A model generated the notes under the pieces. That model worked only from the letters and a program-made list of their open reading frames with translations, did no database searches and was not told the DNA's origin. This document shows, one piece after another, positions 1 through 64,000 of a stretch of 64,000 bases of DNA. The stretch is from an uncultured Nitrososphaeraceae archaeon (GTDB taxonomy: Archaea; Thermoproteota; Nitrososphaeria; Nitrososphaerales; Nitrososphaeraceae). Numbering within the stretch: position 1 is the stretch's first letter; each line of letters opens with the position of its first letter. The position numbers and the translations under genes were made by a program. The stretch covers positions 1-64,000 of the forward strand of contig CAVXZB010000012.1 in assembly GCA_963765895.1 (NCBI GenBank). The letters are read 5' to 3'.

Positions 1-753
1 CCATTTGTTGTCAAGCCATGTTAATTACAGATTGATGACATTAAATTGGTAGAACAAGAATTCGATTGATGTATTCATGAGACGCATTTATTTTCCATTT
101 TATCGCTAACTATCTGCTTAAATGTTTTGCATTTTATATACACTTATAAATTGAATAGAATGGTAATAAATGTCTCAAAAACGAAAAGATTAGTGTCCAC
201 ATCATTAGCATAATGATGATAACAACAGTGGTAGATCTTGCCAATTTTGATCTCAGTCAAGCTCAACAAATCACTACAGAATAGAGAACTTAAATGTGCG
301 ATCCTAATAATCCAAAACTCAACTTTGTTAATTCAACTGAATTAGAAGATGCGGTACTGCAGAATCAGTGAAAAACCAAAGGGCTTTGGATACCTCTACT
401 GCGACAACTCCATCGTCGATAACACCCTCTGCGGTGCCACAATAATAAATGTAAATTGATGATCATAATACCGGAAGTCTAGAAAGGTAAGAGTAGTCGG
501 TCAAATCCAAATTATGTATCCTCTACGCAAGTAATAATTGGAGTTTAAATTGCTGCTTCTGCAATGCTAATGACTCCTATTTTTGCAGTTGTCTACACTA
601 AGGGCTATACCATCCCCAATAAAACATATTACAATTTTACTTTGATCTCATAGAAGACTACGAATAATGACGCTATTGACTTAGACCTCCTAAAAAATAT
701 TACTATAGTGCAAACATGAAATCGCTGGTAATATTTAAACAATTGTAACCAAA

Positions 754-1708
754 GGCCATGTAGAAATCATCACAAAAATGACAATATTCGTTAGCCTGTG
801 CATGTTATAGGCTATGCATCTGAATGATAGTTCCCTGTTCTGTGTTTTTACTAGCCTTGAAGAAATATATTCTCCAAATAGTCGTTTTATGACAGACATT
901 ATGGTCTCATCCTTGTTTCGTTGATCTTACAATAGTTCGTTATATCCACGTTTCATCTGCTTTCTATATCTGCCATGTGTTCTCCATATCGGTACATGTT
1001 CATATCGAGCTGGAATAACACTGAATGCATGCAAGGTTTCTCTTACCAACTATTATTATCTTCATTATCATATCCCTTATCAGTGATGTTGATAATGGTA
1101 GAATTTCAGTGATTTGGACCATTGGTCTGAATCATTATCATGTGTCTCGTAGGTACTTGTCTTATCCTTATGTTGCAGATAATCTGTTGTAATACATCGG
1201 CTCCAATAGATAATTTCGCATATTTTCTTCTTGCTTCTATTCGTTCAATCATAATACTGTGAAGCATGAGTTATCTTGAATCCTGTTGAATCTATTCCTA
1301 CAAAGATATGCTTCGCTAGCAGCTAATTACAATGAATGACGAAATTATCTTCTCAAGCAGTGAATTGCTAATTCCTCTGTCTGTAAACTTTTGCAATGTT
1401 GTAAAATGAGGAATACGTGACAATCGTAAAGTACGATCTAAAGGGATATAATGCTCTTCGACTAACCCACTCGGACAAACATCCTATAACTCTTACCTTC
1501 GTACTGTCTTATTGTAAGTAATACTAAATGTGCCATATCGTAAATGCATGATTGTTTTTCTGTGAAGAAACAATGGTATCCTTGAATTTCTCAAAACACT
1601 AATATAGCATTAGCTAGTCCTGGACATATCTTGATTCTTTCAACATCCATATTGGATCATACGTCTAGAAAGCTCTAACGGTATTCAGAACATGGTTTCT
1701 ACAGAGCC
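754..1708 (-). mobile_element. Degenerate IS5-family (DDE_Tnp_1-type) insertion sequence
   Basis: Imperfect TIRs GGCCATGTAGAAATC (754-768) and GGTTTCTACAGAGCC (1694-1708); perfect 8-bp TSD TAACCAAA at 746-753 and 1709-1716; minus-strand remnants read RNSRIPLFLHRK, IPHFTTLQKF, IDSTGFKITHASQYY, TDKGYD, RNKDETIMSVIKRLFGE, with many stops/frameshifts. Confidence 0.88.
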
Positions 1709-1721
1709 TAACCAAATCAAG

Positions 1722-1729
1722 TTTAAATA
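1722..1729 (+). promoter_or_regulatory. Archaeal TATA box (TTTAAATA) for the downstream small gene, probably a leaderless transcript
   Basis: TTTAAATA about 23 nt before the ATG at 1752, with a purine-rich stretch upstream. Confidence 0.55.
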
Positions 1730-1751
1730 CACCTCGGAACACTCTACAATA

Positions 1752-1961
1752 ATGTTCAAGAATCAAGAAAATCGTAAATATTTGACAATGTCTTTGCTTG
1801 CAATTATAGCAGTAATGGCAGGAACTTTAGCAATAAGTCAGATTCTAGAGACAGCAATGGCCCAGACTACTGGCAATAATACAGGTAATCAGACAGGTAA
1901 CCAAACGGGACATCCTCTTGCTAAACTTGGCGCACTCAAAAACGCGATAGGCGGCAAGTAA
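1752..1961 (+). CDS. Small secreted/membrane-anchored protein with GN(N/Q)T repeats
   Basis: Start moved to ATG 1752 because the listed ORF start lies inside the IS TIR; hydrophobic N-terminus, AMA cleavage-like site, TGNNTGNQTGNQTG; followed by a T8 tract. Confidence 0.7.
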   Translation: MFKNQENRKYLTMSLLAIIAVMAGTLAISQILETAMAQTTGNNTGNQTGNQTGHPLAKLGALKNAIGGK

Positions 1962-1975
1962 AACAATTCCCTGAC

Positions 1976-1983
1976 TTTTTTTT
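1976..1983 (+). terminator. Oligo-T archaeal terminator
   Basis: Eight T residues 15 nt after the stop codon. Confidence 0.5.
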
Positions 1984-2249
1984 ATTGCTACTGCAAACAT
2001 GGCAATAACAAAAATTAGTTCAAAATAACAGTATTCATATTAATATTCTTGGTCAAACATAATTTGGATCTATGGGCCCCAAAATAATGATGATGGAATT
2101 GGAGCTACAATTGCATTCGGTCTACCAATTACAAACAAAATAGGTCGATGTAGAGTTACGGATTAACTAATCTACTACCATTAGTAGTAGAGACACAGTA
2201 TACCGCTATCTAAACTATATACGAACCTCAAATGTAATACATAAGACTA

Positions 2250-2986
2250 CTAACCTTTTTTTACTTGCTCCACTTCAGGCGATGGTAAGTCTAAGTCTTT
2301 ATGCAATCCCTTATACACGTCGGCTGCTATTAGTCCTCCAAGGATGGGAGCTACCCAGTAAATCCATTGGAAGTCAAAGTTCCAAAGAATTAGCGCAGGG
2401 CCAAAAGAACGTGCGGGGTTTAAAGATCCGCCACTTATAGAACCTCCCAATATGACATTGAATCCAAGGGTAAACCCTATTGCCACTCCGGCTAATGGCG
2501 CTATCTTATAATTTTTAGATGTAGTTGTTGCTAATACAACATATACGAGAGTAAATGTCATAACAGTTTCCAATATAAATGCTCTAGTAACATTATCATC
2601 TGCAGGAAGTGTGACACTAGCAGCCATTGCGCTTCCAAACATTGAATATACTACAGCGGCAGCGATAACAGCTCCTAATGTTTGGCACGCAATAAACAGT
2701 GCTCGCTTCTTTTCCATGAATTCTTCTTGTTACTAGCAATCCTATTGTAACAGCTGGATTAACCTGAGCTCCAGAGCGATATGCTATAGCATATATTATT
2801 GCAGTTAAAGCCAAAGCATGAACCAAACCTATTCCAATCATTCCGAGCTGCCCGAGGCCAGCTATTCCAAGCAGTTTGTTGACCCCAGAATATACAGTAG
2901 CTCGCTGAACAAATAGCGTAAACGAGGATGAATGTGCCAACAATTTCAACCAGATATTTAGTATTTGATCCAGCGGCCAATAGCAA
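2250..2986 (-). CDS. Aquaporin (MIP family), split by two +1 frameshifts that are probably sequencing artefacts
   Basis: YLVEIVGTFILV, QVNPAVT and SLNPARSFGP motifs spread over three frames; both shifts at GCTCGC (2701, 2900). Confidence 0.9.
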
Positions 2987-3619
2987 ACCTATTTTTGAGT
3001 AGGATAAAAAACCGTAGATGTCGACAGGATGTATAGTAAACAGTTGTACGTTTTAAACTAAACCTATACCAATTAAGATAAGTATACTTACATATTATTG
3101 ATGGAATAATCATATTCCTAGTACGGGAAGAGATATAGTTGTTCATTGATCAAATTTTTAATATTAGACCGTTCGAGACTCTATGTGCTATGAATATAGA
3201 TAAGCCGGCGCCATTATACAAGTGTCGACTTTGCAACATGACACTTCGTGAGTCGGAACATTTTAGCCATCTGAGGGATGTGACAAACTGACATGACAGT
3301 CCAATAATGATAGTTAAAAGCGCAGATACCTCAAAACATGATTGTGTGAACCCTTAAAATGCTCGGTGAAATGGATGCTCTTGTAGCTAATGGTAGAAGT
3401 ATGTTTGAGAATGTCCTTGTAGTCATTAGTAAATTACGATTGTACTAAATAGTTGATTAAATGTCGGAAGTATAAAGGTACTGAGATATAGAGAACTATG
3501 TCCGCAGGTATTCCTAAATCTTGATAAGACGATTGATATCAGTTATATTCAAGCTATTAACAATGCAGTGCCGACTTCCTGACAATAATAAATATACGAG
3601 ATGATGTGAATAAGATTCT

Positions 3620-5109
3620 ATGAATTCCAGTATCAACAGAGCCTTAATATTTCAAGGAGGAGGTTCGCTTGGCGCATATGAAGCCGGCACTTACAAAGCT
3701 ATCTATGAGGATCTTTCAGCATACTTTAGAACAGTAGGCAGGGAAAGCGAGCCAATATTTCATATCGTATCCGGAACATCAATAGGCGCGATAAATGCTC
3801 GCTTTATTAGTTAGCTATGTAAAGGAAAATAAAACATGGGAGGGATCTGGTGAAAGACTTGTCGAATTTTGGGAATATGTTTCTACACAACCATCTGTTG
3901 AAAACATACCATACTTTACAAATTATTGGGATTCTTGGCGTGGATTAGATAGACGAATTGCTTCAGGAGAATCTGCCAGAAGATATTTTAGCACTAAGGA
4001 ATTTATTTTTAAAGGAGTGCCCAACGTGTTTATACCAAAGATACCTCTGTCAGACAATAGATTTTTTGATCCTTCAAATACGTGGTATGTCTATGACAAT
4101 AGACCATTAAAAGAAAGCTTGGAAAAGTTTGCCAAGTTTCCTATTTCTACAAGCTTCGAGAATAATGAACCAAGACTCTTGCTAGTTGCTGTGGATGTAC
4201 AGGATCTTACTCCTGTAGTTTTCGATAGCTACGAAAAAGAGGATGGAAGAAGAAAATCAGAATACGGTAGATACGGTAGGTTGAAATATGTAGCTTCGGC
4301 AAAGGATCAGAATGCTGAACAATTTGAACACGTTATAAGATATGACGATGGCATCATAGCAGACTTTGTCTTAGCAAGCTGTTCAGTTCCGGTAAATTAT
4401 GATTATACTCGACTAAAAGTTGAAACTCGTGGCTTGGCCGGGAGAGGACAAGGTGACAATGCAGATACTGGAGATAGTAATAGTCCTTCTTCTTCTCCTC
4501 TTTCGAATGGCAATATCAGTTTGCGCAGTTTTTGGGACGGTGGACTATTAGCTAATACACCGCTAAGGCAGACCATACTTGCTCACAGAGATTATTGGCA
4601 CAGAGTGAGGAAAGAGGAAGAGAATATACCTAGACTGAGATACGGTATAATAAATCTTCATCCTGCTAAACAAGATTATCTTCCTTCTGACTATGACGGT
4701 GTCGTTGACAGAAAGAATGACATTATATTTCATGACAGAACAGAATTTGATGAAAATGTTGCAGTCCTTATGTCTGATTTCATAAGGTTGGCCAAGTCTC
4801 TAATTAAATTAGCCGAAGAGAAGGGTGTAAGTAAAGAGGCAGTACGAGAGATATTGAAGGAAGAAACCAAGGCTGTTTATCTTGCAACTGGCAAGCATTG
4901 GAAGTACCGAGGACTTGCTAAAGGCTAATGTAGATGTTGATTTTGTTGTTCGTTTGGAACGAAAGAATGACAGTCATACTATTTCAAATAAGACATTTGA
5001 CTTTTCAAAAACTACAATCCGACATCTAATTCAAGATGGATACAAGGAGAGTAAGGAACAGATGAAAGTAGTAATTGCTAGGTTAAGAAGTGAAGCAATT
5101 GGCAAATAG
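3620..5109 (+). CDS. Patatin-like phospholipase, two +1 frameshifts
   Basis: FQGGGSLGAYEAG, GTSIG nucleophile elbow, WDGG catalytic Asp, C-terminal SNKTFDFS; shifts near 3800 and 4907. Confidence 0.88.
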
Positions 5110-5470
5110 TTTTACAACATCTACAATTCCTATTTTGTTGATAGCCTAGCCTATAAACGACCGTATGATAGACTCTGGGAAGGCTCTTCTGTTTTAGGCA
5201 TTTGGTATCATAAGTTCTTAACTGTTTTTTCATTGAAAATATTCTCCTTCCATTGGTTTGGCGTTACATGCTTTGAGTTTGATCACGGACGAAGAACTGA
5301 GAGAAATTACTGCCGGAACTCGTCCTGGTCCATAAGAGAATGACGGATGGGATTTGTTAGCTGCAAGATGTTAGTACAATAAACGGCTAGTCTAGTTTGA
5401 TCTACTTTGCTGTATAATGCCGGCAAAGCAAGAACTCAAACGTTGACACTGAACGTATCATGTCCAGCAT

Positions 5471-5905
5471 ATGTTCGGATCCAATCCAACGGGTGTGTGG
5501 GCACAAGGCAGCGCATATACCAAAGGATACAAAGACGCATTATGTGACGCGGTATCATGTAATGGACATGGATACGAACCAAGCTGTCCAGGTGATCATA
5601 GTAGTGAATACTGTAATAATTATAGAGATGGGTATGCCGCAGGATGGGATGCTTCAACGAATGCTAATAATAATGGACAACAACCACCTATGAACTCTCC
5701 ACCACCTCCGTTCTCACAAGCACCAAATCAGGGTCAAGGCGCAGCCAATGGCGGCAATAACATCAACGGAAATAACAATACAATCAATCAACTACAATTA
5801 CAACAAGAACAATCTGGCAATGGAAATAGTGGCAATGGCGGCAATGGTGATAACAGGGTCAACTACCTCAATGCAAAGCCTTCTGCACAGGAGTTCAGTA
5901 AGTAG
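5471..5905 (+). CDS. Cys-containing secreted-type protein with YxxGY repeats and a Gly/Asn-rich tail (5' end probably damaged)
   Basis: VWAQ signal end, AYTKGYKD...C...C...CPGDHSSEYC...YRDGYAAGW, low-complexity C-terminus. Confidence 0.6.
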   Translation: MFGSNPTGVWAQGSAYTKGYKDALCDAVSCNGHGYEPSCPGDHSSEYCNNYRDGYAAGWDASTNANNNGQQPPMNSPPPPFSQAPNQGQGAANGGNNINGNNNTINQLQLQQEQSGNGNSGNGGNGDNRVNYLNAKPSAQEFSK

Positions 5906-6040
5906 TGAGCAGCGGAGATGTCATCTCACTAACACTCATCAGTATGTCGGCATTGTTCTAACCTTGCTAATCAGTCCGGTACGTAGAGATACTTATTGTA
6001 TTGGTTTTCATGAAGGCTGTTGGATGGAGTTCGTTAGAAG

Positions 6041-6493
6041 TTGAGAATGTTTCAAGCGCTCTGTCAATTCTGCGCCGCAATTGCCATTCTAGTAATGGTA
6101 GGCGCGCCAAGTGCGTTTGCACAACTGGGAGCTCCACACTCTAAGAATCCACAAGCTCCCTATCAATCAGGTTTCAAATGGGGTGTCCCTGATGTAAAAG
6201 ATCCTTGCAAGCCAGACTGTCGTAATGTGTATATCTTTCAACCAGGTAAGACTTTTTACTTCCATACAAAAGAATTCATTCAGGGGTATATGAGAGGATT
6301 TTGTTCAGCGGGTGGACCAGATGTAGGAGGAATGGACGAGAATGAAGCATCATTTGATTGTGATAAAACCCTTAAAGATCCAGAGTTAACTGACTGGTAT
6401 ATATGCGGAGGTTGGCCATCAAATCATGGTTGGGATTATCGTGATTGTCCGCAGCCAACGTCAAGAGCGAATGCGACTAGCTTGACAGATTAG
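6041..6493 (+). CDS. Secreted Cys-rich protein (YQSGF family), paralogue of 7029-7412
   Basis: Signal peptide ending GAPSAFA; YQSGFxxGV...C...C..YI.QPG..F....EFIQGY..GFC...SFDC. Confidence 0.75.
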   Translation: MRMFQALCQFCAAIAILVMVGAPSAFAQLGAPHSKNPQAPYQSGFKWGVPDVKDPCKPDCRNVYIFQPGKTFYFHTKEFIQGYMRGFCSAGGPDVGGMDENEASFDCDKTLKDPELTDWYICGGWPSNHGWDYRDCPQPTSRANATSLTD

Positions 6494-6806
6494 GTGTTGT
6501 TCTAATCTGCATAGACGTCCCATGGCCGCAATAGACGGACGGTCCTGTGGTTCCTTTCGGGCACTTTTTCGTGGTATGTGCTAACCCGTCATGTCTGTAT
6601 CCATACCTAGAGCCAGGAACGGCATAGTATGGCGTAACGCCTGCTAATGGACTCGAGGCCATGTCCCTCCAATGGCCTACTAGAGTGCCGTCGGCATAAG
6701 CTCTGATTTCTACGCCTGTGGGATTTGACCATGAACCAATGTTTTGTTTGACTATTTTGATACTATTTATAGATATCACCAAGAAGTTGACAGAAATAAA
6801 GTTCAT
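6477..6806 (-). pseudogene. C-terminal fragment of an extracellular beta-rich protein
   Basis: WSNPTGVEIRAYADGTLVGHWRD reads protein-like; no convincing N-terminus. Confidence 0.35.
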
Positions 6807-7028
6807 CTCCAGTCTTAATGGTTTTACCTATCAATAGAATCAGCTAGTCCACTATGATGGTTTGGGTCACTCCAATACTCCTTGTCCTTAGCATACTGGC
6901 TTTTAGCTTGATGGAAGTGTTCATCGCATAGTCTGACATAGGTTTTTTCCACAGTAAGCATGTCGTTTCACTTTATTCTATGAACAATTTAATGCCTGGC
7001 TTGGTTAGGACAGCCTTGTGATCGTGGG

Positions 7029-7412
7029 CTAATCGGCGGGGTGTATCGTAGGAATTAACCTACCCCATTGATCATAAACGCGTGGATATAGCCCACCAGA
7101 CTCATACCAACTAGCAGAGTTTGGACCTTCTATACAATCAAAGCTACCCTCGTCTGCATCACTTCCACTCTGATTATTCGCAGGTATACTACACCAGCCG
7201 TTGACATAGCCTTTTATGAACTCCCATGAAAGAAATTTAAAACCATGTCCAGGCTCTAGGATATACCAATGACATCCGTTTGGACCAGAACATTTATCCT
7301 TCCAATCGATTACTCCATGTTCAAATCCTGACTGATATTCACTTAACGCAAAGACACTTGGCGCGCCCATCAAGAGCACAATACTGATCACTGCTGCAAT
7401 TATGGTCTTCAT
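7029..7412 (-). CDS. Secreted Cys-rich protein (YQSGF family), paralogue of 6041-6493
   Basis: Signal peptide ending GAPSVFA; same Cys/aromatic pattern as 6041-6493. Confidence 0.78.
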   Translation of the reverse strand: MKTIIAAVISIVLLMGAPSVFALSEYQSGFEHGVIDWKDKCSGPNGCHWYILEPGHGFKFLSWEFIKGYVNGWCSIPANNQSGSDADEGSFDCIEGPNSASWYESGGLYPRVYDQWGRLIPTIHPAD

Positions 7413-7643
7413 CTCAATTGGCCTGTTATAGCTGCCGGTAACATTACTACTGTTGAAATGGCAAATCTGGTTACCACATCTATATACATAGCATTAACGC
7501 TTGTAGTTGAATTTACTGCATCTTCCATATAGAAGAAGATTCTAATTGCAGTTGAGTAGAAACGAAGTGCCATTTCGTTGTCAAGGCCTGTAATTATAGG
7601 TGAAACAGTGTTCGATAGTGTGGGACAATGTACCCATCTACTA

Positions 7644-7992
7644 TTACGAGTGACTCATGCGGACGATCTCATCTCTTTCTCCATGTCTAAAGTATTCACA
7701 GTTTGGTAAAATGAAGCCGATAACGCTAAAGCTCATGTACACTTGGTGACTATATCCAGTTGGAAATTGATCTCCCGGCATATTAAGGCTAGCTGACTGG
7801 GATTGTGAATTGGGACTATACTTGGTATGGACAACAACGAAATAGCCCTCCACCATTTCCACAATCACAATCACAATCACCTTCTTCGGATTGGACGCTA
7901 ACTGTTAGACCAGTAAATGTACCTTTCGGAGACGCGACTATACATATATCTATTAAGGGACCTTTTGGTTATACAAACTTTCGTAACATTCC
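7644..7992. pseudogene. Secreted-protein gene apparently broken by a local inversion
   Basis: Plus strand WTLTVRPVNVPFGDATIHISIKGPFGYTNFRNIP; minus strand PNSQSQSASLNMPGDQFPTGY...LPNCEYF. Confidence 0.4.
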
Positions 7993-8922
7993 TATGTGCT
8001 ATGGGTAGAATATGCAGACCCTAGCGCATCAGATGGTAACACCTATCTAATGTTCAAAATATCAGACAAGGACAACTACGACGCAGTGAACTCGATGTTT
8101 GTAAAACATACGTCGACAACGATACCAGATAGCTCGCTGTTATATCCGTCTAGGCTTAGGTGCAGAAATGTTAGGATGTGTAAGACTGTCCCAGCAGTCT
8201 AGGCAAAACTCTCCATTATCCTGAAAGATAACTACTTCCCCTTTCTTACATTTTTTACATTCAAAACTTGAATTAATTGGATTGCTCATATTCTAGCTGA
8301 GTCGAGGGAGTTTAAAAGTACATTGCATGCTTTCCTGTAGTTGATTTGATTAATCCCTACAACAGTCATTTTATACTAGGTAAAAGGAATAGCACAGACG
8401 ATTCAAATTAGGATAATTGATTAAGATCGCTATAAAATTATCTACTTGACTATGCAATTTTTAACATGGTAGACAATTATTAGAACAATACGATTAATTA
8501 ATTATTATAATACAATACGCAAAATTCAACATACTAAACTTGGATAATATAGTGATATCTTAGTTGATATTGATCATATTATCATATCATTAGTAGATTG
8601 ATTGTCCAAATATTAGTCGAATTAATAATGTATATAGGAACAGCTTATCTGATAGACAGATCAGTATATTGAGTTGATTTAGTCTAAATTTGAGATCAAG
8701 ACAGACGATAGATATTTCATTATATTTGTAGTTCTTGCAAATCCTCTGCCTGCAGTAAATATAATATCTATAGTCATTTCTATATCTAGTCTACCTAATC
8801 ACTTTTCAATCTGGCCAAAAAAGTGAGTCTTATATTATACGGTACACTTACAAAATTTCTAACACATTACCTAAATCTATCGAGTTAGATAGAATAGTAC
8901 AAAATAGCAAAGAGATGTAGTC

Positions 8923-10156
8923 TCATCCGAATGTAAAAGTGTATAGCTGAAGTCCTTTTCCTTTCACATTAATAATTATTGAATGTACCCCATAGCTATC
9001 ATGCAAAGCCAAATTATACAATCTTTGACCATTTAATATGAATTTGCCATCTTTGTTTAAATCTGTACCAATCGATTTTATTGGGATCTTTGAATTACCA
9101 TCCTCAGTAACTGTTCCAGTTTGCCCTTTTCCTGACGCTACTATATTGACAGCCTTGGCATAATATGTTAGGATTATGCTCCCACTATTACCCTGAAGTT
9201 CTATATTGTCACGATTGTTTTTCCATTGACCATCTAAATATACAATATTAGGCTGTAAATTAGTATTTGAAGGAATAGTGTATGTTACGGTTTGTTCTGG
9301 CTCAAAGTTTTGACTATTACCTAAAGGAGATCTTGCATAACTATATCCAAGGTATAGTTCAGGCGTAGTTTGCTTCGATAAATCAATATATTGAAGACTC
9401 TTTGAATTGATTGTTGATGCTGTTTTAGTGCTAAAGCTTATTTGTTTAAGGCCGTCAAGAGCTGCCTCTTTCTGCAAGCAGGGATTGAATTGTCTTCTCA
9501 GTTTCAGCATATCCGCCCTCACCTATATGGTCTTCTCTTATATATCCTTGTGCATCTATGAGGTAATGTCTTGGCCAATATTGATTTCCGTACGCATTCC
9601 ATGTACCAAGATTATTATCTAACACGACAGGATACATAATTCCAAATTTTTGAACTGCAGTTTTCACGTTGTCATAATTCTTTTCAAATTCAAACTCTGG
9701 AGAATGCACTCCAATTATTACAAATCCTTTGTCAGCATATTTTGAGTACCAATCATTCAGGTAAGGTATTGTTCTAATGCAATTGATACAACTATATGTC
9801 CAAAAATCTATTAGTACTACTTTACCCTTATAATTTGCAAGATGTATTGGTTGATTGTTGTTTGGGATGTTGAGATAACCAGAGATCTGTGTCAGATCGG
9901 GTGCTTTTTGAAACTGTGATTTATCAATATTCGTGAATTTATTCTTATCAAGGTTTATTGTTATGATATTTCCATTCTTTGAGGTTGCCACAGAAATGGC
10001 TTTATCTATTTTTTGTTGTTGTATTATAGAGGACGATTTATTAAATGATGGATTATTAAAATAGATGGCAAAACCTACAATTAAGGTTACAACAGCAATT
10101 GCCATTATTGCCGCGCTTATATTATCCTTATTTTTGAAAAAAGTCTGCTTAGTCAT
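8923..10156 (-). CDS. Membrane-anchored TlpA-type redoxin with DipZ-like C-terminal domain (one +1 frameshift near 9466)
   Basis: N-terminal TM helix, GKVVLIDFWTYSCINC, GVHSPEFEFEK, YWPRHYLID, then TPELYLGY...GLQLYTFTFG. Confidence 0.9.
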
Positions 10157-10223
10157 TATCCTCAGAACATCTCCTACTACAATAGCTGTATCCTATCTTT
10201 GACTGTGATAGATTGAAGCATCA

Positions 10224-11099
10224 TCATGGTGATCCCTCCAATTTAATTAACTGATCAGCAAGTGGTATATTGGATAGCAAAGTCAATTGATTTGTGAACA
10301 GGAGTATACCTACTATTATCAATATACTACCCATAACTAAATTAAAGTATTTCAGATGTTTTACCATTTTTCTAATTATTCCTGTAGCCTGAGAGAAAAA
10401 TGCTCCGGTAATTAAAAATGGTATTCCCAAACCCAGGGAGTATGCCAATAATGAGTTATATGCTGCTCCTGGTTGCGTAGCAGCTAATGCAAAAGTACTC
10501 CCTAATATAGGACCTACACATGGAGTCCATCCTGCTGCAAATGCGGCTCCAAATACGAATGATGTGATATAGCTTGTCTTAAATCTAGGTAGCTTAGTCA
10601 TCTTCTTTTCAAAATTTAGGTTTCTTAGTTTTGTTGAAAGTATTAAATATGCTCCAAATCCTATGATCACAACTCCTCCAATGAATGTTAATGAGTGCTG
10701 AAAACCATTAGCTCCAACAGTTGATACAAGTACACTATTTAGTATTACTCCCAGTACTGCAAATATCAAAGAAAAACCAAGGACGAAATAAACCGTATTA
10801 AGAAATATGTTAAGTCTTGTTCGCCTTCCAAGCGTTAGCGTTGGTGATGATGATTTTATTGTGCTATTATTGGTTGTCGTTGTTGTAATTCTTGCAGTTC
10901 CCCCAGCTCTGTTTTCATCAATATTGGTTATTGTAGAAGTACGATTATTGTCATCGTTCTTTTCTAAACCTTTAGCTTCGTTAGCAGCTGAACCTGAGAG
11001 ATATGATATAAATCCAGGTAATATTGGAAGTATGCATGGAGAGAGAAATGAGGCTAAACCAGCAGCTGCTGATACGATTATGTTTGCTTCATTTATCAT
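10224..11099 (-). CDS. ccdA: CcdA/DsbD transmembrane disulfide transporter
   Basis: AGLASFLSPCILP and GWTPCVGPILG Cys motifs, several TM segments, adjacent to the redoxin. Confidence 0.92.
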   Translation of the reverse strand: MINEANIIVSAAAGLASFLSPCILPILPGFISYLSGSAANEAKGLEKNDDNNRTSTITNIDENRAGGTARITTTTTNNSTIKSSSPTLTLGRRTRLNIFLNTVYFVLGFSLIFAVLGVILNSVLVSTVGANGFQHSLTFIGGVVIIGFGAYLILSTKLRNLNFEKKMTKLPRFKTSYITSFVFGAAFAAGWTPCVGPILGSTFALAATQPGAAYNSLLAYSLGLGIPFLITGAFFSQATGIIRKMVKHLKYFNLVMGSILIIVGILLFTNQLTLLSNIPLADQLIKLEGSP

Positions 11100-11383
11100 T
11101 TCTACTATTAATCAGCTCCTGATATAATGATCCTAAACAGAAAGAATAAAGGCTGTCATTATCCATCAGGAAAAGTTGGCCTTATTAATATTAATACTTA
11201 TTTCCAATTATATTCCAGATTATTTCCGGATGGTTAACAGCCAAATTACTTAAATTTCATCTTTTTGATCAGTTCAGGTTATGTTAAATTTGTAAGTGAC
11301 ATTTAGCAGTAATATTAAACGACATAGAAGAATAACATTTTCAAGATTCGAATGTGTTAAAAATATTTATGGAAGAACAATTT

Positions 11384-12632
11384 TTAAACAATACTAAAAT
11401 ATATGAAAAAATAGTGTAGTAAATTATCTTCCATTTGCACTCTAAAAGTACCAAAAGTTGCTAGTGCAGTCCTAAAGAAATTAACCAATTCGCTGCCCTC
11501 TATTGTTATCCTTTTTTTGTCTCCTACTTTTTCCTCTTTAATTGCTCGATAAGCCCAATGGCTCTCCTTTATTTCCTTTATCTTGCCTAGATTAATACAA
11601 CCTTCTTCCTTAATCCACGGAGACGGCTGGGGTTCGTTTTGTTCCGCTTTTTCTCCTATTTCCTTGTTGTTTCCTAAACTTTGATTTTGTGATTCAGTAA
11701 ATGATTCTCTAAATGCAGGATGATTTAATGAAGATGTTTGTTTTTGTGGTGGCGGTGTAGAGTTTAATTCTTCGATATTCAGATGAATGGGCTTTTGGCC
11801 AAATAAGATAAGGCTGGATGCCACTAATGTAAGAAAATCACTCAATCCCTCATACGTTTTAATTTTCCTACCTGTAAGGTCTTGAGAATTGTACTTGCTG
11901 ATTTCTAGCACTTTTTTTGGGTCGCATTCGTGCCTAGGAAGTTTTTGTAATAATAGCGACTTCATACCCTCTTCTTTGTTGTTATGTACTAGGTCGATCC
12001 AATGAGAGCAACAATTGTAACATAGACGACCTCTAAGTCCAATGTTTCTACTATTTTCAGCAATATTTTTATGTATAAGATATATAGCATTTGATTCACT
12101 TGGTAATTGTGTACCAATAAACTGTTTTGATATATCTTCTATAGGAGTAGTAGATAGACCATAGCTCAATTGATTTGACCTAAAAATTTTTTTTATCTCA
12201 GCAGCCTGACGTAACATTTCAAGGATTTCATCGTCTATTATACCACCTTTTTTAATATGTGGAGAAAGGAATCCTCTTCTTGTTTCTTCGTTGTTAAAAT
12301 TATTTGCAGCGGTAGAAAAAGTATTGTTATTTTTTGGATAAGTTTGAGTAGGTTCGCTAGTATTATTGTCATTATTAAGGTAATTATTGTAATAATGGTG
12401 GCTCGCTATCTCGTTGTATACTGTTCGTCTTACGATTAAATTGTGTGGGATTGGCAATAGTACTGAAATTGGACCATCCTGAGCCTGTATTCATTTGAGT
12501 TCTGGTCTGATGTGTGTTTATGTTAACAGGTTCTCCTATTCCGATATGTTTTCTTCTGATGTGCCTTTCTACGCTCCAATGCCTTGTAGGCGACAATTCC
12601 ATGCAATTAGGGCAGACCCATTTTGTTTTCAA
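11384..12632 (-). CDS. Hypothetical protein with N-terminal C2H2-like Zn finger (one +1 frameshift at about 12403)
   Basis: WVCPNC...RHWSVERHIRRKH; internal CYNC...HEC; deleting one base in GCTCGC joins the two ORFs (RDSSHHYY). Confidence 0.7.
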
Positions 12633-12670
12633 AGACTACACCCAATTACTTTTATATCCTGAATTGCACC

Positions 12671-12692
12671 GGTGTTACACCGGTGTTACACC
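12671..12692. repeat. Tandem 11-bp palindromic repeat GGTGTTACACC x2
   Basis: Read directly; about 40 nt upstream of the Zn-finger gene. Confidence 0.7.
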
Positions 12693-12749
12693 AAAGCAAT
12701 GAATAACTTGATCTAGAGAGTAAAATATAAACTTATTGATGACTTATTT

Positions 12750-13485
12750 GGCCCTGTTAACTTAGCGATAAAGCTATAGCTGTAAACAGTATCTCATATT
12801 CAATGAGTTTATTTGAACGTGAGAGAACATCCGTAGAGACAATATCGCTTGCGTTATTATACTTATATCTTCTAGGCCTAAGTAAGTTTCAGAAACACAT
12901 CTAAGGCAATCCAACTACTTGGAAAAGAGAGAGGAGGAAGGAGTCATGTTGCTATATGGAAATAGGTTCAGAGATTCCAATCCCAGACGTCTATAGTGTT
13001 GTAAAAGAGTAGCAGCTTTTCTAATAGATGGAACCATGATGCAGATCAGTTCTGACTAGGCTTGGTTATGAGTTGCTGTTGTAGAACCAGTGCACAGACA
13101 AATTCTTGGAGTTTATGTACATCTCAAGACATAGGAATATGATTGTATCTGAAGCATCCTTGCGAACGTTGATCAAGATTTATGGCAAACCATACTGTAT
13201 ATTCAGATGGTGGAATATGGTATCCGGAATCATGTATATCATTGAGACTAGAGCATAGATTACATTCGCCATATGAGAAGAGTATAGTTGAAAGAACTGT
13301 AGAATATCTAAAGGGTAGAACCCAAGCATTTGATGATTATTATCCGTGTATGAGAGCTGGATTATGCAACCTTAGACATGTACACAAATGGCTCATTCTG
13401 TTCATATTATACACAATAGCGTTATGGAATTAGTACGAAATTTGACAAGCTAAGGGGGTGGAAATATCTCTAAGTTAACAGGGCC
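12750..13485 (+). mobile_element. Degenerate IS6-family insertion sequence
   Basis: Perfect 16-bp TIR GGCCCTGTTAACTTAG / CTAAGTTAACAGGGCC; flanks ACTTATTT vs ACTTCTTC (6/8); transposase remnants VYSDGGIWYPESC, EKSIVERTVEYLKGRTQAFDDYYPC. Confidence 0.9.
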
Positions 13486-13891
13486 ACTTCTTCATAGGAA
13501 GAGAATAAACAGCAAAATTTTGTGAATGCAATTAATTGCAAATATGCGCGATTTAATATTATAATTTCTATATACCGGTAATATGAGTGAAGGCCCATTA
13601 TATGCTAGACTATCTATCAACTAATTGTCACGCCTATATAATAAATAGGGATGAAGGGATTCCCTAGATAAATCTCTAAAATATATTTATTTTATTTTAA
13701 TTTTTCAGCTTGTAATAAAGAATAGGTCAAAGCAGTTGGAGATACAACAAGAAATGAGATGAATATGACAAGAACTGACTCCAACGATCAGATCACCTTC
13801 GATTCAAATCATTTAGGAATCTTGGTAATGTCCTGGATAATGTTTTCAAAGTCACAAAGAATAAAAATCATAAACAATAGGCATTTTCCTT

Positions 13892-15898
13892 TTATGTAAT
13901 ATTTAGCTGGATTGCTTTTAACAAAGATACAGCATTATTCTCTGCACCTATCATCAATGTATATTTTCCTGGTTTTAAATCTGCTGAAGGAGTAAAAATT
14001 AATCTGATTTTCTCTACATTCTTCTTGGAGGTATCAATTGTAAATGAGTTCTTGCTAAAATATGCTTGTGAATTCCCAAGATCTCCAGTTGGTGTGAAAG
14101 TTCCAGATACGATCATATGAATAAGATTATTATCAATTTCATTTTTAGGATAAAATGAAGACTGCGATCCTGTTGTTTTAATTTTAATATTGATCTTCTC
14201 ACTTTCTCCTCTTTTAACGGTTAACTCTTTCATATCTGACTTTGAAGAAGAAACTCCTACAGAAAATGGCAGATGTCTATCAGAAACATCTATTTTACCA
14301 ATCTTATTTTCTGACCACTCTGTAAACCAGACCTGCATAGCTTTTTCATTATTATTATTGTTGCCGTTGCTATTACTATAACTATTGTCCGTAGAAAACT
14401 GCAAAACATTAGCAATGCCGCATGTTCGTCGAGTATTATTGTTACTATTAATGGCGCTAGAACTTACTGTATTATCAAACGAAGAACATATGCCCCATAA
14501 TATGTTTTGTGATGGAATCCAATACTCTACTAGCGTTCCATGCGAAGGATCAAATCTGGCAATCTTGTTTCCTTCCCATTCGTTAAACCACAAAGACCTA
14601 CCAGACTTTTTAATCCAGTAAGGAAGAGTATAAGCATATTTAGAGATATTAGCAATATTATCACTATTATCTTTTGAACTGGATATACCATTAATGCCAC
14701 TAAAGATCCTAGAAGAGGCACGTGAAGTAGCAAATTTTACAATGCTAATATTATTGTTATCATCGTTAAGTCCATGTGATTTGAATCTATAAAATATGCT
14801 TGTGCCTGCATTTGTAACCCATAGATCTCCAGAATCTGGGTCTACAGTCATTCCTAACGGTGAGCTTATTTCTTTAGGTAACTCGAACTTGTTGAAAGTT
14901 CTCGTATCTAAATTATACCTTATTAAGTAACCTTTCTTAGAATATGCCATTACAGAGATCCAAATGTCATGCCTTTTACTATCATATGCAAGCGAGCCAA
15001 CTGTAATATAAATAGGATCGATTCCTTTAAAATTATTCGCAACAGGAAGAGCAATTTGAGAAATTCCTTCTGACGTTCCATTCTTCAGTTTAGCAATGTT
15101 GGCATACCAAAGTGACTCTGAATATGTGCCTACAAAGAAGATAATATTGTTGTTATTATTACCAATATCATCAGAAGTAAATTCCATAGAAATTGGGTAT
15201 GTTGTACCGAAATACTGTGAGCTACCAGGGATCTTGTATATTTCGAATTTTTGTGATGACTTAATAAATCGCCAAATTGCATTTCCTTTCTCGTCTGTAA
15301 ACCAAACATCTCCAGTTTTTCCATTAACTTTCATGTCCCATATTTGAGAAAAGCTATGAGAATCTTCACGCGGGCTCCATTCTGGGATGATGTGCTCTTG
15401 ATCGAATCTCTTTTCTTTAATATTATAGCTCCCTAACACACCGTTTTTAGTCGATGCATACCAGACCTTTTTTGCACCATAATCGAAAGCAATTCCTAGA
15501 GGCATTTCACAAGCCTGCGGAAGAACATGTTCAGTTACATAAATATTATAATTAGCTTCTGCATTAAGACCGCAAAATTCATGTTGAAATTTTCTGAAAG
15601 AGTCATTATCGTAGTTATTACCAATAAGGGTATTCCATTTTTTGAAGTCTACTTGATTTGTAATGGACTGGTTCTTATTATCCTTCTTCATTTGCAAGGT
15701 TTCTTCCGTGTCTAAAATTTTTATATTTTGTTGATTCGATAATGGATTAATGGTACTATTGTTAGATTTTATATTGTGAGTAATAATTTCTGGAATGGCC
15801 ATCAAATTTTTTTGTTCACAAAGATAAACAATTGAAATAATTAGACACACTCCTATCAGAGTTAGAATAGTTAGAATAGTTTTTGACACAACAGACAC
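13892..15898 (-). CDS. Membrane-anchored virginiamycin B lyase (Vgb)-like beta-propeller protein
   Basis: N-terminal TM; repeated PLG...VWF/LWF/IWI blades (WFTDEKGNAI, WFNEWEGNKIARFD, WFTEWSENKIG); Ig-like C-terminus; Asn-rich inserts. Confidence 0.8.
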   Translation of the reverse strand: MSVVSKTILTILTLIGVCLIISIVYLCEQKNLMAIPEIITHNIKSNNSTINPLSNQQNIKILDTEETLQMKKDNKNQSITNQVDFKKWNTLIGNNYDNDSFRKFQHEFCGLNAEANYNIYVTEHVLPQACEMPLGIAFDYGAKKVWYASTKNGVLGSYNIKEKRFDQEHIIPEWSPREDSHSFSQIWDMKVNGKTGDVWFTDEKGNAIWRFIKSSQKFEIYKIPGSSQYFGTTYPISMEFTSDDIGNNNNNIIFFVGTYSESLWYANIAKLKNGTSEGISQIALPVANNFKGIDPIYITVGSLAYDSKRHDIWISVMAYSKKGYLIRYNLDTRTFNKFELPKEISSPLGMTVDPDSGDLWVTNAGTSIFYRFKSHGLNDDNNNISIVKFATSRASSRIFSGINGISSSKDNSDNIANISKYAYTLPYWIKKSGRSLWFNEWEGNKIARFDPSHGTLVEYWIPSQNILWGICSSFDNTVSSSAINSNNNTRRTCGIANVLQFSTDNSYSNSNGNNNNNEKAMQVWFTEWSENKIGKIDVSDRHLPFSVGVSSSKSDMKELTVKRGESEKINIKIKTTGSQSSFYPKNEIDNNLIHMIVSGTFTPTGDLGNSQAYFSKNSFTIDTSKKNVEKIRLIFTPSADLKPGKYTLMIGAENNAVSLLKAIQLNIT

Positions 15899-16720
15899 AA
15901 AAGTGGATTCATACTAATTAAATCTTATTTGTCATTGTGATGACAAAAATAATGCTCTTAATTACGAGTCAACATTTGGAATGGATGCGCAGATATTATG
16001 AATATATAGTATTAGATATTAAAAAAATAGACTATATAATGTTAATTCATTGTTCAGTGAATATCTAAATTAGGAAAAGATTGTTCGATTTTTACATGGC
16101 TCAATTTATTGTCGAAATTATGAGTAATCAGATAGGAAGCAATAAAATAAATGGAAAAATATTTATCCTCATATCTGGGCTTGTTTGTATGCAAAAATAG
16201 TCAGAAAATAGGTGGATTATTTTTTTGTATGTTTAGTTTGTCATTGTTGTCATTTGATACCCACCTTGAGGTCGTAACAACTTCCTAAAAATAGTCAAAA
16301 GAACTGGAGTATGGATAAATGGTCTTAAATTCCCACCAGTAGGAGCAAACTTTCCTAGTGACAGTAAAGCGATACTATCAAAATGATACTATATCTAGAG
16401 GTGCTATTGCTGGAAATAAGGATTTGACAGTTATCACATGCTTCTTTCGCAGTGTGTTAGTAGATATGAATAGATGACTGTCCTATTAAACCCCTTGTTA
16501 TACTAAAGGATTGACTGGATTATCCGCTTGTCTATAAATTTATGCATGGAATGCTTCCACGATTGGATCCTCATTGACACTAGACTATTACTCATGTTAT
16601 TTTTTACTCACATATGACAATCAAGTATTGGAATTCCAAACTAATCACGTTCATGCTCGCAACCAACGCAAATACAGTAGCGCTTCATAGTTTCCAGATC
16701 ATTTGTTTACATGACAACCG

Positions 16721-17528
16721 CTATTGAGAATCTCGCGTGTACTCATCGCGCCGCCGCAACCACGACTTGGTCTCATTGCGCCCCTTCGGTGCCCGGTCGA
16801 GCCACTGGTACATCCCCCAGAGCACGTCGAGGCCTCGCGCATAGGCTGAGTAAGTGTGGTAGACGACGCCGTCAGAGAGCGCGAACGCGCTCATGCCCGG
16901 TGCCTCGCGGGTGTAAGTAGGGACATCGGTACCGGTCATGGCAGCGAACACTTTTGGCGTCAGCGCCAAATCATCTTGACGTCGGTCTTGACGGCCCTCT
17001 GAATCGGCCTCCGAACCTGAGGCTATGCCGCCCTTGTGATAGTTATAGTACAGGTTGCCGGAGCGCTGCTGCTCCTCTGTGAACGACGTGTTGAAGTCAT
17101 AGTTAAAGTCGCTGTCCAGTGACGACGCCCACATGAATGTCCAGCCCATGCGGCGCTTGTAGGCCTGAAGCGAGGCGATCGGGGCGCGTGAGACTGCGAT
17201 CATCGTGACGTCGTGGTGCTCAAGGTGCATGGCAAAGCCATTGAAGCCGTCAGCGATCGCAGAGCATGCCGGGCAGCTCGCCAGTGTACTCAGGGCCAAA
17301 CATGAAGTGATATACAAGGAGCTGCGAGCGTCCTCTGAATAGATCGGCAAGGGATGCCATGCCCTCGTCGGTCTCGAAACTGTACTCCTTATTGATTCGA
17401 ACCCACGGTAGGTTCTGCCGCCACTGCGCCAGTTCGTCGTTATGCCGCGTCAGCGCCTTCTCGGCCTTGAGCAGCTCCAGCCTGGCCGCAAGCCACTCTT
17501 CACGCGTTCCGATCTTGTGGTCAGTCAT
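16721..17528 (-). CDS. DUF899 thioredoxin-like protein, GC-rich (one +1 frameshift at about 17279)
   Basis: MTDHKIGTREEWLAAR, LFRGRSQLLVYHFMFGP, CPACS, VSRAP, YHTYSAYARG, LDRAPKGRNE; AGGAG RBS upstream. Confidence 0.9.
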
Positions 17529-17730
17529 TGTTTCTCTCCTTCTTGCTGCCAAAAAAGCCCTTCTTTTCTGCAATTACCACGAGGCGCTGCGAGATGAGGC
17601 CGTTTACCACCATCTCCATGAGGGTCTTGTCAAGCCTCGTGACCTTGGCTATCTTGCCTACCGACTTCATCCCCCTTGGAATTACGTCAAGCATCATTAA
17701 GTGGTTCGAGCTATCGTTCACACATGGCAT
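17521..17730 (-). pseudogene. Truncated winged-HTH-like gene of a thaumarchaeal family
   Basis: HLMMLDVIPRGMKSVGKIAKVTRL...EKKGFFGSKK ends abruptly at the DUF899 RBS. Confidence 0.55.
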
Positions 17731-17974
17731 GACATTATTTTAATAAACACAGCATTTAAGTTATTTGCTGGACTGAGTCCTGTGATAATGCAACGTCCTG
17801 TAGAGAACTATCATGGTCGCGGCGTTCAATATCTTGCCTGAGGATCAGCTTTTTAACCTTTTTTGCGCGCACAAACTCCAGTCCGATATCTAGACGATAT
17901 TCGTAAGATTGTGCTATTTCCATTTCCTCCTTGGTATCTCCAAGAGCAAGTACATTAGGATGTTCTAAGCAATT

Positions 17975-18110
17975 CCTGTGCTATTTCAGTTTCAGTCATT
18001 GACTATACTAACAGAGTTGCAACTTTCTTCGCCTATCTTCAATTTGTATTATGCATTACCAAGGTTACTATATGCGATCTACTCTTTTGTGAAGGTTATG
18101 TTTACATATT
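17975..18110 (-). repeat. Decayed copy of the HTH gene 5' region found at about 39115-39250
   Basis: TGCTATTTCAGTTTCAGTCATTGACT...TATCTTCAATTT...TTACCAAG aligns by eye to 39121-39250. Confidence 0.7.
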
Positions 18111-18179
18111 TGATGGATTGACATGAAAAAGATCCCTTTAAAGAAAAAGATAATTCATTAATTAATTCATCTAGAACAT

Positions 18180-18510
18180 ATGAAATGCTCATCTCTAAAA
18201 CAGCCATATGCAGATCTTTTGGCATCAGGAAAAGAGACCATAGAATTGAGAAATTGGAACACCAAATTTAGAGGAAAATTCTTGATACATGCTTCAAAAA
18301 TATCGATAAGGGAAGATCGGAATCCTTAGGTATCGATTACAAGAAACTTGTGCAAGAAGCGATAATAGGAAGTGCAATTCTGTATGATGTCAAACAATAT
18401 AAAAGAAAACTGAACTTGAAAAAGATAGAAATAAGCATTATGCAGATATAAAAAATTTGGTTCCTGCAAATATGGATTTATGATAAAGAATTCCCATAGA
18501 CTTCGAAGTT
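18180..18510 (+). pseudogene. ASCH-domain protein, frameshifted
   Basis: MKCSSLKQPYADLLASGKETIELRNWNTKFRGKFLIHAS...AIIGSAILYDV. Confidence 0.8.
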
Positions 18511-18619
18511 GAGTATCCTGTTAGATCGTAGGTAAATCATCTATAATTTGGTCTATTCCTATTATCACGAAATTTACCAATCAATCTTTCTTTATTTTTG
18601 AGATTATAGGCATTAACTT

Positions 18620-19310
18620 GAAATATTAGATGAATAGCAAACTCTTTTCACCACCATTTGAACCTGTAGAAGCTATATAAACGGCTGATTTACCAGAGTA
18701 TTTCTATAAAGTGGATGACAACAAGTCTTCTAGACGTACTCTAATAGTCATGGTGGTTTTCGATTCAACTGTAGAAGCACTTTACTTTGCAGCTGCTTCT
18801 GCAGAGAGGTCATAATTGCTTAACATTTGAAGTACTTAGTCAGGATGGAGTAATATATAAGCAAAAGATTCCATTTAGATACGTTTGGGAAAGAGTAATC
18901 ACGCCAATTGTAGATTATGCATTAACCAGGGCAAACGATGTAGACCATAAAACGCAAAGCGTTAATTATTAGGCATGGAAGGATATTTAGCTGCCAGAGC
19001 TGTTGCTTTTGATCATCGTATAACCGCATGCATATTAAATGCTGATGTTTTTAATGGTTACTATGCTTCCATATCGGGCTTTCCTAAATCCTTACTAACT
19101 GCAATAGAGTGGTAATTCAAAAGTTGTTAATACACTGCTTTACAATTTGATGGAATCTGATCTAAATGTAAGGTTTAACAAGAGATATGGAAGGTGGACA
19201 GCTGGAGTTAATACACCGTTTAAACTCTACAAAAGTCCAAAATTACACTATAAATATTATACAAACATTAAATGTCCGACACTAGTCCTTGGAGCAGATA
19301 AAACGATCTA
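18620..19310 (+). pseudogene. Alpha/beta hydrolase remnant
   Basis: Fragments HGGFDSTVE, RGHNCLTFE, KQKIPFRYVWERVITPIVDY, GYLAARAVAFDHRI, IKCPTLVL across frames. Confidence 0.75.
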
Positions 19311-19838
19311 TCAGGATCGGATTCTGATACTACTAAATCGTCGCCGCCATCAGGGTTTGATCTTGCATCCTCATATACTGGAATCATCATCATACAATGT
19401 CACACAAAAGATCCGATCACGAATCATGCGATCCTACTTTAACAATATTTTCAACATTTTTGGATATTGTCTTCTCGCCTTAGAAGACTTTGCATACACA
19501 AATACACATAGTGGGTCTTCCTTTGTTACTACTATCTTTCGTTAGTGATAGCGAATTTAACTCATATTAATAAAGCGTGCAGCAATAAAGGAACAACTTT
19601 TTTTGGATTCATTATCGGCGATGGCGCTATGAATGTAGTAACAGAACAACTGGTGGGACACAAGATATTGTAAGATGTCTAACAGGAATATCGCGATATT
19701 ATGATCAGTGGGGCCCCCTCATTACAATTCAGTTGTGCCTTATAGCCTCAAAGTCCAAATCTTGAATGTGATGCTCATTTTGACAGTATCCTTATTACCT
19801 ACGCTCTCTCACATGAGATAGAAAGGTATGAAAGATCG

Positions 19839-20573
19839 ATGAATCTCCGTCAATTAGTTGGTCTTAATAGAAATTGGCATATTGGAACGAGACAAGAAAA
19901 AGACAAGATATTCGAAGAAGTTATAGGATATGATGATATAAAAAAGGTATTCAGGATGGCTCTAAAGTCAGACGAGCCAATCCATGTATTGTTGGTCGGT
20001 GCACCAGCTAGTGCGAAGACAATCTTCCTTGAAGCACTGATGCATAAGTTGGGTGATAAGCAAGCCTACTTTGCTATTGGAAGTAGTAGTACGAAAGCAG
20101 GAGTAGTCAATATGCTATTCATGAAAGAGCCAAAGTATCTGATGGTCGATGAAATCGACAAAATGTCCGCAAGTGACCAGGCAAGCCTGCTTGGCCTGAT
20201 GGAAACGGGTGAGATGGTAGAAACTAAGGTAAATAAAACTAGAAGCATTAAACTGAAGACATGGGTATTTGCCACCGCTAATACAACAACAAGATTATCG
20301 AAACCATTACTCACAAGATTCATGGTGTTTACTCTTAAACCGTATACATACGAAGATTTCGAAGAAGTAACCGTCCATGTTTTAGGAAGACGATACAACG
20401 TAAAGATGGACTTGGCTATTGTAATTGCCAGTGCAGTATGGCACAAAATGGGTACACCAAACATAAGGCAATGTTTAAAGATCGCAAAGATGACTAAGAA
20501 AAAGGAAGACGTTGAATGGCTTATCGATACTATGGGAAAGTATCAAGATAGTGGAGAGGATTGGAACGAGTAA
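19839..20573 (+). CDS. AAA+ ATPase (RuvB/MCM-like small AAA)
   Basis: Walker A VGAPASAKT, Walker B LMVDEIDKM, sensor I FATAN, Arg finger LLTRF. Confidence 0.85.
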   Translation: MNLRQLVGLNRNWHIGTRQEKDKIFEEVIGYDDIKKVFRMALKSDEPIHVLLVGAPASAKTIFLEALMHKLGDKQAYFAIGSSSTKAGVVNMLFMKEPKYLMVDEIDKMSASDQASLLGLMETGEMVETKVNKTRSIKLKTWVFATANTTTRLSKPLLTRFMVFTLKPYTYEDFEEVTVHVLGRRYNVKMDLAIVIASAVWHKMGTPNIRQCLKIAKMTKKKEDVEWLIDTMGKYQDSGEDWNE

Positions 20574-21984
20574 GGTTACAGTTAGAATCCAAAAAGAATT
20601 TTAATTGGATTCATATAGGGATCTTCAACGATGGTAACAAACTGGGAACACCAAAGATACCAAAGATAGATGAACTAAATATGGCATCAGATTAAACATA
20701 AGTCATTATCTTTGATCGGTAAAACTGGGCCTGATTATATTGAAGCCAAGAGTTGCCCTTGGAACGGTGAGTCTTCATTAATTGCAGATAGGACCAATGC
20801 TCTGACTGAAGTAAGATTGTCGGCCTCCATAATATGTTAAATGAACAAAGGGTTCGAAGTAGTGAAAGAAGAAAAATCTGATGTATTTACAAAGCGATAA
20901 AAAGTACCGTAAATTTTTTGGCATAGCCATAGCGTGTCGTGTTATATTAGGTCTAGGCAACCAAATCAAATGGCTTCCATCAATATCAGCAGTGGTTGAG
21001 ACTTTGTCTCACCATTGGATTACAGTAAGTTGACTATCTAACAATATTCGTTCAGTTTATTAATTATTCTTATAGTCGTGTAGATATCTCATTGGTGAGT
21101 GTAGATCCAAACACTGGTAGAAGACTGCAATCAGGTCTATCAATTCCAACCCTTCACCAGTTTCTATTAATTCACCAATTTTACTAGGTGTGTGACTAGA
21201 CTAATTTCTTTTATCAGGTTTATCATTGTGCATGAATCTTGTATTTATGACTCCTTAACTCCTTCTTGCTATCAAATAGGACATTACAACCATACATTTA
21301 GACTCAAAATCACCTGGATACGTGAATCGCTTTTCTCGATTTGGAGGGATCAAGGCATATTAACATGAAGTTTTAAGCGAACCCTGCCCATAAACAAGAT
21401 TAATAAATCTCAGCTATCTTTTGTCCTCTCTTTTCTTTACTACACCACGGGCGTATCGGAAAGATTCCAGCGACGCTATTGGCCTATCGAATTAGGAATC
21501 TCTAATATACCAGCCTGGTTTAGTTATTACACCTCAATGTTATCTGTAGAAGCCACAATTTAGCCTCAATTAAGAGAGATGATAATAACTAGAAGATCAT
21601 GACGCTTCTAAATAATCCTAATTTATACACAGTATTTGGCGCGCCTCATGAAAGATATGGCTTCTATTATTATTGTCCATATACTCAGTCTATAGATTTG
21701 ATCTCTCAATCCAGAAAACCTCTTTAATATGATATATTTCATAACGTTAATAGATGACACTCTTTTCCGATATGACTATAGCTGACTTCAAGAATCGGAT
21801 ATTATGCGACTTGATAGAATTTACCATGTGATAGAATTAAATACATGTTCACTTCGACTAATGTGCTACTATCCATAAATTTGAGTCAACAGTTTTGTTT
21901 GGGCAATCAATTCATTACAGGCCTTCCATGGTTAGAGCTCACAATTCTTATATACTATCCATAGTCAAGTTTATGAGATAAAAT

Positions 21985-22242
21985 ATGGCAGATTCAGTAG
22001 AAAACTGGGAATCACTAGTTCAAAAAACTGTCAGATCAAGTGATGGAAACTTAATAGGAAATGTTGATGCAGTGGATGAAAATTCTATATTGGTGTCCAC
22101 AGAAGGCGGAAGAACAAGATACAAGATACCAAAACATATTGTACAGGGTTTTGATGGTCATCAAGTATCACTTAATGTACAGAAAACAGAGCTTGAAAGA
22201 TTCAAGGGAGCCGAAGCTGAAGGCTTTAGAGAAGTAAAGTAA
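21985..22242 (+). CDS. PRC-barrel-like small protein
   Basis: KTVRSSDGNLIGNV...YKIPKHIVQGFDG; TATA-like TTATATA upstream. Confidence 0.7.
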   Translation: MADSVENWESLVQKTVRSSDGNLIGNVDAVDENSILVSTEGGRTRYKIPKHIVQGFDGHQVSLNVQKTELERFKGAEAEGFREVK

Positions 22243-22723
22243 AATAATGGTAAGAGCAGTAGCCTCTGCTTACTAGCTAATGGACTAATCATTATTTCTT
22301 TCATTATATACAATAATAGTATTTCATATGCTTCTTAACAGCTATTGGAGTTTGTAATAGTTTTTCTATCCATGAGATTGTAGTTGAATTTGTGGACTTC
22401 GCCTTTCTACTACCTACTAGCCTCTGCATTAACTTTTCATTAATGAGCCACCTCATAAAATCGCGCAACAGGTAGTTTATTGCACGTCTTTGACCATCCC
22501 ATAGTTGTACTATTTTAATTTCCTGTGCGCATTTTGAATTGATGGTCCCAGATCCCAGGAACTCTCGCGAGACATGAGTTTACTGTAGGATTATTTAATT
22601 ATAGTAAAGAGTATTGCATAATGTACCTTAATCATATTTACTCATTTCATATCATAGCAAGATTTTACAAATTACAAATAGGATCTACTACAATATATCA
22701 ATATCTCTAACTAAATAATTATT

Positions 22724-22945
22724 ATGGAAAAAGGAATAAACCATGAAAGGCTTAGGCTACTCATAATAGCTGTGGCGATTGTAGCAGTTAGTAGTATTGC
22801 TATCATCGAGACTGAGCCAAGAGTTAGTGCGCATACAGACCAACCATTAGTACTCGCGGCACGATCCTGTGTCATATACCAAACTTATCCTGCAACAATG
22901 GACTGTTCATTGGCAATAGGTAAAAGTACATTCAAAGTAGTATAA
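22724..22945 (+). CDS. Small secreted/membrane hypothetical protein
   Basis: N-terminal hydrophobic helix, two Cys. Confidence 0.45.
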   Translation: MEKGINHERLRLLIIAVAIVAVSSIAIIETEPRVSAHTDQPLVLAARSCVIYQTYPATMDCSLAIGKSTFKVV

Positions 22946-24066
22946 CAAATTTTACTTTTGTTGACGCAGAACGCTTCTGTCTGTCAATATCCAAAGGACT
23001 AGTGGTTATTTATTTTGCAGCGTAATTATGACGACAATCTTTATTCTAGTGCACGGCACCGAAAATGGTGCCTGATGCTGGCGTTTTATAGCTCCCCTTA
23101 TGAAAGCTGCAAGACAAGATATCTGCACACTTACACTAGCTGAATTAGGCGTAGAAATCTAAAGTCCTATATGATAACGACGAATCCTTGGAATGCAGCT
23201 AGATTCAAGATAGTTAGAATAACTGATGATATCTCAACTGCTGCCTAGTTTCCAGTGCGCGCCTCTTAAAAGACAATATACCTAGTTTCTATCAACATAC
23301 CGGAGCGTCATTCTATACGTATGATACCTCAATTTGGAACATGACATGGATACATACCGGCATGGGCACTACCTCTAGAGTCGTCAAAGCCATCAGTGCA
23401 GTCATTATCATTTTCTGGATTTACGTTATTATTATCATAACTACTAAACATTTCTGACTTTGCATTCGTCTTTCACAGTTCTTGGATATAGTCTTGATCT
23501 CATCATTATAAAATCTGTCTATCCTTCCTATTTTATTAGAATCATATGTCAATATGCTTACTTTATTAGTACGCATCTTAGTAGCTCCGAATTATCGCAC
23601 GGGAGCTTTGTAATCGTATTTTTATGACTTCCAGTCGGAGGATCTGATACTGATGGCTTACAAGGACCAAGAACCAGGACTAGGCTCATGATGCTAATGT
23701 CTAGATTTTTTCGGCGCAGAAAAAATATCGGATTACTATTTATGCAATATTTTTGTATTTTATTTCAGACGTTGAAGGCATTCAATTCTGCATCTACTCC
23801 ATACGTTTTTCTTGAAATTACAAATTGGTAAAACAATCAGAGCCTTATTGTTTTACGTGTTTCTGACTTTCTCATGCTAGATCCTGCTTACAGTCAAGAA
23901 AATGCAGCTTCAACTACTAGTACTACTATAGATTCAGGTCCATCGCAACAGGAAACTAATATAACAGACTATAAAACATAATCATCTAGGCATCTTGTTT
24001 TGTTTTTTCTTGACCTATGCAATATTTAATTAAAAGCTTGCTGTATACCACGATGATGATCTCTCA

Positions 24067-24562
24067 ATGGGAGCGCAACAACATTCGAAAGCAGACAAAC
24101 ATCCAAACGATTCGAGAGCTGAGATGACAATTATGATGCTCGCCTTCAGACGCTAATCCAAAAGGCAATGTGTTCGGAGGTGTTATATTAAAACATGTAG
24201 ATCTTATTGCAGGTTTATGCGCCAAAAGACATGCTGGTCGTGCCAATATCGTCACGGCAAGTATGGATAGAATGACTTTTTTAAAGCCTATATTCATTGG
24301 TAATGCACTAATTCTTTCTGCAAGACTAAATTATGTAAAAAGATCTTCTATGGAAGTTGAAGTTACTGTGGAAGCTGAAGATCTAGACGACAGTATGAGA
24401 ATTCACGCAGGAACAGCATTTGTTACCATGGTTGCTCTTGATAAATATGGAAAGCCTACAGAAGTTCCAGCACTGATATTGGAAAGAGATGATTATAAAA
24501 TACGATTTCAACAAGGTGAAGCAAGAATGATTTCTCGTCTAAAGGAAGCAGGCAGAATGTAA
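24067..24562 (+). CDS. Acyl-CoA thioesterase (HotDog fold); +1 frameshift at about 24141
   Basis: Restored MMLPSDANPKGNVFGGVILKHVD, IVTASMD, FLKPI, SSMEVEV, FVTMVALD. Confidence 0.9.
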
Positions 24563-25212
24563 TTCAGATACTTTTAGGCTGTTCTTTTCAATTCTATTTA
24601 TAGTCTGGTAATTTCAAGGTACATCTCCTTCTGCAGCCAAAAATACAATGTCAGAAGGTCTTACCTATGAATCGCCATTATGTTCACTTATCTATGAATG
24701 AGGATACAGCATTACAGATAGGAAAGTGCAATACCACTTTAAAAAAAGGAAGAAGTGATAATCACTATTTATGCAATTGAAGCATCACTATAATACAGAA
24801 ATCTCTTTTTATCAAGCTTCAGATTCAGTATGGCTGAAATTAAAACATCATCCATTTACCATATGAGAAAAGTATCATAGATGTATTAGAGATTTGGCAA
24901 TAATCATCTACATTGCTTAATTAAGAATTGCTTACGAATGCATCTTCATAAGGATACCTTATGAAAGATTGTTATATTCAAAGCCAGAGTGAAAGCCAAA
25001 AAAGTTGTGTACTGAGGTTATAGAGTTGATTATTATGGTAATCATGAAAACTACAGATTATTTTAATTTCTTAAAATTGCACTAAGGTTTATTATTAAGA
25101 AATTAAGAACCTAATTAAATGTTATCAGTTCTTCAATAACTAGATTTAAAAGCAATGTGAAGAAGACCAAAGACTATAACCCTTATGAGATATTTCGATC
25201 ATAATAAAACAA

Positions 25213-25558
25213 ATGTCCAATGTATCAACTGATCGAAACTATACAGACAATACACAATCTGGGGTCGGTGCAACGACGGAAAGGGTAGTGACTCTACAGG
25301 GGAACCAGCTACAAATGAGACAACGGATAGAGATGCAGCATCTAAAATGGCAAATCTACTGGAGGGTTTACAATTTCCGGCAACTAAAGAAGATATAAAA
25401 ACCATATAAATAGAAAATCCCCTACTATGGCAAATAGAATTAATGATATACTAGAAGCTGTTCAAAATCGTCTTGAAGATGGTGTTAAATATGACAGTGT
25501 CTATACAATAGAGTTAGCTGCAGGGTTAGGTACAGAAAAAAGAATGAATATTTATTGA
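25213..25558 (+). CDS. DUF2795-like protein (-1 frameshift in the G run at about 25300)
   Basis: Second frame MANLLEGLQFPATKEDI...YDSVYTIELAAG. Confidence 0.7.
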
Positions 25559-25738
25559 TTATAGTAAATCGTTTATTTTAGGTTCGTAGTGAAAGTTGTA
25601 AGTGATAGCGAGGACGATAATCTTTTGCTTTTATGGAACAAAGGTTATAGTGAGGAGAAATTAGCTCGTATTCTAGTTTTTATATACACTAACTTATCCA
25701 AGCGATCCACCAGCGAATAATGTGTAATGGTCAACAAC

Positions 25739-26215
25739 CTAGGTTTTCTTGTGAAGATAATTCATTTCTTTTCTTAGGACTGGTGATATTAAGATAATAC
25801 AACCATTTGAAAATCTGAATAATATTACACATCTAATATTGTAACTTCCTATCCATTTATGCAATGGATCTTCATCCTCAGGCTTGCGACTTTTATCCAA
25901 ATAGGAAAGAACATCCTCTCTTGTCATATTAATAAATTTCTTGTTAGTTCCAACTATCCTTGATAATTCTGAAAGAAACTAAATTGTATATCTAACGTAG
26001 TTATATCTTGGATTAATTTCTCTTTTCATTGCTATGATATAGTCACATATTGTCATGGCATTTTCTTTTGATACTCTGTTTCTATCGTTAAGAGCTAATT
26101 CAGGGAACTTTCTTGTAAAACATTCTGTTGCTAGAGTTATTCTCCTTTCCAGTATTTCATCGTTTAGTACTGCTAGTTCGCCTGTCGTTATTGTGCCAGC
26201 TATTGACTTTTTAAT
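25739..26215 (-). pseudogene. N-terminal fragment of a tyrosine recombinase/integrase
   Basis: SKENAMTICDYIIAMKREINP, MTREDVLSYLDKSRKPEDEDPLHKWIGSYN; internal stop; no catalytic domain. Confidence 0.7.
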
Positions 26216-26335
26216 ATCTATAGTCTTTTTAACTTATGGAACACTCCAGTTGTATCAAACTAGTATCTTAATAATACTTTCTATGAGGGAGTATTACTAT
26301 GCGGTAATATTTAATCATACAATATAGTATCATTA

Positions 26336-27121
26336 TTATACAGAACTGAGAAAGTTATCAATTCTAATTTGTAAATCCTTGTTAATTTCAGGGATAGATC
26401 TATTTCCATTAATTGGAATTAAGCCATATTGTTTTTGCATTCTGAGGAATTCCTTAGCTATCATGCCTTGATATCTCAAAAAAGAATCTAGCATATCTTC
26501 AGATAGACCAAGATCAGCGCCTGATTCATAGTAATCTAACGACAAATTCTTTTGAAATACTCTATGCATTAATTCACTTGGATGTACATCAAGATAGAAT
26601 ACCAAGTCTGGTCTAATTGCAAATCCAAACAAATTGTGAGACCATCTTCTGTTTATCCCTCTGACGGCATCCCGGGCCATAAGGGTAAATATGTATCTAT
26701 CTGCAAGCACGACATAACCTGAACACAGAGCAGGTACAATCTTATTTTCAAGTTGATCTGCAACATCTGCAGCATAAAATAAACTTAATGTCCTTTTTCC
26801 TAAAACGAAGTTTCTTTTTGCTTCAAGTATCCCAGCTCCTATGAGTTCTGATCGCCTGAGACCAGTATTTAATACAGCATGGCCATCAGCTTCCAATTTA
26901 GATGTAATCATTGTGATCTGCGTACTTCGTCCTGAAGAATCTGGTCCTTCAATAACAATAAGACGACCTTTCATCTCTTTATCCCCTAAATATGAAATAC
27001 CCTCTCCATAATAGGCTAATTGTTTGTGACCTATGGATTTTAGATTAGTAGAATTAAGGATGCCATGTTTTGTATTTTGCAACAAATGCCGCCTCGGTCT
27101 TCTCCTGTTTTGCCTACCCAA
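26336..27121 (-). CDS. Thymidylate-kinase-like protein with degenerate P-loop; probable non-catalytic PPK3 subunit
   Basis: IEGPDSSGRST (K to R), LADRY, PDLVFYLD; in operon with ppx. Confidence 0.85.
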   Translation of the reverse strand: MGRQNRRRPRRHLLQNTKHGILNSTNLKSIGHKQLAYYGEGISYLGDKEMKGRLIVIEGPDSSGRSTQITMITSKLEADGHAVLNTGLRRSELIGAGILEAKRNFVLGKRTLSLFYAADVADQLENKIVPALCSGYVVLADRYIFTLMARDAVRGINRRWSHNLFGFAIRPDLVFYLDVHPSELMHRVFQKNLSLDYYESGADLGLSEDMLDSFLRYQGMIAKEFLRMQKQYGLIPINGNRSIPEINKDLQIRIDNFLSSV

Positions 27122-27141
27122 TTCAAGTATTCATCTCCATA

Positions 27142-27840
27142 TTATTTTCGTAATTCTTTCAATTGAAATTGATTTCGACGAATTGTGGACTTAAAATGAT
27201 TTCGTACAATTTGTTGTTGTTCTTCTATTCCAAAAGTGCCATCTATGATAATAAATCCTTCGTTCTCAGTCATCGATTCATACTGGTCTATAATTCTACT
27301 TTGGAAAATTCTATAACTTTCATATTGGTCGTTACTCAAATTCATATCCATTCCTGCTTCATAATATTTTAGTTTAGGTCTACCTGTCAATATTCTTTCG
27401 ATTGCAATATCTATAGGCACTCTAAAGTAAAAAGTCAAGTCAGGCTTTCTTGCATAGTCATAAACTTGTTGTATCCACTTAGAACTACATCCCCTTACAA
27501 TATCTCTCGCATATGCGGTATACACATATCTATCTGCTAAGACAATGTAACCCGCACGAAGCAGTGGGAAAATATTTCGTTCGTATCTATCAGCAAAATC
27601 AGTTGCATGTAATAAGCTAAAAGTTGTTGGCGTTAGTTTACCTTTCTTTTTTCCCTTCGATGTGATTTCTTTGACCATTTCAGATGAATTCCATTCGGTT
27701 AAAAATACTGGCAGACCTTCGAACCTTAGCCATTTTTCAAGTAACCGAATCTGAGTAGACTTACCAGAGCCATCAATACCTTCAACTACGACAAGCTTAC
27801 CTTTAACTTCGAATTTGTCTTGGGATAAAGAATACTTCAT
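27142..27840 (-). CDS. Thymidylate-kinase-like protein; probable catalytic PPK3 subunit
   Basis: VEGIDGSGKST, LLHATDFADR, LADRYVYTAYARD. Confidence 0.88.
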   Translation of the reverse strand: MKYSLSQDKFEVKGKLVVVEGIDGSGKSTQIRLLEKWLRFEGLPVFLTEWNSSEMVKEITSKGKKKGKLTPTTFSLLHATDFADRYERNIFPLLRAGYIVLADRYVYTAYARDIVRGCSSKWIQQVYDYARKPDLTFYFRVPIDIAIERILTGRPKLKYYEAGMDMNLSNDQYESYRIFQSRIIDQYESMTENEGFIIIDGTFGIEEQQQIVRNHFKSTIRRNQFQLKELRK

Positions 27841-27848
27841 ATCTACAT

Positions 27849-29399
27849 CTACTTTTTGTTATCCCTCATTCTTATCAATGGAACGTTAATATTATGTGAA
27901 TCAGATACCACTTTTTCAAAATAAAGGGAATAATCAATTGAAATGTCAAATGCATTTTCTATTTTCTTGATTGCACCATCTAATAATATATATGGGAAAT
28001 GTTTTTTACTTGTTCCTATATTAATATCAAGTGTAATCTTCTTTTTGCTTAAATCTTGTACATTAACCTTACATCTATTCCTTTGTAGTATACTAATAAG
28101 CGTAATACAAGCAGCAATTTTTTCAATAGATAGTTTATTTTGAGGTTGCAATATGGATTTATATCTTTCAAATAACCAATTTGCAGTTTTTACCTTTCTA
28201 GTATAAACTATTGATAGAGCAAGTACCAGCTGCTCACCATGGGTAAGATATTTGAAATCATCATCTATAATCATGTAAAACAGATTGTGTATATTTGTAA
28301 CATATGGTAACTCAGATATTTGTTTTAATGCAATAGCAAGTATCTCGTATTCCCTTTCCTTAATTAATCCTGTTGAAAGCAATGATAGCATAAAGTTTTT
28401 TCCAGATCTTGGCAGTTTTTGTAACTTGCAACTAGACTTGATTGAGTTTTGAATCTGATCTAAACTCTTCGAAAATTTCATAGAGTTTAGATATGATAAA
28501 AGAACTCCTTCTCTCAATCCTTGCGAACTTACAATGATCTTATCAAATCGTAATTCCTGCATTAAAAGATGTATTATACATGAACCTGTTGTGATAGTTT
28601 CTGCTCTATCCTTACCGATTGCCTCAATATTCGCAAGTTCATGTGGTGTCATTTTAGAGAATTTATTATTAATTAATTCAACTGATTTGTTGTCAATGTG
28701 ATAATTATGGATTTTATTAAGTGCATATTTACTAACTTCTTGATCATATCTAGCTATTGCACGCAGCGTGCCTCCAACCCCGATGAGCGAAGTATCAGGG
28801 CTTAAATTAAGATCTTTTCTGCTTGGCAGATTTTTAATTATATAATCCTTCATCTTTTCATAATCCTTTTTGTCAAACATAGTATATTGGGAATTTGATA
28901 TTCCATATTTCTGCGATAGCCTTAATACCCCAAATGGTAATGATACAAGTTTCTTGATATTAAAATTTTCTGTGTATACCATTTCCAGACTACCACCACC
29001 TAAATCAAAGAAGAGGGACGTGGGAATACATGTGGAATTTGATGCCCCCATGTAAGAGTATAATGCTTCTTCCTCTTCAGATAGTACCCTGAATTGAAAT
29101 TCTGTCTCTTCTTTTAGCTCCTTAAGAAACTTTTCTCTGTTTCCAGCTTCTCTAACTGCACTTGTAGCTACCGGAAGCACATGTCCAATTGATTCAAACT
29201 TGATGATATCTCTAAACATTTTTAATGCATTGACTGTTCGCTGAATAGATTTTCTTGCAATATTGCCAGTGGTAACGAGATCATCTCCGGCTTTAACTTT
29301 TATACCCTCTTGAAAGTATGCCTTATAGAGACCTCTTTGTACTTTATAATTCGCTAATTTTATTGAATTATAACCAAGATCTATTATAGATATTTTCAA
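27849..29399 (-). CDS. ppx: Exopolyphosphatase Ppx/GppA
   Basis: IIDLGYNSIK, VATSAVREAGN, EEEALYSY, FDLGGGSLE, GVGGTLR, GLREG. Confidence 0.92.
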   Translation of the reverse strand: MKISIIDLGYNSIKLANYKVQRGLYKAYFQEGIKVKAGDDLVTTGNIARKSIQRTVNALKMFRDIIKFESIGHVLPVATSAVREAGNREKFLKELKEETEFQFRVLSEEEEALYSYMGASNSTCIPTSLFFDLGGGSLEMVYTENFNIKKLVSLPFGVLRLSQKYGISNSQYTMFDKKDYEKMKDYIIKNLPSRKDLNLSPDTSLIGVGGTLRAIARYDQEVSKYALNKIHNYHIDNKSVELINNKFSKMTPHELANIEAIGKDRAETITTGSCIIHLLMQELRFDKIIVSSQGLREGVLLSYLNSMKFSKSLDQIQNSIKSSCKLQKLPRSGKNFMLSLLSTGLIKEREYEILAIALKQISELPYVTNIHNLFYMIIDDDFKYLTHGEQLVLALSIVYTRKVKTANWLFERYKSILQPQNKLSIEKIAACITLISILQRNRCKVNVQDLSKKKITLDINIGTSKKHFPYILLDGAIKKIENAFDISIDYSLYFEKVVSDSHNINVPLIRMRDNKK

Positions 29400-29616
29400 A
29401 TCTTAGCTACCATCCCGCATTATAATAACAACAATAAGATTAAAAAATGTAAGGAAGTTTTTCATTTTATATAAAAGTCTTCGCTCGACCTTATATTTTA
29501 GTTAGATGTATATAGATCACATAGATTCTATAGCATTAAAAATCCGGCTCCGTATTCATATAATATAGCCTCTTAGCAATTCGAATTTAATATTATAATA
29601 GACTATTATATTATTT

Positions 29617-30280
29617 GGCCCTGTCCACTTAACGATAAACCTACAGCTTGAAGATGCTCTATCTCCGTTGTGATTATTTAGAAACAGAACATCTTCACCG
29701 TATATTGGCTATAGTCTGTATTTGTACTTTTCAAGTTTGTCTTTTGAGAAGAGTGTCCGAAAGGCTTTCCTGTTTTATCAAGCGAAACCATGTTTCCATC
29801 TGGAACTGGATTCAAAAATACAAACCATAAAGGATATCTTCAAGAAAAAGTATCCGAGTTTATTATCGAGGAAGCCCAAATCAAGGCTGGTTCAGAATTA
29901 ATTTGGCTTTGGATCGCTACTGAGACAAAAACAAGGAAATTCTCGCACTAAGCCTATCCGAAGAGAGAAACATGTTCATTGCTGAGAGGTTTATCTCTGG
30001 TTTGACTATGATTTACAGAAAAACATCCAGTTTCCATAGCTGGGGGTACTTGGTATCCACAGGCATGTCGGTTCCTGAACTTAAAGCATCATATTCATTC
30101 ACCCTATGAGAAAAGCATTATTGAAAGGACAATATAGTATATCAAGGACAGGATAGAATGCTTTGACGACTATTTTCAATGTAGAATAAAAAGTTGTAAA
30201 TTAAAGCATGTGATGAACTGGTTAAATCTGTTTCTTGACTATCACAATAGTGAATTAAAAATGCTTAAGTGAACAGAGCC
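29617..30280 (+). mobile_element. Degenerate IS6-family insertion sequence
   Basis: TIRs GGCCCTGTCCACTTAA / TTAAGTGAACAGAGCC (14/16); perfect TSD TATTATTT (29609-29616, 30281-30288); RNHVSIWNWIQKY, GGTWYPQAC, EKSIIER. Confidence 0.9.
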
Positions 30281-30788
30281 TATTATTTACAAAGCTTTGG
30301 TAGACAATTAAGTTACAAGGTAAGAAAGATAGATTTAAACTATTGATGCTAAACAAAATTAAATATGCCGCAAGTAAAGTATATGGACATTCAAAATTCG
30401 CTAATTCGCATGATTAGTTCGCACAAGAATGAACAAATGTAAAAGAGAACATTTTTCTTTTATCTAACATGTTTGTTTTTGAAGATAACTTCCTAAATTA
30501 AGATCTATTTACTATATAACAGTATTACAGCTTATTTACCTCTTCCTGTAACAATTAAGAAATCAAATCTAATCTACAACAAGTTATACAAGACTTGTAG
30601 AATAATAAATGATTTACCATGAGTAATTCTCATACGATCCACTCCCTCCATATCGTGTTCTTCGTAATTTAAATATCCACAATTAAATAATAATGTGATA
30701 GATTAGCGGCATTTCATACTCACTCGGGTAGTGATTGTCTAGAATATCAAGATATAGTTGGAGATAAAACACTTGAATACCGATATAC

Positions 30789-32652
30789 TTGATGTCAGAA
30801 AGACCTATAGTTTTTTGCGAAATGCTCAGACTACATCTTGTACAGTCTTCAGAGATAACTACGGCCTGTGTCTCTCAAAATTTGTTCAAGCTGGATTATC
30901 CATATGGTGCAATTCGAAGTGATAAGGATTACCTGATTGCCAACACTGTTCATGATATAATGAGCTTGTGCATGAACGGTCCAATCATCGAAAATTGGCA
31001 GTACCGATTCAAAGGACTATGAAAATCTCACCGAGAAAATAGTCCATGAATCACATGATATACTGAATGAAATTATTAATTATACACTAGATACTACAAA
31101 TAAAGAAAACAGATTCGTTCCACATGATTTCAAAGCTCGCGTCAATGAGATCTATCGTGGTCTAATTATAGGAATCAGCAAACGGCTAATGAAGAAGCAT
31201 GAAAAACCTAATAGAATTATAACTGAGATTACAATAACGAATATCAAAGATCATCATGAAGGAAGAATTGATGCCCTACTAGAATATCCTCATGGTTATG
31301 GGATACTTGACTGGAAAACATATGATTTAAGCAAGGCTATTAGCGATCGCGAGAAATGGCAACTAATCGCAAATATTTTACTCGCAAATTATAGATATCG
31401 TCAGAATGAAGATGATTGGAACAGATATAATTTTTCTTGCATTGTTCACAATACTGGAGCCTATTTTCCTAAACTTGGCATCATCAAGAAAGAAGTGGAG
31501 AAAGTTAAAATTAACAGAAAATTTGCTCATGATGTTCTTTGTTGTAAGTATGTACGTATACAGAGGCAAACATTTTGTCCTGTATGTGACAAGGGTTTAG
31601 AAGGAAGCAAAGAATGTCTTTTCTATCAGCTTGATTCTAGACTAGTCTACTATGGTAAACTACCCGCACAGTACGACAAGATGACAAGGCAATTTTTTGC
31701 TAAGCGTTACGCTATTCTAAAGGAAAGAGCCGAAACCCACTTACATAAACATGTAGCTTCCATGTTGATAGATCGACACGGCGAGGAAGAGGCCTTACGA
31801 AGACTAGAGAGAACTGGAGTAATTTGTGCTAAATATATTTATGATTTTGATGTTGAGGAAAGAGTGATTTTGTCAAGAAATGATGATGACTTTTCGTTGG
31901 AGCCTCGTAGGATTGTAAGAGTTATTGGTATGGAACGAGATAGACCCTTACTTTCGCGTATTAGTGAACAGGCCAAATTTGACACACTTTTTACAATTCA
32001 TCGGTTACCAGATAAGCTTGCTATGCTCGTCGACGAATTTGCTGATTATGGTGGTTTACGGGCCGCTGAAGACATAGCAGCTAGATGATTAAAAGTGAAT
32101 AAGGATATTGATATTGAATTTAGATCTATAATTAATCCAGATGAAGTGATTACTTGGGCAGATCTGAATGGTACCTAAGAAATGGCTGGTCCTAGCTCCT
32201 GGTATAATGATACAGAGGCTAAGGCCTGCGTCAAGATCTGTTGTGAACTTAGAAGAGTAGCACCTTCCAAGTCAATATCAATTGTAACTAGATACACCGA
32301 ACAGAGACGTACAATAACCAAATATCTTCGGAATTTTGATGTTAACGTAAGAGTGTTGACATCTACTGGAGCGTTGGGAACACAAGCTGATGTAGTTCTT
32401 TTTTCCATAGTAAGAAACAATCCTGAGAGAATTGTTGGTGCAGTAGGGTCACTTCAAGATCTGAATGTTGCAATCTAAAGATCTAAGGAAAAGTTGATAA
32501 TTGTTGGAAATTTCGAAATGATGCTGAATGGTTATTCTAGTTCATACGATATGAACCACCGAATAAAACAGAACTTTTCACGGAAGCTTGCCAACCTAGT
32601 TGATAAGAAATATGGAGATGTTGTACAAGTCTCATCTAGGCTGTCTCACTAA
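30789..32652 (+). pseudogene. PD-(D/E)xK nuclease plus SF1 helicase C-terminal domain (Dna2/Cas4-like fusion), internally deleted
   Basis: EGRIDALL...ILDWKT, WQL, FCPVC...C; later SWYNDTEA, IVTRYTEQ, GTQADVVLFSIVR, LNVAI*RSKEKLIIVGN; no Walker A/B region. Confidence 0.72.
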
Positions 32653-33005
32653 GATGATCCACTCAAGCTACCGACCTATATTCGACTTCTCTTACAGCTA
32701 TGATACCTACATTTTCTAATCATTCTGGAAATCCAAATTGGCAGTAACTATATTATATCATATTGGTAATCTTCAAGTTGGTATTAGCAGGATTCTAAAA
32801 CCATGTATTTCCATGATTACTGTCATATACTAAGTAAATTGTACATATCTCTAACATATCACGTCGACTATTTCTATCAGCATCAACATTGGGCTTTATT
32901 TCAGCTTGAACAGATGTGCCAATATAATTACAAGGTACTCTGATGTAAGTAGTCAATCGTTACACTGGTCTAGGGTTTATTTTCTCACATTGTTTGGTTT
33001 AATTT

Positions 33006-33509
33006 CTATATTTTTCTTAAAAGTTTTGGACTCAATAACCAACGTAGTTCGCCTTTCATTGTAGGCATCAAGGATGTTATTTCAATTTTTGCCAAGCCAG
33101 ATTTTTTAAGAATTATCCTAGGATCATTATCACCATCATGGTCAAATATCAGATCACCTATCATTTCGCTAAGGTAAGGTTGATGCCCAATGATTAAGAG
33201 CGACAAGTCCGATTTCAATTGTGATAATTTTTTATACAGCTCTAATCTATTGCCTTCAGGTTTTAATTCGCCCCAATCTTCCACTCTATCTTCAATTGCA
33301 AATACATTAGATACAATAACAGCTGTTTGATGCGCTCTTGTTAGAGGACTAGTAATTATGCGATCGAAATTAATCTTTAATTTCTTTAATGATATCGATA
33401 TACTTTCTACCTCTTTTTGACCTGTAGATGTAAGTGGTCTATCAAAGTCCTTACTTCCAGACTGCAATCTTTTTCCTGCCTCACCATGACGAAATAGAAA
33501 TAACTCCAT
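33006..33509 (-). CDS. sixA: Phosphohistidine phosphatase SixA
   Basis: LFRHGEA, DRPLTSTG, SPLTRAHQTA, IGHQP. Confidence 0.92.
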   Translation of the reverse strand: MELFLFRHGEAGKRLQSGSKDFDRPLTSTGQKEVESISISLKKLKINFDRIITSPLTRAHQTAVIVSNVFAIEDRVEDWGELKPEGNRLELYKKLSQLKSDLSLLIIGHQPYLSEMIGDLIFDHDGDNDPRIILKKSGLAKIEITSLMPTMKGELRWLLSPKLLRKI

Positions 33510-34085
33510 TTTACGGAATATTGGTACTAAATATTATTTATTATTTAAGATTTAATATTCTGTAATAAATTAATGCGCATTATCAATAACTTTGAGTAAG
33601 ATAAAAATAATTTCAATGTGTTACAATAAAATTTTAGATCGTCCTATTACTCTAGCTCCATAGATTTTGCTAATTTTGTCAAAGAAAATATAGTTTAACT
33701 TTGAAATTCTACCGGATATAAATAGGTATTGCTAGTATATTTGGCGAAACATAAGCTATCCGCTGACTGTACATAGCAATACATAAAATGTGATCCAATA
33801 TCAAACACTTATTGATTAGGTAGCACTAAAGAAGAGAAACAATCAAATTGTGGTTCAATTCAAATGTAGCAAAAGGCAAAAGTAATACTAACTATAGATA
33901 TCTCGACACGCCATGCCAACTATTGTACAAATATAAGGTACGATGTCGGCCCAAAATAAGATACTTATCTAAAACATGATATTTCAATCACGAATATAAA
34001 TTATGTAATAAAAGAGTCGGCCATATTTCATAATTTTATGATTTTAATGTATATATTGAATCAAATATTTATGTCTATTGTGATT

Positions 34086-34241
34086 TCAATAAGAATGAAC
34101 TTCGTTTTTATGTTCTATTAAATGTTTTTTCTTCTTAAATCTTTGATTACATTTTTCGCATTTGAATGGATTTTCAAATTCTAATAAAAAACGTTCTCTC
34201 CGCTGTTCCAGAGTTTCTTCTTTTATTGGTTTGTCTACCAT
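34086..34241 (-). CDS. 51-aa C2H2 zinc-finger microprotein (not in the ORF track)
   Basis: MVDKPIKEETLEQRRERFLLEFENPFKCEKCNQRFKKKKHLIEHKNEVHSY; canonical F-x-C-x2-C-x3-F-x5-L-x2-H-x4-H. Confidence 0.8.
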   Translation of the reverse strand: MVDKPIKEETLEQRRERFLLEFENPFKCEKCNQRFKKKKHLIEHKNEVHSY

Positions 34242-35099
34242 TTTCTTATTGTATTATTATCAAATATCAGGTTAATTACTTATCGATAAGATAGTCATGA
34301 ATACTACTATTTAGCTTTACACCACTTAAACCTATATAAAATAGTGGTTTTAGCTGCAAATAATACAACGTATTAAATATTAATAAGTACATCCTTTCCA
34401 ATAAACCAAATTTATTGCAAATTCCCTAACTAGGATCTTGCCAACATTTGCAGCTATTCATAATCATATAAAAACTGCTTATTTAGAGTAATATGATTAC
34501 ACATAAGAGCATACTACCATAATATCAAGTAGCATGTTTAATTTTAGATTCTGTTATACTCCTTTATTTGTTATACTTAGCCAAGGGCAATAATAGCCAC
34601 AGATGATCAAAAATTTATTCTACTTGATTATATATAATTGAAAGCTACAATGAAAATAAGGATGCTAGTAAATTTTAACGCCTTAGATTTAATGTAAAGG
34701 AAATCATGATATTCATCATGTATCGATCTATTATCTAATTTCTCTCCCGATTTAATTCTATTATATTTCTTTTATATTAGTTAAAGTTATTTCTGATTTA
34801 AGATATTGATCAATGTATCCCATACCAATTCCATTTATATTCTGTAAAGACCGAATTTTCATCCAGCCATCCAACAACTATATTTGTAGCTCACACCAAT
34901 TCTAGCATACTGTGCTTTTGTACACTAGAATTATTATCACTAATCGTTATTAAGAAAGCTTCTTTGGACTAGTATGAAATGACTGTCCCTAACATTTTGT
35001 TCTATTTTTGTCTACATTTGCTATGAATACTAAAAATATAATCATCAAATTAACTTTAATTAAAGTGATCAGTGTAGAAAAGCTAAGGCTACTTTTTTA

Positions 35100-35324
35100 G
35101 CCACGGGCAAGCATGGGAGATATATTGATTTAGTAAAGGGTAGAGTAGATGTTGATTTTGTTGCTCGCTTGGAGCGAAAGAACGACAGTCATACTATTTC
35201 AAATAAGACATTTGACTTTTCAAAAACTACGGTCCGACAGCTAATTCAAGACGGATATGACGAGAGTAAGGAACAGATGAAAGCAATAGTTGCTAGTTTA
35301 AAGAGGGAATTGTCTGGCACATAG
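35100..35324 (+). pseudogene. Isolated 3' fragment of a patatin paralogue
   Basis: Near-colinear with 4885-5109 (VDVDFVARLERKNDSHTISNKTFDFSKTT). Confidence 0.85.
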
Positions 35325-35544
35325 TCACTTTTCAAAAAACTACAATCCCGCGAGCGAAATTGAAAAAATAGTTAGAAAAATTTCAAAGGGACGCTAATTG
35401 ACCATCAAAACAAATAGCCAAGCTGTCAATTAACAAGTATAAAAGATTCACAATGCTTATCCAAGACTAGCTCACCATATAAAAATATATAAACAAGCTG
35501 GCTAAAATCCATGGAAGATATATATCAAATAGTGTTCAATTTCT

Positions 35545-35772
35545 ATGAATAACATGAAGAGCTTTAACGATTGGTGGGGGACTGTTCCAGAAGATCTTCG
35601 ATATAAGTCACGTAAGGGAGATGAAGTAAACAAACCATTGCTAAACCAGGTTAACTATGTCCTTTTAAATCTTCATATGGCTGGAAAGCATGATGCAAAG
35701 CCAACTCATGAAGAGCTAAGAGATTGGCTGCATAGTGGTCAAGTAGATGTCCTTAGAATAAGTGCGAAGTAG
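35545..35772 (+). CDS. Hypothetical protein
   Basis: Clean 75-aa ORF with globular composition and TATA-like ATATATAT upstream. Confidence 0.65.
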   Translation: MNNMKSFNDWWGTVPEDLRYKSRKGDEVNKPLLNQVNYVLLNLHMAGKHDAKPTHEELRDWLHSGQVDVLRISAK

Positions 35773-36033
35773 CAGCAGAAAAAATTTATTAGCGGTTGCA
35801 CCGGCAAGATATAGCTTACTATCAGCAATACCGAAGAACAAAATAAAGCATAATGGCATTGGCTTTAATTCTATGCCAATGATGGATCTAATTAGTTAGT
35901 TGATAATTTTGTTCCTATAAAGTCTGCCTCATAATATGGATTTTACGTATATACTAATGTAGTAGTGCATGAACTTATTTTTGCAAATTGTATAATATAT
36001 TGACCATAACAAAATCAGAAGTTAATTAGGCAA

Positions 36034-36314
36034 ATGTCTATAGAAATAGAATTGATATAATTAACTCAATCTTAAATACTGCCTATGATAACGAAGTAAA
36101 ACAAATAGAAATCTTAAATAAAGCAAACATTTCTCAAGTAATATTTAAAGGATATTTACCACTATTGCTAGAGTCTGGTTTAATAGAAATTAGACGACAC
36201 ACTGATACTTATAGAACTACTGAAAAAGGAATTCAATTCACAGATATTTACGAGAAAATGAAGGATTTAGTATTATTGAATAATGAAGAGCCCAAAATAT
36301 ATTCAGTATTTTGA
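36034..36314 (+). pseudogene. Winged-HTH transcriptional regulator, frameshift just after the ATG
   Basis: YRNRIDIINSIL...ILNKANIS...YLPLLLESGLI...YRTTEKG. Confidence 0.75.
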
Positions 36315-36509
36315 TCAAGATCCATAGAGTCTAAGAGAACCTTAGAATTTTATTATAATGAAATCACTCCAAAGGATATAGACGAGCGTTAATTTTCTGT
36401 ATTTAATACATTGTTAAGAATACATCATAAGTATAATAAAAGTAATGTGATATTTAATTATATTATATAAATAATATAGAGATTATTCAATTAATGAATA
36501 ACTTTCTAT

Positions 36510-36803
36510 ATGACACCAGACAGTTCAATATGCGGCGGGTCTATTGTAAATAAAGAAGTAACAAGGCATTATTGTGAATCTGCTTTAATGACTGCAGTTC
36601 ATATTCTGATTTGTCTGACTGAAGGTAGGAGCCCCGAGGACATAGCCAAGGATTTTGGTGGTAATATCGAATTAGTTTGTGTTTGGATAGATTACATAAT
36701 ATGGATTAACTGGGTTTGTAGAAATACGGTTGACCGAACCTGGGTAGCTTCAGACAGCGGAAGAAGGTGGATTGAAAAATATCATATAATGCTTCACAAA
36801 TAG
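36510..36803 (+). CDS. Hypothetical wHTH-like protein
   Basis: SPEDIAKDF...WVASDSGRRWI pattern. Confidence 0.55.
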   Translation: MTPDSSICGGSIVNKEVTRHYCESALMTAVHILICLTEGRSPEDIAKDFGGNIELVCVWIDYIIWINWVCRNTVDRTWVASDSGRRWIEKYHIMLHK

Positions 36804-36934
36804 CCTCTTCTAGATTTTATTATTGTAAATATATACATTTTGATGCATAAAATCACATAAATCTTAACCGATTGCTTTATACTTCATTAAAAGGCATTTC
36901 TTGAATGCGAAAAGGAGGTAATTTGTAGTCAGAT

Positions 36935-37150
36935 ATGAGCTTGAGATTATCCAATAAAACCCGCAATTACTCTTCATCATCTCCAGTATTCATTTTGTGT
37001 GACAAATGTTACTGGTGCGCAACATATCTTGATAAGAAAAGAAGACCGACACATTATGACTGTCCACAATGTAAAGCTGGAATTGAGCTGTCCAGCTTTC
37101 CTATCATGTCCAACGAATCATTTACTTTTATAATGAAAGACGTGGAGTAG
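36935..37150 (+). CDS. Zn-ribbon protein (possibly 3'-damaged)
   Basis: FILCDKCYWCAT...CPQC...LSSFPI. Confidence 0.65.
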   Translation: MSLRLSNKTRNYSSSSPVFILCDKCYWCATYLDKKRRPTHYDCPQCKAGIELSSFPIMSNESFTFIMKDVE

Positions 37151-37182
37151 AATTACAATTCGGATCCAGATAACGCTAATTC

Positions 37183-37421
37183 ATGAAGAAATGAGCTGAT
37201 TTCTAAAGAGAACGAGAGATGAGCAAGAAAGAGATAGACTAAACCTAGCAATTGTAGCAGCAAACAATCATTATGCTGGGTTGTGTCCTGGAACTGCTAA
37301 CACATTTAGGAAAATGCTGGATTTGTCAGAAGTGACATGGAGTAATGTCGTGATTCCGAATACTGGGGAAACTGTATCTCGTAACACAAAACAAACTAGT
37401 CTATCGGATTTTTTGAAATGA
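37183..37421 (+). repeat. DUF72 3'-end copy A
   Basis: Aligns to 48137-48373 (AIVAANNHYAG..PGTANTFRKMLDLSEV...KQTSLSDFLK). Confidence 0.9.
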
Positions 37422-37524
37422 GATCTAGGTTCAGTTATCCCATACTTATCACATAACACTGAAGATTGTTTTAATTTATAGAATCTCTCAAGAGTTAAAT
37501 ATCCTAATAATTTGTTATTATTAC

Positions 37525-37935
37525 ATGTTAGGAGATCTAATAAGTGAATCGAAAGGCAAGATAACAAGTCAAAGAGTATTGGATGTTGAAGGTGGGATAC
37601 CAAAAATAGAAACTTCTTTCTCAGAAACAGGGAACTATAGAGGTGCAGAGACAACTTCTACTATAACATATTGGTCTACTCCTAGATCTGGTGGAGCGAT
37701 ATATGGTCAAGGTAAAGGGATAGTGATGAGTAAGGATGGACAGGAAATGGCAACCTGGACTGGGCAAGGCATGGGATGATTTACTAACCCAGGAAAGATA
37801 AGATTAACAGGCTCGTTGTTCTTTAGCACATCTTCGACTGGAAAGCTAGCATTTCTTAACAACTTGGTAGGAGTATTTGAATATGAAACAGATGAGTCAG
37901 GAAATACGTCATCCAAAGCATGGGAGTGGAAGTGA
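37525..37935 (+). pseudogene. Hypothetical beta-rich protein with in-frame TGA at 37777
   Basis: The frame continues past the TGA as FTNPGKIR...GKLAFLNNLVGVFEYE...WEWK; consistent with CGA to TGA. Confidence 0.75.
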
Positions 37936-37989
37936 TTGTTGGCAGCAGAATATCCGAAGCATAAAACTAAACGCTAGATGCATAGTATG

Positions 37990-38780
37990 CTAATAAAATC
38001 TTAATTCTTCCATATTTAACTTGTCTTTAATATTCGTAAAATAATCTACAATTTTATCCCTGTTGTATTTCTGTAATTTTTCAAACCTGGATACGTCATC
38101 AAACGTCTCTTTATCATTTGATACATAATCAAGTCCTTGTTCCAGCACCATATCAAACATTTCTCGATTTGTTAACGCTTGATAAAGATATTGTTTATTT
38201 TTTATTTGAACAGCAGATGAATCTTTTCTGGCTACTGCAAGGGCAATTTCCACAGTGAAGGCAGCCAATTTAAACAGATCTAGAACGTTAAACCTTGCAT
38301 CCGATCCTTTTTCATTCTCGTAGGGACATTACAATATTTTTCTGACCTTGTCTGTTTTCTGGCATATAACTACCGAAATACTTCTTATTTAATTTCTTAG
38401 TTACTGGATCTTGCCAGTAAGCATAGTAGTAAGGACCATGCTGATCATGATGACAGTTGGCTTTTTTACATTTGACATATTCTTTTCTTATCGTTGCATT
38501 TCCAGGTATTGCCTTGAGTCTACCAGCACAAGCCAAATCTATTGCTTTAACTTTGTTTATGAACTTGGTTGACCTCTCAATTCTTTTCTTAGCATTTGCA
38601 AGTACTTTTTGTAACGAAGTTCGCTTATGTCCAAAAGGAGACTTACTCCAACCAGGCAGCTTCTCATGGTTGTTCTCTTTATAAAACCACGCTAGCTCAT
38701 TAAAGTGTGATGCAGGACTAGAAGAGTTGTCATTATGATTATTGTCGTTAGATAGATTATGATAGATTATGATATCTGCC
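37990..38780 (-). pseudogene. DUF6788-like protein, frameshifted
   Basis: TIRKEYVKCKKANC..HGPYYYAYW...KKYFG; frame open upstream of 38536; tail in the 37990-38268 frame. Confidence 0.6.
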
Positions 38781-38874
38781 TAAACGCCTTGTATTAGTCA
38801 ACTCTTACAATTATTTAGCATATCCTTATGAAGTTACCTTTACTATCATTATTCGTAATTTCTTCCTCAGTTAA

Positions 38875-39232
38875 TTATATTAGATCAACTAGGTATATTA
38901 CAAAATGAAATCTAGTCACATATAAACAAGCTAGCGTTAAATTGCAACGTCCTTTGAATATCTCCCATCGTTTCCTCCTGACCTCTTCTATTCCATCAAT
39001 GCACTGTTTGTAATAATACGCCAAATCAGACTTTGCTAGATCAAACACAAATCGTTGCGACAACTGTTTTAAAAACTTTGACTTCCCTACTGATAGTTGA
39101 TTGGTCTATCTTTAATTCAAGTGCTATTTCAGTTTCTGTCATTGACTGTGCTAGAGTTCCAACTTTTCTGCATCTATCTTCAATTTTGAAATTATGCGTT
39201 ACCAAGATTGTTATATGCATTGTTCTATTCAT
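38875..39232 (-). pseudogene. HTH protein of a multicopy mobile-element family (possible terminase small subunit)
   Basis: LAQSMTETEIALELKIDQSTISREVK, then SQRFVFDLAKSDLAYYYKQCIDGIEEV in another frame. Confidence 0.7.
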
Positions 39233-39558
39233 GAAAGTTATGTTTATGCATTTTGAGGTAGTGATAATTACTACAATATAATAATATTGGGGAATATCCT
39301 ATTATCACGTATTTTGAACTAATATATTCATATCGCTATCCGATAAACTTATGATATTATCTTTCTGCTCGTCTAAAGCAAAGTCACTTATCTGGACATT
39401 AGACTCCTTTTACATTTCCACTAATTTTTACTAATCTTTTGCCCATTTTCATCCAATTTGATAGATCGATGATGGATTCTACCAACTCCTCTCCCTTATT
39501 GGTTAATCTATATTCTACCCTTGGAGGGATTTCATTGTATGCTTACTTCTTTCGTAAG

Positions 39559-39789
39559 ATGAATAAATCTCTAGTTATTGCAACGGTTATTGCAACTGTT
39601 GCAGTAGGTATGATAGCGTCAGCAGCAGTAATTGGAGCCATTAGCCAAGTAGCCCATGCGGGGCCAGGAAGTTGTCCGAAGTGCTTCCACCATCATCATC
39701 ACCATCATCATCATCATCATCACCATCATCATCACCATCACGACGGACACCACGGCGGTCATGGCATTTGTCCGCCGAGGTGTGCCTGA
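39559..39789 (+). CDS. Secreted poly-histidine / Cys mini-protein
   Basis: MNKS plus hydrophobic signal ending AHA; mature GPGSCPKCF-H18-DGHHGGHGICPPRCA; mixed CAT/CAC codons; T-tract after the stop. Confidence 0.8.
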   Translation: MNKSLVIATVIATVAVGMIASAAVIGAISQVAHAGPGSCPKCFHHHHHHHHHHHHHHHHHHDGHHGGHGICPPRCA

Positions 39790-40019
39790 TAGGCAGACCT
39801 CCCACCTATTTTTTGAAATAACATCAAGTCAAACTGTCTAACCATTTTTTTATAACTTATTTTTGTATTTTGTTGTGAAGTCATGGATGGACGATTATTA
39901 TATTGATGAGTATGAAGTATATTAGATAAGAATCAGATAGGTAATCCTTAACTACCGCATTAACCAAGTCAATGCTCCAATTATGACATTACAAATCCGA
40001 ATCAGTTGTAAAGAAGAGT

Positions 40020-40133
40020 TTGAAGTGTAAGCACTGCGGTATGCCACAAACAGGAGTGTATCTAACGTTAGACGGCAAACAATTCGCATGGGTTGACTCG
40101 TGCATTCCTAACCAAGCACATGAGTTTGTGTAA
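40020..40133 (+). CDS. 37-aa Zn-binding microprotein
   Basis: TTG start; MKCKHCGMPQTGVYLTLDGKQFAWVDSCIPNQAHEFV (CxxC...C...H). Confidence 0.5.
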   Translation: MKCKHCGMPQTGVYLTLDGKQFAWVDSCIPNQAHEFV

Positions 40134-40174
40134 TACAATACTGCTTTTATCCTCGTTTTTTATCTATCCTCTTC

Positions 40175-40558
40175 TTGGACAGATGTAAAGGATTTTGTAA
40201 AGAAGAAGCGTTCTCTGTAAAGAAACTGCTGGTAGATTTTCAATACACGTATTTTATGTCTGAGTTGAAGAGAAAGGTAGCAGTTCACTATGCCAGACCT
40301 CCACGTATAATCAACAAATACACTTACAAACATAAGCAAGCAGGACTCAAATGCTGTAAGTCATATGAATACATAACTGCTGAACCTATATCATTATCAT
40401 GTTGTCCATGTTATTCATTCCAATATTCTACACAAATACATGATAATAAGCGAGATAGACTGTTGAGAACAACAGGAAGCATTACTAAACAAACAGCACC
40501 AGCAAAGCGTCCTATTCCAATGCATGAGATAATAATATGGCATGAAACTACAACTTAA
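40175..40558 (+). CDS. Hypothetical basic Cys-containing protein (degenerate Zn ribbon)
   Basis: LKCCKSYEY...CCPC; start uncertain. Confidence 0.4.
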   Translation: MDRCKGFCKEEAFSVKKLLVDFQYTYFMSELKRKVAVHYARPPRIINKYTYKHKQAGLKCCKSYEYITAEPISLSCCPCYSFQYSTQIHDNKRDRLLRTTGSITKQTAPAKRPIPMHEIIIWHETTT

Positions 40559-40675
40559 AAGTCACAGATCTGACGAAAGCAACAGACCATAATGACTAAT
40601 CAGATATTTACATTTGTGAATACGACTATGCCAATAGCGATTTACAACAGAATTACTAGCAATTATCATTTCAAA

Positions 40676-41413
40676 TCACAGCACATTCTTTGCAGACTTT
40701 TTCTCATAGTGATGTAATGCAAGTCTAAAAGCATCGAATATATCGTTGTAGGAAGTTGCCTCCTTGTCTAAAGTTCCTTCCCCTTTCTCCACTGCTGTTC
40801 TTAATGAAGTTATTAGTTTATCAAATTTAGGATTTATTGCAACCAAACCATGATTATCTTCTAAAAGCATTTTAGTATGTAGCAACATCTTTTTGTGCTC
40901 TTGAGCAAAATTAATTGGAATTATAAACATATCATTAGCAGTAGTCCAATCATGATCTGGGAAAGTGTGTTTGTATTCTGCTATTGCTTGATCATAATCT
41001 TCCCTTTCTCCTCGTTGTATCTTTAATGATTTTATGAAGGAAGGATTTGCTGCATCCACGTATATCTTGCTATTCTCTGGTGTAAAGTGAAAGTAATTGG
41101 TCAAATTCCATACGACATTTAACATCTGGTTAAAGTCTGGTCTTTCGAATTGATCTGCATATATTATTTGTATTTGGCCATCGACAAACTGAGTTGCAAC
41201 AACACCAAATGCAGAACTACCATAACCTGGATCTAGACCTAAGGACTTCCTAGCAGCGTATGTAGTATTCAGATTACTTTGATTTCGCATATCTTTTGCA
41301 GTATCATATTCTACACTATATTTTTGACCAAGTTCTATTGCTTTTTCAATATCTTTGGTATGGAATACGTTTCCTATCTTGCCTAAATATTTACTACAAA
41401 TATGAAAATGCAT
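40676..41413 (-). pseudogene. Terminase large subunit C-terminal RNase H-like nuclease domain (ATPase domain missing)
   Basis: GNVF, GLDPGYGSSAFGVV, IYVDAANPSFI, DIFDAFRLAL. Confidence 0.72.
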
Positions 41414-41623
41414 AGGATATGCTTATCATAGGAAAAATACTTATTTTGTAATGAGAATTCCACTGTAGATAACTGTGCTAAGTATTTTGTCAATATCATC
41501 TCATTTTCATTTATTCTCAATCGGTGAAAATATGGATAAAATAGTGATGAATTGGATAATCGTATCTATAATACTCCCGTTATCGTTATTGGATACTGCC
41601 AGCTATTAGAGGGATTAGTAGGT

Positions 41624-42255
41624 ATGGAAGCAAAAGCGAAGATTCTGTTTGTTTTGATTGTAGGCCTAACAATGATAACCTCATCTGTTTTCGCTACTGG
41701 ATTGTCAGTGCTAGCGAAAGAGAATGGAGGCGGTGGTGAAGGAGGAGGAGAAAGTTCTGGCTCTGATTCCGGTGGGGATAGTAGTAGCGGCGATAGTAGC
41801 GACTCAGATAACAGCGGCGGTGGTAGTAATGACAATTCTCCTCATGACGACAAGAACAAGGACAAGATGAGAGGCGATACACAACCAAAACAACAACAAG
41901 ATGATGGGCTTGTTCATATCCCTGAACAGGGTTGGGTAGATGGAAAATGGACTGGAGGCTCTGAGGAGATGTTTAACAAGGGCCCGAATGGTGATGGAAA
42001 AATTCCACCTGGATGTTCTCATGGAGGATGCAGTCCCCTGTCAATGATCAACTGCCACCAAAACAACCTCCAACACTAATACAAGAAATCAACATCATTC
42101 TAAACATACACAAAACCTCGCATTCAAGTCATAAGACAGGAATAAGCAGAACTTGCTATGATGCGCTAAAGGTAGCATGGATGGATAAAGTCTATCGTGG
42201 TCAGAACCAGCAAGTCTATCAATTTCTGAATAGCTGCCTAGGAGTCAAAAGTTAA
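41624..42255 (+). CDS. Secreted Gly/Ser/Asp-rich protein (-1 frameshift in the C run at about 42036)
   Basis: Signal peptide MEAKAKILF...VLA; GGGEGGGESSGSDSGG tract; second frame ends CYDALKVAW...FLNSCLG. Confidence 0.65.
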
Positions 42256-42258
42256 TGG

Positions 42259-42387
42259 CTGGAACTCCTAACACATTCAGGAAAATGTTGGATTTGTCAG
42301 AAGTGAAATGGAATGAGAGTGTTCAAGTCCCCACGGCTGAAGAACTGGTAACACAAAACAAACTATTCTATCAGATTGTTGGAATGA
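42259..42387 (+). repeat. DUF72 3'-end copy B (shortest)
   Basis: GGAACTCCTAACACATTCAGGAAAATGTTGGATTTGTCAGAAGTG...GGTAACACAAAACAAACTATTCTATCAGATT. Confidence 0.88.
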
Positions 42388-42891
42388 GACACAGGGCTCA
42401 AATATCGGGGTATATGACAACGCTGTTGATTCAATTTAGAATATGTTGTCAATTCAAGTGTCTCAATAACGGAATCATCTTCACCAACATAAATGTCATT
42501 ATCCATTACTTCTACAGTCATGATTTCTAATCTCTTTGGCTAAGGCTCGATTAAAGTCTTCTAGATGCGTCTTGCTGCCAGCATACGCTGAGTAGTAAGG
42601 TGTTGTTGCTCCAACTAGTGATGTCTCCATGTTGATTGTGCGTCCATTGTCAGCTACACATTGGGCTGCTCATTGTATACAAAAAATGCGGCTTTAGCGT
42701 TGACAGTAAACATGATAATTTTGGTATAATAAAGCTTTTTTTAACAATTATCTAACATGGCTTAGAAAATTATTAGTATATTAATTTATAGATTAAACTA
42801 GGATCTTATTATTAATCCTAATCACAATGTTTTTATCTCTCATTATTGTTGACGGATTTTAGGTATAGCAAAGCAGTATGCCTAATAGTGA

Positions 42892-44523
42892 GTGACCTAT
42901 GTGGACACAATAATACAGTTAGCAGTTTTGATTGGAGGAACATTAGGTCTGGCAATTCCTTTTGGGCTCTATATTGCCAGAATGATTTCCTTCGAAATGA
43001 GACCATTAGAGAAGACACTTGCTAAGGTAGAGAGTGGGTTCTATAAATTAGTTGGAATTGATGCATCGAAACAGATGACATGGAAACAATATTTCTTTGC
43101 TTTATTTTTGACAAACATGATAGTAGTAGTTTTTATTATTTTAATCCTGACGTTGCAGAATTATTTACCGTCACACCAAAACTTCAAAGGGCTATCATTA
43201 GATTTGGCATTTCATACAGCAATTTCATTTGTGACAGATACTAACCTGCAGCACTATGCAGGAGATCAACAACTTTCCAACCTCTCGCAAATGGTTGCCA
43301 TTACATTTACCCAGTTTGTGGCTCCTGCTTCTGCGATCGTAGCTGCTTTTGCTTTTATTCGATCATTTATTAGAAAGAATTTTGGCTTAGGAAATTTTTA
43401 CATAGACTTTATACGAGTATTAATAACGCTATTACTTCCTGTAGCAGTAGTTTCATCGTTGGTGTTTATGACAACAGGAGTTCCTCAGACTCTTGATACA
43501 ACTGTAACTACACATACTCTGGAAGGGAATAAGCAGGATATTAGGGTAGGCCCAGTAGCTTCTTTACTAGCTATAAAACAACTCGGTAGCAATGGCGGCG
43601 GATTCTATGGTGCTAATTCTGCGCATCCGTTTGAAAATCCCACAGGACTTTCAAATATGTATGAAATGTTTTTGATGCTTGTAATTCCTTTGTCGTTTCC
43701 AATTGCATATGCTAAGCTTATAGGAAAATGGAGAGGGGCGTCGATTTTGGTAGCTATGCTTATATCATTTGGTAGCTTGTTGATAATAGCTTTCACAGCA
43801 ATTAGTGGACCATCATTGCTAGAAACTCGATTTGGTAGTTTTGGTAGTGTGTTGTTTAATATTGTATCACTTACTACTAATACAGGAGCTGTAAATTCCT
43901 CACTTTTGGGAATGTCACCAAATGCAGTAACTTCATTGTTACTTGCCATGTTTGTTCAAGCAATTCCTGGAGCTGTTGGAACAGGAATGATGACTATGAT
44001 TATCTATGTTATTTTGACTTTGTTTATAGTAGGTCTAATGGTGGGCAAAACACCAGAGTTTTTAAGTATGAAGATTAGTCCAAGGGTTATAAAATTATCA
44101 GTATTCATATTTTTGATTCATCCTGTATTAATTTTAATTCCAACTGTAATTGCATTCTCCAGTGGTAATGCTCAGACAATAATGGGAGAAGAAGGAGGAA
44201 AACTAACTCCATTAGGATTTACTCAAACGTTATATGAATATACCTCAGCAGCAGCTAATAATGGTTCTGATTACTTTGGCACTTCGGCAAATACACCATT
44301 TTTTAATGTCTCAACCGCAATAGTAATGTTTCTTGGTAGATATGCCCCTTTAGGCCTGATGCTAGCTATAGCAGGTTCATTTACAATAAAAGATAGAAGA
44401 GAAGTTATAGAACCAATAAAAACGCAAGGACCTTTGTTCATCTCAGTATTGATCGTTATAACCTTCCTGCTCACAGCTCTCACCTTCTTCCCATTCTTAG
44501 TTATAGGACCGTTTTCAATCTAA
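42892..44523 (+). CDS. kdpA: Potassium-transporting ATPase subunit A
   Basis: TNLQHYAG, KQLGSNGGGFYGANSAHPFENPT, LMVGKTPE, YEYTSAAANNGS. Confidence 0.97.
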   Translation: MTYVDTIIQLAVLIGGTLGLAIPFGLYIARMISFEMRPLEKTLAKVESGFYKLVGIDASKQMTWKQYFFALFLTNMIVVVFIILILTLQNYLPSHQNFKGLSLDLAFHTAISFVTDTNLQHYAGDQQLSNLSQMVAITFTQFVAPASAIVAAFAFIRSFIRKNFGLGNFYIDFIRVLITLLLPVAVVSSLVFMTTGVPQTLDTTVTTHTLEGNKQDIRVGPVASLLAIKQLGSNGGGFYGANSAHPFENPTGLSNMYEMFLMLVIPLSFPIAYAKLIGKWRGASILVAMLISFGSLLIIAFTAISGPSLLETRFGSFGSVLFNIVSLTTNTGAVNSSLLGMSPNAVTSLLLAMFVQAIPGAVGTGMMTMIIYVILTLFIVGLMVGKTPEFLSMKISPRVIKLSVFIFLIHPVLILIPTVIAFSSGNAQTIMGEEGGKLTPLGFTQTLYEYTSAAANNGSDYFGTSANTPFFNVSTAIVMFLGRYAPLGLMLAIAGSFTIKDRREVIEPIKTQGPLFISVLIVITFLLTALTFFPFLVIGPFSI

Positions 44524-44723
44524 TGAATAATATGATATTAATGAAGATATTGAAAGACTTTAAAAAGAAAATAAGCCGGTTCGATAAAAAAGATAATGAT
44601 ATGTCTATTTTGAGTAATAACAATAATGATACCAATAACGCTATTAATAAGTAGAGCAATGGAAATGGACATGCCGGTCATAAAATTAAGATTGCATTAG
44701 ATTCCTTAAATCCACGAATAATT

Positions 44724-46923
44724 TTGGATTCACTAACTAAACTTGACCCACGATATCTAGCAAAAAATAATCCGGTCATGTTTACGGTAGAAGCAGGATT
44801 TATAGTAGTCCTTACTATTGCATTGCTTCCAAGTAATATTTCAATAGAATTTGTAAATCAAGGTAAAGCGCTATATTTTCAGACTGCGATAATACTGATT
44901 TTAACCGTCTGGTTTGCAACATTTTCAGAATCATTATCCGAGGCCCAGGCTAGAGCAAGGGTGGATTCTCTTCGTAATCTGGAAAAAGAAGTATCTGCAC
45001 ACAAGATTGTAAATAATGAGAAGGAAGTTACTGTAACTTCAACTAGTCTTAATCCAGGAGACGAAGTAATGGTGTATGCAGGTGAAATAATACCTAGAGA
45101 TGGTCTTGTAAATGATGGTAAAGCATTTGTAGACGAATCAATGATGACAGGAGAATCAAATCCTGTGTTCAAGGAAGAAGGAGATCATGTAATAGGTGGA
45201 ACTAGAGTAGCAAGTGATAAGCTAATAGTAGAAATTACCTCTGAAGCTGGTAGAAGCTTTCTAGATCAGATGGTTAGTCTCATACAGAATGCAACCAGAC
45301 CAAAGACCAAAAATGAAATTGCCTTATCAATGTTACTAGCAGGATTATCTTTAATTTTTATAATGGTAGTTGGAACACTTTTATTCTTTACAGATTTTCT
45401 TGGATTAAAAGCAGATATTGCTACACAAGTGGCTCTACTAGTTGCACTTATGCCTACTACAATTGGTGCGCTACTTCCAGCCATAGGCGTTGCTGGCATA
45501 ACCAGACTAGGAAGGGACAGCATCATCGCAAAATCTGGTAAAGGAATTGAAGCTGCTGGAGATTGCGATGTTTTGATATTAGATAAAACAGGAACAATTA
45601 CTGAAGGTAGTAGAAGTGCTGTAGAATTCATACCTATGAACGAATATACTGAAAAAGATATAGGACAAGCAGCTTTCGCAGCGTCTATCCATGATACAAC
45701 ACATGAAGGCAAATCAATAGTGGATCTTGCAGAAGAGAAAAAGTTTGTTCTGCCTCTTTTAGAAAAAATAATTCCAGCTAGATCCATTCAATTCACTGCT
45801 GAAACCAGATGCAGTGGTATTGAATTTATTGCAAATAAGGATGTTATACTAAATAAGGAGCAAGAAGATGAATTCCGATCATTAGCAAGAGATATCATTG
45901 GTAGTAATAGTAGTAAGGCTACAAGCAGCAGTGACGGGGATAAAAAGGTAGTTAATCCAACAATAAAAGATATTGAAAGAGATGTAGAACGTGCTAGTAA
46001 AAGTAGAGTCCATGATCTACTAATAAAATTAGAGCAGACAAAAGGTGAAGTAAGAATTCTTAAAGGCGCAGTAGATATGATAATCGACTTTACAGGACCG
46101 AATGTAAATCAAGCAGAAATAAAATGGAAAGCACAGGAAATTTCTAAGGTTGGTGGAACACCATTGGCAGTATCTATAAATAATGAAGTAATCGGACTTG
46201 TAGCTCTAAAAGATAATCTAAAAGAAAACATTAGAGAGAGACTAAACGAGGTCCGTTCTACTGGGATAACCACAGTGATGATTACCGGAGACAACCAATT
46301 GACGGCTCAAGTCATTGCCAGAGAAGCTGACGTTGATGAAGTAATAGCTGAAGCAAAACCTGCAGACAAACTAACCAGAGTTGAACAAGAGCAACTAAAA
46401 GGACATGTAATAGGTATGGTAGGGGATGGGACTAATGATGCCCCAGCACTTGCTAAAGCTGATGTAGGATTAGCGATGAACAGTGGAACTGCAACCAGCT
46501 AAAGAAGCTGCAAATATGGTGGATTTGGACTCTGACCCTTCTAATATAATGAAAGTTGTAAAACTTGGCAAACAGCTGCTTATGACACGTGGTGCCATTA
46601 CCACATTTAGCATTGCTAATGATGCCGCCAAATACTTTGCAATTCTTCCAGCAATGTTTGTAGGAACTACTCCCAAATTACAAATGCTAAATATAATGCA
46701 TCTTCACAGTCCTGAGACGGCCATATTATCTACATTAATATTTAATGCTATAATAATACCCGCCCTAATTCCTATCTCATTGAGAGGAGTCAAGTTCAAG
46801 CCAGAGCCGCCGCAAAAGACATTTATAAGAAATATGTTAATTTATGGTTTAGGTGGGGCTGCGTTACCATTTATAGGTATAAAGGCAATTGATACGCTAT
46901 TATCTGCTTTCATTGGTAGGTAA
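44724..46923 (+). CDS. kdpB: Potassium-transporting ATPase subunit B (P-type); +1 frameshift at about 46495, start uncertain
   Basis: [34 protein letters not shown], then [14 protein letters not shown]...[13 protein letters not shown]. Confidence 0.95.
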
Positions 46924-46947
46924 GTATATAGAAATGAGGATGAAGCA

Positions 46948-47472
46948 ATGAAGCAAACCATAAAAGATGTGTTACAAAGTAATACCATACTGCTACGAGA
47001 ATTATTTGATCAAAATATAAAACCTTGTCTAAAAGTCGTAGGACTCATGATTTTAGTAGTCGGAATAGCCTATCCTCTTATTCTAGTGGCAATAGGAGAG
47101 TTTGCATTACCATATCAGTCCAGCGGTAGTCTTATAACTTTACATGGAAAAGTAGTAGGTTCAAAACTAATTGCTCAAGAGTTAAAATCTCCAAAATTCT
47201 TTCATTCAAGATCTGCCTCAGACTCGGCATCAACTGTTGATCCACACATTACTCCAGAAAATGCTTTTGCACAAATCTCTAATGTAAGTAAAGTAACTGG
47301 AATCCCTCACAATGTTCTCGAAACTTTAATTGATCTTAATATAGAAAGGAATAAAGTAAGTAATGCGTTGGTCTTTGCTCCACAATATGTCAATGTATTG
47401 GAAGTAAATCTTGACTTGGTGAGACAGTATCCTGAACATTATCATGAATTCTTAATAAATATGGAGAAGTGA
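46948..47472 (+). CDS. kdpC: Potassium-transporting ATPase subunit C
   Basis: GIAYPL, GSLI...GKVVGSKLIAQ, FHSR, SASTVDPHIT, VNVLEVNLDL. Confidence 0.93.
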   Translation: MKQTIKDVLQSNTILLRELFDQNIKPCLKVVGLMILVVGIAYPLILVAIGEFALPYQSSGSLITLHGKVVGSKLIAQELKSPKFFHSRSASDSASTVDPHITPENAFAQISNVSKVTGIPHNVLETLIDLNIERNKVSNALVFAPQYVNVLEVNLDLVRQYPEHYHEFLINMEK

Positions 47473-47479
47473 GGTCAAA

Positions 47480-47566
47480 CTGGATTCAGTAATCACAATT
47501 TTTATCTCATTCCTTGTTGTATCTTCTGCTACATTAGCCTACTCATTGATGAGAGCAGAAAAGTGA
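47480..47566 (+). CDS. kdpF: KdpF-like 28-aa membrane peptide (CTG start)
   Basis: (M)DSVITIFISFLVVSSATLAYSLMRAEK; GAGGT SD at 47471; resembles the KdpF C-terminus Y-x-L-x-x-(A/P)-E. Confidence 0.6.
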   Translation: MDSVITIFISFLVVSSATLAYSLMRAEK

Positions 47567-47829
47567 CTAATAATGTGAAAAGAACTTACATAGCATTGTT
47601 TGCATCTAATATTTAAAAATATCTATTTTATAATCTTGTATGTATTCCATTAGCTATTAGATATACTATGTTTGTCTACAAACCAACAGATCCACCGGAT
47701 GCACTATAATCTCATTCGTCCATTCATGAGTTGCAGGATTGACAATATCCAAATAGATCATAGTCCATCTTCTACGATTTCTTGCCAAATATTTGTAGAG
47801 GCGTATTAATCTACTCAGGAGGCAAAAAT

Positions 47830-48373
47830 TCGCTTTATTGATACAGTTACCACCTTCGATGGGTATAGTTGAAGGCATGGATGGTCTGAGAGTATTATCA
47901 TACCTGAATTAGATAGAAGATTCAAATATGCTGTAGAAGTTAGAGATAGTTTGTGGTTTCAGGATTTGGCATATAGTTTTTTTGCAAATAACAATATGTG
48001 CATGGTCTGGAGTCAACTCTCAGATATAAGAACTCCTCCAATAGTTACATCAAATTTTATCTACATAAGATTCATTGGCGATAGGACTATACAAGAAAAG
48101 GATTTTGGTAAGATACAAAAAGACAGAGCTTTAGAAATGAAAAAGTGGTCTAGATTTGTAAAAAAAGCCAAAGAAGAGCAGCGGGACAGATTAAACCTAG
48201 CGATTGTAGCAGCAAACAATCATTATGCTGGATTCGGTCCAGGAACTGTTAACACATTCAGGAAAATGTTGGATTTATCAGAAGTGGCATGGGAGAATGT
48301 TGAGATTCCTGATACCGAAATGAGAACATCTGGTAACACAAAACAAACTAGTCTATCAGATTTTTTGAAATGA
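47830..48373 (+). pseudogene. DUF72-family gene, 5'-truncated (longest copy, C)
   Basis: LLIQLPPS, YAVEVR, FIYIRFIG, NNHYAGFGPGT; ends KQTSLSDFLK. Confidence 0.88.
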
Positions 48374-48648
48374 GTCAGGATCATGGATCATAGCATGTCA
48401 AGGAGATAGTGCTATAACTAGATTTATTAAGATACGAAGCTTTCTATCCTACTAATCAGACCTCAGACCTAGTTGGTATTTTTGCTTCGGCTTCCTTATG
48501 GCATTCGTATGTCGGTCCTACTTGCAGTGGTTGAAATGACATTGGGGAGGCATGTGCGTAAAAGCAACCATATTACGACTAAATCCTATTTGAACAGTAA
48601 CTGCCTAATTCTACTAACAAATCATGTCAAGTCATTAGACCTGTCTTA

Positions 48649-49015
48649 TTAGTTCGTCCCCCAAGGATTATCTATGACAAATCGCCAAGAACCATCAGAC
48701 TGTTGACGCAGAACGTCCGCAGATTTAGCAGTCATGTTAACAGGATTACCATCAGATCCAGTTCCACTGAATGACCATTCAGTAATTACAAAAGCAAGAT
48801 CGCTTGCTTGAAGAACCCTCTTTACCTTTAGATCTAGTTTGCCCTTGAAGTCGATAAAACTACGTAGACTTTGGTGTATACCATCTGGACTTTTTGCAAG
48901 TTGTCCTGGTTGCGACACAAAACACGCATCAGCCTCATAGAGCGTCATAAGAGAATTTTAGATCCCCTGTGTTAATACCTCTAACTACTGAATTGAGCAC
49001 TTATCCGGATGTCAT
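48649..49015 (-). CDS. SnoaL/NTF2-like (DUF4440/YybH) protein, 5' end frameshifted
   Basis: LYEADA, ASDLAFVITEW, SADVLRQQSDGSWRFVIDNPWG. Confidence 0.8.
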
Positions 49016-49239
49016 TATTTTAGACAAAGGGCTTTGTAATAATTGTCACTTTAAAGTTTGTTACGAAAGAGGCCTTTTGATGAATTCAAAAAGATGAGCC
49101 GATAGGTAATGCTTGGAGCGAATCACACACTAAGGGTTGTATGTCTACACCATTTTGGATATACACCATTTGATACTAATACACAAAAACCTACAAAATG
49201 GAAGTTCAGTGTTCGTATTAACAATAATTATTCGCGCCC

Positions 49240-49623
49240 ACCATACATTATTCGGTCTATATGTTCTAAGAGCTCGTCATTTGTTATAGGCTTCGAATAA
49301 AACAGTTAGCAGGAAGTGAAGAAAATATATCAGAATATGACCCATAATACATTTGTCCAGCAGTAAGAAAGCATATTTTCAACTTATCATCACGTTTCTT
49401 AATCTCTCTATAAAAGGAAAAACCATTCATCTCCGGCATCTTTATGTCAAGAATTAATAGATCGTAGAAGTGAGGCTTGAAATTGTCTAGAGCAATGAGA
49501 GGATATTCATATGAATCAACTTTGAATCCATATTGTTCCTATGTTTTCGCTATTGCGGTATTAACATCGGGTTCATCGTCGACTACTAGAATTCTTTTTG
49601 ACGTTTTGTTTCACACTTTCCAT
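49240..49623 (-). pseudogene. Response-regulator receiver domain with in-frame stop
   Basis: KRILVVDDEPDV...T*EQYGFKV...YDLLILDIKMPEMNG...ICFLTA. Confidence 0.85.
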
Positions 49624-49708
49624 TTAGTTTCAGAATTGTTCCTTCGTTTCGACATCATCATGGATTATTCGCTTTTAGTCACACAATAAAGAATGATCAT
49701 TCATTCAT

Positions 49709-50089
49709 TCATTTTGGATAGAAATCATGTGACTTATCTACTCTGCCAGCATATTCATAAATCAACAATCCGAATCCTACTATTGCAATAACAACAAACA
49801 CTATTTCAAAGTCCATAGATGACAGATTTTTCATTTGGGGTGGAGTAGTATAGGGTAGTCTTGCTCCTCCATTTACTTCCTCTTTTACAAATTGTGATCC
49901 ATAATATATAGCACCAGTAAAACCGATTACTGCCATAACTATACCTAAAACAATAATGGATTTTCCTTTAAAGTTTAGACTATTGCTAGTATTGCTGCTG
50001 TCATTTGATTCTGATGGACCTTTTTTTCTTCCCAATCTTGTTATGAATCTAATATTACCTAATCCCTCTTCATGAACTGAAAATATCAA
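49709..50089 (-). CDS. Two-TM hypothetical membrane protein
   Basis: Two hydrophobic helices; start uncertain. Confidence 0.6.
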   Translation of the reverse strand: MIFSVHEEGLGNIRFITRLGRKKGPSESNDSSNTSNSLNFKGKSIIVLGIVMAVIGFTGAIYYGSQFVKEEVNGGARLPYTTPPQMKNLSSMDFEIVFVVIAIVGFGLLIYEYAGRVDKSHDFYPK

Positions 50090-50159
50090 AATTCTTTATC
50101 TATTGAACCTTGCTTAACATTGGTAATCAATATGTAATCATCATCATAAACTAAGCTAG

Positions 50160-50416
50160 GATTTTAGAGATGAAAAAATGGACTAGATTTCTAAAGAGAG
50201 CCAGAGATGATGAAGAACAAAGAGATAGACTAAACCTAGCAATTGTAGCAGTTAATAATCATTATGCTGGATTGGACTGGAACTGCTAGCACATTCAGAA
50301 AAATGTTGGATTTATCAGAAGTGACATGGAATGAGGATGTTCAAGTCCCCAAGATAGAAGGAGCATCTGGTAATACAAAACAAAAATAAACTAGTCTATC
50401 AGATTTTTTGAATTGA
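50160..50416 (+). repeat. DUF72 3'-end copy D
   Basis: TTAGAGATGAAAAAATGGACTAGATTT...AATAATCATTATGCTGG...CTAGTCTATCAGATTTTTTG; shares downstream TGAGATCTA.GTTCA with copy A. Confidence 0.9.
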
Positions 50417-50670
50417 GATCTATGTTCAACTAAATTGCGTTCAGATGCTCTATACCTTCAGATTATGAGACTATCATTCCGTTATGAAATCTTTGTTTAC
50501 ATCAGTGTCGTCCGAGTTATTGTATGCATGCACCGGCTAGGGACAACTGATGTCAAAGGCTCCGCATACATCGACCTATTATTGCAAGGACTTTGCTATT
50601 ATTCCAACTAAGAATAACTCGTAACAATATTTCTAAATACAGATATCCAAATAACCGAGAGATACATGAC

Positions 50671-51141
50671 ATGGCCGAGTTGAGTCTCGAAGGCCTATTT
50701 GGGATAGGTGAAGCGATAGGAATTATTGCCACTCTGTTTGTTATATTATACTTTTCAAGAAAACAAATGCAGAGTCTCTCAGTAGACATCCAGACAAAGG
50801 TTCTTAATGACTTGGATGAGAAGGTTCACAAGATGGCAGAAATCATAATTGAAAAACCATCGATGCAAAATGTCATATATAAACTTGAAAAACCATCAGA
50901 AGAGTTAGCATTTGCGTATTATATCTTGTTTATTTGTTCTCATGCATATTCAATGCGCCAAAGAAAAGTGCTCAATGAAGATGAATGGAAAGGATGGTTG
51001 CTGTGGATGAGAAACTGCTTTAAATATGGAACTTTGAGCGAACAATGGAAACTAATCCAATCAGAGAGATGGTTCAATCCTGATTTTGAGAATTTCATAA
51101 ACAAAGAGGTAGTGGCTAAACCAGAGGCTAAATCGATATAA
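50671..51141 (+). CDS. Hypothetical protein with N-terminal TM helix
   Basis: MAELSLEGLFGIGEAIGIIATLFVILYF, then a helical domain. Confidence 0.7.
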   Translation: MAELSLEGLFGIGEAIGIIATLFVILYFSRKQMQSLSVDIQTKVLNDLDEKVHKMAEIIIEKPSMQNVIYKLEKPSEELAFAYYILFICSHAYSMRQRKVLNEDEWKGWLLWMRNCFKYGTLSEQWKLIQSERWFNPDFENFINKEVVAKPEAKSI

Positions 51142-51177
51142 TCTATTTATTATCTGATATGTACTTCAGTATTAGAA

Positions 51178-52278
51178 TTGATCACTAGGCAAGATGTTAT
51201 AAGTATTATTAATAAGTATAACTCAAAAGACATCACTGTTGGGACTATAGGTAGTCATTCTGCATTAGAGATTATGGATGGTGCTAAAGACGAAAATATG
51301 AAAACATTGTGCATTTGCGAAAAAGGGCGAGAGACTCCATATAAGAGATTTAAACGGATAACTGATGAAATTGTCTTACTGAATAAGTTCTCTGATATAA
51401 TGAGTAAAGAGAATCAAAAGAGATTACTACAATCTAATACAATTATTATTGCACATAGAGCATTTACTGCATATTTAGGTTATGACAACATAGAAACCAA
51501 ATTATATGTACCTATATTTGGAAATAGAAGTCTCCTACGTGCTGAAGAACGTAATGCTCATAGGAATCAATATTATCTACTTGAAAAAGCTAGAATTAAA
51601 CACCCTCGAATTTACAACAAAGCATCTGATATTGATGGATTAGCAATGGTTAAAATTCAGGAAGCAAAACGAAAATTAGAACGGGCGTTTTTCTTGGTTT
51701 CATCATATGAGGATTTTAAAAGAAAAAGTAAGAGTAGAGTTGAAAAGGGACTAATCGCGGAAGAAGACATTAATTCTGCAGTTATTGAAGAATATGTAGT
51801 TGGTACACATTTTAATTTTAACTTCTTTAGTTCTCCATTAAAAGAAGAGACTGAATTTCTAGGTATCGAAAGAAGATTACAAACCAATATTAATGATTTT
51901 ACTAGCCTATTGCCAGCTAAACAACAAATGGAAATTGAAATCGAGCCTCAAAATATTGAGGTTGGGCACACTCCAGCGAGTATTCGTGAATCATTATTAG
52001 AAAAAGTATTCGAAATAGGCGATAGGTTTACTGCTTTTGTGAAACAAGAATATCCTCCTGGGATAATTGGACCATTCTCTTTACAAAGCATAGTAACATT
52101 AGAACTTAATTTAGTAGTTTATGATGTCTCATTAAGAGTTCCAGGAAACCCCATAATGGCAACCACAAGTCCATACACAAAATATTATCATGGTAATACA
52201 ATGGGCGTAGGACGAAGAATTGCAATGGAGATCAAAAATGCGATTACAGAAGGAAGGCTTGAAGATATTGTAACATAA
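51178..52278 (+). CDS. purP: FAICAR synthetase PurP (ATP-grasp)
   Basis: GTIGSHSALEI, PIFGNRSLLRAEER, ERAFF, EVGHTPASIRESLLE, IIGPFSLQ, GRRIAMEI. Confidence 0.93.
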   Translation: MITRQDVISIINKYNSKDITVGTIGSHSALEIMDGAKDENMKTLCICEKGRETPYKRFKRITDEIVLLNKFSDIMSKENQKRLLQSNTIIIAHRAFTAYLGYDNIETKLYVPIFGNRSLLRAEERNAHRNQYYLLEKARIKHPRIYNKASDIDGLAMVKIQEAKRKLERAFFLVSSYEDFKRKSKSRVEKGLIAEEDINSAVIEEYVVGTHFNFNFFSSPLKEETEFLGIERRLQTNINDFTSLLPAKQQMEIEIEPQNIEVGHTPASIRESLLEKVFEIGDRFTAFVKQEYPPGIIGPFSLQSIVTLELNLVVYDVSLRVPGNPIMATTSPYTKYYHGNTMGVGRRIAMEIKNAITEGRLEDIVT

Positions 52279-52283
52279 ATTCG

Positions 52284-52715
52284 TCATCTTTCTATCGCCT
52301 CCTCAAATAAATTCCTTCGTATCCTTATTGGTACATCATAATAAGCAGCTAATGCAATAGAGTCTGAAGCGCGATAATTCCGCAATACTAGGTATTCCTT
52401 CCTTCTTTTGAAATATAAATTTGCCCGTAAAACCGAGCCGCTTTGATATACTTTTACTTCAGTTAGAAGAAGATCTTGCATGACTGCTATCTCTTCTACT
52501 AGATTATAGATTGTAGGTATTGTATTCTTATCGCCTTCTTGAAACCTTGATATGTGTCTAGCAACTTCACCAGAAAATGCACGCATAGGAAACTCTTTTC
52601 CTTCAAATGTTTTTAAGATGACGATACCTTCTAGTCCTAGTTGATCTGCAAAACCAACGTAACTTATTTTTACCAGTACATACTCTGCATCTTCTTCTGG
52701 AAAGCTGTCAGGCAT
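52284..52715 (-). CDS. Bifunctional nuclease family (DUF151) protein
   Basis: PTIYNL, RANLYF, RASDSIALA..YDVPI. Confidence 0.8.
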   Translation of the reverse strand: MPDSFPEEDAEYVLVKISYVGFADQLGLEGIVILKTFEGKEFPMRAFSGEVARHISRFQEGDKNTIPTIYNLVEEIAVMQDLLLTEVKVYQSGSVLRANLYFKRRKEYLVLRNYRASDSIALAAYYDVPIRIRRNLFEEAIER

Positions 52716-52724
52716 TACAACTGA

Positions 52725-52994
52725 TTATACATTGCTTGGAATTAAAGGTTCTAGTTCATCATAAGTCTTTGCTTCTATCAGAATTGCAGTTCTTGAAAAG
52801 ATTAAAAACATACGGTTCTGCACTTTCGGTGCTCTTGGATGATTTACATTGTTTTGCTGGCGATAGTATTGATAAAAATAGCAGAGTGAATAGACTGGGC
52901 CATCGAATAGCAACATAGAATCTCCAAGACTATATGACCATTCTCCATAATGGTGTACTGAACTATGTTCAGTCCCAGTTATATCATATATCAT
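52725..52994 (-). CDS. Hypothetical protein
   Basis: ORF co-oriented with, and ending 10 nt before, the DUF151 gene; no motif recognised. Confidence 0.35.
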   Translation of the reverse strand: MIYDITGTEHSSVHHYGEWSYSLGDSMLLFDGPVYSLCYFYQYYRQQNNVNHPRAPKVQNRMFLIFSRTAILIEAKTYDELEPLIPSNV

Positions 52995-53429
52995 TACCTA
53001 ATTTCTAGTTTGGTTAAGCCAGCTTTCATCGATATATTACCGCTCCATGTTACTCTTATAAATCGAATAGTCGTAAGACCAATTAGAACAAGAATTGCAA
53101 CACCGTAAAGTTCGGGATACTAGATCCTTTGTCTTTACTAGCCCATTCAGCCTACATTAAGCGATGTTATCAGAAAGTAGATTAATAAAAAAAGAGTATG
53201 TAATTTATCCGAGGCTGAGAACTTATCCTGCTTTCAACCATTCGTATATAATCAAATGGCCAAGAAGTAATGGAATGATATATTTGTGCTTATAAATGCT
53301 CTTATGATACAATAGATCATAGAGATCGCGTAGGGAAAATTCGATTAAAGTGATATTGTGATATATCGGAAATATGAAAGTATAATGTAAAGTTCAATGA
53401 ATATGTCTCAATATATTATTATAAGATCA

Positions 53430-53747
53430 TTAGGACCCTACTCTTTTCATCTTTGAACCACATCTTGGACATGCAGCTTGGTTATGTTTTGTTCCGCAGC
53501 TCATACAATAATAGCTCAGAGAACTACCACTACCATACCCACCAAACATCGAAGAACCAGACAAACCCATCTTTTTCAATGCCCTTTTTCTCATGTAAAA
53601 ACTAAGTAGTATGAATACTGCAATAATGATTGGCAAAGAGAATGGAAATGGTATAAATAACGATATAGCAAGACTGATTCCGAGTGATATTGCTATCCAC
53701 AATAATTGTTGTGAAATAAAGTCTTTATTATTACTCAATTCATTCAT
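53430..53747 (-). CDS. Membrane protein with C-terminal Zn ribbon
   Basis: Two TM segments, then YYCMSCG...CPRCGS. Confidence 0.8.
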   Translation of the reverse strand: MNELSNNKDFISQQLLWIAISLGISLAISLFIPFPFSLPIIIAVFILLSFYMRKRALKKMGLSGSSMFGGYGSGSSLSYYCMSCGTKHNQAACPRCGSKMKRVGS

Positions 53748-54320
53748 TTACATATAATTATGATACCTTATTTATCTTACGCCAATGATACATCGTTGAT
53801 ATGATGCTTATTTACAAGCTAATATTTTTTAGAATCATATTCAATTCTTTGTTTTATTTATCCATGTATCTTGAATATATTTGCAGCAGCCTATCTTATT
53901 CTCATTATTAGATTTATTTAATTTAGATACTCATATTTTATAATCGCTTTGATTTATGACTAACACCTGTGCTGCAATCGATAATCCTACAAATTGTCCT
54001 CTATAAATAAATGAGATCGCGTAATGTGATAAATAATCTTTCTAGCTTTTTACGTCATATTAATAACAGTATGATAGATTCATATAAGAATTCATATCAT
54101 CAATGTGGAGAGTAGGGTACTTTATAATATGTAAAAATTGCTGGAATGAATTTCTGATACTTTCTGATACTTGGAACATAATGATTTTGATTTCAATAGT
54201 GATGTTTTTGATAGGCTTTACTTGAATATTTAATTCATAAGTATATTTCATACTCATTACTATCAAGATACAGGAAGAAGAAAAATTGTCATTTTAAGTT
54301 TAGTATCTGGATGTACGATA

Positions 54321-54363
54321 TACTTGAACACTTAAGTGTTCAAGTAGTTCTACAATTGTAGAA
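54321..54363. promoter_or_regulatory. Two adjacent perfect palindromes (26 bp and 16 bp)
   Basis: TACTTGAACACTTAAGTGTTCAAGTA (54321-54346) and TTCTACAATTGTAGAA (54348-54363); regulatory role inferred. Confidence 0.55.
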
Positions 54364-54440
54364 TAGTTATATCGTGATATTGTTATGTAAAGCGTTATCC
54401 AATTTTCATAAAAGGTAGAAGTAGAGAGGATGACAAAATA

Positions 54441-55150
54441 ATGACACAGTCTTTAGATGTCACCATATTGTTTCCGAGAAGGAGTGTGTTGAATGTCATA
54501 AGATCCTGGTCGAGAATGAAAAGGAGTGCATAATCCTGTGTAGCGGACTTAGCCAGGCAGCGACACGATCTATATTTGGTAGTTGTTAATAAAAAATATA
54601 TCTTTGGTGACCAAATGGAAACAAACTCTACCAGAACTTTTTGATGTAAGAAGCCAATTAGTAGTGTATAAATTTATGTTCCATCCAAGCTTTGAGGCAG
54701 CGTGTCCGCACTGTTCCTTTTTGGCTGACAATTTCACCTGTATAAATTGTGCACATGAATCAAAGAGATGTGACCATGATCGCTGTCTCTCGGGCGCCAT
54801 ACGATAAGCTGGCTGCGTACCGAAAGTGGAGGGCTAGAATTTCAAATGGATGTCTTCTTATAATTCACATTTCAATTTCGACTACAATGTATCCTCATAC
54901 GTAAATGGTTAGCCCGGAAAAAGCGTTTTACAATTTCATTACACAAGATCCATATAATTCGGAGCAGGGAGTCAATATTTTAAAGACCCTGCGGATCATG
55001 TATTTCATACCTAGTCTGCCCTACACACCTGGTATTAATATTCTGAATATAATATACCAATACCTTGATTTAGTTCCTAAGGGACGCGGTGAAGATGGTC
55101 ACGACTTCCCACAATTCTGGATGCGCCTCCATGATGAGTATAATATATAA
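54441..55150 (+). pseudogene. Second DUF899 gene, AT-rich and heavily decayed
   Basis: LPELFDVRSQLVVYKFMF...ACPHCSFLADNF; YQYLDLVPKGRGE...WMRLHDEY. Confidence 0.85.
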
Positions 55151-55799
55151 TGTTAGTATAGATGATTTACGATGAACGAAAAAATAAAGTATAAGCTAAT
55201 CAAAGTTATTAATGTATTTTTAAACTTGTTTATTATTTGAATACTATTTATAGAAACTTGCAATCGACGTAGCTTGGCGCCTCACAGCATATAGGATATC
55301 TAACAAGATAATCAAGGCCTTGTATCGACAAACAGGCAAGATAAGCTCTAATTAATGCAAATTAGAAAAAAATGACTATTAACATACAATGTCAGAGAAT
55401 TCCTACAGTCAATGACGCGAACGGGACGGACTAGAATGGATACTTCATTCATCGGCCTGATAATTATGTAATTGGGATGCATCAGGCACTAAAATATAAT
55501 TCGCTTTAGAGCAACTATAAGTTGATCAACTAGGTCATAGGTATACTCAGAGTACTGCCGCAACCTGCAGTGAATTTCTACACTGCAAAGAAGACATTTT
55601 TTAGTGATAGTCCCGAGATCCGACTTCATAGTATATATGAATCTCATTCATTCTTTTATTATTCTCCGGCCAGCGTTACCATCAGCAAAAAAGTGGTATA
55701 CTATGAAATTTCCATACCATCTTGGTAGTTAGCAATAATAATTTCCCATTACTCCAGATTGGTAATATTAAAAGGTGGGATCTAAAATAATATAAATTA

Positions 55800-55970
55800 T
55801 TAGTAGCTCTTCGTAGCAGCCTGAATTCTTCGGGTTAATTGATACATATTATCATGACATTGACATTCGCAAATTCTTGTTATTTTTGAACCATGAATTG
55901 TTTCTATTACATTGCCTTCACATAAGCCATGTTCATTTTGCATACACTTTTCCGATTTATACCCCACCAA
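55800..55970 (-). CDS. 56-aa Cys/His microprotein
   Basis: KCMQNEHGLC...RICECQCH; intact frame from TTG to TAA. Confidence 0.5.
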   Translation of the reverse strand: MVGYKSEKCMQNEHGLCEGNVIETIHGSKITRICECQCHDNMYQLTRRIQAATKSY

Positions 55971-56182
55971 TTAGCTTCTTATGTCTATATTTAATATATA
56001 CGTGTATGTCGAAAACGTTTAGTGAAAATATGGTGGAAGAATGATAAATCTTTCTTATTGCTTATTCCGATACTGTTCCAACCCTATATTTGCCTTCCTT
56101 CTGTTCACCTATAAAATGCAAAGCACCACATTTTTTACAGTAAATTTAAATATCAAAGTCTATTTTTCCTATTCTGTTTTGA

Positions 56183-56259
56183 CATTATTATTATTATTAT
56201 TATTCAACCTTACTGCTCTTCATTAACTAATCTAATCTTATTATTATTATTATTATTAT
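56183..56259. repeat. (TTA)n microsatellites within a decayed ORF
   Basis: Two runs of about 6-7 TTA units. Confidence 0.7.
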
Positions 56260-56701
56260 TTCAACATCTTCTCAAAAGTCTTCAATACCATATTAAATAA
56301 TATGGTAACATAATATTGATGATCCTTACGACAAGACTCTTCTTTCTTTTGCCTTGACAAATACTGCATAGTCAAGCCTTGCTATTGACTGTAATTTCTT
56401 TGGTTGGCGTTACTAAATATGCGTTACTATATTTTACATCATTTCGTCCATCATCTTATTTTACCGTGATCTTTATGTTCCATAATCATTTATCTTGTTC
56501 ATTGCCTCGGTATTCATAAAGTAATTTTCTTTAGTAGATATCCATTGCAGTACGAATTTTAATCCATAGTTGCATGATTTGTAACCAGCTTCATATCAGT
56601 ATATAATACTGTTATGTATATGCGTGTACTATTTGCAAATCCAGATTGTTTGAATTTCGTATTAATCGACTAAACTTGGCATCATATTATGAAGTGATTA
56701 G

Positions 56702-57877
<1,176 letters not shown>

Positions 57878-58573
57878 ATTGCGCTCAAGACCAGTCCATA
57901 TAATCTATCGTATCGTATTCATTTGTGTGTTTTCTTGAGCACGTATGTGAAGGATTTGCATTCGTAGAAGTTGACTTAAAATCATCAGTACTTCGGTCAG
58001 GAACGTATAACCCCGGAAATACTTCACCACAAGTTTTGCATTTTAACATAAGCATTGGCATTTTATTTATCCATCATCCACATAAGTATGTAATACTTAT
58101 CTATATAGACATACTGCTTATCATGAACCGTTGCTTGAACTTCATAGTATTGTCACGGTTATGGATAATTGGATGTTCTTAAGTGGTCATCAGGACAAGC
58201 AGTGGCTGAGGATAATTTTTTGTCTACTCTAATAAATAATGTAGTCTCTATCAAACCTTCTAATTTTTACTTCTAATAATATAGCTCCATTTTTGTTACC
58301 TTGCAGAATTTCATAAGGATGTACTGTATTCTGATCTCTAAAGAAACAGAGATGTTATTTATCTAGAATAGTATTATATTAATATATACATCAGATATCT
58401 TTCCTCTTTGTTAGGACTCGTATCTTGAGAGAGAGTATCACGAATGCTTTCGATTTTGCTCAAGCATATATTCAGGCGCTTTTGTCTCTTCCTGAGACAG
58501 AATTGTTCTATTAAGAAGTTGAAGGATTAGCCATATTCTATCAGCTAATCAATCAAGTAGCGGTTCTAGGATA

Positions 58574-59377
58574 TCATATTGATGCTGCGGTATTTATTCT
58601 CACTTCTGAAACTTTTACAGAATTGTTATTATCACTGTCATTATTGCCTTGCCCAGATCTACCATAGAATGAAACCTTAATATATTTAGCATCTACTTGT
58701 GGGACAATGCCATAATTTTCAAATCCGTTATTAGAACCAGAACTAGTTCCTTTAAGAATATCAGTAAATGTTTTACCATCCTTTGAAGTTGATATCATAA
58801 AGTTATTTTCATGTCTATCGCCTTTATCCCATGCAACGTCTAGGCTACACAGTTTCTTTATACTATGTAGATTAAGTTGAAGATACGTTCCAAAGGCTGT
58901 TGCGCTCCATTTTGTTTCTAGATTATTATCTATAGTATTGGTAGGCATGTTTTTATTATTGTCATCATTTATTGTAGGCGCATTAACAGTAACAGATGCA
59001 ATAGATGCTGCTTCGCAATTACTGTTGTCACCATAATATGTCGTAATAGGATTGCTGAATGTCATTTGTCCTTCGATTGAAGATAAATTGGTTGTTGTTA
59101 GCAATTGGTTATCAAGCATCTTATTAATATCATTCCTATCATTATCATTTTTATGTTGAGACGAAATACCAGTACTGCAATGCTTCCCCAAACACAATCC
59201 TCCAAGACACGGATTAGTTGTAAGACATGCTAGGTCTAACCTTTTCTTATTATTATTATTATTAGCATTTACTTCATGACTTTGATTTATTATAATGAAT
59301 AATGTAAGGATTAGTAATACCACTAGTTGAAACAGATGGACTACTGAATTGGTTGGCTTATTTTTCATCGACTTCAT
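58574..59377 (-). CDS. Secreted F5/8 type C (discoidin) domain protein
   Basis: Signal peptide; NTIDNNLETKWS, YLQLNL, ISTSKDGKTF, AKYIKV, VSEVRI. Confidence 0.82.
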   Translation of the reverse strand: MKSMKNKPTNSVVHLFQLVVLLILTLFIIINQSHEVNANNNNNKKRLDLACLTTNPCLGGLCLGKHCSTGISSQHKNDNDRNDINKMLDNQLLTTTNLSSIEGQMTFSNPITTYYGDNSNCEAASIASVTVNAPTINDDNNKNMPTNTIDNNLETKWSATAFGTYLQLNLHSIKKLCSLDVAWDKGDRHENNFMISTSKDGKTFTDILKGTSSGSNNGFENYGIVPQVDAKYIKVSFYGRSGQGNNDSDNNNSVKVSEVRINTAASI

Positions 59378-60215
59378 TAAGATATTTGGGATCAGAATAT
59401 TATTATCTGCTTTTATAGATTATTTAAGCAAATTGAATTTGTTGCTGCTATAAGTAAATATAATATATAATTTTTTAGATTTTATTTTTCGACAATTCTT
59501 TTACTGGTTTTGTTTCTATATCTAAAATATAACTGAAGTTGATTACTATATATTATGAATATGGAGTAGATCTATCACAAAGTAATATTTAATATTAATA
59601 ATTTTCGTAGAAGATAATTCCAGCATGTTATTTGGATATGATAATACTAATATTAGACATTTGATATGGTTTGAATATAAAATTACTAGATTTGTAAGTA
59701 TAATGAAAATTCTATGATAATTAAATTATAGTATAAATCTATATTTTATCTTCTAATATTATTGCATATTAAATAGATATATTTTCAGATCACAGATTAT
59801 AATGCTATTAACATATAACAATTTACGAGATTATAGATATATAAAATTTCTGAATAATAATTTTGTTACATTAACAATCTGAAGTTGCATAGTCTTTATT
59901 CAAATATGTAACTATATTATATTTATTAACGAAACTGTCAGTGAGATAAAGCATCAAATGGTATTAACCTGGAGCAAGTATTACGATCGTTTCCCGATCC
60001 TTTTTCTATAAAGATACAAATTACATTAAAACTTTTGCATATCGTGATAAATTTTGTATTAAGACTAAGTAATTTATTCAGCTAATTAAGTCATATAAAT
60101 ATCATTAAATATCACATGCTAAATTTATCACTTTCCGAAAATATTAATAATTATTATGTGAAAGCAAATATGGCAAAGTTATCTTCGATAACTATCGTGT
60201 CGCAATATGTCCATA

Positions 60216-61505
60216 TTATGGCGTAGTTGGTGCCCGATTAGGCGGCTTAGGAGGTACTGGAGAAGGATTTGGTGGAGGATACGGAATAGATGAAGTTAGA
60301 AATAATGCTGGACGTCCGGCAAGCACAATATTCACCTGTACATGTTTGCCTTCTCTATATACGGTTAATGTAATATTATTGCCCGGAGATTTATTCTGTT
60401 CAAGATATGATACTAGATCATCAAATCGTGTAATGTTTTTCCCATCGACGGATGTTATTATATCTCCACCATGTTTTTGACCATACTGATCTGTAGTAGA
60501 CCCTTTAATACCAGATTTATCAGCAGAGCCATTCTTTATTATGTTGTCGACTACTACTCCTTTAAGATCAGACGGTAAATTTTTGAATCTTTGAGCCAAA
60601 TCAGACGTAAGCGACGTACCTGTAAGTCCAAGATAAGGGTGAGTATAAGTTCCTTTTTCAATCAAGACTGGAATTATTTTTTTTACTGTGTTGGATGAAA
60701 TTGCAAATCCGATTCCAGAAAATCCACCAGTAGATGAAAGAATACCAGTATTTAATCCAATGACATGACCCTTCATATTTAGTAAAGGACCACCAGAATT
60801 ACCGGGATTTATAGCCGCGTCTGTTTGAATTATATCTGATATGGAATATCCATAACTAGGATCTGGAAATAAACGGCCTATCTGACTTACAATACCTGTT
60901 GTCATAGTATTATCCAGACCATATGGATTACCAATAGCTATCACTTGATCACCTACTTCAAGTTCTGATGAATTACCTAATACAATTGGTTTAAAGAGAA
61001 AGAGTGATGACTTTTGACTACTATTACTGTCTGGACTTATCTTTAGCACTGCCAGATCACTAAAAGGATCTCGACCTGTTACAATGGCACTATATCTATT
61101 ACCATCAATAGATGTCACATCAACTACTTTTGAATTTCCTACAACGTGATTATTGGTAACTATATGTCCCTGTCTATCATAAATAAAACCCGAGCCCAAC
61201 GCTGTTTGGTTTTCTCCTCCCGGTTGTTGTGAAGAATTTGGATTTGATATTGGTATCTTACTGGTAACTTGAACTACAGATCCTTCTACTTTTTTGAAAA
61301 TATCTTTGATATTAGAAGTGAAATTAGTATTAGAGATATTAGTAGCATTAACTTGAAGATTAGACTGATTTGATATTGGAGATGCAGTGGCGATCTGAAA
61401 TAAAGAAGAGTGTGACAATAGTATTGATAATGTTATACTTACTAGTAAGAAAATCATGCCCAAAAACAACTGAAATTTATTTGACTCTTGTTTGGATACA
61501 CTCAT
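60216..61505 (-). CDS. HtrA/DegP-family serine protease with PDZ domain
   Basis: TNNHVV, DLAVL, INPGNSGGPLL triad; YLGL...GDIITSVDG PDZ; Pro-rich tail. Confidence 0.95.
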   Translation of the reverse strand: MSVSKQESNKFQLFLGMIFLLVSITLSILLSHSSLFQIATASPISNQSNLQVNATNISNTNFTSNIKDIFKKVEGSVVQVTSKIPISNPNSSQQPGGENQTALGSGFIYDRQGHIVTNNHVVGNSKVVDVTSIDGNRYSAIVTGRDPFSDLAVLKISPDSNSSQKSSLFLFKPIVLGNSSELEVGDQVIAIGNPYGLDNTMTTGIVSQIGRLFPDPSYGYSISDIIQTDAAINPGNSGGPLLNMKGHVIGLNTGILSSTGGFSGIGFAISSNTVKKIIPVLIEKGTYTHPYLGLTGTSLTSDLAQRFKNLPSDLKGVVVDNIIKNGSADKSGIKGSTTDQYGQKHGGDIITSVDGKNITRFDDLVSYLEQNKSPGNNITLTVYREGKHVQVNIVLAGRPALFLTSSIPYPPPNPSPVPPKPPNRAPTTP

Positions 61506-62768
61506 TAATAAGTCTGAATATTTGAAACAATATATACATTATTATTTTAAAATGTTCTATTGATATGCTTCGCTGCCTATTTTGATCTCTGCACATTTAT
61601 TATGTAAATAGAAAGGTCATTAATTTGGATATTTATGGAATTGCACAATATACATACTATCTTCGATAAATATTATATCTCAATTACAATAATATATATT
61701 TTATAGCGAATCATCATTAGCCATCAGACCAGGTATTATTGTTATTATTGTTATATGAATTGACTAGTTCAGTCGCCATTGATCTTATACTGGTAGTCTG
61801 TATAGACAAGCACTCGACTAGTATCTAGTTTCGAATGTTGGTCCGATAGATGACTATCCAGTGAAATATCGTACAAATCCTTCATCTCCTCAGATTTCTA
61901 CTCGCTGTCTTTATCTATCGCTAAGCCGTCAAAATAAAATGTGCTCTCTGTATCTCGGACTAGAATTTCCAATATGATGTTCAATCCTCTCTAGTCTGTG
62001 TGGACATTTTCTTCCAAACTTGTGAAAGATATAGATAGACCATTTTGAAGTTGTAGTCATATCTACTACCCATTCTTGTTGGCGATGAATATGATATTGC
62101 CAATCGACTTTTTATTGTATAACTAATTTGACAAGACAGATGGGTAATTAGTTGATCATGTTCATACATCATGGGAAGTCAGTTCTTCTATCGAATGTGG
62201 AGATCTAGATTATCGCACTCCAATGCAGTATAGAAATAACATATTCGTGAGTTAATATGGTGATGTTAATTATAGCGAGTCTGAAATCATCTTGAATGAG
62301 ATCAGATTGGGGCCTGTCGCTTAACTTTAGACGACTTAGTGGTGTAAACACGAAATTGTTTTAATTATCTGTAATGCCTATTACGTCTTCTGTTATAAAA
62401 GTTAAAATCGAAAAGGCCAATTGCCCCAAAGGCGGTCAGTGCAATTACCGCTTCTGCAATAGCAACCGATATCTTCACACTCATAATCCACTACGTAGTT
62501 CGATCCGACATTTTTATCTATTAGTAAGAATACACAATTAACATCCTGAAGAGCTTTATTCCTTTCTCAGACGACGGCTAACACTTTTTCAATTTATTTC
62601 GATAAGTTAGCGGAATCTTAATTAGTTAAGTGTTATACAAAAAAATTGGCTAATTGAGAATATATAGTTATGTATTGATTTTTATTTGGAAAAAACAGGT
62701 TATTTAATCTAATTATTCTAAATTTATACCTCACAGATAATTATCTAAATAATAAAAAATGAGAGGGA

Positions 62769-62906
62769 TCACTTACCTATCTTAAACATTTTTGTTCCAC
62801 AGACAGTACAAATTCCCTGCGTTGCAGGCTTGCCGTTTTTCATCGTGATCTTTTTCTCATCATTCATTGACCTTTTTGATTTGCATTTAACGCAATATGC
62901 TTCCAT
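62769..62906 (-). CDS. DUF5679 small Zn-ribbon protein (not in the ORF track)
   Basis: MEAYCVKCKSKRSMNDEKKITMKNGKPATQGICTVCGTKMFKIGK. Confidence 0.85.
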   Translation of the reverse strand: MEAYCVKCKSKRSMNDEKKITMKNGKPATQGICTVCGTKMFKIGK

Positions 62907-63069
62907 GATAATGCAAATGATTAAGCGAGATAAAAAAGAAGCGGTGTATAAAATGATTGTCTGAAAGAATAGTGATACTTACTCATCTTAATTTCTTATG
63001 TACAAATGATATTTTAGATAATTTATTGTAATAAGGGGCCATTGATTTATAGTTTTCGTCATTACATAT

Positions 63070-63426
63070 TTAGTTATTCCTATTTCCTACTACTTTGAAC
63101 TTGTAATGTTTAAAGACTTCACGGTAATGACGAACATAGCTCTCTGCTACGTCATGGGTTGAGAATGAACATCTAATACCATCAATTGCGATCTTTTTAT
63201 CGTGCAAATCCAAGACTTCGATCACATAAGATTTCGGCAATTTTTTGGCATTTCTTAAGACTATAGATACACTAATTAGTAAGAATAAAATAGTAGACAG
63301 AATGATTAAAGCATATTCAAATCCCTTACCAAAGTTTATGAAATAAGTAATTAGATTATTATCAATCCATTTATAAGTAATATTTAGAACCTCCAATAGA
63401 GCAGTTATAATAAAATTCAATATCAT
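63070..63426 (-). CDS. Hypothetical membrane protein
   Basis: TM helix followed by a small alpha/beta domain. Confidence 0.6.
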   Translation of the reverse strand: MILNFIITALLEVLNITYKWIDNNLITYFINFGKGFEYALIILSTILFLLISVSIVLRNAKKLPKSYVIEVLDLHDKKIAIDGIRCSFSTHDVAESYVRHYREVFKHYKFKVVGNRNN

Positions 63427-63710
63427 TATTACGTATTTATTAAATACGTACTTATTACTATACTTTCCCTTCTATATATAAGTCCTCTACTTAAAAACAC
63501 AAAATATATTATAAATATATGAAATCTTATTCATTTTCTTATTTTTGGAATTAAAGTCATTACTGTAAAGTGTGTTGATCCGATCAATAACCTTAATTGC
63601 TAAAGCTTATTTAAACACGGAGAGGGATTAGTCATTGTATGTTTTTAAAAATCAGTAATTTGAGTATATTAGTTTCGGCGTCATTCATTGCCTTTAATTA
63701 CATCTAACAG

Positions 63711-64000
63711 CTAACCCATTCGAACAATTTGAATAAGACTATCAAAGTTATACTTTGTTGGTTTTTGTTTATACAATCTCAATATTTGAATAATTTCATT
63801 TTTTGGTATGTTTAGTAGATCATTTATTCGTCTGGCAATCACACCGTTAAGTAATAATGCCTGAGTTGCGGAGGTTACATTAGATATCTTTCTGAGATTA
63901 CTAGAGCTCTCAAAATCAATAATATTCACATCATCATGTTCGGAAATTAGTACATGACGATCAAGACGACTCAGCTCTCCATGATCCAAATGTATTTTAT
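63711..64000 (-). CDS. Hypothetical protein, 3' part (may continue beyond the window)
   Basis: Open frame running to the window edge. Confidence 0.5.
   Translation of the reverse strand, partial: KIHLDHGELSRLDRHVLISEHDDVNIIDFESSSNLRKISNVTSATQALLLNGVIARRINDLLNIPKNEIIQILRLYKQKPTKYNFDSLIQIVRMG

Follow-up and report, generated by a model that had tools for sequence, protein, structure and literature searches.

Additive flexible genomic islands, in the parts of the source covered (PMC4898812), carry variable modules at a fixed place between core genes with direct repeats of a gene piece between them, as does the locus in the present study. In those islands, site-directed integration leaves a duplicate of part of the target, usually a tRNA gene, as the repeat, whereas here the pieces are divergent paralogues that vary in length, and no repeats form the island borders. 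Thaumarchaeal integrated elements at the 3' ends of protein genes (PMC6563490, covered in part) share with this locus the lineage, proviral and integrase debris, and a tandem arrangement, but are described with short, near-identical att/TSD sequences and a restored target gene, neither of which was seen here; DUF72 is absent from the main text and four supplements of that report. Suicidal SSV-type integrases also leave many split pseudogenes of one gene and hybrids rebuilt from pieces of different origin; however, according to the portion covered (PMC7253208), the split occurs at one att site in the integrase's own gene, whereas DUF72 breaks anywhere and is not a recombinase. Homology-facilitated illegitimate recombination resembles the present case in a shared anchor on one side, short-homology or blunt joints elsewhere, the replacement of resident DNA, and the lack of a dedicated recombinase. 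It combines, in a single RecA/RadA-dependent event, one homologous joint with a microhomology joint of 3-10 nt. It was described in bacterial transformation experiments, whereas here it is deduced from genomes and the anchor is a broken protein gene with dozens of copies. Nitrososphaerales are regarded as having expanded their genomes mainly by gene duplication (PMC7603488, covered in part), and their large soil genomes are likewise rich in paralogues, but the passages covered count gene families and give no DNA-level mechanism; the five supplements of that work do not contain the term DUF72.

The window, the whole 64,000-nucleotide stretch that was analyzed, contains four 3' ends of a DUF72 gene on the + strand (tails A to D, Table 1), with BLAST E-values of 1e-20 to 1e-54, far past chance. 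As the preliminary description had it, these tails are diverged from one another (78-88% pairwise identity, three lineages), and A and D have about 15 nt in common past the stop. All four were also said to end at the stop codon; its position is reached in each, but B and D are frameshifted and arrive there out of frame. Among the cargo and neighboring genes, the KdpA, KdpB, KdpC, SnoaL-like, and PurP identities were confirmed, the last as the core gene following D. The kdp operon between B and C, previously taken as complete, has its three genes, but kdpB carries a one-base frameshift relative to the closest relative, G004, which could be an assembly error, and is not intact in this assembly. 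In the C-D cargo of a SnoaL, a receiver domain, and a membrane protein, the SnoaL-like gene stood while the receiver gene proved to be broken, and A-B, for which proviral remnants were proposed, has a terminase nuclease-like domain with a weak PHROGs match. The window has no tRNA or tmRNA gene, and no Rfam family matched within 33000-53000. Public soil-metagenome contigs from three runs of a single study, possibly on the source sample itself, cover the island in all of its 30 bins. Among such contigs, one from a related strain carries tail B and the start of kdp, with its DUF72 piece extending further in the 5' direction.

Table 1. Features of the accessory island, in positions of the window; gene positions refer to the DUF72 gene, and C numbers to contigs.
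Feature	Position	Strand	Remarks
Accessory island, 16.06 kb	35075..51136	.	Absent at the same place in the closest relative G004 (~1 kb of other DNA there)
Patatin-like gene 3' piece, left edge of island	35075..35337	+	98-99% identical to copies on C25, C26, C59
DUF72 5' leader/promoter remnant (conserved leader)	~35422..35468	+	
75-aa gene (label F75w)	35545..35772	+	Overlap of C4-type unit and C27-type unit; probable crossover zone
Module, 97-aa gene and 71-aa Zn-finger-like gene	36326..37182	+	Old insertion in DUF72 at gene position 816/817
DUF72 tail A	37183..37421	+	Gene positions 817-1054
A-B interval	37422..42258	.	Between DUF72 tails A and B
Multicopy HTH/263-aa module pieces	37990-38341, 38951-39253		A-B interval
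Poly-His peptide gene	39439-39789		A-B interval
Terminase nuclease-like ORF	40676-41413		A-B interval; domain match; PHROGs match weak, E 0.0055
DUF72 tail B	42259..42389	+	Gene positions 920-1054
kdpABC	42892..47472	+	kdpB frameshifted at 46493 in this assembly
DUF72 tail C	47829..48373	+	Gene positions 510-1054; Pfam PF01904 E 1e-6
SnoaL-like gene	48649..48948	-	Behind an intact DUF72 gene in G004:C297
Receiver-domain pseudogene, 24-copy family	49204..49606	-	Stop and frameshift; mosaic, crossover near 49400-49450
126-aa membrane protein gene	49709..50089	-	Same junction to a DUF72 tail on C4, C41, C44
DUF72 tail D	50150..50416	+	Gene positions 797-1054; probably mosaic
182-aa gene	50593..51141	+	94-96% identical to C41, C27 copies, those then followed by DUF72 head
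Right border, 16 nt at purP promoter	51137..51152	+	14 nt invariant in 4/4 relatives; also behind the 182-aa gene on C27, C41

The island had been placed at 37183..50430 and is larger than that, with a DUF72 leader remnant in its left part. Judged from G004, in which it is absent, it extends 2.1 kb beyond A on one side and 0.7 kb beyond D on the other. A relative without the kdp interval had been expected to carry one fused tail; the empty site in G004 has no DUF72. Ten of the 11 kdp loci of relatives have no DUF72 hit nearby, and 18 nt of the start of tail C (47835-47852) are retained next to kdp in G004. In relatives, the head missing from tail A flanks the far side of the module that was inserted, and both DUF72 halves are still present in G006:C141; the missing head of tail C is found elsewhere. 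A tblastn search with the main integrase family of the genome found nothing in the island (best E 0.54); integrases exist elsewhere in the genome and could act in trans.

A circle opened between the 182-aa gene and a DUF72 head was considered, with the 16 nt at the right border as its att core, an idea made attractive by the match of both island ends to contig C27. This is unlikely because 14 of these nucleotides belong to the invariant purP promoter. Other members of the flank class concerned do not have the 16 nt, and the C27 and C41 copies more likely acquired them from this locus.

Regarding the distribution of DUF72, the preliminary description envisaged a local pattern with a 3' bias, which did not hold: the 4.9-Mb Nitrososphaeraceae-type genome (G000) has 55 fragments, of which two are almost full length, 23 retain the 5' end, and 18 retain the 3' end, after six of 61 HMM hits were left out as distant subfamilies (C4:6076 among them may be a degraded member), as was one hit in G005. 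In 168 fragments from seven congeneric genomes, 73 independent 5' and 87 independent 3' break classes were distinguished, the positions of which along the gene are not distinguishable from uniform (p 0.55 and 0.08, respectively). Neither a target duplication nor poly-A was found in 42 tails, and no common motif or word was found at the junctions. Since heads are as many as tails, break points are even, and no TSD or poly-A occurs, these results argue against a 3' bias, an att site, and RNA copying. The genus carries many DUF72 paralogues, nearly all of which are broken by insertions or deletions at scattered points.

Random orientation of scattered fragments without a 3' bias, together with break points in relatives away from the repeats, had been named as evidence against a role of the tails. 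The scatter is genome-wide and lacks the bias, but neighboring fragments in G000 are co-oriented in 20 of 21 cases, and break points in relatives fall at the repeats in some cases only. Adjacent pairs within 10 kb number 21, whereas 7.6 would be expected in repeat-covered DNA and the highest count in 2000 draws was 17, and 62% of DUF72 fragments are clustered versus 12% for the integrase family. Co-orientation is general in non-IS families (30 same, 3 opposite, with two families overlapping) and absent in IS (5 same, 10 opposite). Paralogous matches cover 41% of the genome; DUF72 is enriched 2.5-fold at the ends of duplicated blocks (18 of 1062 ends), a level that some small families equal on 3-5 ends. 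It is the commonest and most clustered non-transposase gene repeat among those catalogued, although a repeat component of approximately 77 hits (C75:3719-4386) may outnumber it.

DUF72 as a stand-alone mobile unit was rejected: 19 5' ends and as many 3' ends, when aligned, revealed no terminal repeats, only the conserved leader and coding end. An insertion sequence or mobile gene was similarly rejected, with two of 55 copies near whole, the co-orientation described above, and no TIR or target duplication seen. The leader was also considered as a wider regulon motif; its five matches are all DUF72-derived.

The clearest recombination signal is in tail C. G004:C297 is C47-like up to position 967 and tail-C-like from 973 on through SnoaL (MaxChi 67.7, p 0.0003), and its identity to the window rises from 78-86% before the switch to 91-97% after it, which clearly points to a crossover near 48230-48290 that exchanged the SnoaL flank. 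A crossover inside tail D is likely: the upstream flank is 93-100% identical to C4/C41 and the tail itself drops to 75-81% (MaxChi approximately 11-12; uncorrected p approximately 0.007 in three of four triples, 0.12 in the fourth). No such signal was found in tail A in a permutation test of three triples, and this tail arose by the old insertion into a DUF72 gene. A unit in C4 and G004:C103 has window 35385-35785 joined straight to the receiver/membrane part; the switches fall within the 75-aa gene and within the receiver pseudogene. Other repeat families, two genes of the island among them, are used as anchors like DUF72. Mosaic pairs amount to 3 of 72 for DUF72, 4 of 115 for integrase, 8 of 64 for patatin, and 6 of 45 for receiver genes. 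All genomes are fragmented assemblies in which single mosaics could be strain chimeras, but several junctions recur in independent genomes.

Taken together, we consider the island to be a patchwork produced by repeat-mediated homologous and illegitimate reshuffling of accessory DNA, without a dedicated integration system, with a probability of roughly 0.68. The earlier suggestion that the tails serve as recombination anchors is supported by the flank swap in tail C, the similar case of D, and the co-orientation of neighbors. Homologous crossovers take place inside surviving DUF72 pieces and are able to swap the adjoining module, and a recurrent kit of decayed element genes (HTH/263-aa module, receiver domains, and integrase pieces), fixed in polarity, presumably accompanies DUF72. 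Segments may be copied or imported beside a related piece either by two crossovers or with one end joined by RadA-type recombination and the other illegitimately through short homology; both joint types occur, but are not assignable to one event. The outcome would be co-oriented pieces of different lineages between modules, and each event could add anchors. The tails are regarded as ordinary homology and not a docking site, and their sharp common 3' end is attributed to the conserved PIP-box-like, predicted clamp-binding motif that closes the protein. This reshuffling does not account for the abundance and clustering of DUF72.

The locus thereby illustrates at the base level how the accessory DNA of a large soil archaeal genome may be rebuilt, with broken paralogues as portable homology and modules such as a potassium pump set between core genes in the absence of a local integrase. 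By what mechanism duplication-driven expansion proceeds in Nitrososphaerales can thereby be tested with closed genomes. We found no paper on the repeat-anchor mechanism or on the PIP-box-like tail of DUF72 in an open-access collection lacking most subscription papers.

DUF72 may instead be a standing gene of an integrative or proviral element family, its fragments being passive debris of nested, tandem elements and the crossovers incidental; we regard this as rather unlikely. In its favor, the polarity of neighbors within 6 kb is fixed (HTH gene opposite and downstream in 7/7, 263-aa gene opposite in 8/8, integrase on the same strand in 9/11), 42-50% of kit-gene copies lie within 5 kb of a DUF72 piece versus 8% of the genome, the HTH/263-aa module is also multicopy and broken across the genus, and A-B contains the terminase-like ORF. 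However, the neighbors of intact DUF72 genes differ among the 12 loci listed, of 49 integrase pieces only 11 have DUF72 close by, an intact element with its ends was not found, and six exact peptide patterns, a narrow test, had no match in IMG/VR. This explanation overlaps with reshuffling and differs from it mainly in weight. A broader proposition, which we hold to be quite doubtful, is that DUF72 is the hub of an integrase-free, self-reinforcing accretion of cargo in large-genome soil ammonia-oxidizing archaea: DNA would enter or be copied at any DUF72 piece, each event would leave more co-oriented pieces, and the intact PCNA-bound DUF72 protein, a predicted nuclease, may start the breaks. 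If true, it would supply a DNA-level mechanism for the known duplication-driven expansion of the lineage.

The product of this gene exceeds the profile cut-off for DUF72 (PF01904) and has a predicted TIM-barrel fold closest to DUF72 structures, followed by UV-damage endonuclease (E 2e-4) and endonuclease IV. It resembles the DUF72/YecE family (PDB 1VPQ, 1VPY, 1ZTV) in sequence and fold, but this subfamily has an extra linker and a C-terminal PIP-box-like motif, which other subfamilies in the genome mostly lack. A PIP-box binds PCNA and has the form QxxhxxAA at a flexible terminus (PMC4929162); QxxLxxF is present in 108 of 110 full-length homologues, with the second aromatic usually replaced. 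PCNA was not found in G000 (88% complete), and the G004 pair was modeled instead, scoring 0.85 against 0.02 for the best control, with a mark reached by 116 of 157 solved and two of 215 mismatched pairs; contacts agree at ≥65% with a partner pLDDT of 51-54, probably helped by likeness to solved PIP complexes. The model supports binding of the motif to PCNA, and DUF72 is a probable DNA-repair gene. For DUF72, a widespread family of unknown function, this tail provides a concrete clue that can be tested.

The protein, as a putative clamp-bound nuclease, might itself start breaks that favor rearrangement at or near its own gene copies and thus spread as a hub. The fold and the motif accord with this idea, as do, in the parts of these sources covered, the predicted endonuclease activity of the DUF72 protein Tm1631 (PMC3828134) and a link to damage-response operons (PMC11791011). 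Flank diversity is high (18 classes in 22 left ends, 14 in 18 right ends), but similar in some other families. Copy number increases with genome size (Spearman 0.50 in 115 family genomes outside the genus, in which kin are not independent), but in five single-contig family genomes there are only 4-6 copies, mostly whole. The literature covered reports no activity for any DUF72 protein, and neither terminal repeats nor duplicated targets nor a shared junction motif were found; this mechanism is highly improbable.

The preliminary description favored a DUF72 3' end reused by an integrase as a site-specific attachment site, in tandem integration or a cassette array, and the four co-oriented tails with cargo between them, the 18-nt piece by kdp in G004, and the targeting of protein-gene 3' ends by thaumarchaeal elements agree with it. 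Several switch points also fall at gene positions 966-979, just past the most conserved 55 nt; however, the variable linker begins there, with a concentration of informative sites, and further switch points occur at 851 (C73) and elsewhere. The divergence and three lineages of the copies, uniform break points, borders outside the tails, and kdp loci without DUF72 make such a site hardly tenable, and the tails, at 130-545 bp, are far longer than the 17-bp median of thaumarchaeal att sites in the part of PMC6563490 covered. Near-identical direct repeats with one fixed core, a fused repeat at the empty site, and, in the tblastn search, an integrase in or beside the element were all missing. The repeats are coding pieces of variable length with no shared junction word or Rfam match, unlike integrons, in which a structured attC-like site bounds single-gene cassettes and a recombinase is linked. 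RNA-templated copying into 5'-truncated retrocopies, suggested by the common 3' and differing 5' ends of the four local copies, may be practically dismissed given the 23 heads against 18 tails, the lack of poly-A or target duplications, the missing heads of A and C located elsewhere, and, in a crude test, a single YxDD-like motif among long ORFs with no RT context.

Public contigs from four runs, which drop rare forms, contain only short-sided or letter-replaced joints. Those between tails (42316->48340, 48270->50310, 50344->37377) were not taken as excisions, as their sides are 25-26 nt long or 30 other letters intervene, and are best read as other paralogues. The C6 head and tail C were also considered as partners in a reciprocal crossover, which was rejected: the 47-49-nt overlap is real, but the sequence past the C6 head is unlike that past kdp in G004, and the reciprocal product was not found. 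Window 13678-13845, considered as a kdpC remnant, has no direct kdp match and corresponds to the sequence following kdp in relatives.

The preliminary description of the window reported four diverged 3' ends of a DUF72 gene on the plus strand, and all four were located, with a mutual identity of 78-88%, in a parent assembly of 4.9 Mb (36.8% GC, 88 contigs), of which the window is positions 1-64000 of contig C12 and which was taken, on its gene content and that description, to be a soil Nitrososphaeraceae genome. Positions in the DUF72 gene are numbered on the longest ORF copy (contig C47 of the source genome, G000), and the names used for gene families (F75w, F263, HTH155, and the like) were coined in this analysis. 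In a tree of 51 tails, the window copies fell into three separate clades (A; C; B with D). Public metagenome contigs from a single soil study (three runs), which may represent the source sample itself, covered 30 of 30 bins of the surrounding island, and single contigs bridged the junction at tail A (36845-37257, one difference), tail B into the kdp leader (42285-42682, no differences), and tail C into SnoaL (48340-48755, no differences).

DUF72 tails in the window
Feature	Position	Strand	Content
Tail A	37183-37421	+	DUF72 3' end
Tail B	42259-42389	+	DUF72 3' end
Tail C	47829-48373	+	DUF72 3' end
Tail D	50150-50416	+	DUF72 3' end

Crossovers with exchange of flanks were observed at DUF72 pieces. 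An intact DUF72 gene on contig C297 of G004, the closest relative, has the upstream flank of the gene head on C6 of G000 and a middle part like those on C47 and C73, and continues from position 973 as tail C sequence followed by the SnoaL module; compared with the window, it is 78-86% identical up to approximately 48230 and 91-97% identical beyond, and the mosaic was significant (MaxChi 67.7, p 0.0003). On C73, the switch to the C type occurs at 851, yet a different flank is retained. The upstream flank of tail D is 93-100% identical to C4 and C41, and its distal part falls to 75-81%, with weaker statistical support than for the G004 mosaic; no crossover signal was found in tail A in three triples tested by permutation. 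A short unit on C4 and on G004 contig C103 runs straight from the equivalent of 35385-35785 into the receiver and membrane protein part, whereas approximately 13.5 kb separate these two parts in the window. One switch point falls within the 75-aa gene and the other within the receiver pseudogene, indicating that other repeats are anchors in the same island.

With a probability of roughly two in three, the island was reshuffled through homologous recombination at common pieces, often together with a short-homology joint. Recombination at any common piece would move segments, and a short-homology joint would often complete the move, as in homology-facilitated illegitimate recombination (PMC6382021). 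Travel within a kit of neighbours, and the tendency of copies to beget copies, may be what makes DUF72 the commonest anchor. The tails are best read as a further case of genome reshuffling through repeats, one in which the anchor is unusual; no paper in the literature library consulted combined Nitrososphaera and DUF72, and DUF72 terms were absent from five supplements of PMC7603488 and four of PMC6563490, in which tables giving arCOG numbers only could still include the family.

A DNA-profile search of G000 gave 61 matches, of which six were set aside as distant subfamilies; the remaining 55 fragments (two near full length, 23 with the 5' end, 18 with the 3' end, and 16 with neither) showed no 3' bias in coverage along the gene. 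Among 35 representative families ranked by copies, DUF72 came second, behind one IS family (84) and ahead of the integrase family (49), and 41% of the genome had a paralogous match. Genome-wide scatter in random orientation, without 3' bias, had been named as evidence against a cassette system; the scatter is indeed genome-wide and without 3' bias, but adjacent pairs within 10 kb numbered 21 against 7.6 expected, and 20 of these 21 were co-oriented. Other non-IS families likewise gave mostly co-oriented pairs (30, against three opposite), IS families did not (five against 10), and the kit of genes neighbouring DUF72 has a fixed polarity. DUF72 was equally scattered in all six congeneric genomes (38, 43, 23, 31, 41, and 11 among the matches listed, at most 40 candidates being scored per genome). 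It was carried by all 121 genomes of the family, with a median of 15 matches in the six genomes of the genus and of four in the 115 others, and with counts increasing with genome size; five single-contig genomes held 4-6 copies, mostly whole. Mosaic pairs were no more frequent in DUF72 (3 of 72) than in the integrase, receiver, and patatin families. A clearly less probable reading, which overlaps with reshuffling, is that the pieces are passive debris of an element family.

Separately, a repeat on C75 (3719-4386) with approximately 77 BLAST matches, for which a family of 203-aa ORFs accounts only in part, may be commoner than DUF72. Two different DUF72 subfamilies form a head-to-head pair in three loci (L002:7813-9695, L032:6262-8337, and L012:6980-8300). 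A multicopy module of a terminase-small-subunit-like HTH gene and a 263-aa Cys-containing protein, a tested piece of which had no Pfam match, occurs in seven of seven genus genomes, often adjoining DUF72 pieces (L013:4236-5463; window 37990-39253).

The body of the protein has the DUF72 fold, and its second closest match was a UV-damage endonuclease. That DUF72 is a nuclease driving its own spread is an improbable reading. The same analysis provided a usable lead toward DUF72 function. The final codons encode QTSLSDF (C-terminus of DUF72 at window 48344-48373 and in L031:4211-5059). Of 110 full-length homologues, 108 have such a QxxLxxF-type motif, which resembles the PIP box, defined as QXXhXXaa in PMC4929162; the 3' ends match because this motif is conserved, and the 53 natural 3' ends are followed by 36 classes of downstream flank. 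When G004 PCNA was modelled together with the C-terminal 38 residues of DUF72, the complex scored 0.85 (best control, 0.02), above a threshold that 116 of 157 solved pairs and two of 215 mismatched pairs attained, with contact agreement of at least 65%, partner pLDDT of 51-54, and an interface at residues 272-283. Resemblance to PIP complexes of known structure may account for this score; motif and model together are a lead that this DUF72 subfamily may work at the replication/repair clamp.

Marginally less probable still is the attachment or cassette system first proposed for the tails. Among 168 fragments from G000 and from selected loci of six relatives (113 fragments), junctions grouped by common flank gave 73 independent break classes at the 5' side and 87 at the 3' side, and breakage was scattered compatibly with uniformity (p 0.55 and 0.08, respectively), with no junction word recurring. 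The seeming hot spots were inherited junctions: 816/817 (seven copies, three genomes), 387-392 (six copies, four genomes), and 797-804 (four copies, G000). The 97-aa/71-aa module split a DUF72 gene whose right-hand half is tail A; on contig C141 of the congeneric G006, both halves still flank this module. RNA-templated copying of the tails can practically be dismissed, given the absence of 3' bias and of poly-A or target duplication in 42 tails.

In relatives, cargo breakpoints coincided with the tails only in some cases. G004, with core flanks 97-98% identical, joins 35074 to 51137 through approximately 1 kb of unrelated DNA containing no DUF72; the whole island thus spans 35075-51136, with borders other than the tails. 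It starts on the left with a patatin piece of recent origin and ends on the right at the purP promoter, upstream of which the DNA varies in four of four aligned relatives, marking 51137 as a putative insertion-tolerant spot; metagenome contigs also branch upstream of this invariant promoter at the same base. A 95%-identical contig (run X7) joins tail B to kdp with extra DUF72 upstream of position 920, and the right border of the A-B module thus lies inside DUF72 relative to that strain.

The contents of the intervals were as claimed, apart from a frameshift in kdpB (at 46493, relative to G004) and a broken receiver gene. Only one of 11 kdp loci in relatives had a DUF72 profile match, and the G004 kdp copy (95.5%) keeps 18 nt of tail C before diverging. 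Five kdp loci in four relatives have homologues of 13678-13845 and of the ccdA/thioredoxin-like cluster 8866-11234 after kdp, which makes 11234-13845 the probable ancestral site; in the window, kdp is absent from it. Single frameshifts split several genes, namely kdpB and, judged by eye, an aquaporin-like and a thioredoxin-family-like gene (2250-2949 and 16721-17573); these splits could reflect real decay or long-read assembly error. At 39439-39789, a secreted-looking peptide contains over 20 consecutive histidines, and its 5' part occurs seven times in the genome.

Follow-up and report, generated by a model that had tools for sequence, protein, structure and literature searches.

An intact ORF of 76 codons was found on the forward strand of the analysed window, which is a 64,000 nt stretch (contig C12:1–64000, approximately 34 % G+C) of genome G000, an assembly of 4.9 Mb in 88 contigs that is 88 % complete. 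The ORF opens with ATG at 39559 and closes with TGA at 39787–39789. The first 34 residues of the pre-peptide are MNKSLVIATVIATVAVGMIASAAVIGAISQVAHA, and residues 35–76 consist of GPGSCPKCF, 18 successive His residues and DGHHGGHGICPPRCA, a stretch of 42 residues of which 21 are His and 4 are Cys. This agrees with an initial sequence-only reading of the window, which had described the ORF, a leader ending in AHA and the same arrangement of Cys and His, and which had also noted that CAT and CAC codons are interleaved. The codon order in the tract is CAC, (CAT)3, CAC, (CAT)6, CAC, (CAT)3, CAC, CAT, CAC, and TRF described it as a period-3 repeat of 16.7 copies with 87 % matches. The features in and around the gene, and similar ORFs elsewhere in the genome, are collected in Table 1.

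Table 1. Features of the peptide gene and its surroundings (window coordinates) and other ORFs with a leader and polyHis in G000 (contig coordinates)
Feature	Position	Strand	Evidence
CDS of 76-aa pre-peptide, stop included	39559..39789	+	ORF, homologues, dN/dS
Predicted Sec-type signal peptide	39559..39660	+	K3, long hydrophobic core, AHA at −3..−1
12-nt tandem duplication (VIAT VIAT) in hydrophobic core	39574..39600	+	TRF: period 12, 2.2 copies, 93 % matches
N-terminal Cys pair CPKC	39673..39684	+	Within GPG(S/N/A)CPKCFHH, alignments
18-codon His tract, 13 CAT + 5 CAC (assembly length)	39688..39741	+	Sequence, TRF
DGHHGGHGI, rest of 27-residue linker	39742..39768	+	Family linker comparison
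C-terminal Cys pair CPPRC (CxxxC)	39769..39783	+	Cx3–4C in 8/8 members measured
T6 run, 20 nt past stop; possible archaeal oligo-T terminator	39809..39814	+	Sequence
3′ half of HxlR-family regulator gene, 8 nt from peptide ATG	39444..39551	−	PF01638
TerL C-terminal fragment, 245-aa ORF	40676..41413	−	tblastn, Pro-Nvie1 TerL aa 269–444 of 456
Multi-copy element pieces, small ORFs including HTH ORF	37960..39260		Repeated on at least 8 other contigs
Left DUF72-3′-end-derived repeat	37183..37423		Repeat comparison with DUF72 loci
Right DUF72-3′-end-derived repeat	42259..42389		Repeat comparison with DUF72 loci
Leader plus polyHis ORFs, contig C23	C23:76750–76995, C23:245481–245726, C23:166863–167030		
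Leader plus polyHis ORFs, other contigs	C24:208653–208883, C78:25959–26174, C87:105130–105393, C88:166873–167211		

The leader has the features of a signal peptidase I substrate, with Lys at position 3, hydrophobic residues at 5–29 and A-H-A at 32–34, and a small-x-small motif (AYA, VHA or ANA) occupies the equivalent site in all homologues. The hydrophobic core of approximately 25 residues is long for a cleaved signal peptide and is of membrane-anchor length, and the leader could alternatively serve as an uncleaved membrane anchor. An AF2 model based on a five-sequence alignment (mean pLDDT 56) placed a helix over residues 3–33 as its sole confident part; residues 31–76 had pLDDT values below 50, the mature part being modelled as disordered and the geometry of the Cys clamp uninformative.

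Other readings of the same DNA were rejected. A 116-aa extended ORF can be opened from TTG at 39439, but its upstream part is the antisense of HxlR codons and its relatives have stops 1–3 codons before their ATG. ORFs on the other strand of the tract, in poly-Met/Val and Asp/Gly frames, were likewise set aside, the conserved leader and Cys motifs being found only in the His frame. A scan for sigma-70 promoters and hairpin terminators, which is ill-suited to archaea, gave results no better than shuffled sequences and no bacterial-type hairpin. T-rich runs were also seen downstream of the copies of the gene in the sister genome G001.

Genomic setting of the peptide gene

The HxlR-family fragment beside the peptide gene matched PF01638 with an E-value of 5.2e-7 (31.6 bits) over model positions 50–85 of 91, the gene being cut at model position 50. 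In at least five other genomic copies, and in G006, the HxlR gene continues past the position corresponding to 39545, where the peptide gene starts here. A short-read contig, which may share its sample with the assembly, spans the junction between the two genes with 0 differences. By comparison with these copies, the peptide gene sits here as a cassette attached to a truncated HxlR gene. Because it abuts this fragment, the TATA-like upstream region of the three G001 copies is missing here, and because the upstream region common to its relatives has been lost, the window copy may be poorly expressed. A TATA-like TTAATCTATATT is located 45–56 nt upstream of the window ATG; its conservation had made it a candidate for a shared promoter, which was rejected since it corresponds to conserved HxlR codons read in antisense. 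The HxlR-family profile gave 16 matches in G000, the window fragment and 15 others, several of which are fragments or contain stops.

The sequence-only reading had placed the gene inside a proviral remnant between DUF72 repeats, and most of this setting was recovered. The TerL fragment matched the terminase of the Nitrososphaera provirus Pro-Nvie1 in tblastn (E-values 2e-6 and 6e-11) and lies in a degraded mobile patch; no gene of Pro-Nvie1 other than the terminase matches the window. The gene did not hold up as a regular cargo of the element: it is absent from the other copies of the provirus-like element. The flanking repeats were named correctly in substance, being copies of DUF72 3′ ends, although the DUF72 profile gives no match to them at E≤0.01. 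There are at least 20 genomic copies of this repeat, coinciding with the 3′ ends of DUF72 loci, and the profile itself has 31 matches in the genome, many partial or with stops. The scattered DUF72 ends could mean that DUF72 genes have been integration targets several times, or that an element carrying DUF72 is mobile. Further copies of DUF72 ends occur in the window at 48137–48374 and 50170–50428. The multi-copy element at 37960–39260 comprises three small minus-strand ORFs (one of 92 aa, one zinc-ribbon-like and one HTH), and its pieces on contigs C41 and C84 adjoin TerL fragments.

The surroundings also hold an SDR fragment and orphan ORFs, and synteny with five sister loci upstream of kdpA (42892) ends at 42818–42884, which places the gene in a variable region. 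Among the functional genes, kdpA and kdpB are the closest, and the window locus has no metal-related neighbour. The G001 and G002 copies are located among ordinary housekeeping genes, and no neighbour is common to the family copies. A 175-aa ORF on the forward strand (41552–42079) has a leader-like segment in its interior, a long low-complexity stretch rich in Gly, Ser and Asp and an end rich in Cys, with no family match in Pfam or NCBIfam.

Gene family, selection and tract length

To judge from the homologue searches, the peptide gene belongs to a real but tiny family of approximately 10 sequences, all from soil Nitrososphaeraceae. A six-frame search of 40 relatives recovered full-length homologues in the same genus only. 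G001 has two intact copies (L028 1472–1699 and L029 9998–10225), 57–63 % identical to the window peptide, and a third copy (L023, C79) with a TAA within the leader. The copy in G002 (L030) is degenerate, with neither ATG nor Cys, and no family copy was found in G003–G006 with the window peptide as query. Among 1.84 billion representative proteins, a profile search found four matches at E≤0.001, three of which are relatives (P0001, P0002 and P0003, the last apparently frame-shifted), and a cluster look-up added P0005; in their source, P0001 and P0005 are both labelled hypothetical protein and assigned to a Nitrososphaera sp. MAG. The single match in a search for longer proteins, P0006, was ruled out as a fusion protein, being a gene call extended through the stop codons that surround one further family member. 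When 185,579 species genomes were scanned with a back-translation of CPKCFHH, 118 stretches were obtained, of which 115 were chance matches and 3 were family members, all assigned to Nitrososphaeraceae archaeon.

The exact window protein is absent from a collection of 15 billion proteins. Word-indexed protein searches gave 68 candidates for the window peptide, none at E≤0.01, and no candidate for a plain polyHis peptide, and a search for related loci gave 603 pattern matches in genome contigs and 582 in metagenome contigs, none of which was confirmed. The window peptide matched 0 Pfam families at E≤0.01 and 0 PHROG families and had no usable match in the ESM Atlas, and its best scores against NCBIfam (E 0.26) and PDB sequences (E 0.68) were not significant.

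Comparison of the two intact G001 paralogues (C102 and C13) gave a dN of 0.105 and a dS of 0.356 (dN/dS 0.29), and comparison of the window copy with G001 gave a saturated pS of approximately 0.75 and a pN of approximately 0.25. These values indicate that the reading frame is under purifying selection. The His frame had been taken as the coding frame from the outset, and the homologues in the sister genome and among metagenome proteins share this frame together with the leader and the Cys motifs.

The features invariant in intact members are the leader, the block GPG(S/N/A)CPKCFHH and the C-terminal Cx3–4C. The linker from CPKCF to the next Cys, compared in seven intact members and the G001 pseudogene, measures 25–28 residues in all eight and 27 in the window. 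His makes up 56–78 % of the linker in six of the seven intact members, with 78 % in the window and 56–58 % in five relatives that have mixed H/F/K/P linkers, and 48 % in the G001 pseudogene. In the remaining intact member, P0002, the linker HHGQFPTQSNDPRNSESETSDSSHGG is Ser/Asp/Glu-rich and has 3 His in 26 residues (12 %). A homologue lacking the His tract had been named beforehand as counting against the sequence-only reading, and P0002 is such a homologue; the other six of the seven intact members are His-rich. Since the length is fixed and the composition of the linker variable, constraint falls on the Cys clamp and the loop length, and since P0002 keeps the clamp with 3 His, His-richness is usual but not essential to the scaffold. 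The near-homopolymer in the window seems to be derived, by homogenisation with the length kept constant and not by expansion.

Some leaders of similar type were seen on other ORFs. In G001, three small ORFs with an MNKS-type leader were noted (C159:10078–10547 and C90:10057–10176; L025, L027), two of them in tandem; their mature parts are Gly/Asn/Lys-rich and unrelated, and two of the three end in Cys pairs. In G000, C64:62568–62744 (L050 4990–5177, minus strand) has a window-type leader with an in-frame TGA in it, followed by HFKSDHHRHHHHHNNGHHGAGGDCGVCGG, and this copy may be a pseudogene or carry a stop produced by assembly error.

A check of the length of the His tract against reads had been proposed. 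The sequencing runs found to carry the stretch included none of RNA. In all four runs examined the short-read contigs end at 39681 and restart at 39747 or 39765, none bridging the tract. They show 0 differences from the window flanks at 39370–39681 and 39747–39931, and the tract itself (39682–39746) lies outside the contigs of the four runs. Because the short-read contigs break at the tract, the length of 18 His is that given by the assembly only. One base at 39931 is missing from all three short-read contigs that cover it, the amoA profile match in G000 is split over three reading frames (C24:168102–168652) and kdpB is contained in two overlapping ORFs (window 44724–46923). These points suggest either assembly indel errors or real gene decay, and in view of the possible indel errors the pseudogene calls within G000 are provisional and the tract length is unconfirmed.

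It was considered whether the window copy is a silent, decaying relic, i.e. a promoterless cassette in a junk region whose 18 His reflect neutral microsatellite homogenisation, in a family that is functional now or was formerly. Several of the above observations would fit this: the ATG lies 8 nt from a truncated gene on the opposite strand and the G001-type upstream region is missing; the surroundings are made up of fragments (TerL, SDR), DUF72-derived repeats and orphan ORFs; the family has decayed elsewhere (the TAA in G001 C79, the loss of ATG and Cys in G002, the apparently frame-shifted P0003, the TGA on C64); the linker is a near-pure CAY repeat here versus mixed H/F/K/P in relatives; and the exact protein is absent from the 15-billion-protein collection. 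All 76 codons are nevertheless intact, a slippage-prone tract has stayed in frame with the C-terminal CxxxC read in the same frame behind it, the linker of 27 residues falls within the family range of 25–28, a T-run follows the stop codon and a TATA-like TTAATCTATATT is present at 45–56 nt upstream, though as the antisense of HxlR codons. We regard a relic as unlikely, while giving it real weight.

Other exported-type His-rich peptides in the genome and genus

To survey His-rich segments, all six frames of G000, the only genome scanned whole, were searched for stretches between stops of 25 residues or more in which any 12 residues contain at least 6 His. This gave 77 His-rich segments, 11 of which have at least 10 His in 12. 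Eight of these 11 densest segments, the window gene and seven others, are preceded by a hydrophobic leader ending in AxA, and the remaining three lie on the strand opposite a poly-Asp stretch in a longer ORF. As these three are antisense to poly-Asp, all eight true long His tracts of G000 are in small leader ORFs. The three antisense CAY tracts are at C25:22138–22266, C59:34174–34302 and C26:7917–8024, where GDDDDGDDDD occurs in a longer ORF each time, and a fourth, in G007 (C1:2205798–2205914), lies opposite approximately 40 Asp in a protein.

The seven other ORFs with a leader and polyHis have His runs of 9, 27, 28, 30 and 30 or consist of HHK repeats. They have relatives in all six sister genomes, and none was found in the large protein database. 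A further six leader ORFs have shorter His-rich starts (C78:5617, C73, two on C84, C87:96795 and C64), and HHK- and HHHN-repeat forms are found among the exported-type His-rich tails. On these predictions, the window gene is one of about a dozen genes for exported His-rich peptides in G000, a wider pattern that the sequence-only reading had missed. The predicted mature N-termini of the 13 other peptides were X-X-His in five (GGH, DGH, SNH, YKH and GHH) and His-first in six, as read by eye from the sequences, the automatic choice of cleavage site differing for some.

Sliding matches to (CAY)10 numbered 106 in G000 and 73, 108, 78 and 24 in four of the six sister genomes; G003, which is 75 % complete, had 0 and G005 had 2, with an odd control. 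The reversed control gave 0–1, and most other genera gave 0. This tally includes an unpublished genome, G092, which entered into this count only. The largest count outside the genus, 34 in G007, is mostly antisense to a poly-Asp run. A plain polyHis peptide used as query matched all six sister genomes and, weakly, 4 of 74 genomes of other genera, and ORFs with a leader and polyHis were also found in two genomes of another genus (G079 and G059). Judged by these counts, the combination of leader and polyHis is concentrated in this genus. It is also evident from the analysis that such genes largely escape standard gene calling and protein databases; for this reason, similar peptide sets may be overlooked in other organisms.

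Candidate functions and comparison with known systems

Ammonia-oxidising archaea depend on copper enzymes. The host had been taken for an ammonia oxidiser, and this is upheld by a match to the archaeal amoA family in G000, two matches to urease alpha and relatives within the Nitrososphaeraceae. We tentatively favour the reading that the gene encodes a small exported peptide that binds Cu, Ni or Zn, with a probability that we place a little short of even. The favoured reading is based on the composition of the peptide, its leader and Cys motifs, the genus-wide selection for imidazole-rich tails and the Cu and Ni needs of the host. The pre-peptide would pass the Sec translocon via its N-terminal 34 residues, signal peptidase would cut after AHA and the 42-residue peptide would be freed between the membrane and the S-layer or into the surroundings; if the leader stayed uncut, the peptide would be tethered to the membrane, facing outwards. 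The borderline ions Cu2+, Ni2+ and Zn2+ would be chelated by the linker, which has 21 imidazoles in 27 residues, and the CPKC and CPPRC motifs could either form disulfides that staple the ends into a loop of fixed length or bind Cu(I) through thiolates. The net role would be metal capture or buffering at the place where the copper enzymes for ammonia oxidation receive their metal. We infer export, the cleavage site, the disulfides, metal binding, the identity of the metal and the physiological role of the peptide. Against the favoured reading, the family is rare and patchy, with one intact copy here, two intact copies and one nonsense copy in G001 and a degenerate copy in G002; the loss of the upstream region, the long hydrophobic core, the lack of metal-related neighbours at this locus and the His-poor P0002 count against it as well.

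Several known metal-binding or His-rich systems were compared with the peptide. Hpn and Hpn-2 of Helicobacter pylori are small His-rich Ni-binding proteins, cytoplasmic and without a signal peptide. The window peptide resembles Hpn in being approximately half His, with homopolymeric His runs, a few Cys pairs and a presumed multi-site binding of Ni, Cu and Zn, but it is archaeal, has an N-terminal hydrophobic leader and a terminal clamp of CxxC and CxxxC, and has no detectable sequence relation to Hpn in Pfam, NCBIfam or PDB sequences. Histatins are His-rich peptides of human saliva that have a Cu/Ni site of the X-X-His type at the N-terminus and no Cys clamp. These short, disordered peptides are secreted, bind Cu and Zn and are cationic at low pH, all of which may also hold for the window peptide, but there is no homology, and the window peptide has a Cys clamp and, because its predicted mature N-terminus is G-P-G, lacks an X-X-His (ATCUN) site.

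The copper chaperones Atx1/CopZ (MxCxxC) and Sco1/SenC (CxxxC and His) are folded ferredoxin-like or thioredoxin-like domains. They have the same short Cys motifs and His, through which they take up Cu(I) or Cu(II) for delivery to enzymes outside the cytoplasm, but the window peptide has 42 residues, is modelled as disordered and has no Pfam match. Compared with Sco1/SenC specifically, CxxxC is present, no thioredoxin-like Pfam domain was found and pLDDT is below 50 for residues 31–76. A helical hairpin of the CX3C-Xn-CX3C type does not fit, the first motif being CX2C in all members and the low-confidence AF2 model having no helix in the mature part. For the HxxHxH domain of polyhistidine-triad (Pht) proteins, there was no Pfam match at E≤0.01.

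Methanobactins are ribosomal peptides that are modified by MbnB and MbnC and bind Cu via oxazolone and thioamide groups. The likeness is to a small secreted-type peptide proposed to supply Cu to a copper membrane monooxygenase related to AMO; the difference is that the window peptide has a Sec-type leader and no maturase nearby. The MbnB family PF05114 had 0 matches in G000 (88 % complete), and none was found among the neighbours of four family loci. Methanobactins are named as methanotroph copper-scavenging peptides in the available part of PMC13003922. No dedicated copper-capture molecule for ammonia-oxidising archaea is described in the available parts of PMC7785015 and PMC13003922, and literature searches of main texts combining His-rich or polyhistidine with ammonia-oxidising archaea, copper and signal peptides returned no such peptides. 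The Cu-limitation motif TTCSGSMTTTGWACYANT, as given in the available part of PMC7785015, was looked for in the 200 nt preceding each of 12 His-rich peptide genes and found at one gene, as two sites with four mismatches each. Genome-wide it had 0 exact matches and 1 match with one mismatch, and because of this near absence the motif is unusable in this genus and the upstream test uninformative.

A wider form of the metal-binding reading is that the genus exports a battery of unmodified polyHis peptides, with runs of up to 30 His, that captures copper and perhaps nickel as a counterpart of methanobactin, the Cys-clamped peptide being its redox-capable member that takes Cu(II) to Cu(I). Many of the peptides would then have X-X-His or His-1 N-termini after cleavage, and the clamped member would take on Cu(II) at its His loop and hand on Cu(I) from its thiols. 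In this full form we think the proposal improbable. If true, exported unmodified polyHis peptides would be simple candidate copper-capture molecules for ammonia-oxidising archaea, and because such peptides can be synthesised as encoded they are directly testable. If they are antimicrobial or structural instead, they would nevertheless add a hitherto undescribed component to the secretome of an abundant group of soil nitrifiers.

An antimicrobial or signalling role was considered in the form of a Sec-exported, Cys-stabilised hairpin for competition, similar to histatins or Sec-dependent bacteriocins, with a variable loop that would carry positive charge at low pH if rich in His. The conservation of leader and Cys frame around a fast-changing loop (12 % to 78 % His), the multiple copies, pseudogenes and patchy distribution, the location of the gene in variable DNA and the three G001 peptides that combine a similar leader with unrelated Gly/Asn-rich mature parts, two in tandem, are all consistent with such a role. 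We nonetheless judge it distinctly unlikely: no immunity, transporter or maturase gene is common to the copies, the Pfam, PHROG and NCBIfam scans were empty and the His tails on a dozen unrelated leaders in the genus would be left unexplained. Another role considered, in place of metal handling, is that of an envelope or matrix component. Imidazole has a pKa near 6, and the peptide would act as a polycation switched by pH, or as a buffer for protons, in the biofilm matrix or beneath the S-layer, where acid is released by ammonia oxidation. In favour of this, the genus-wide exported His-rich tails with HHK- and HHHN-repeat forms suggest a need for bulk imidazole over a specific site, and a secreted-type Gly/Ser/Asp-rich low-complexity protein is encoded 1.8 kb away (41552–42079). 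The role nevertheless seems very unlikely, as the invariant Cys pairs, the fixed linker length and the non-His member P0002 would remain unexplained.

For the favoured reading of an exported metal-binding peptide, the neighbours of the other polyHis genes provide only a hint. Metal-related genes were found within 5 kb of 4 of the 13 polyHis loci, a number with no control for comparison, and comprised a P-type ATPase with an ArsR-family gene, a DtxR-type repressor, a cation-efflux protein and multicopper oxidase fragments. At the first of these, the leader peptide at C87:96795–97184 (L053 5001–5390), which starts HKNHYHYGHHNHHH, is located approximately 400 bp from the 719-aa P-type ATPase, with the ArsR-family gene beside it.
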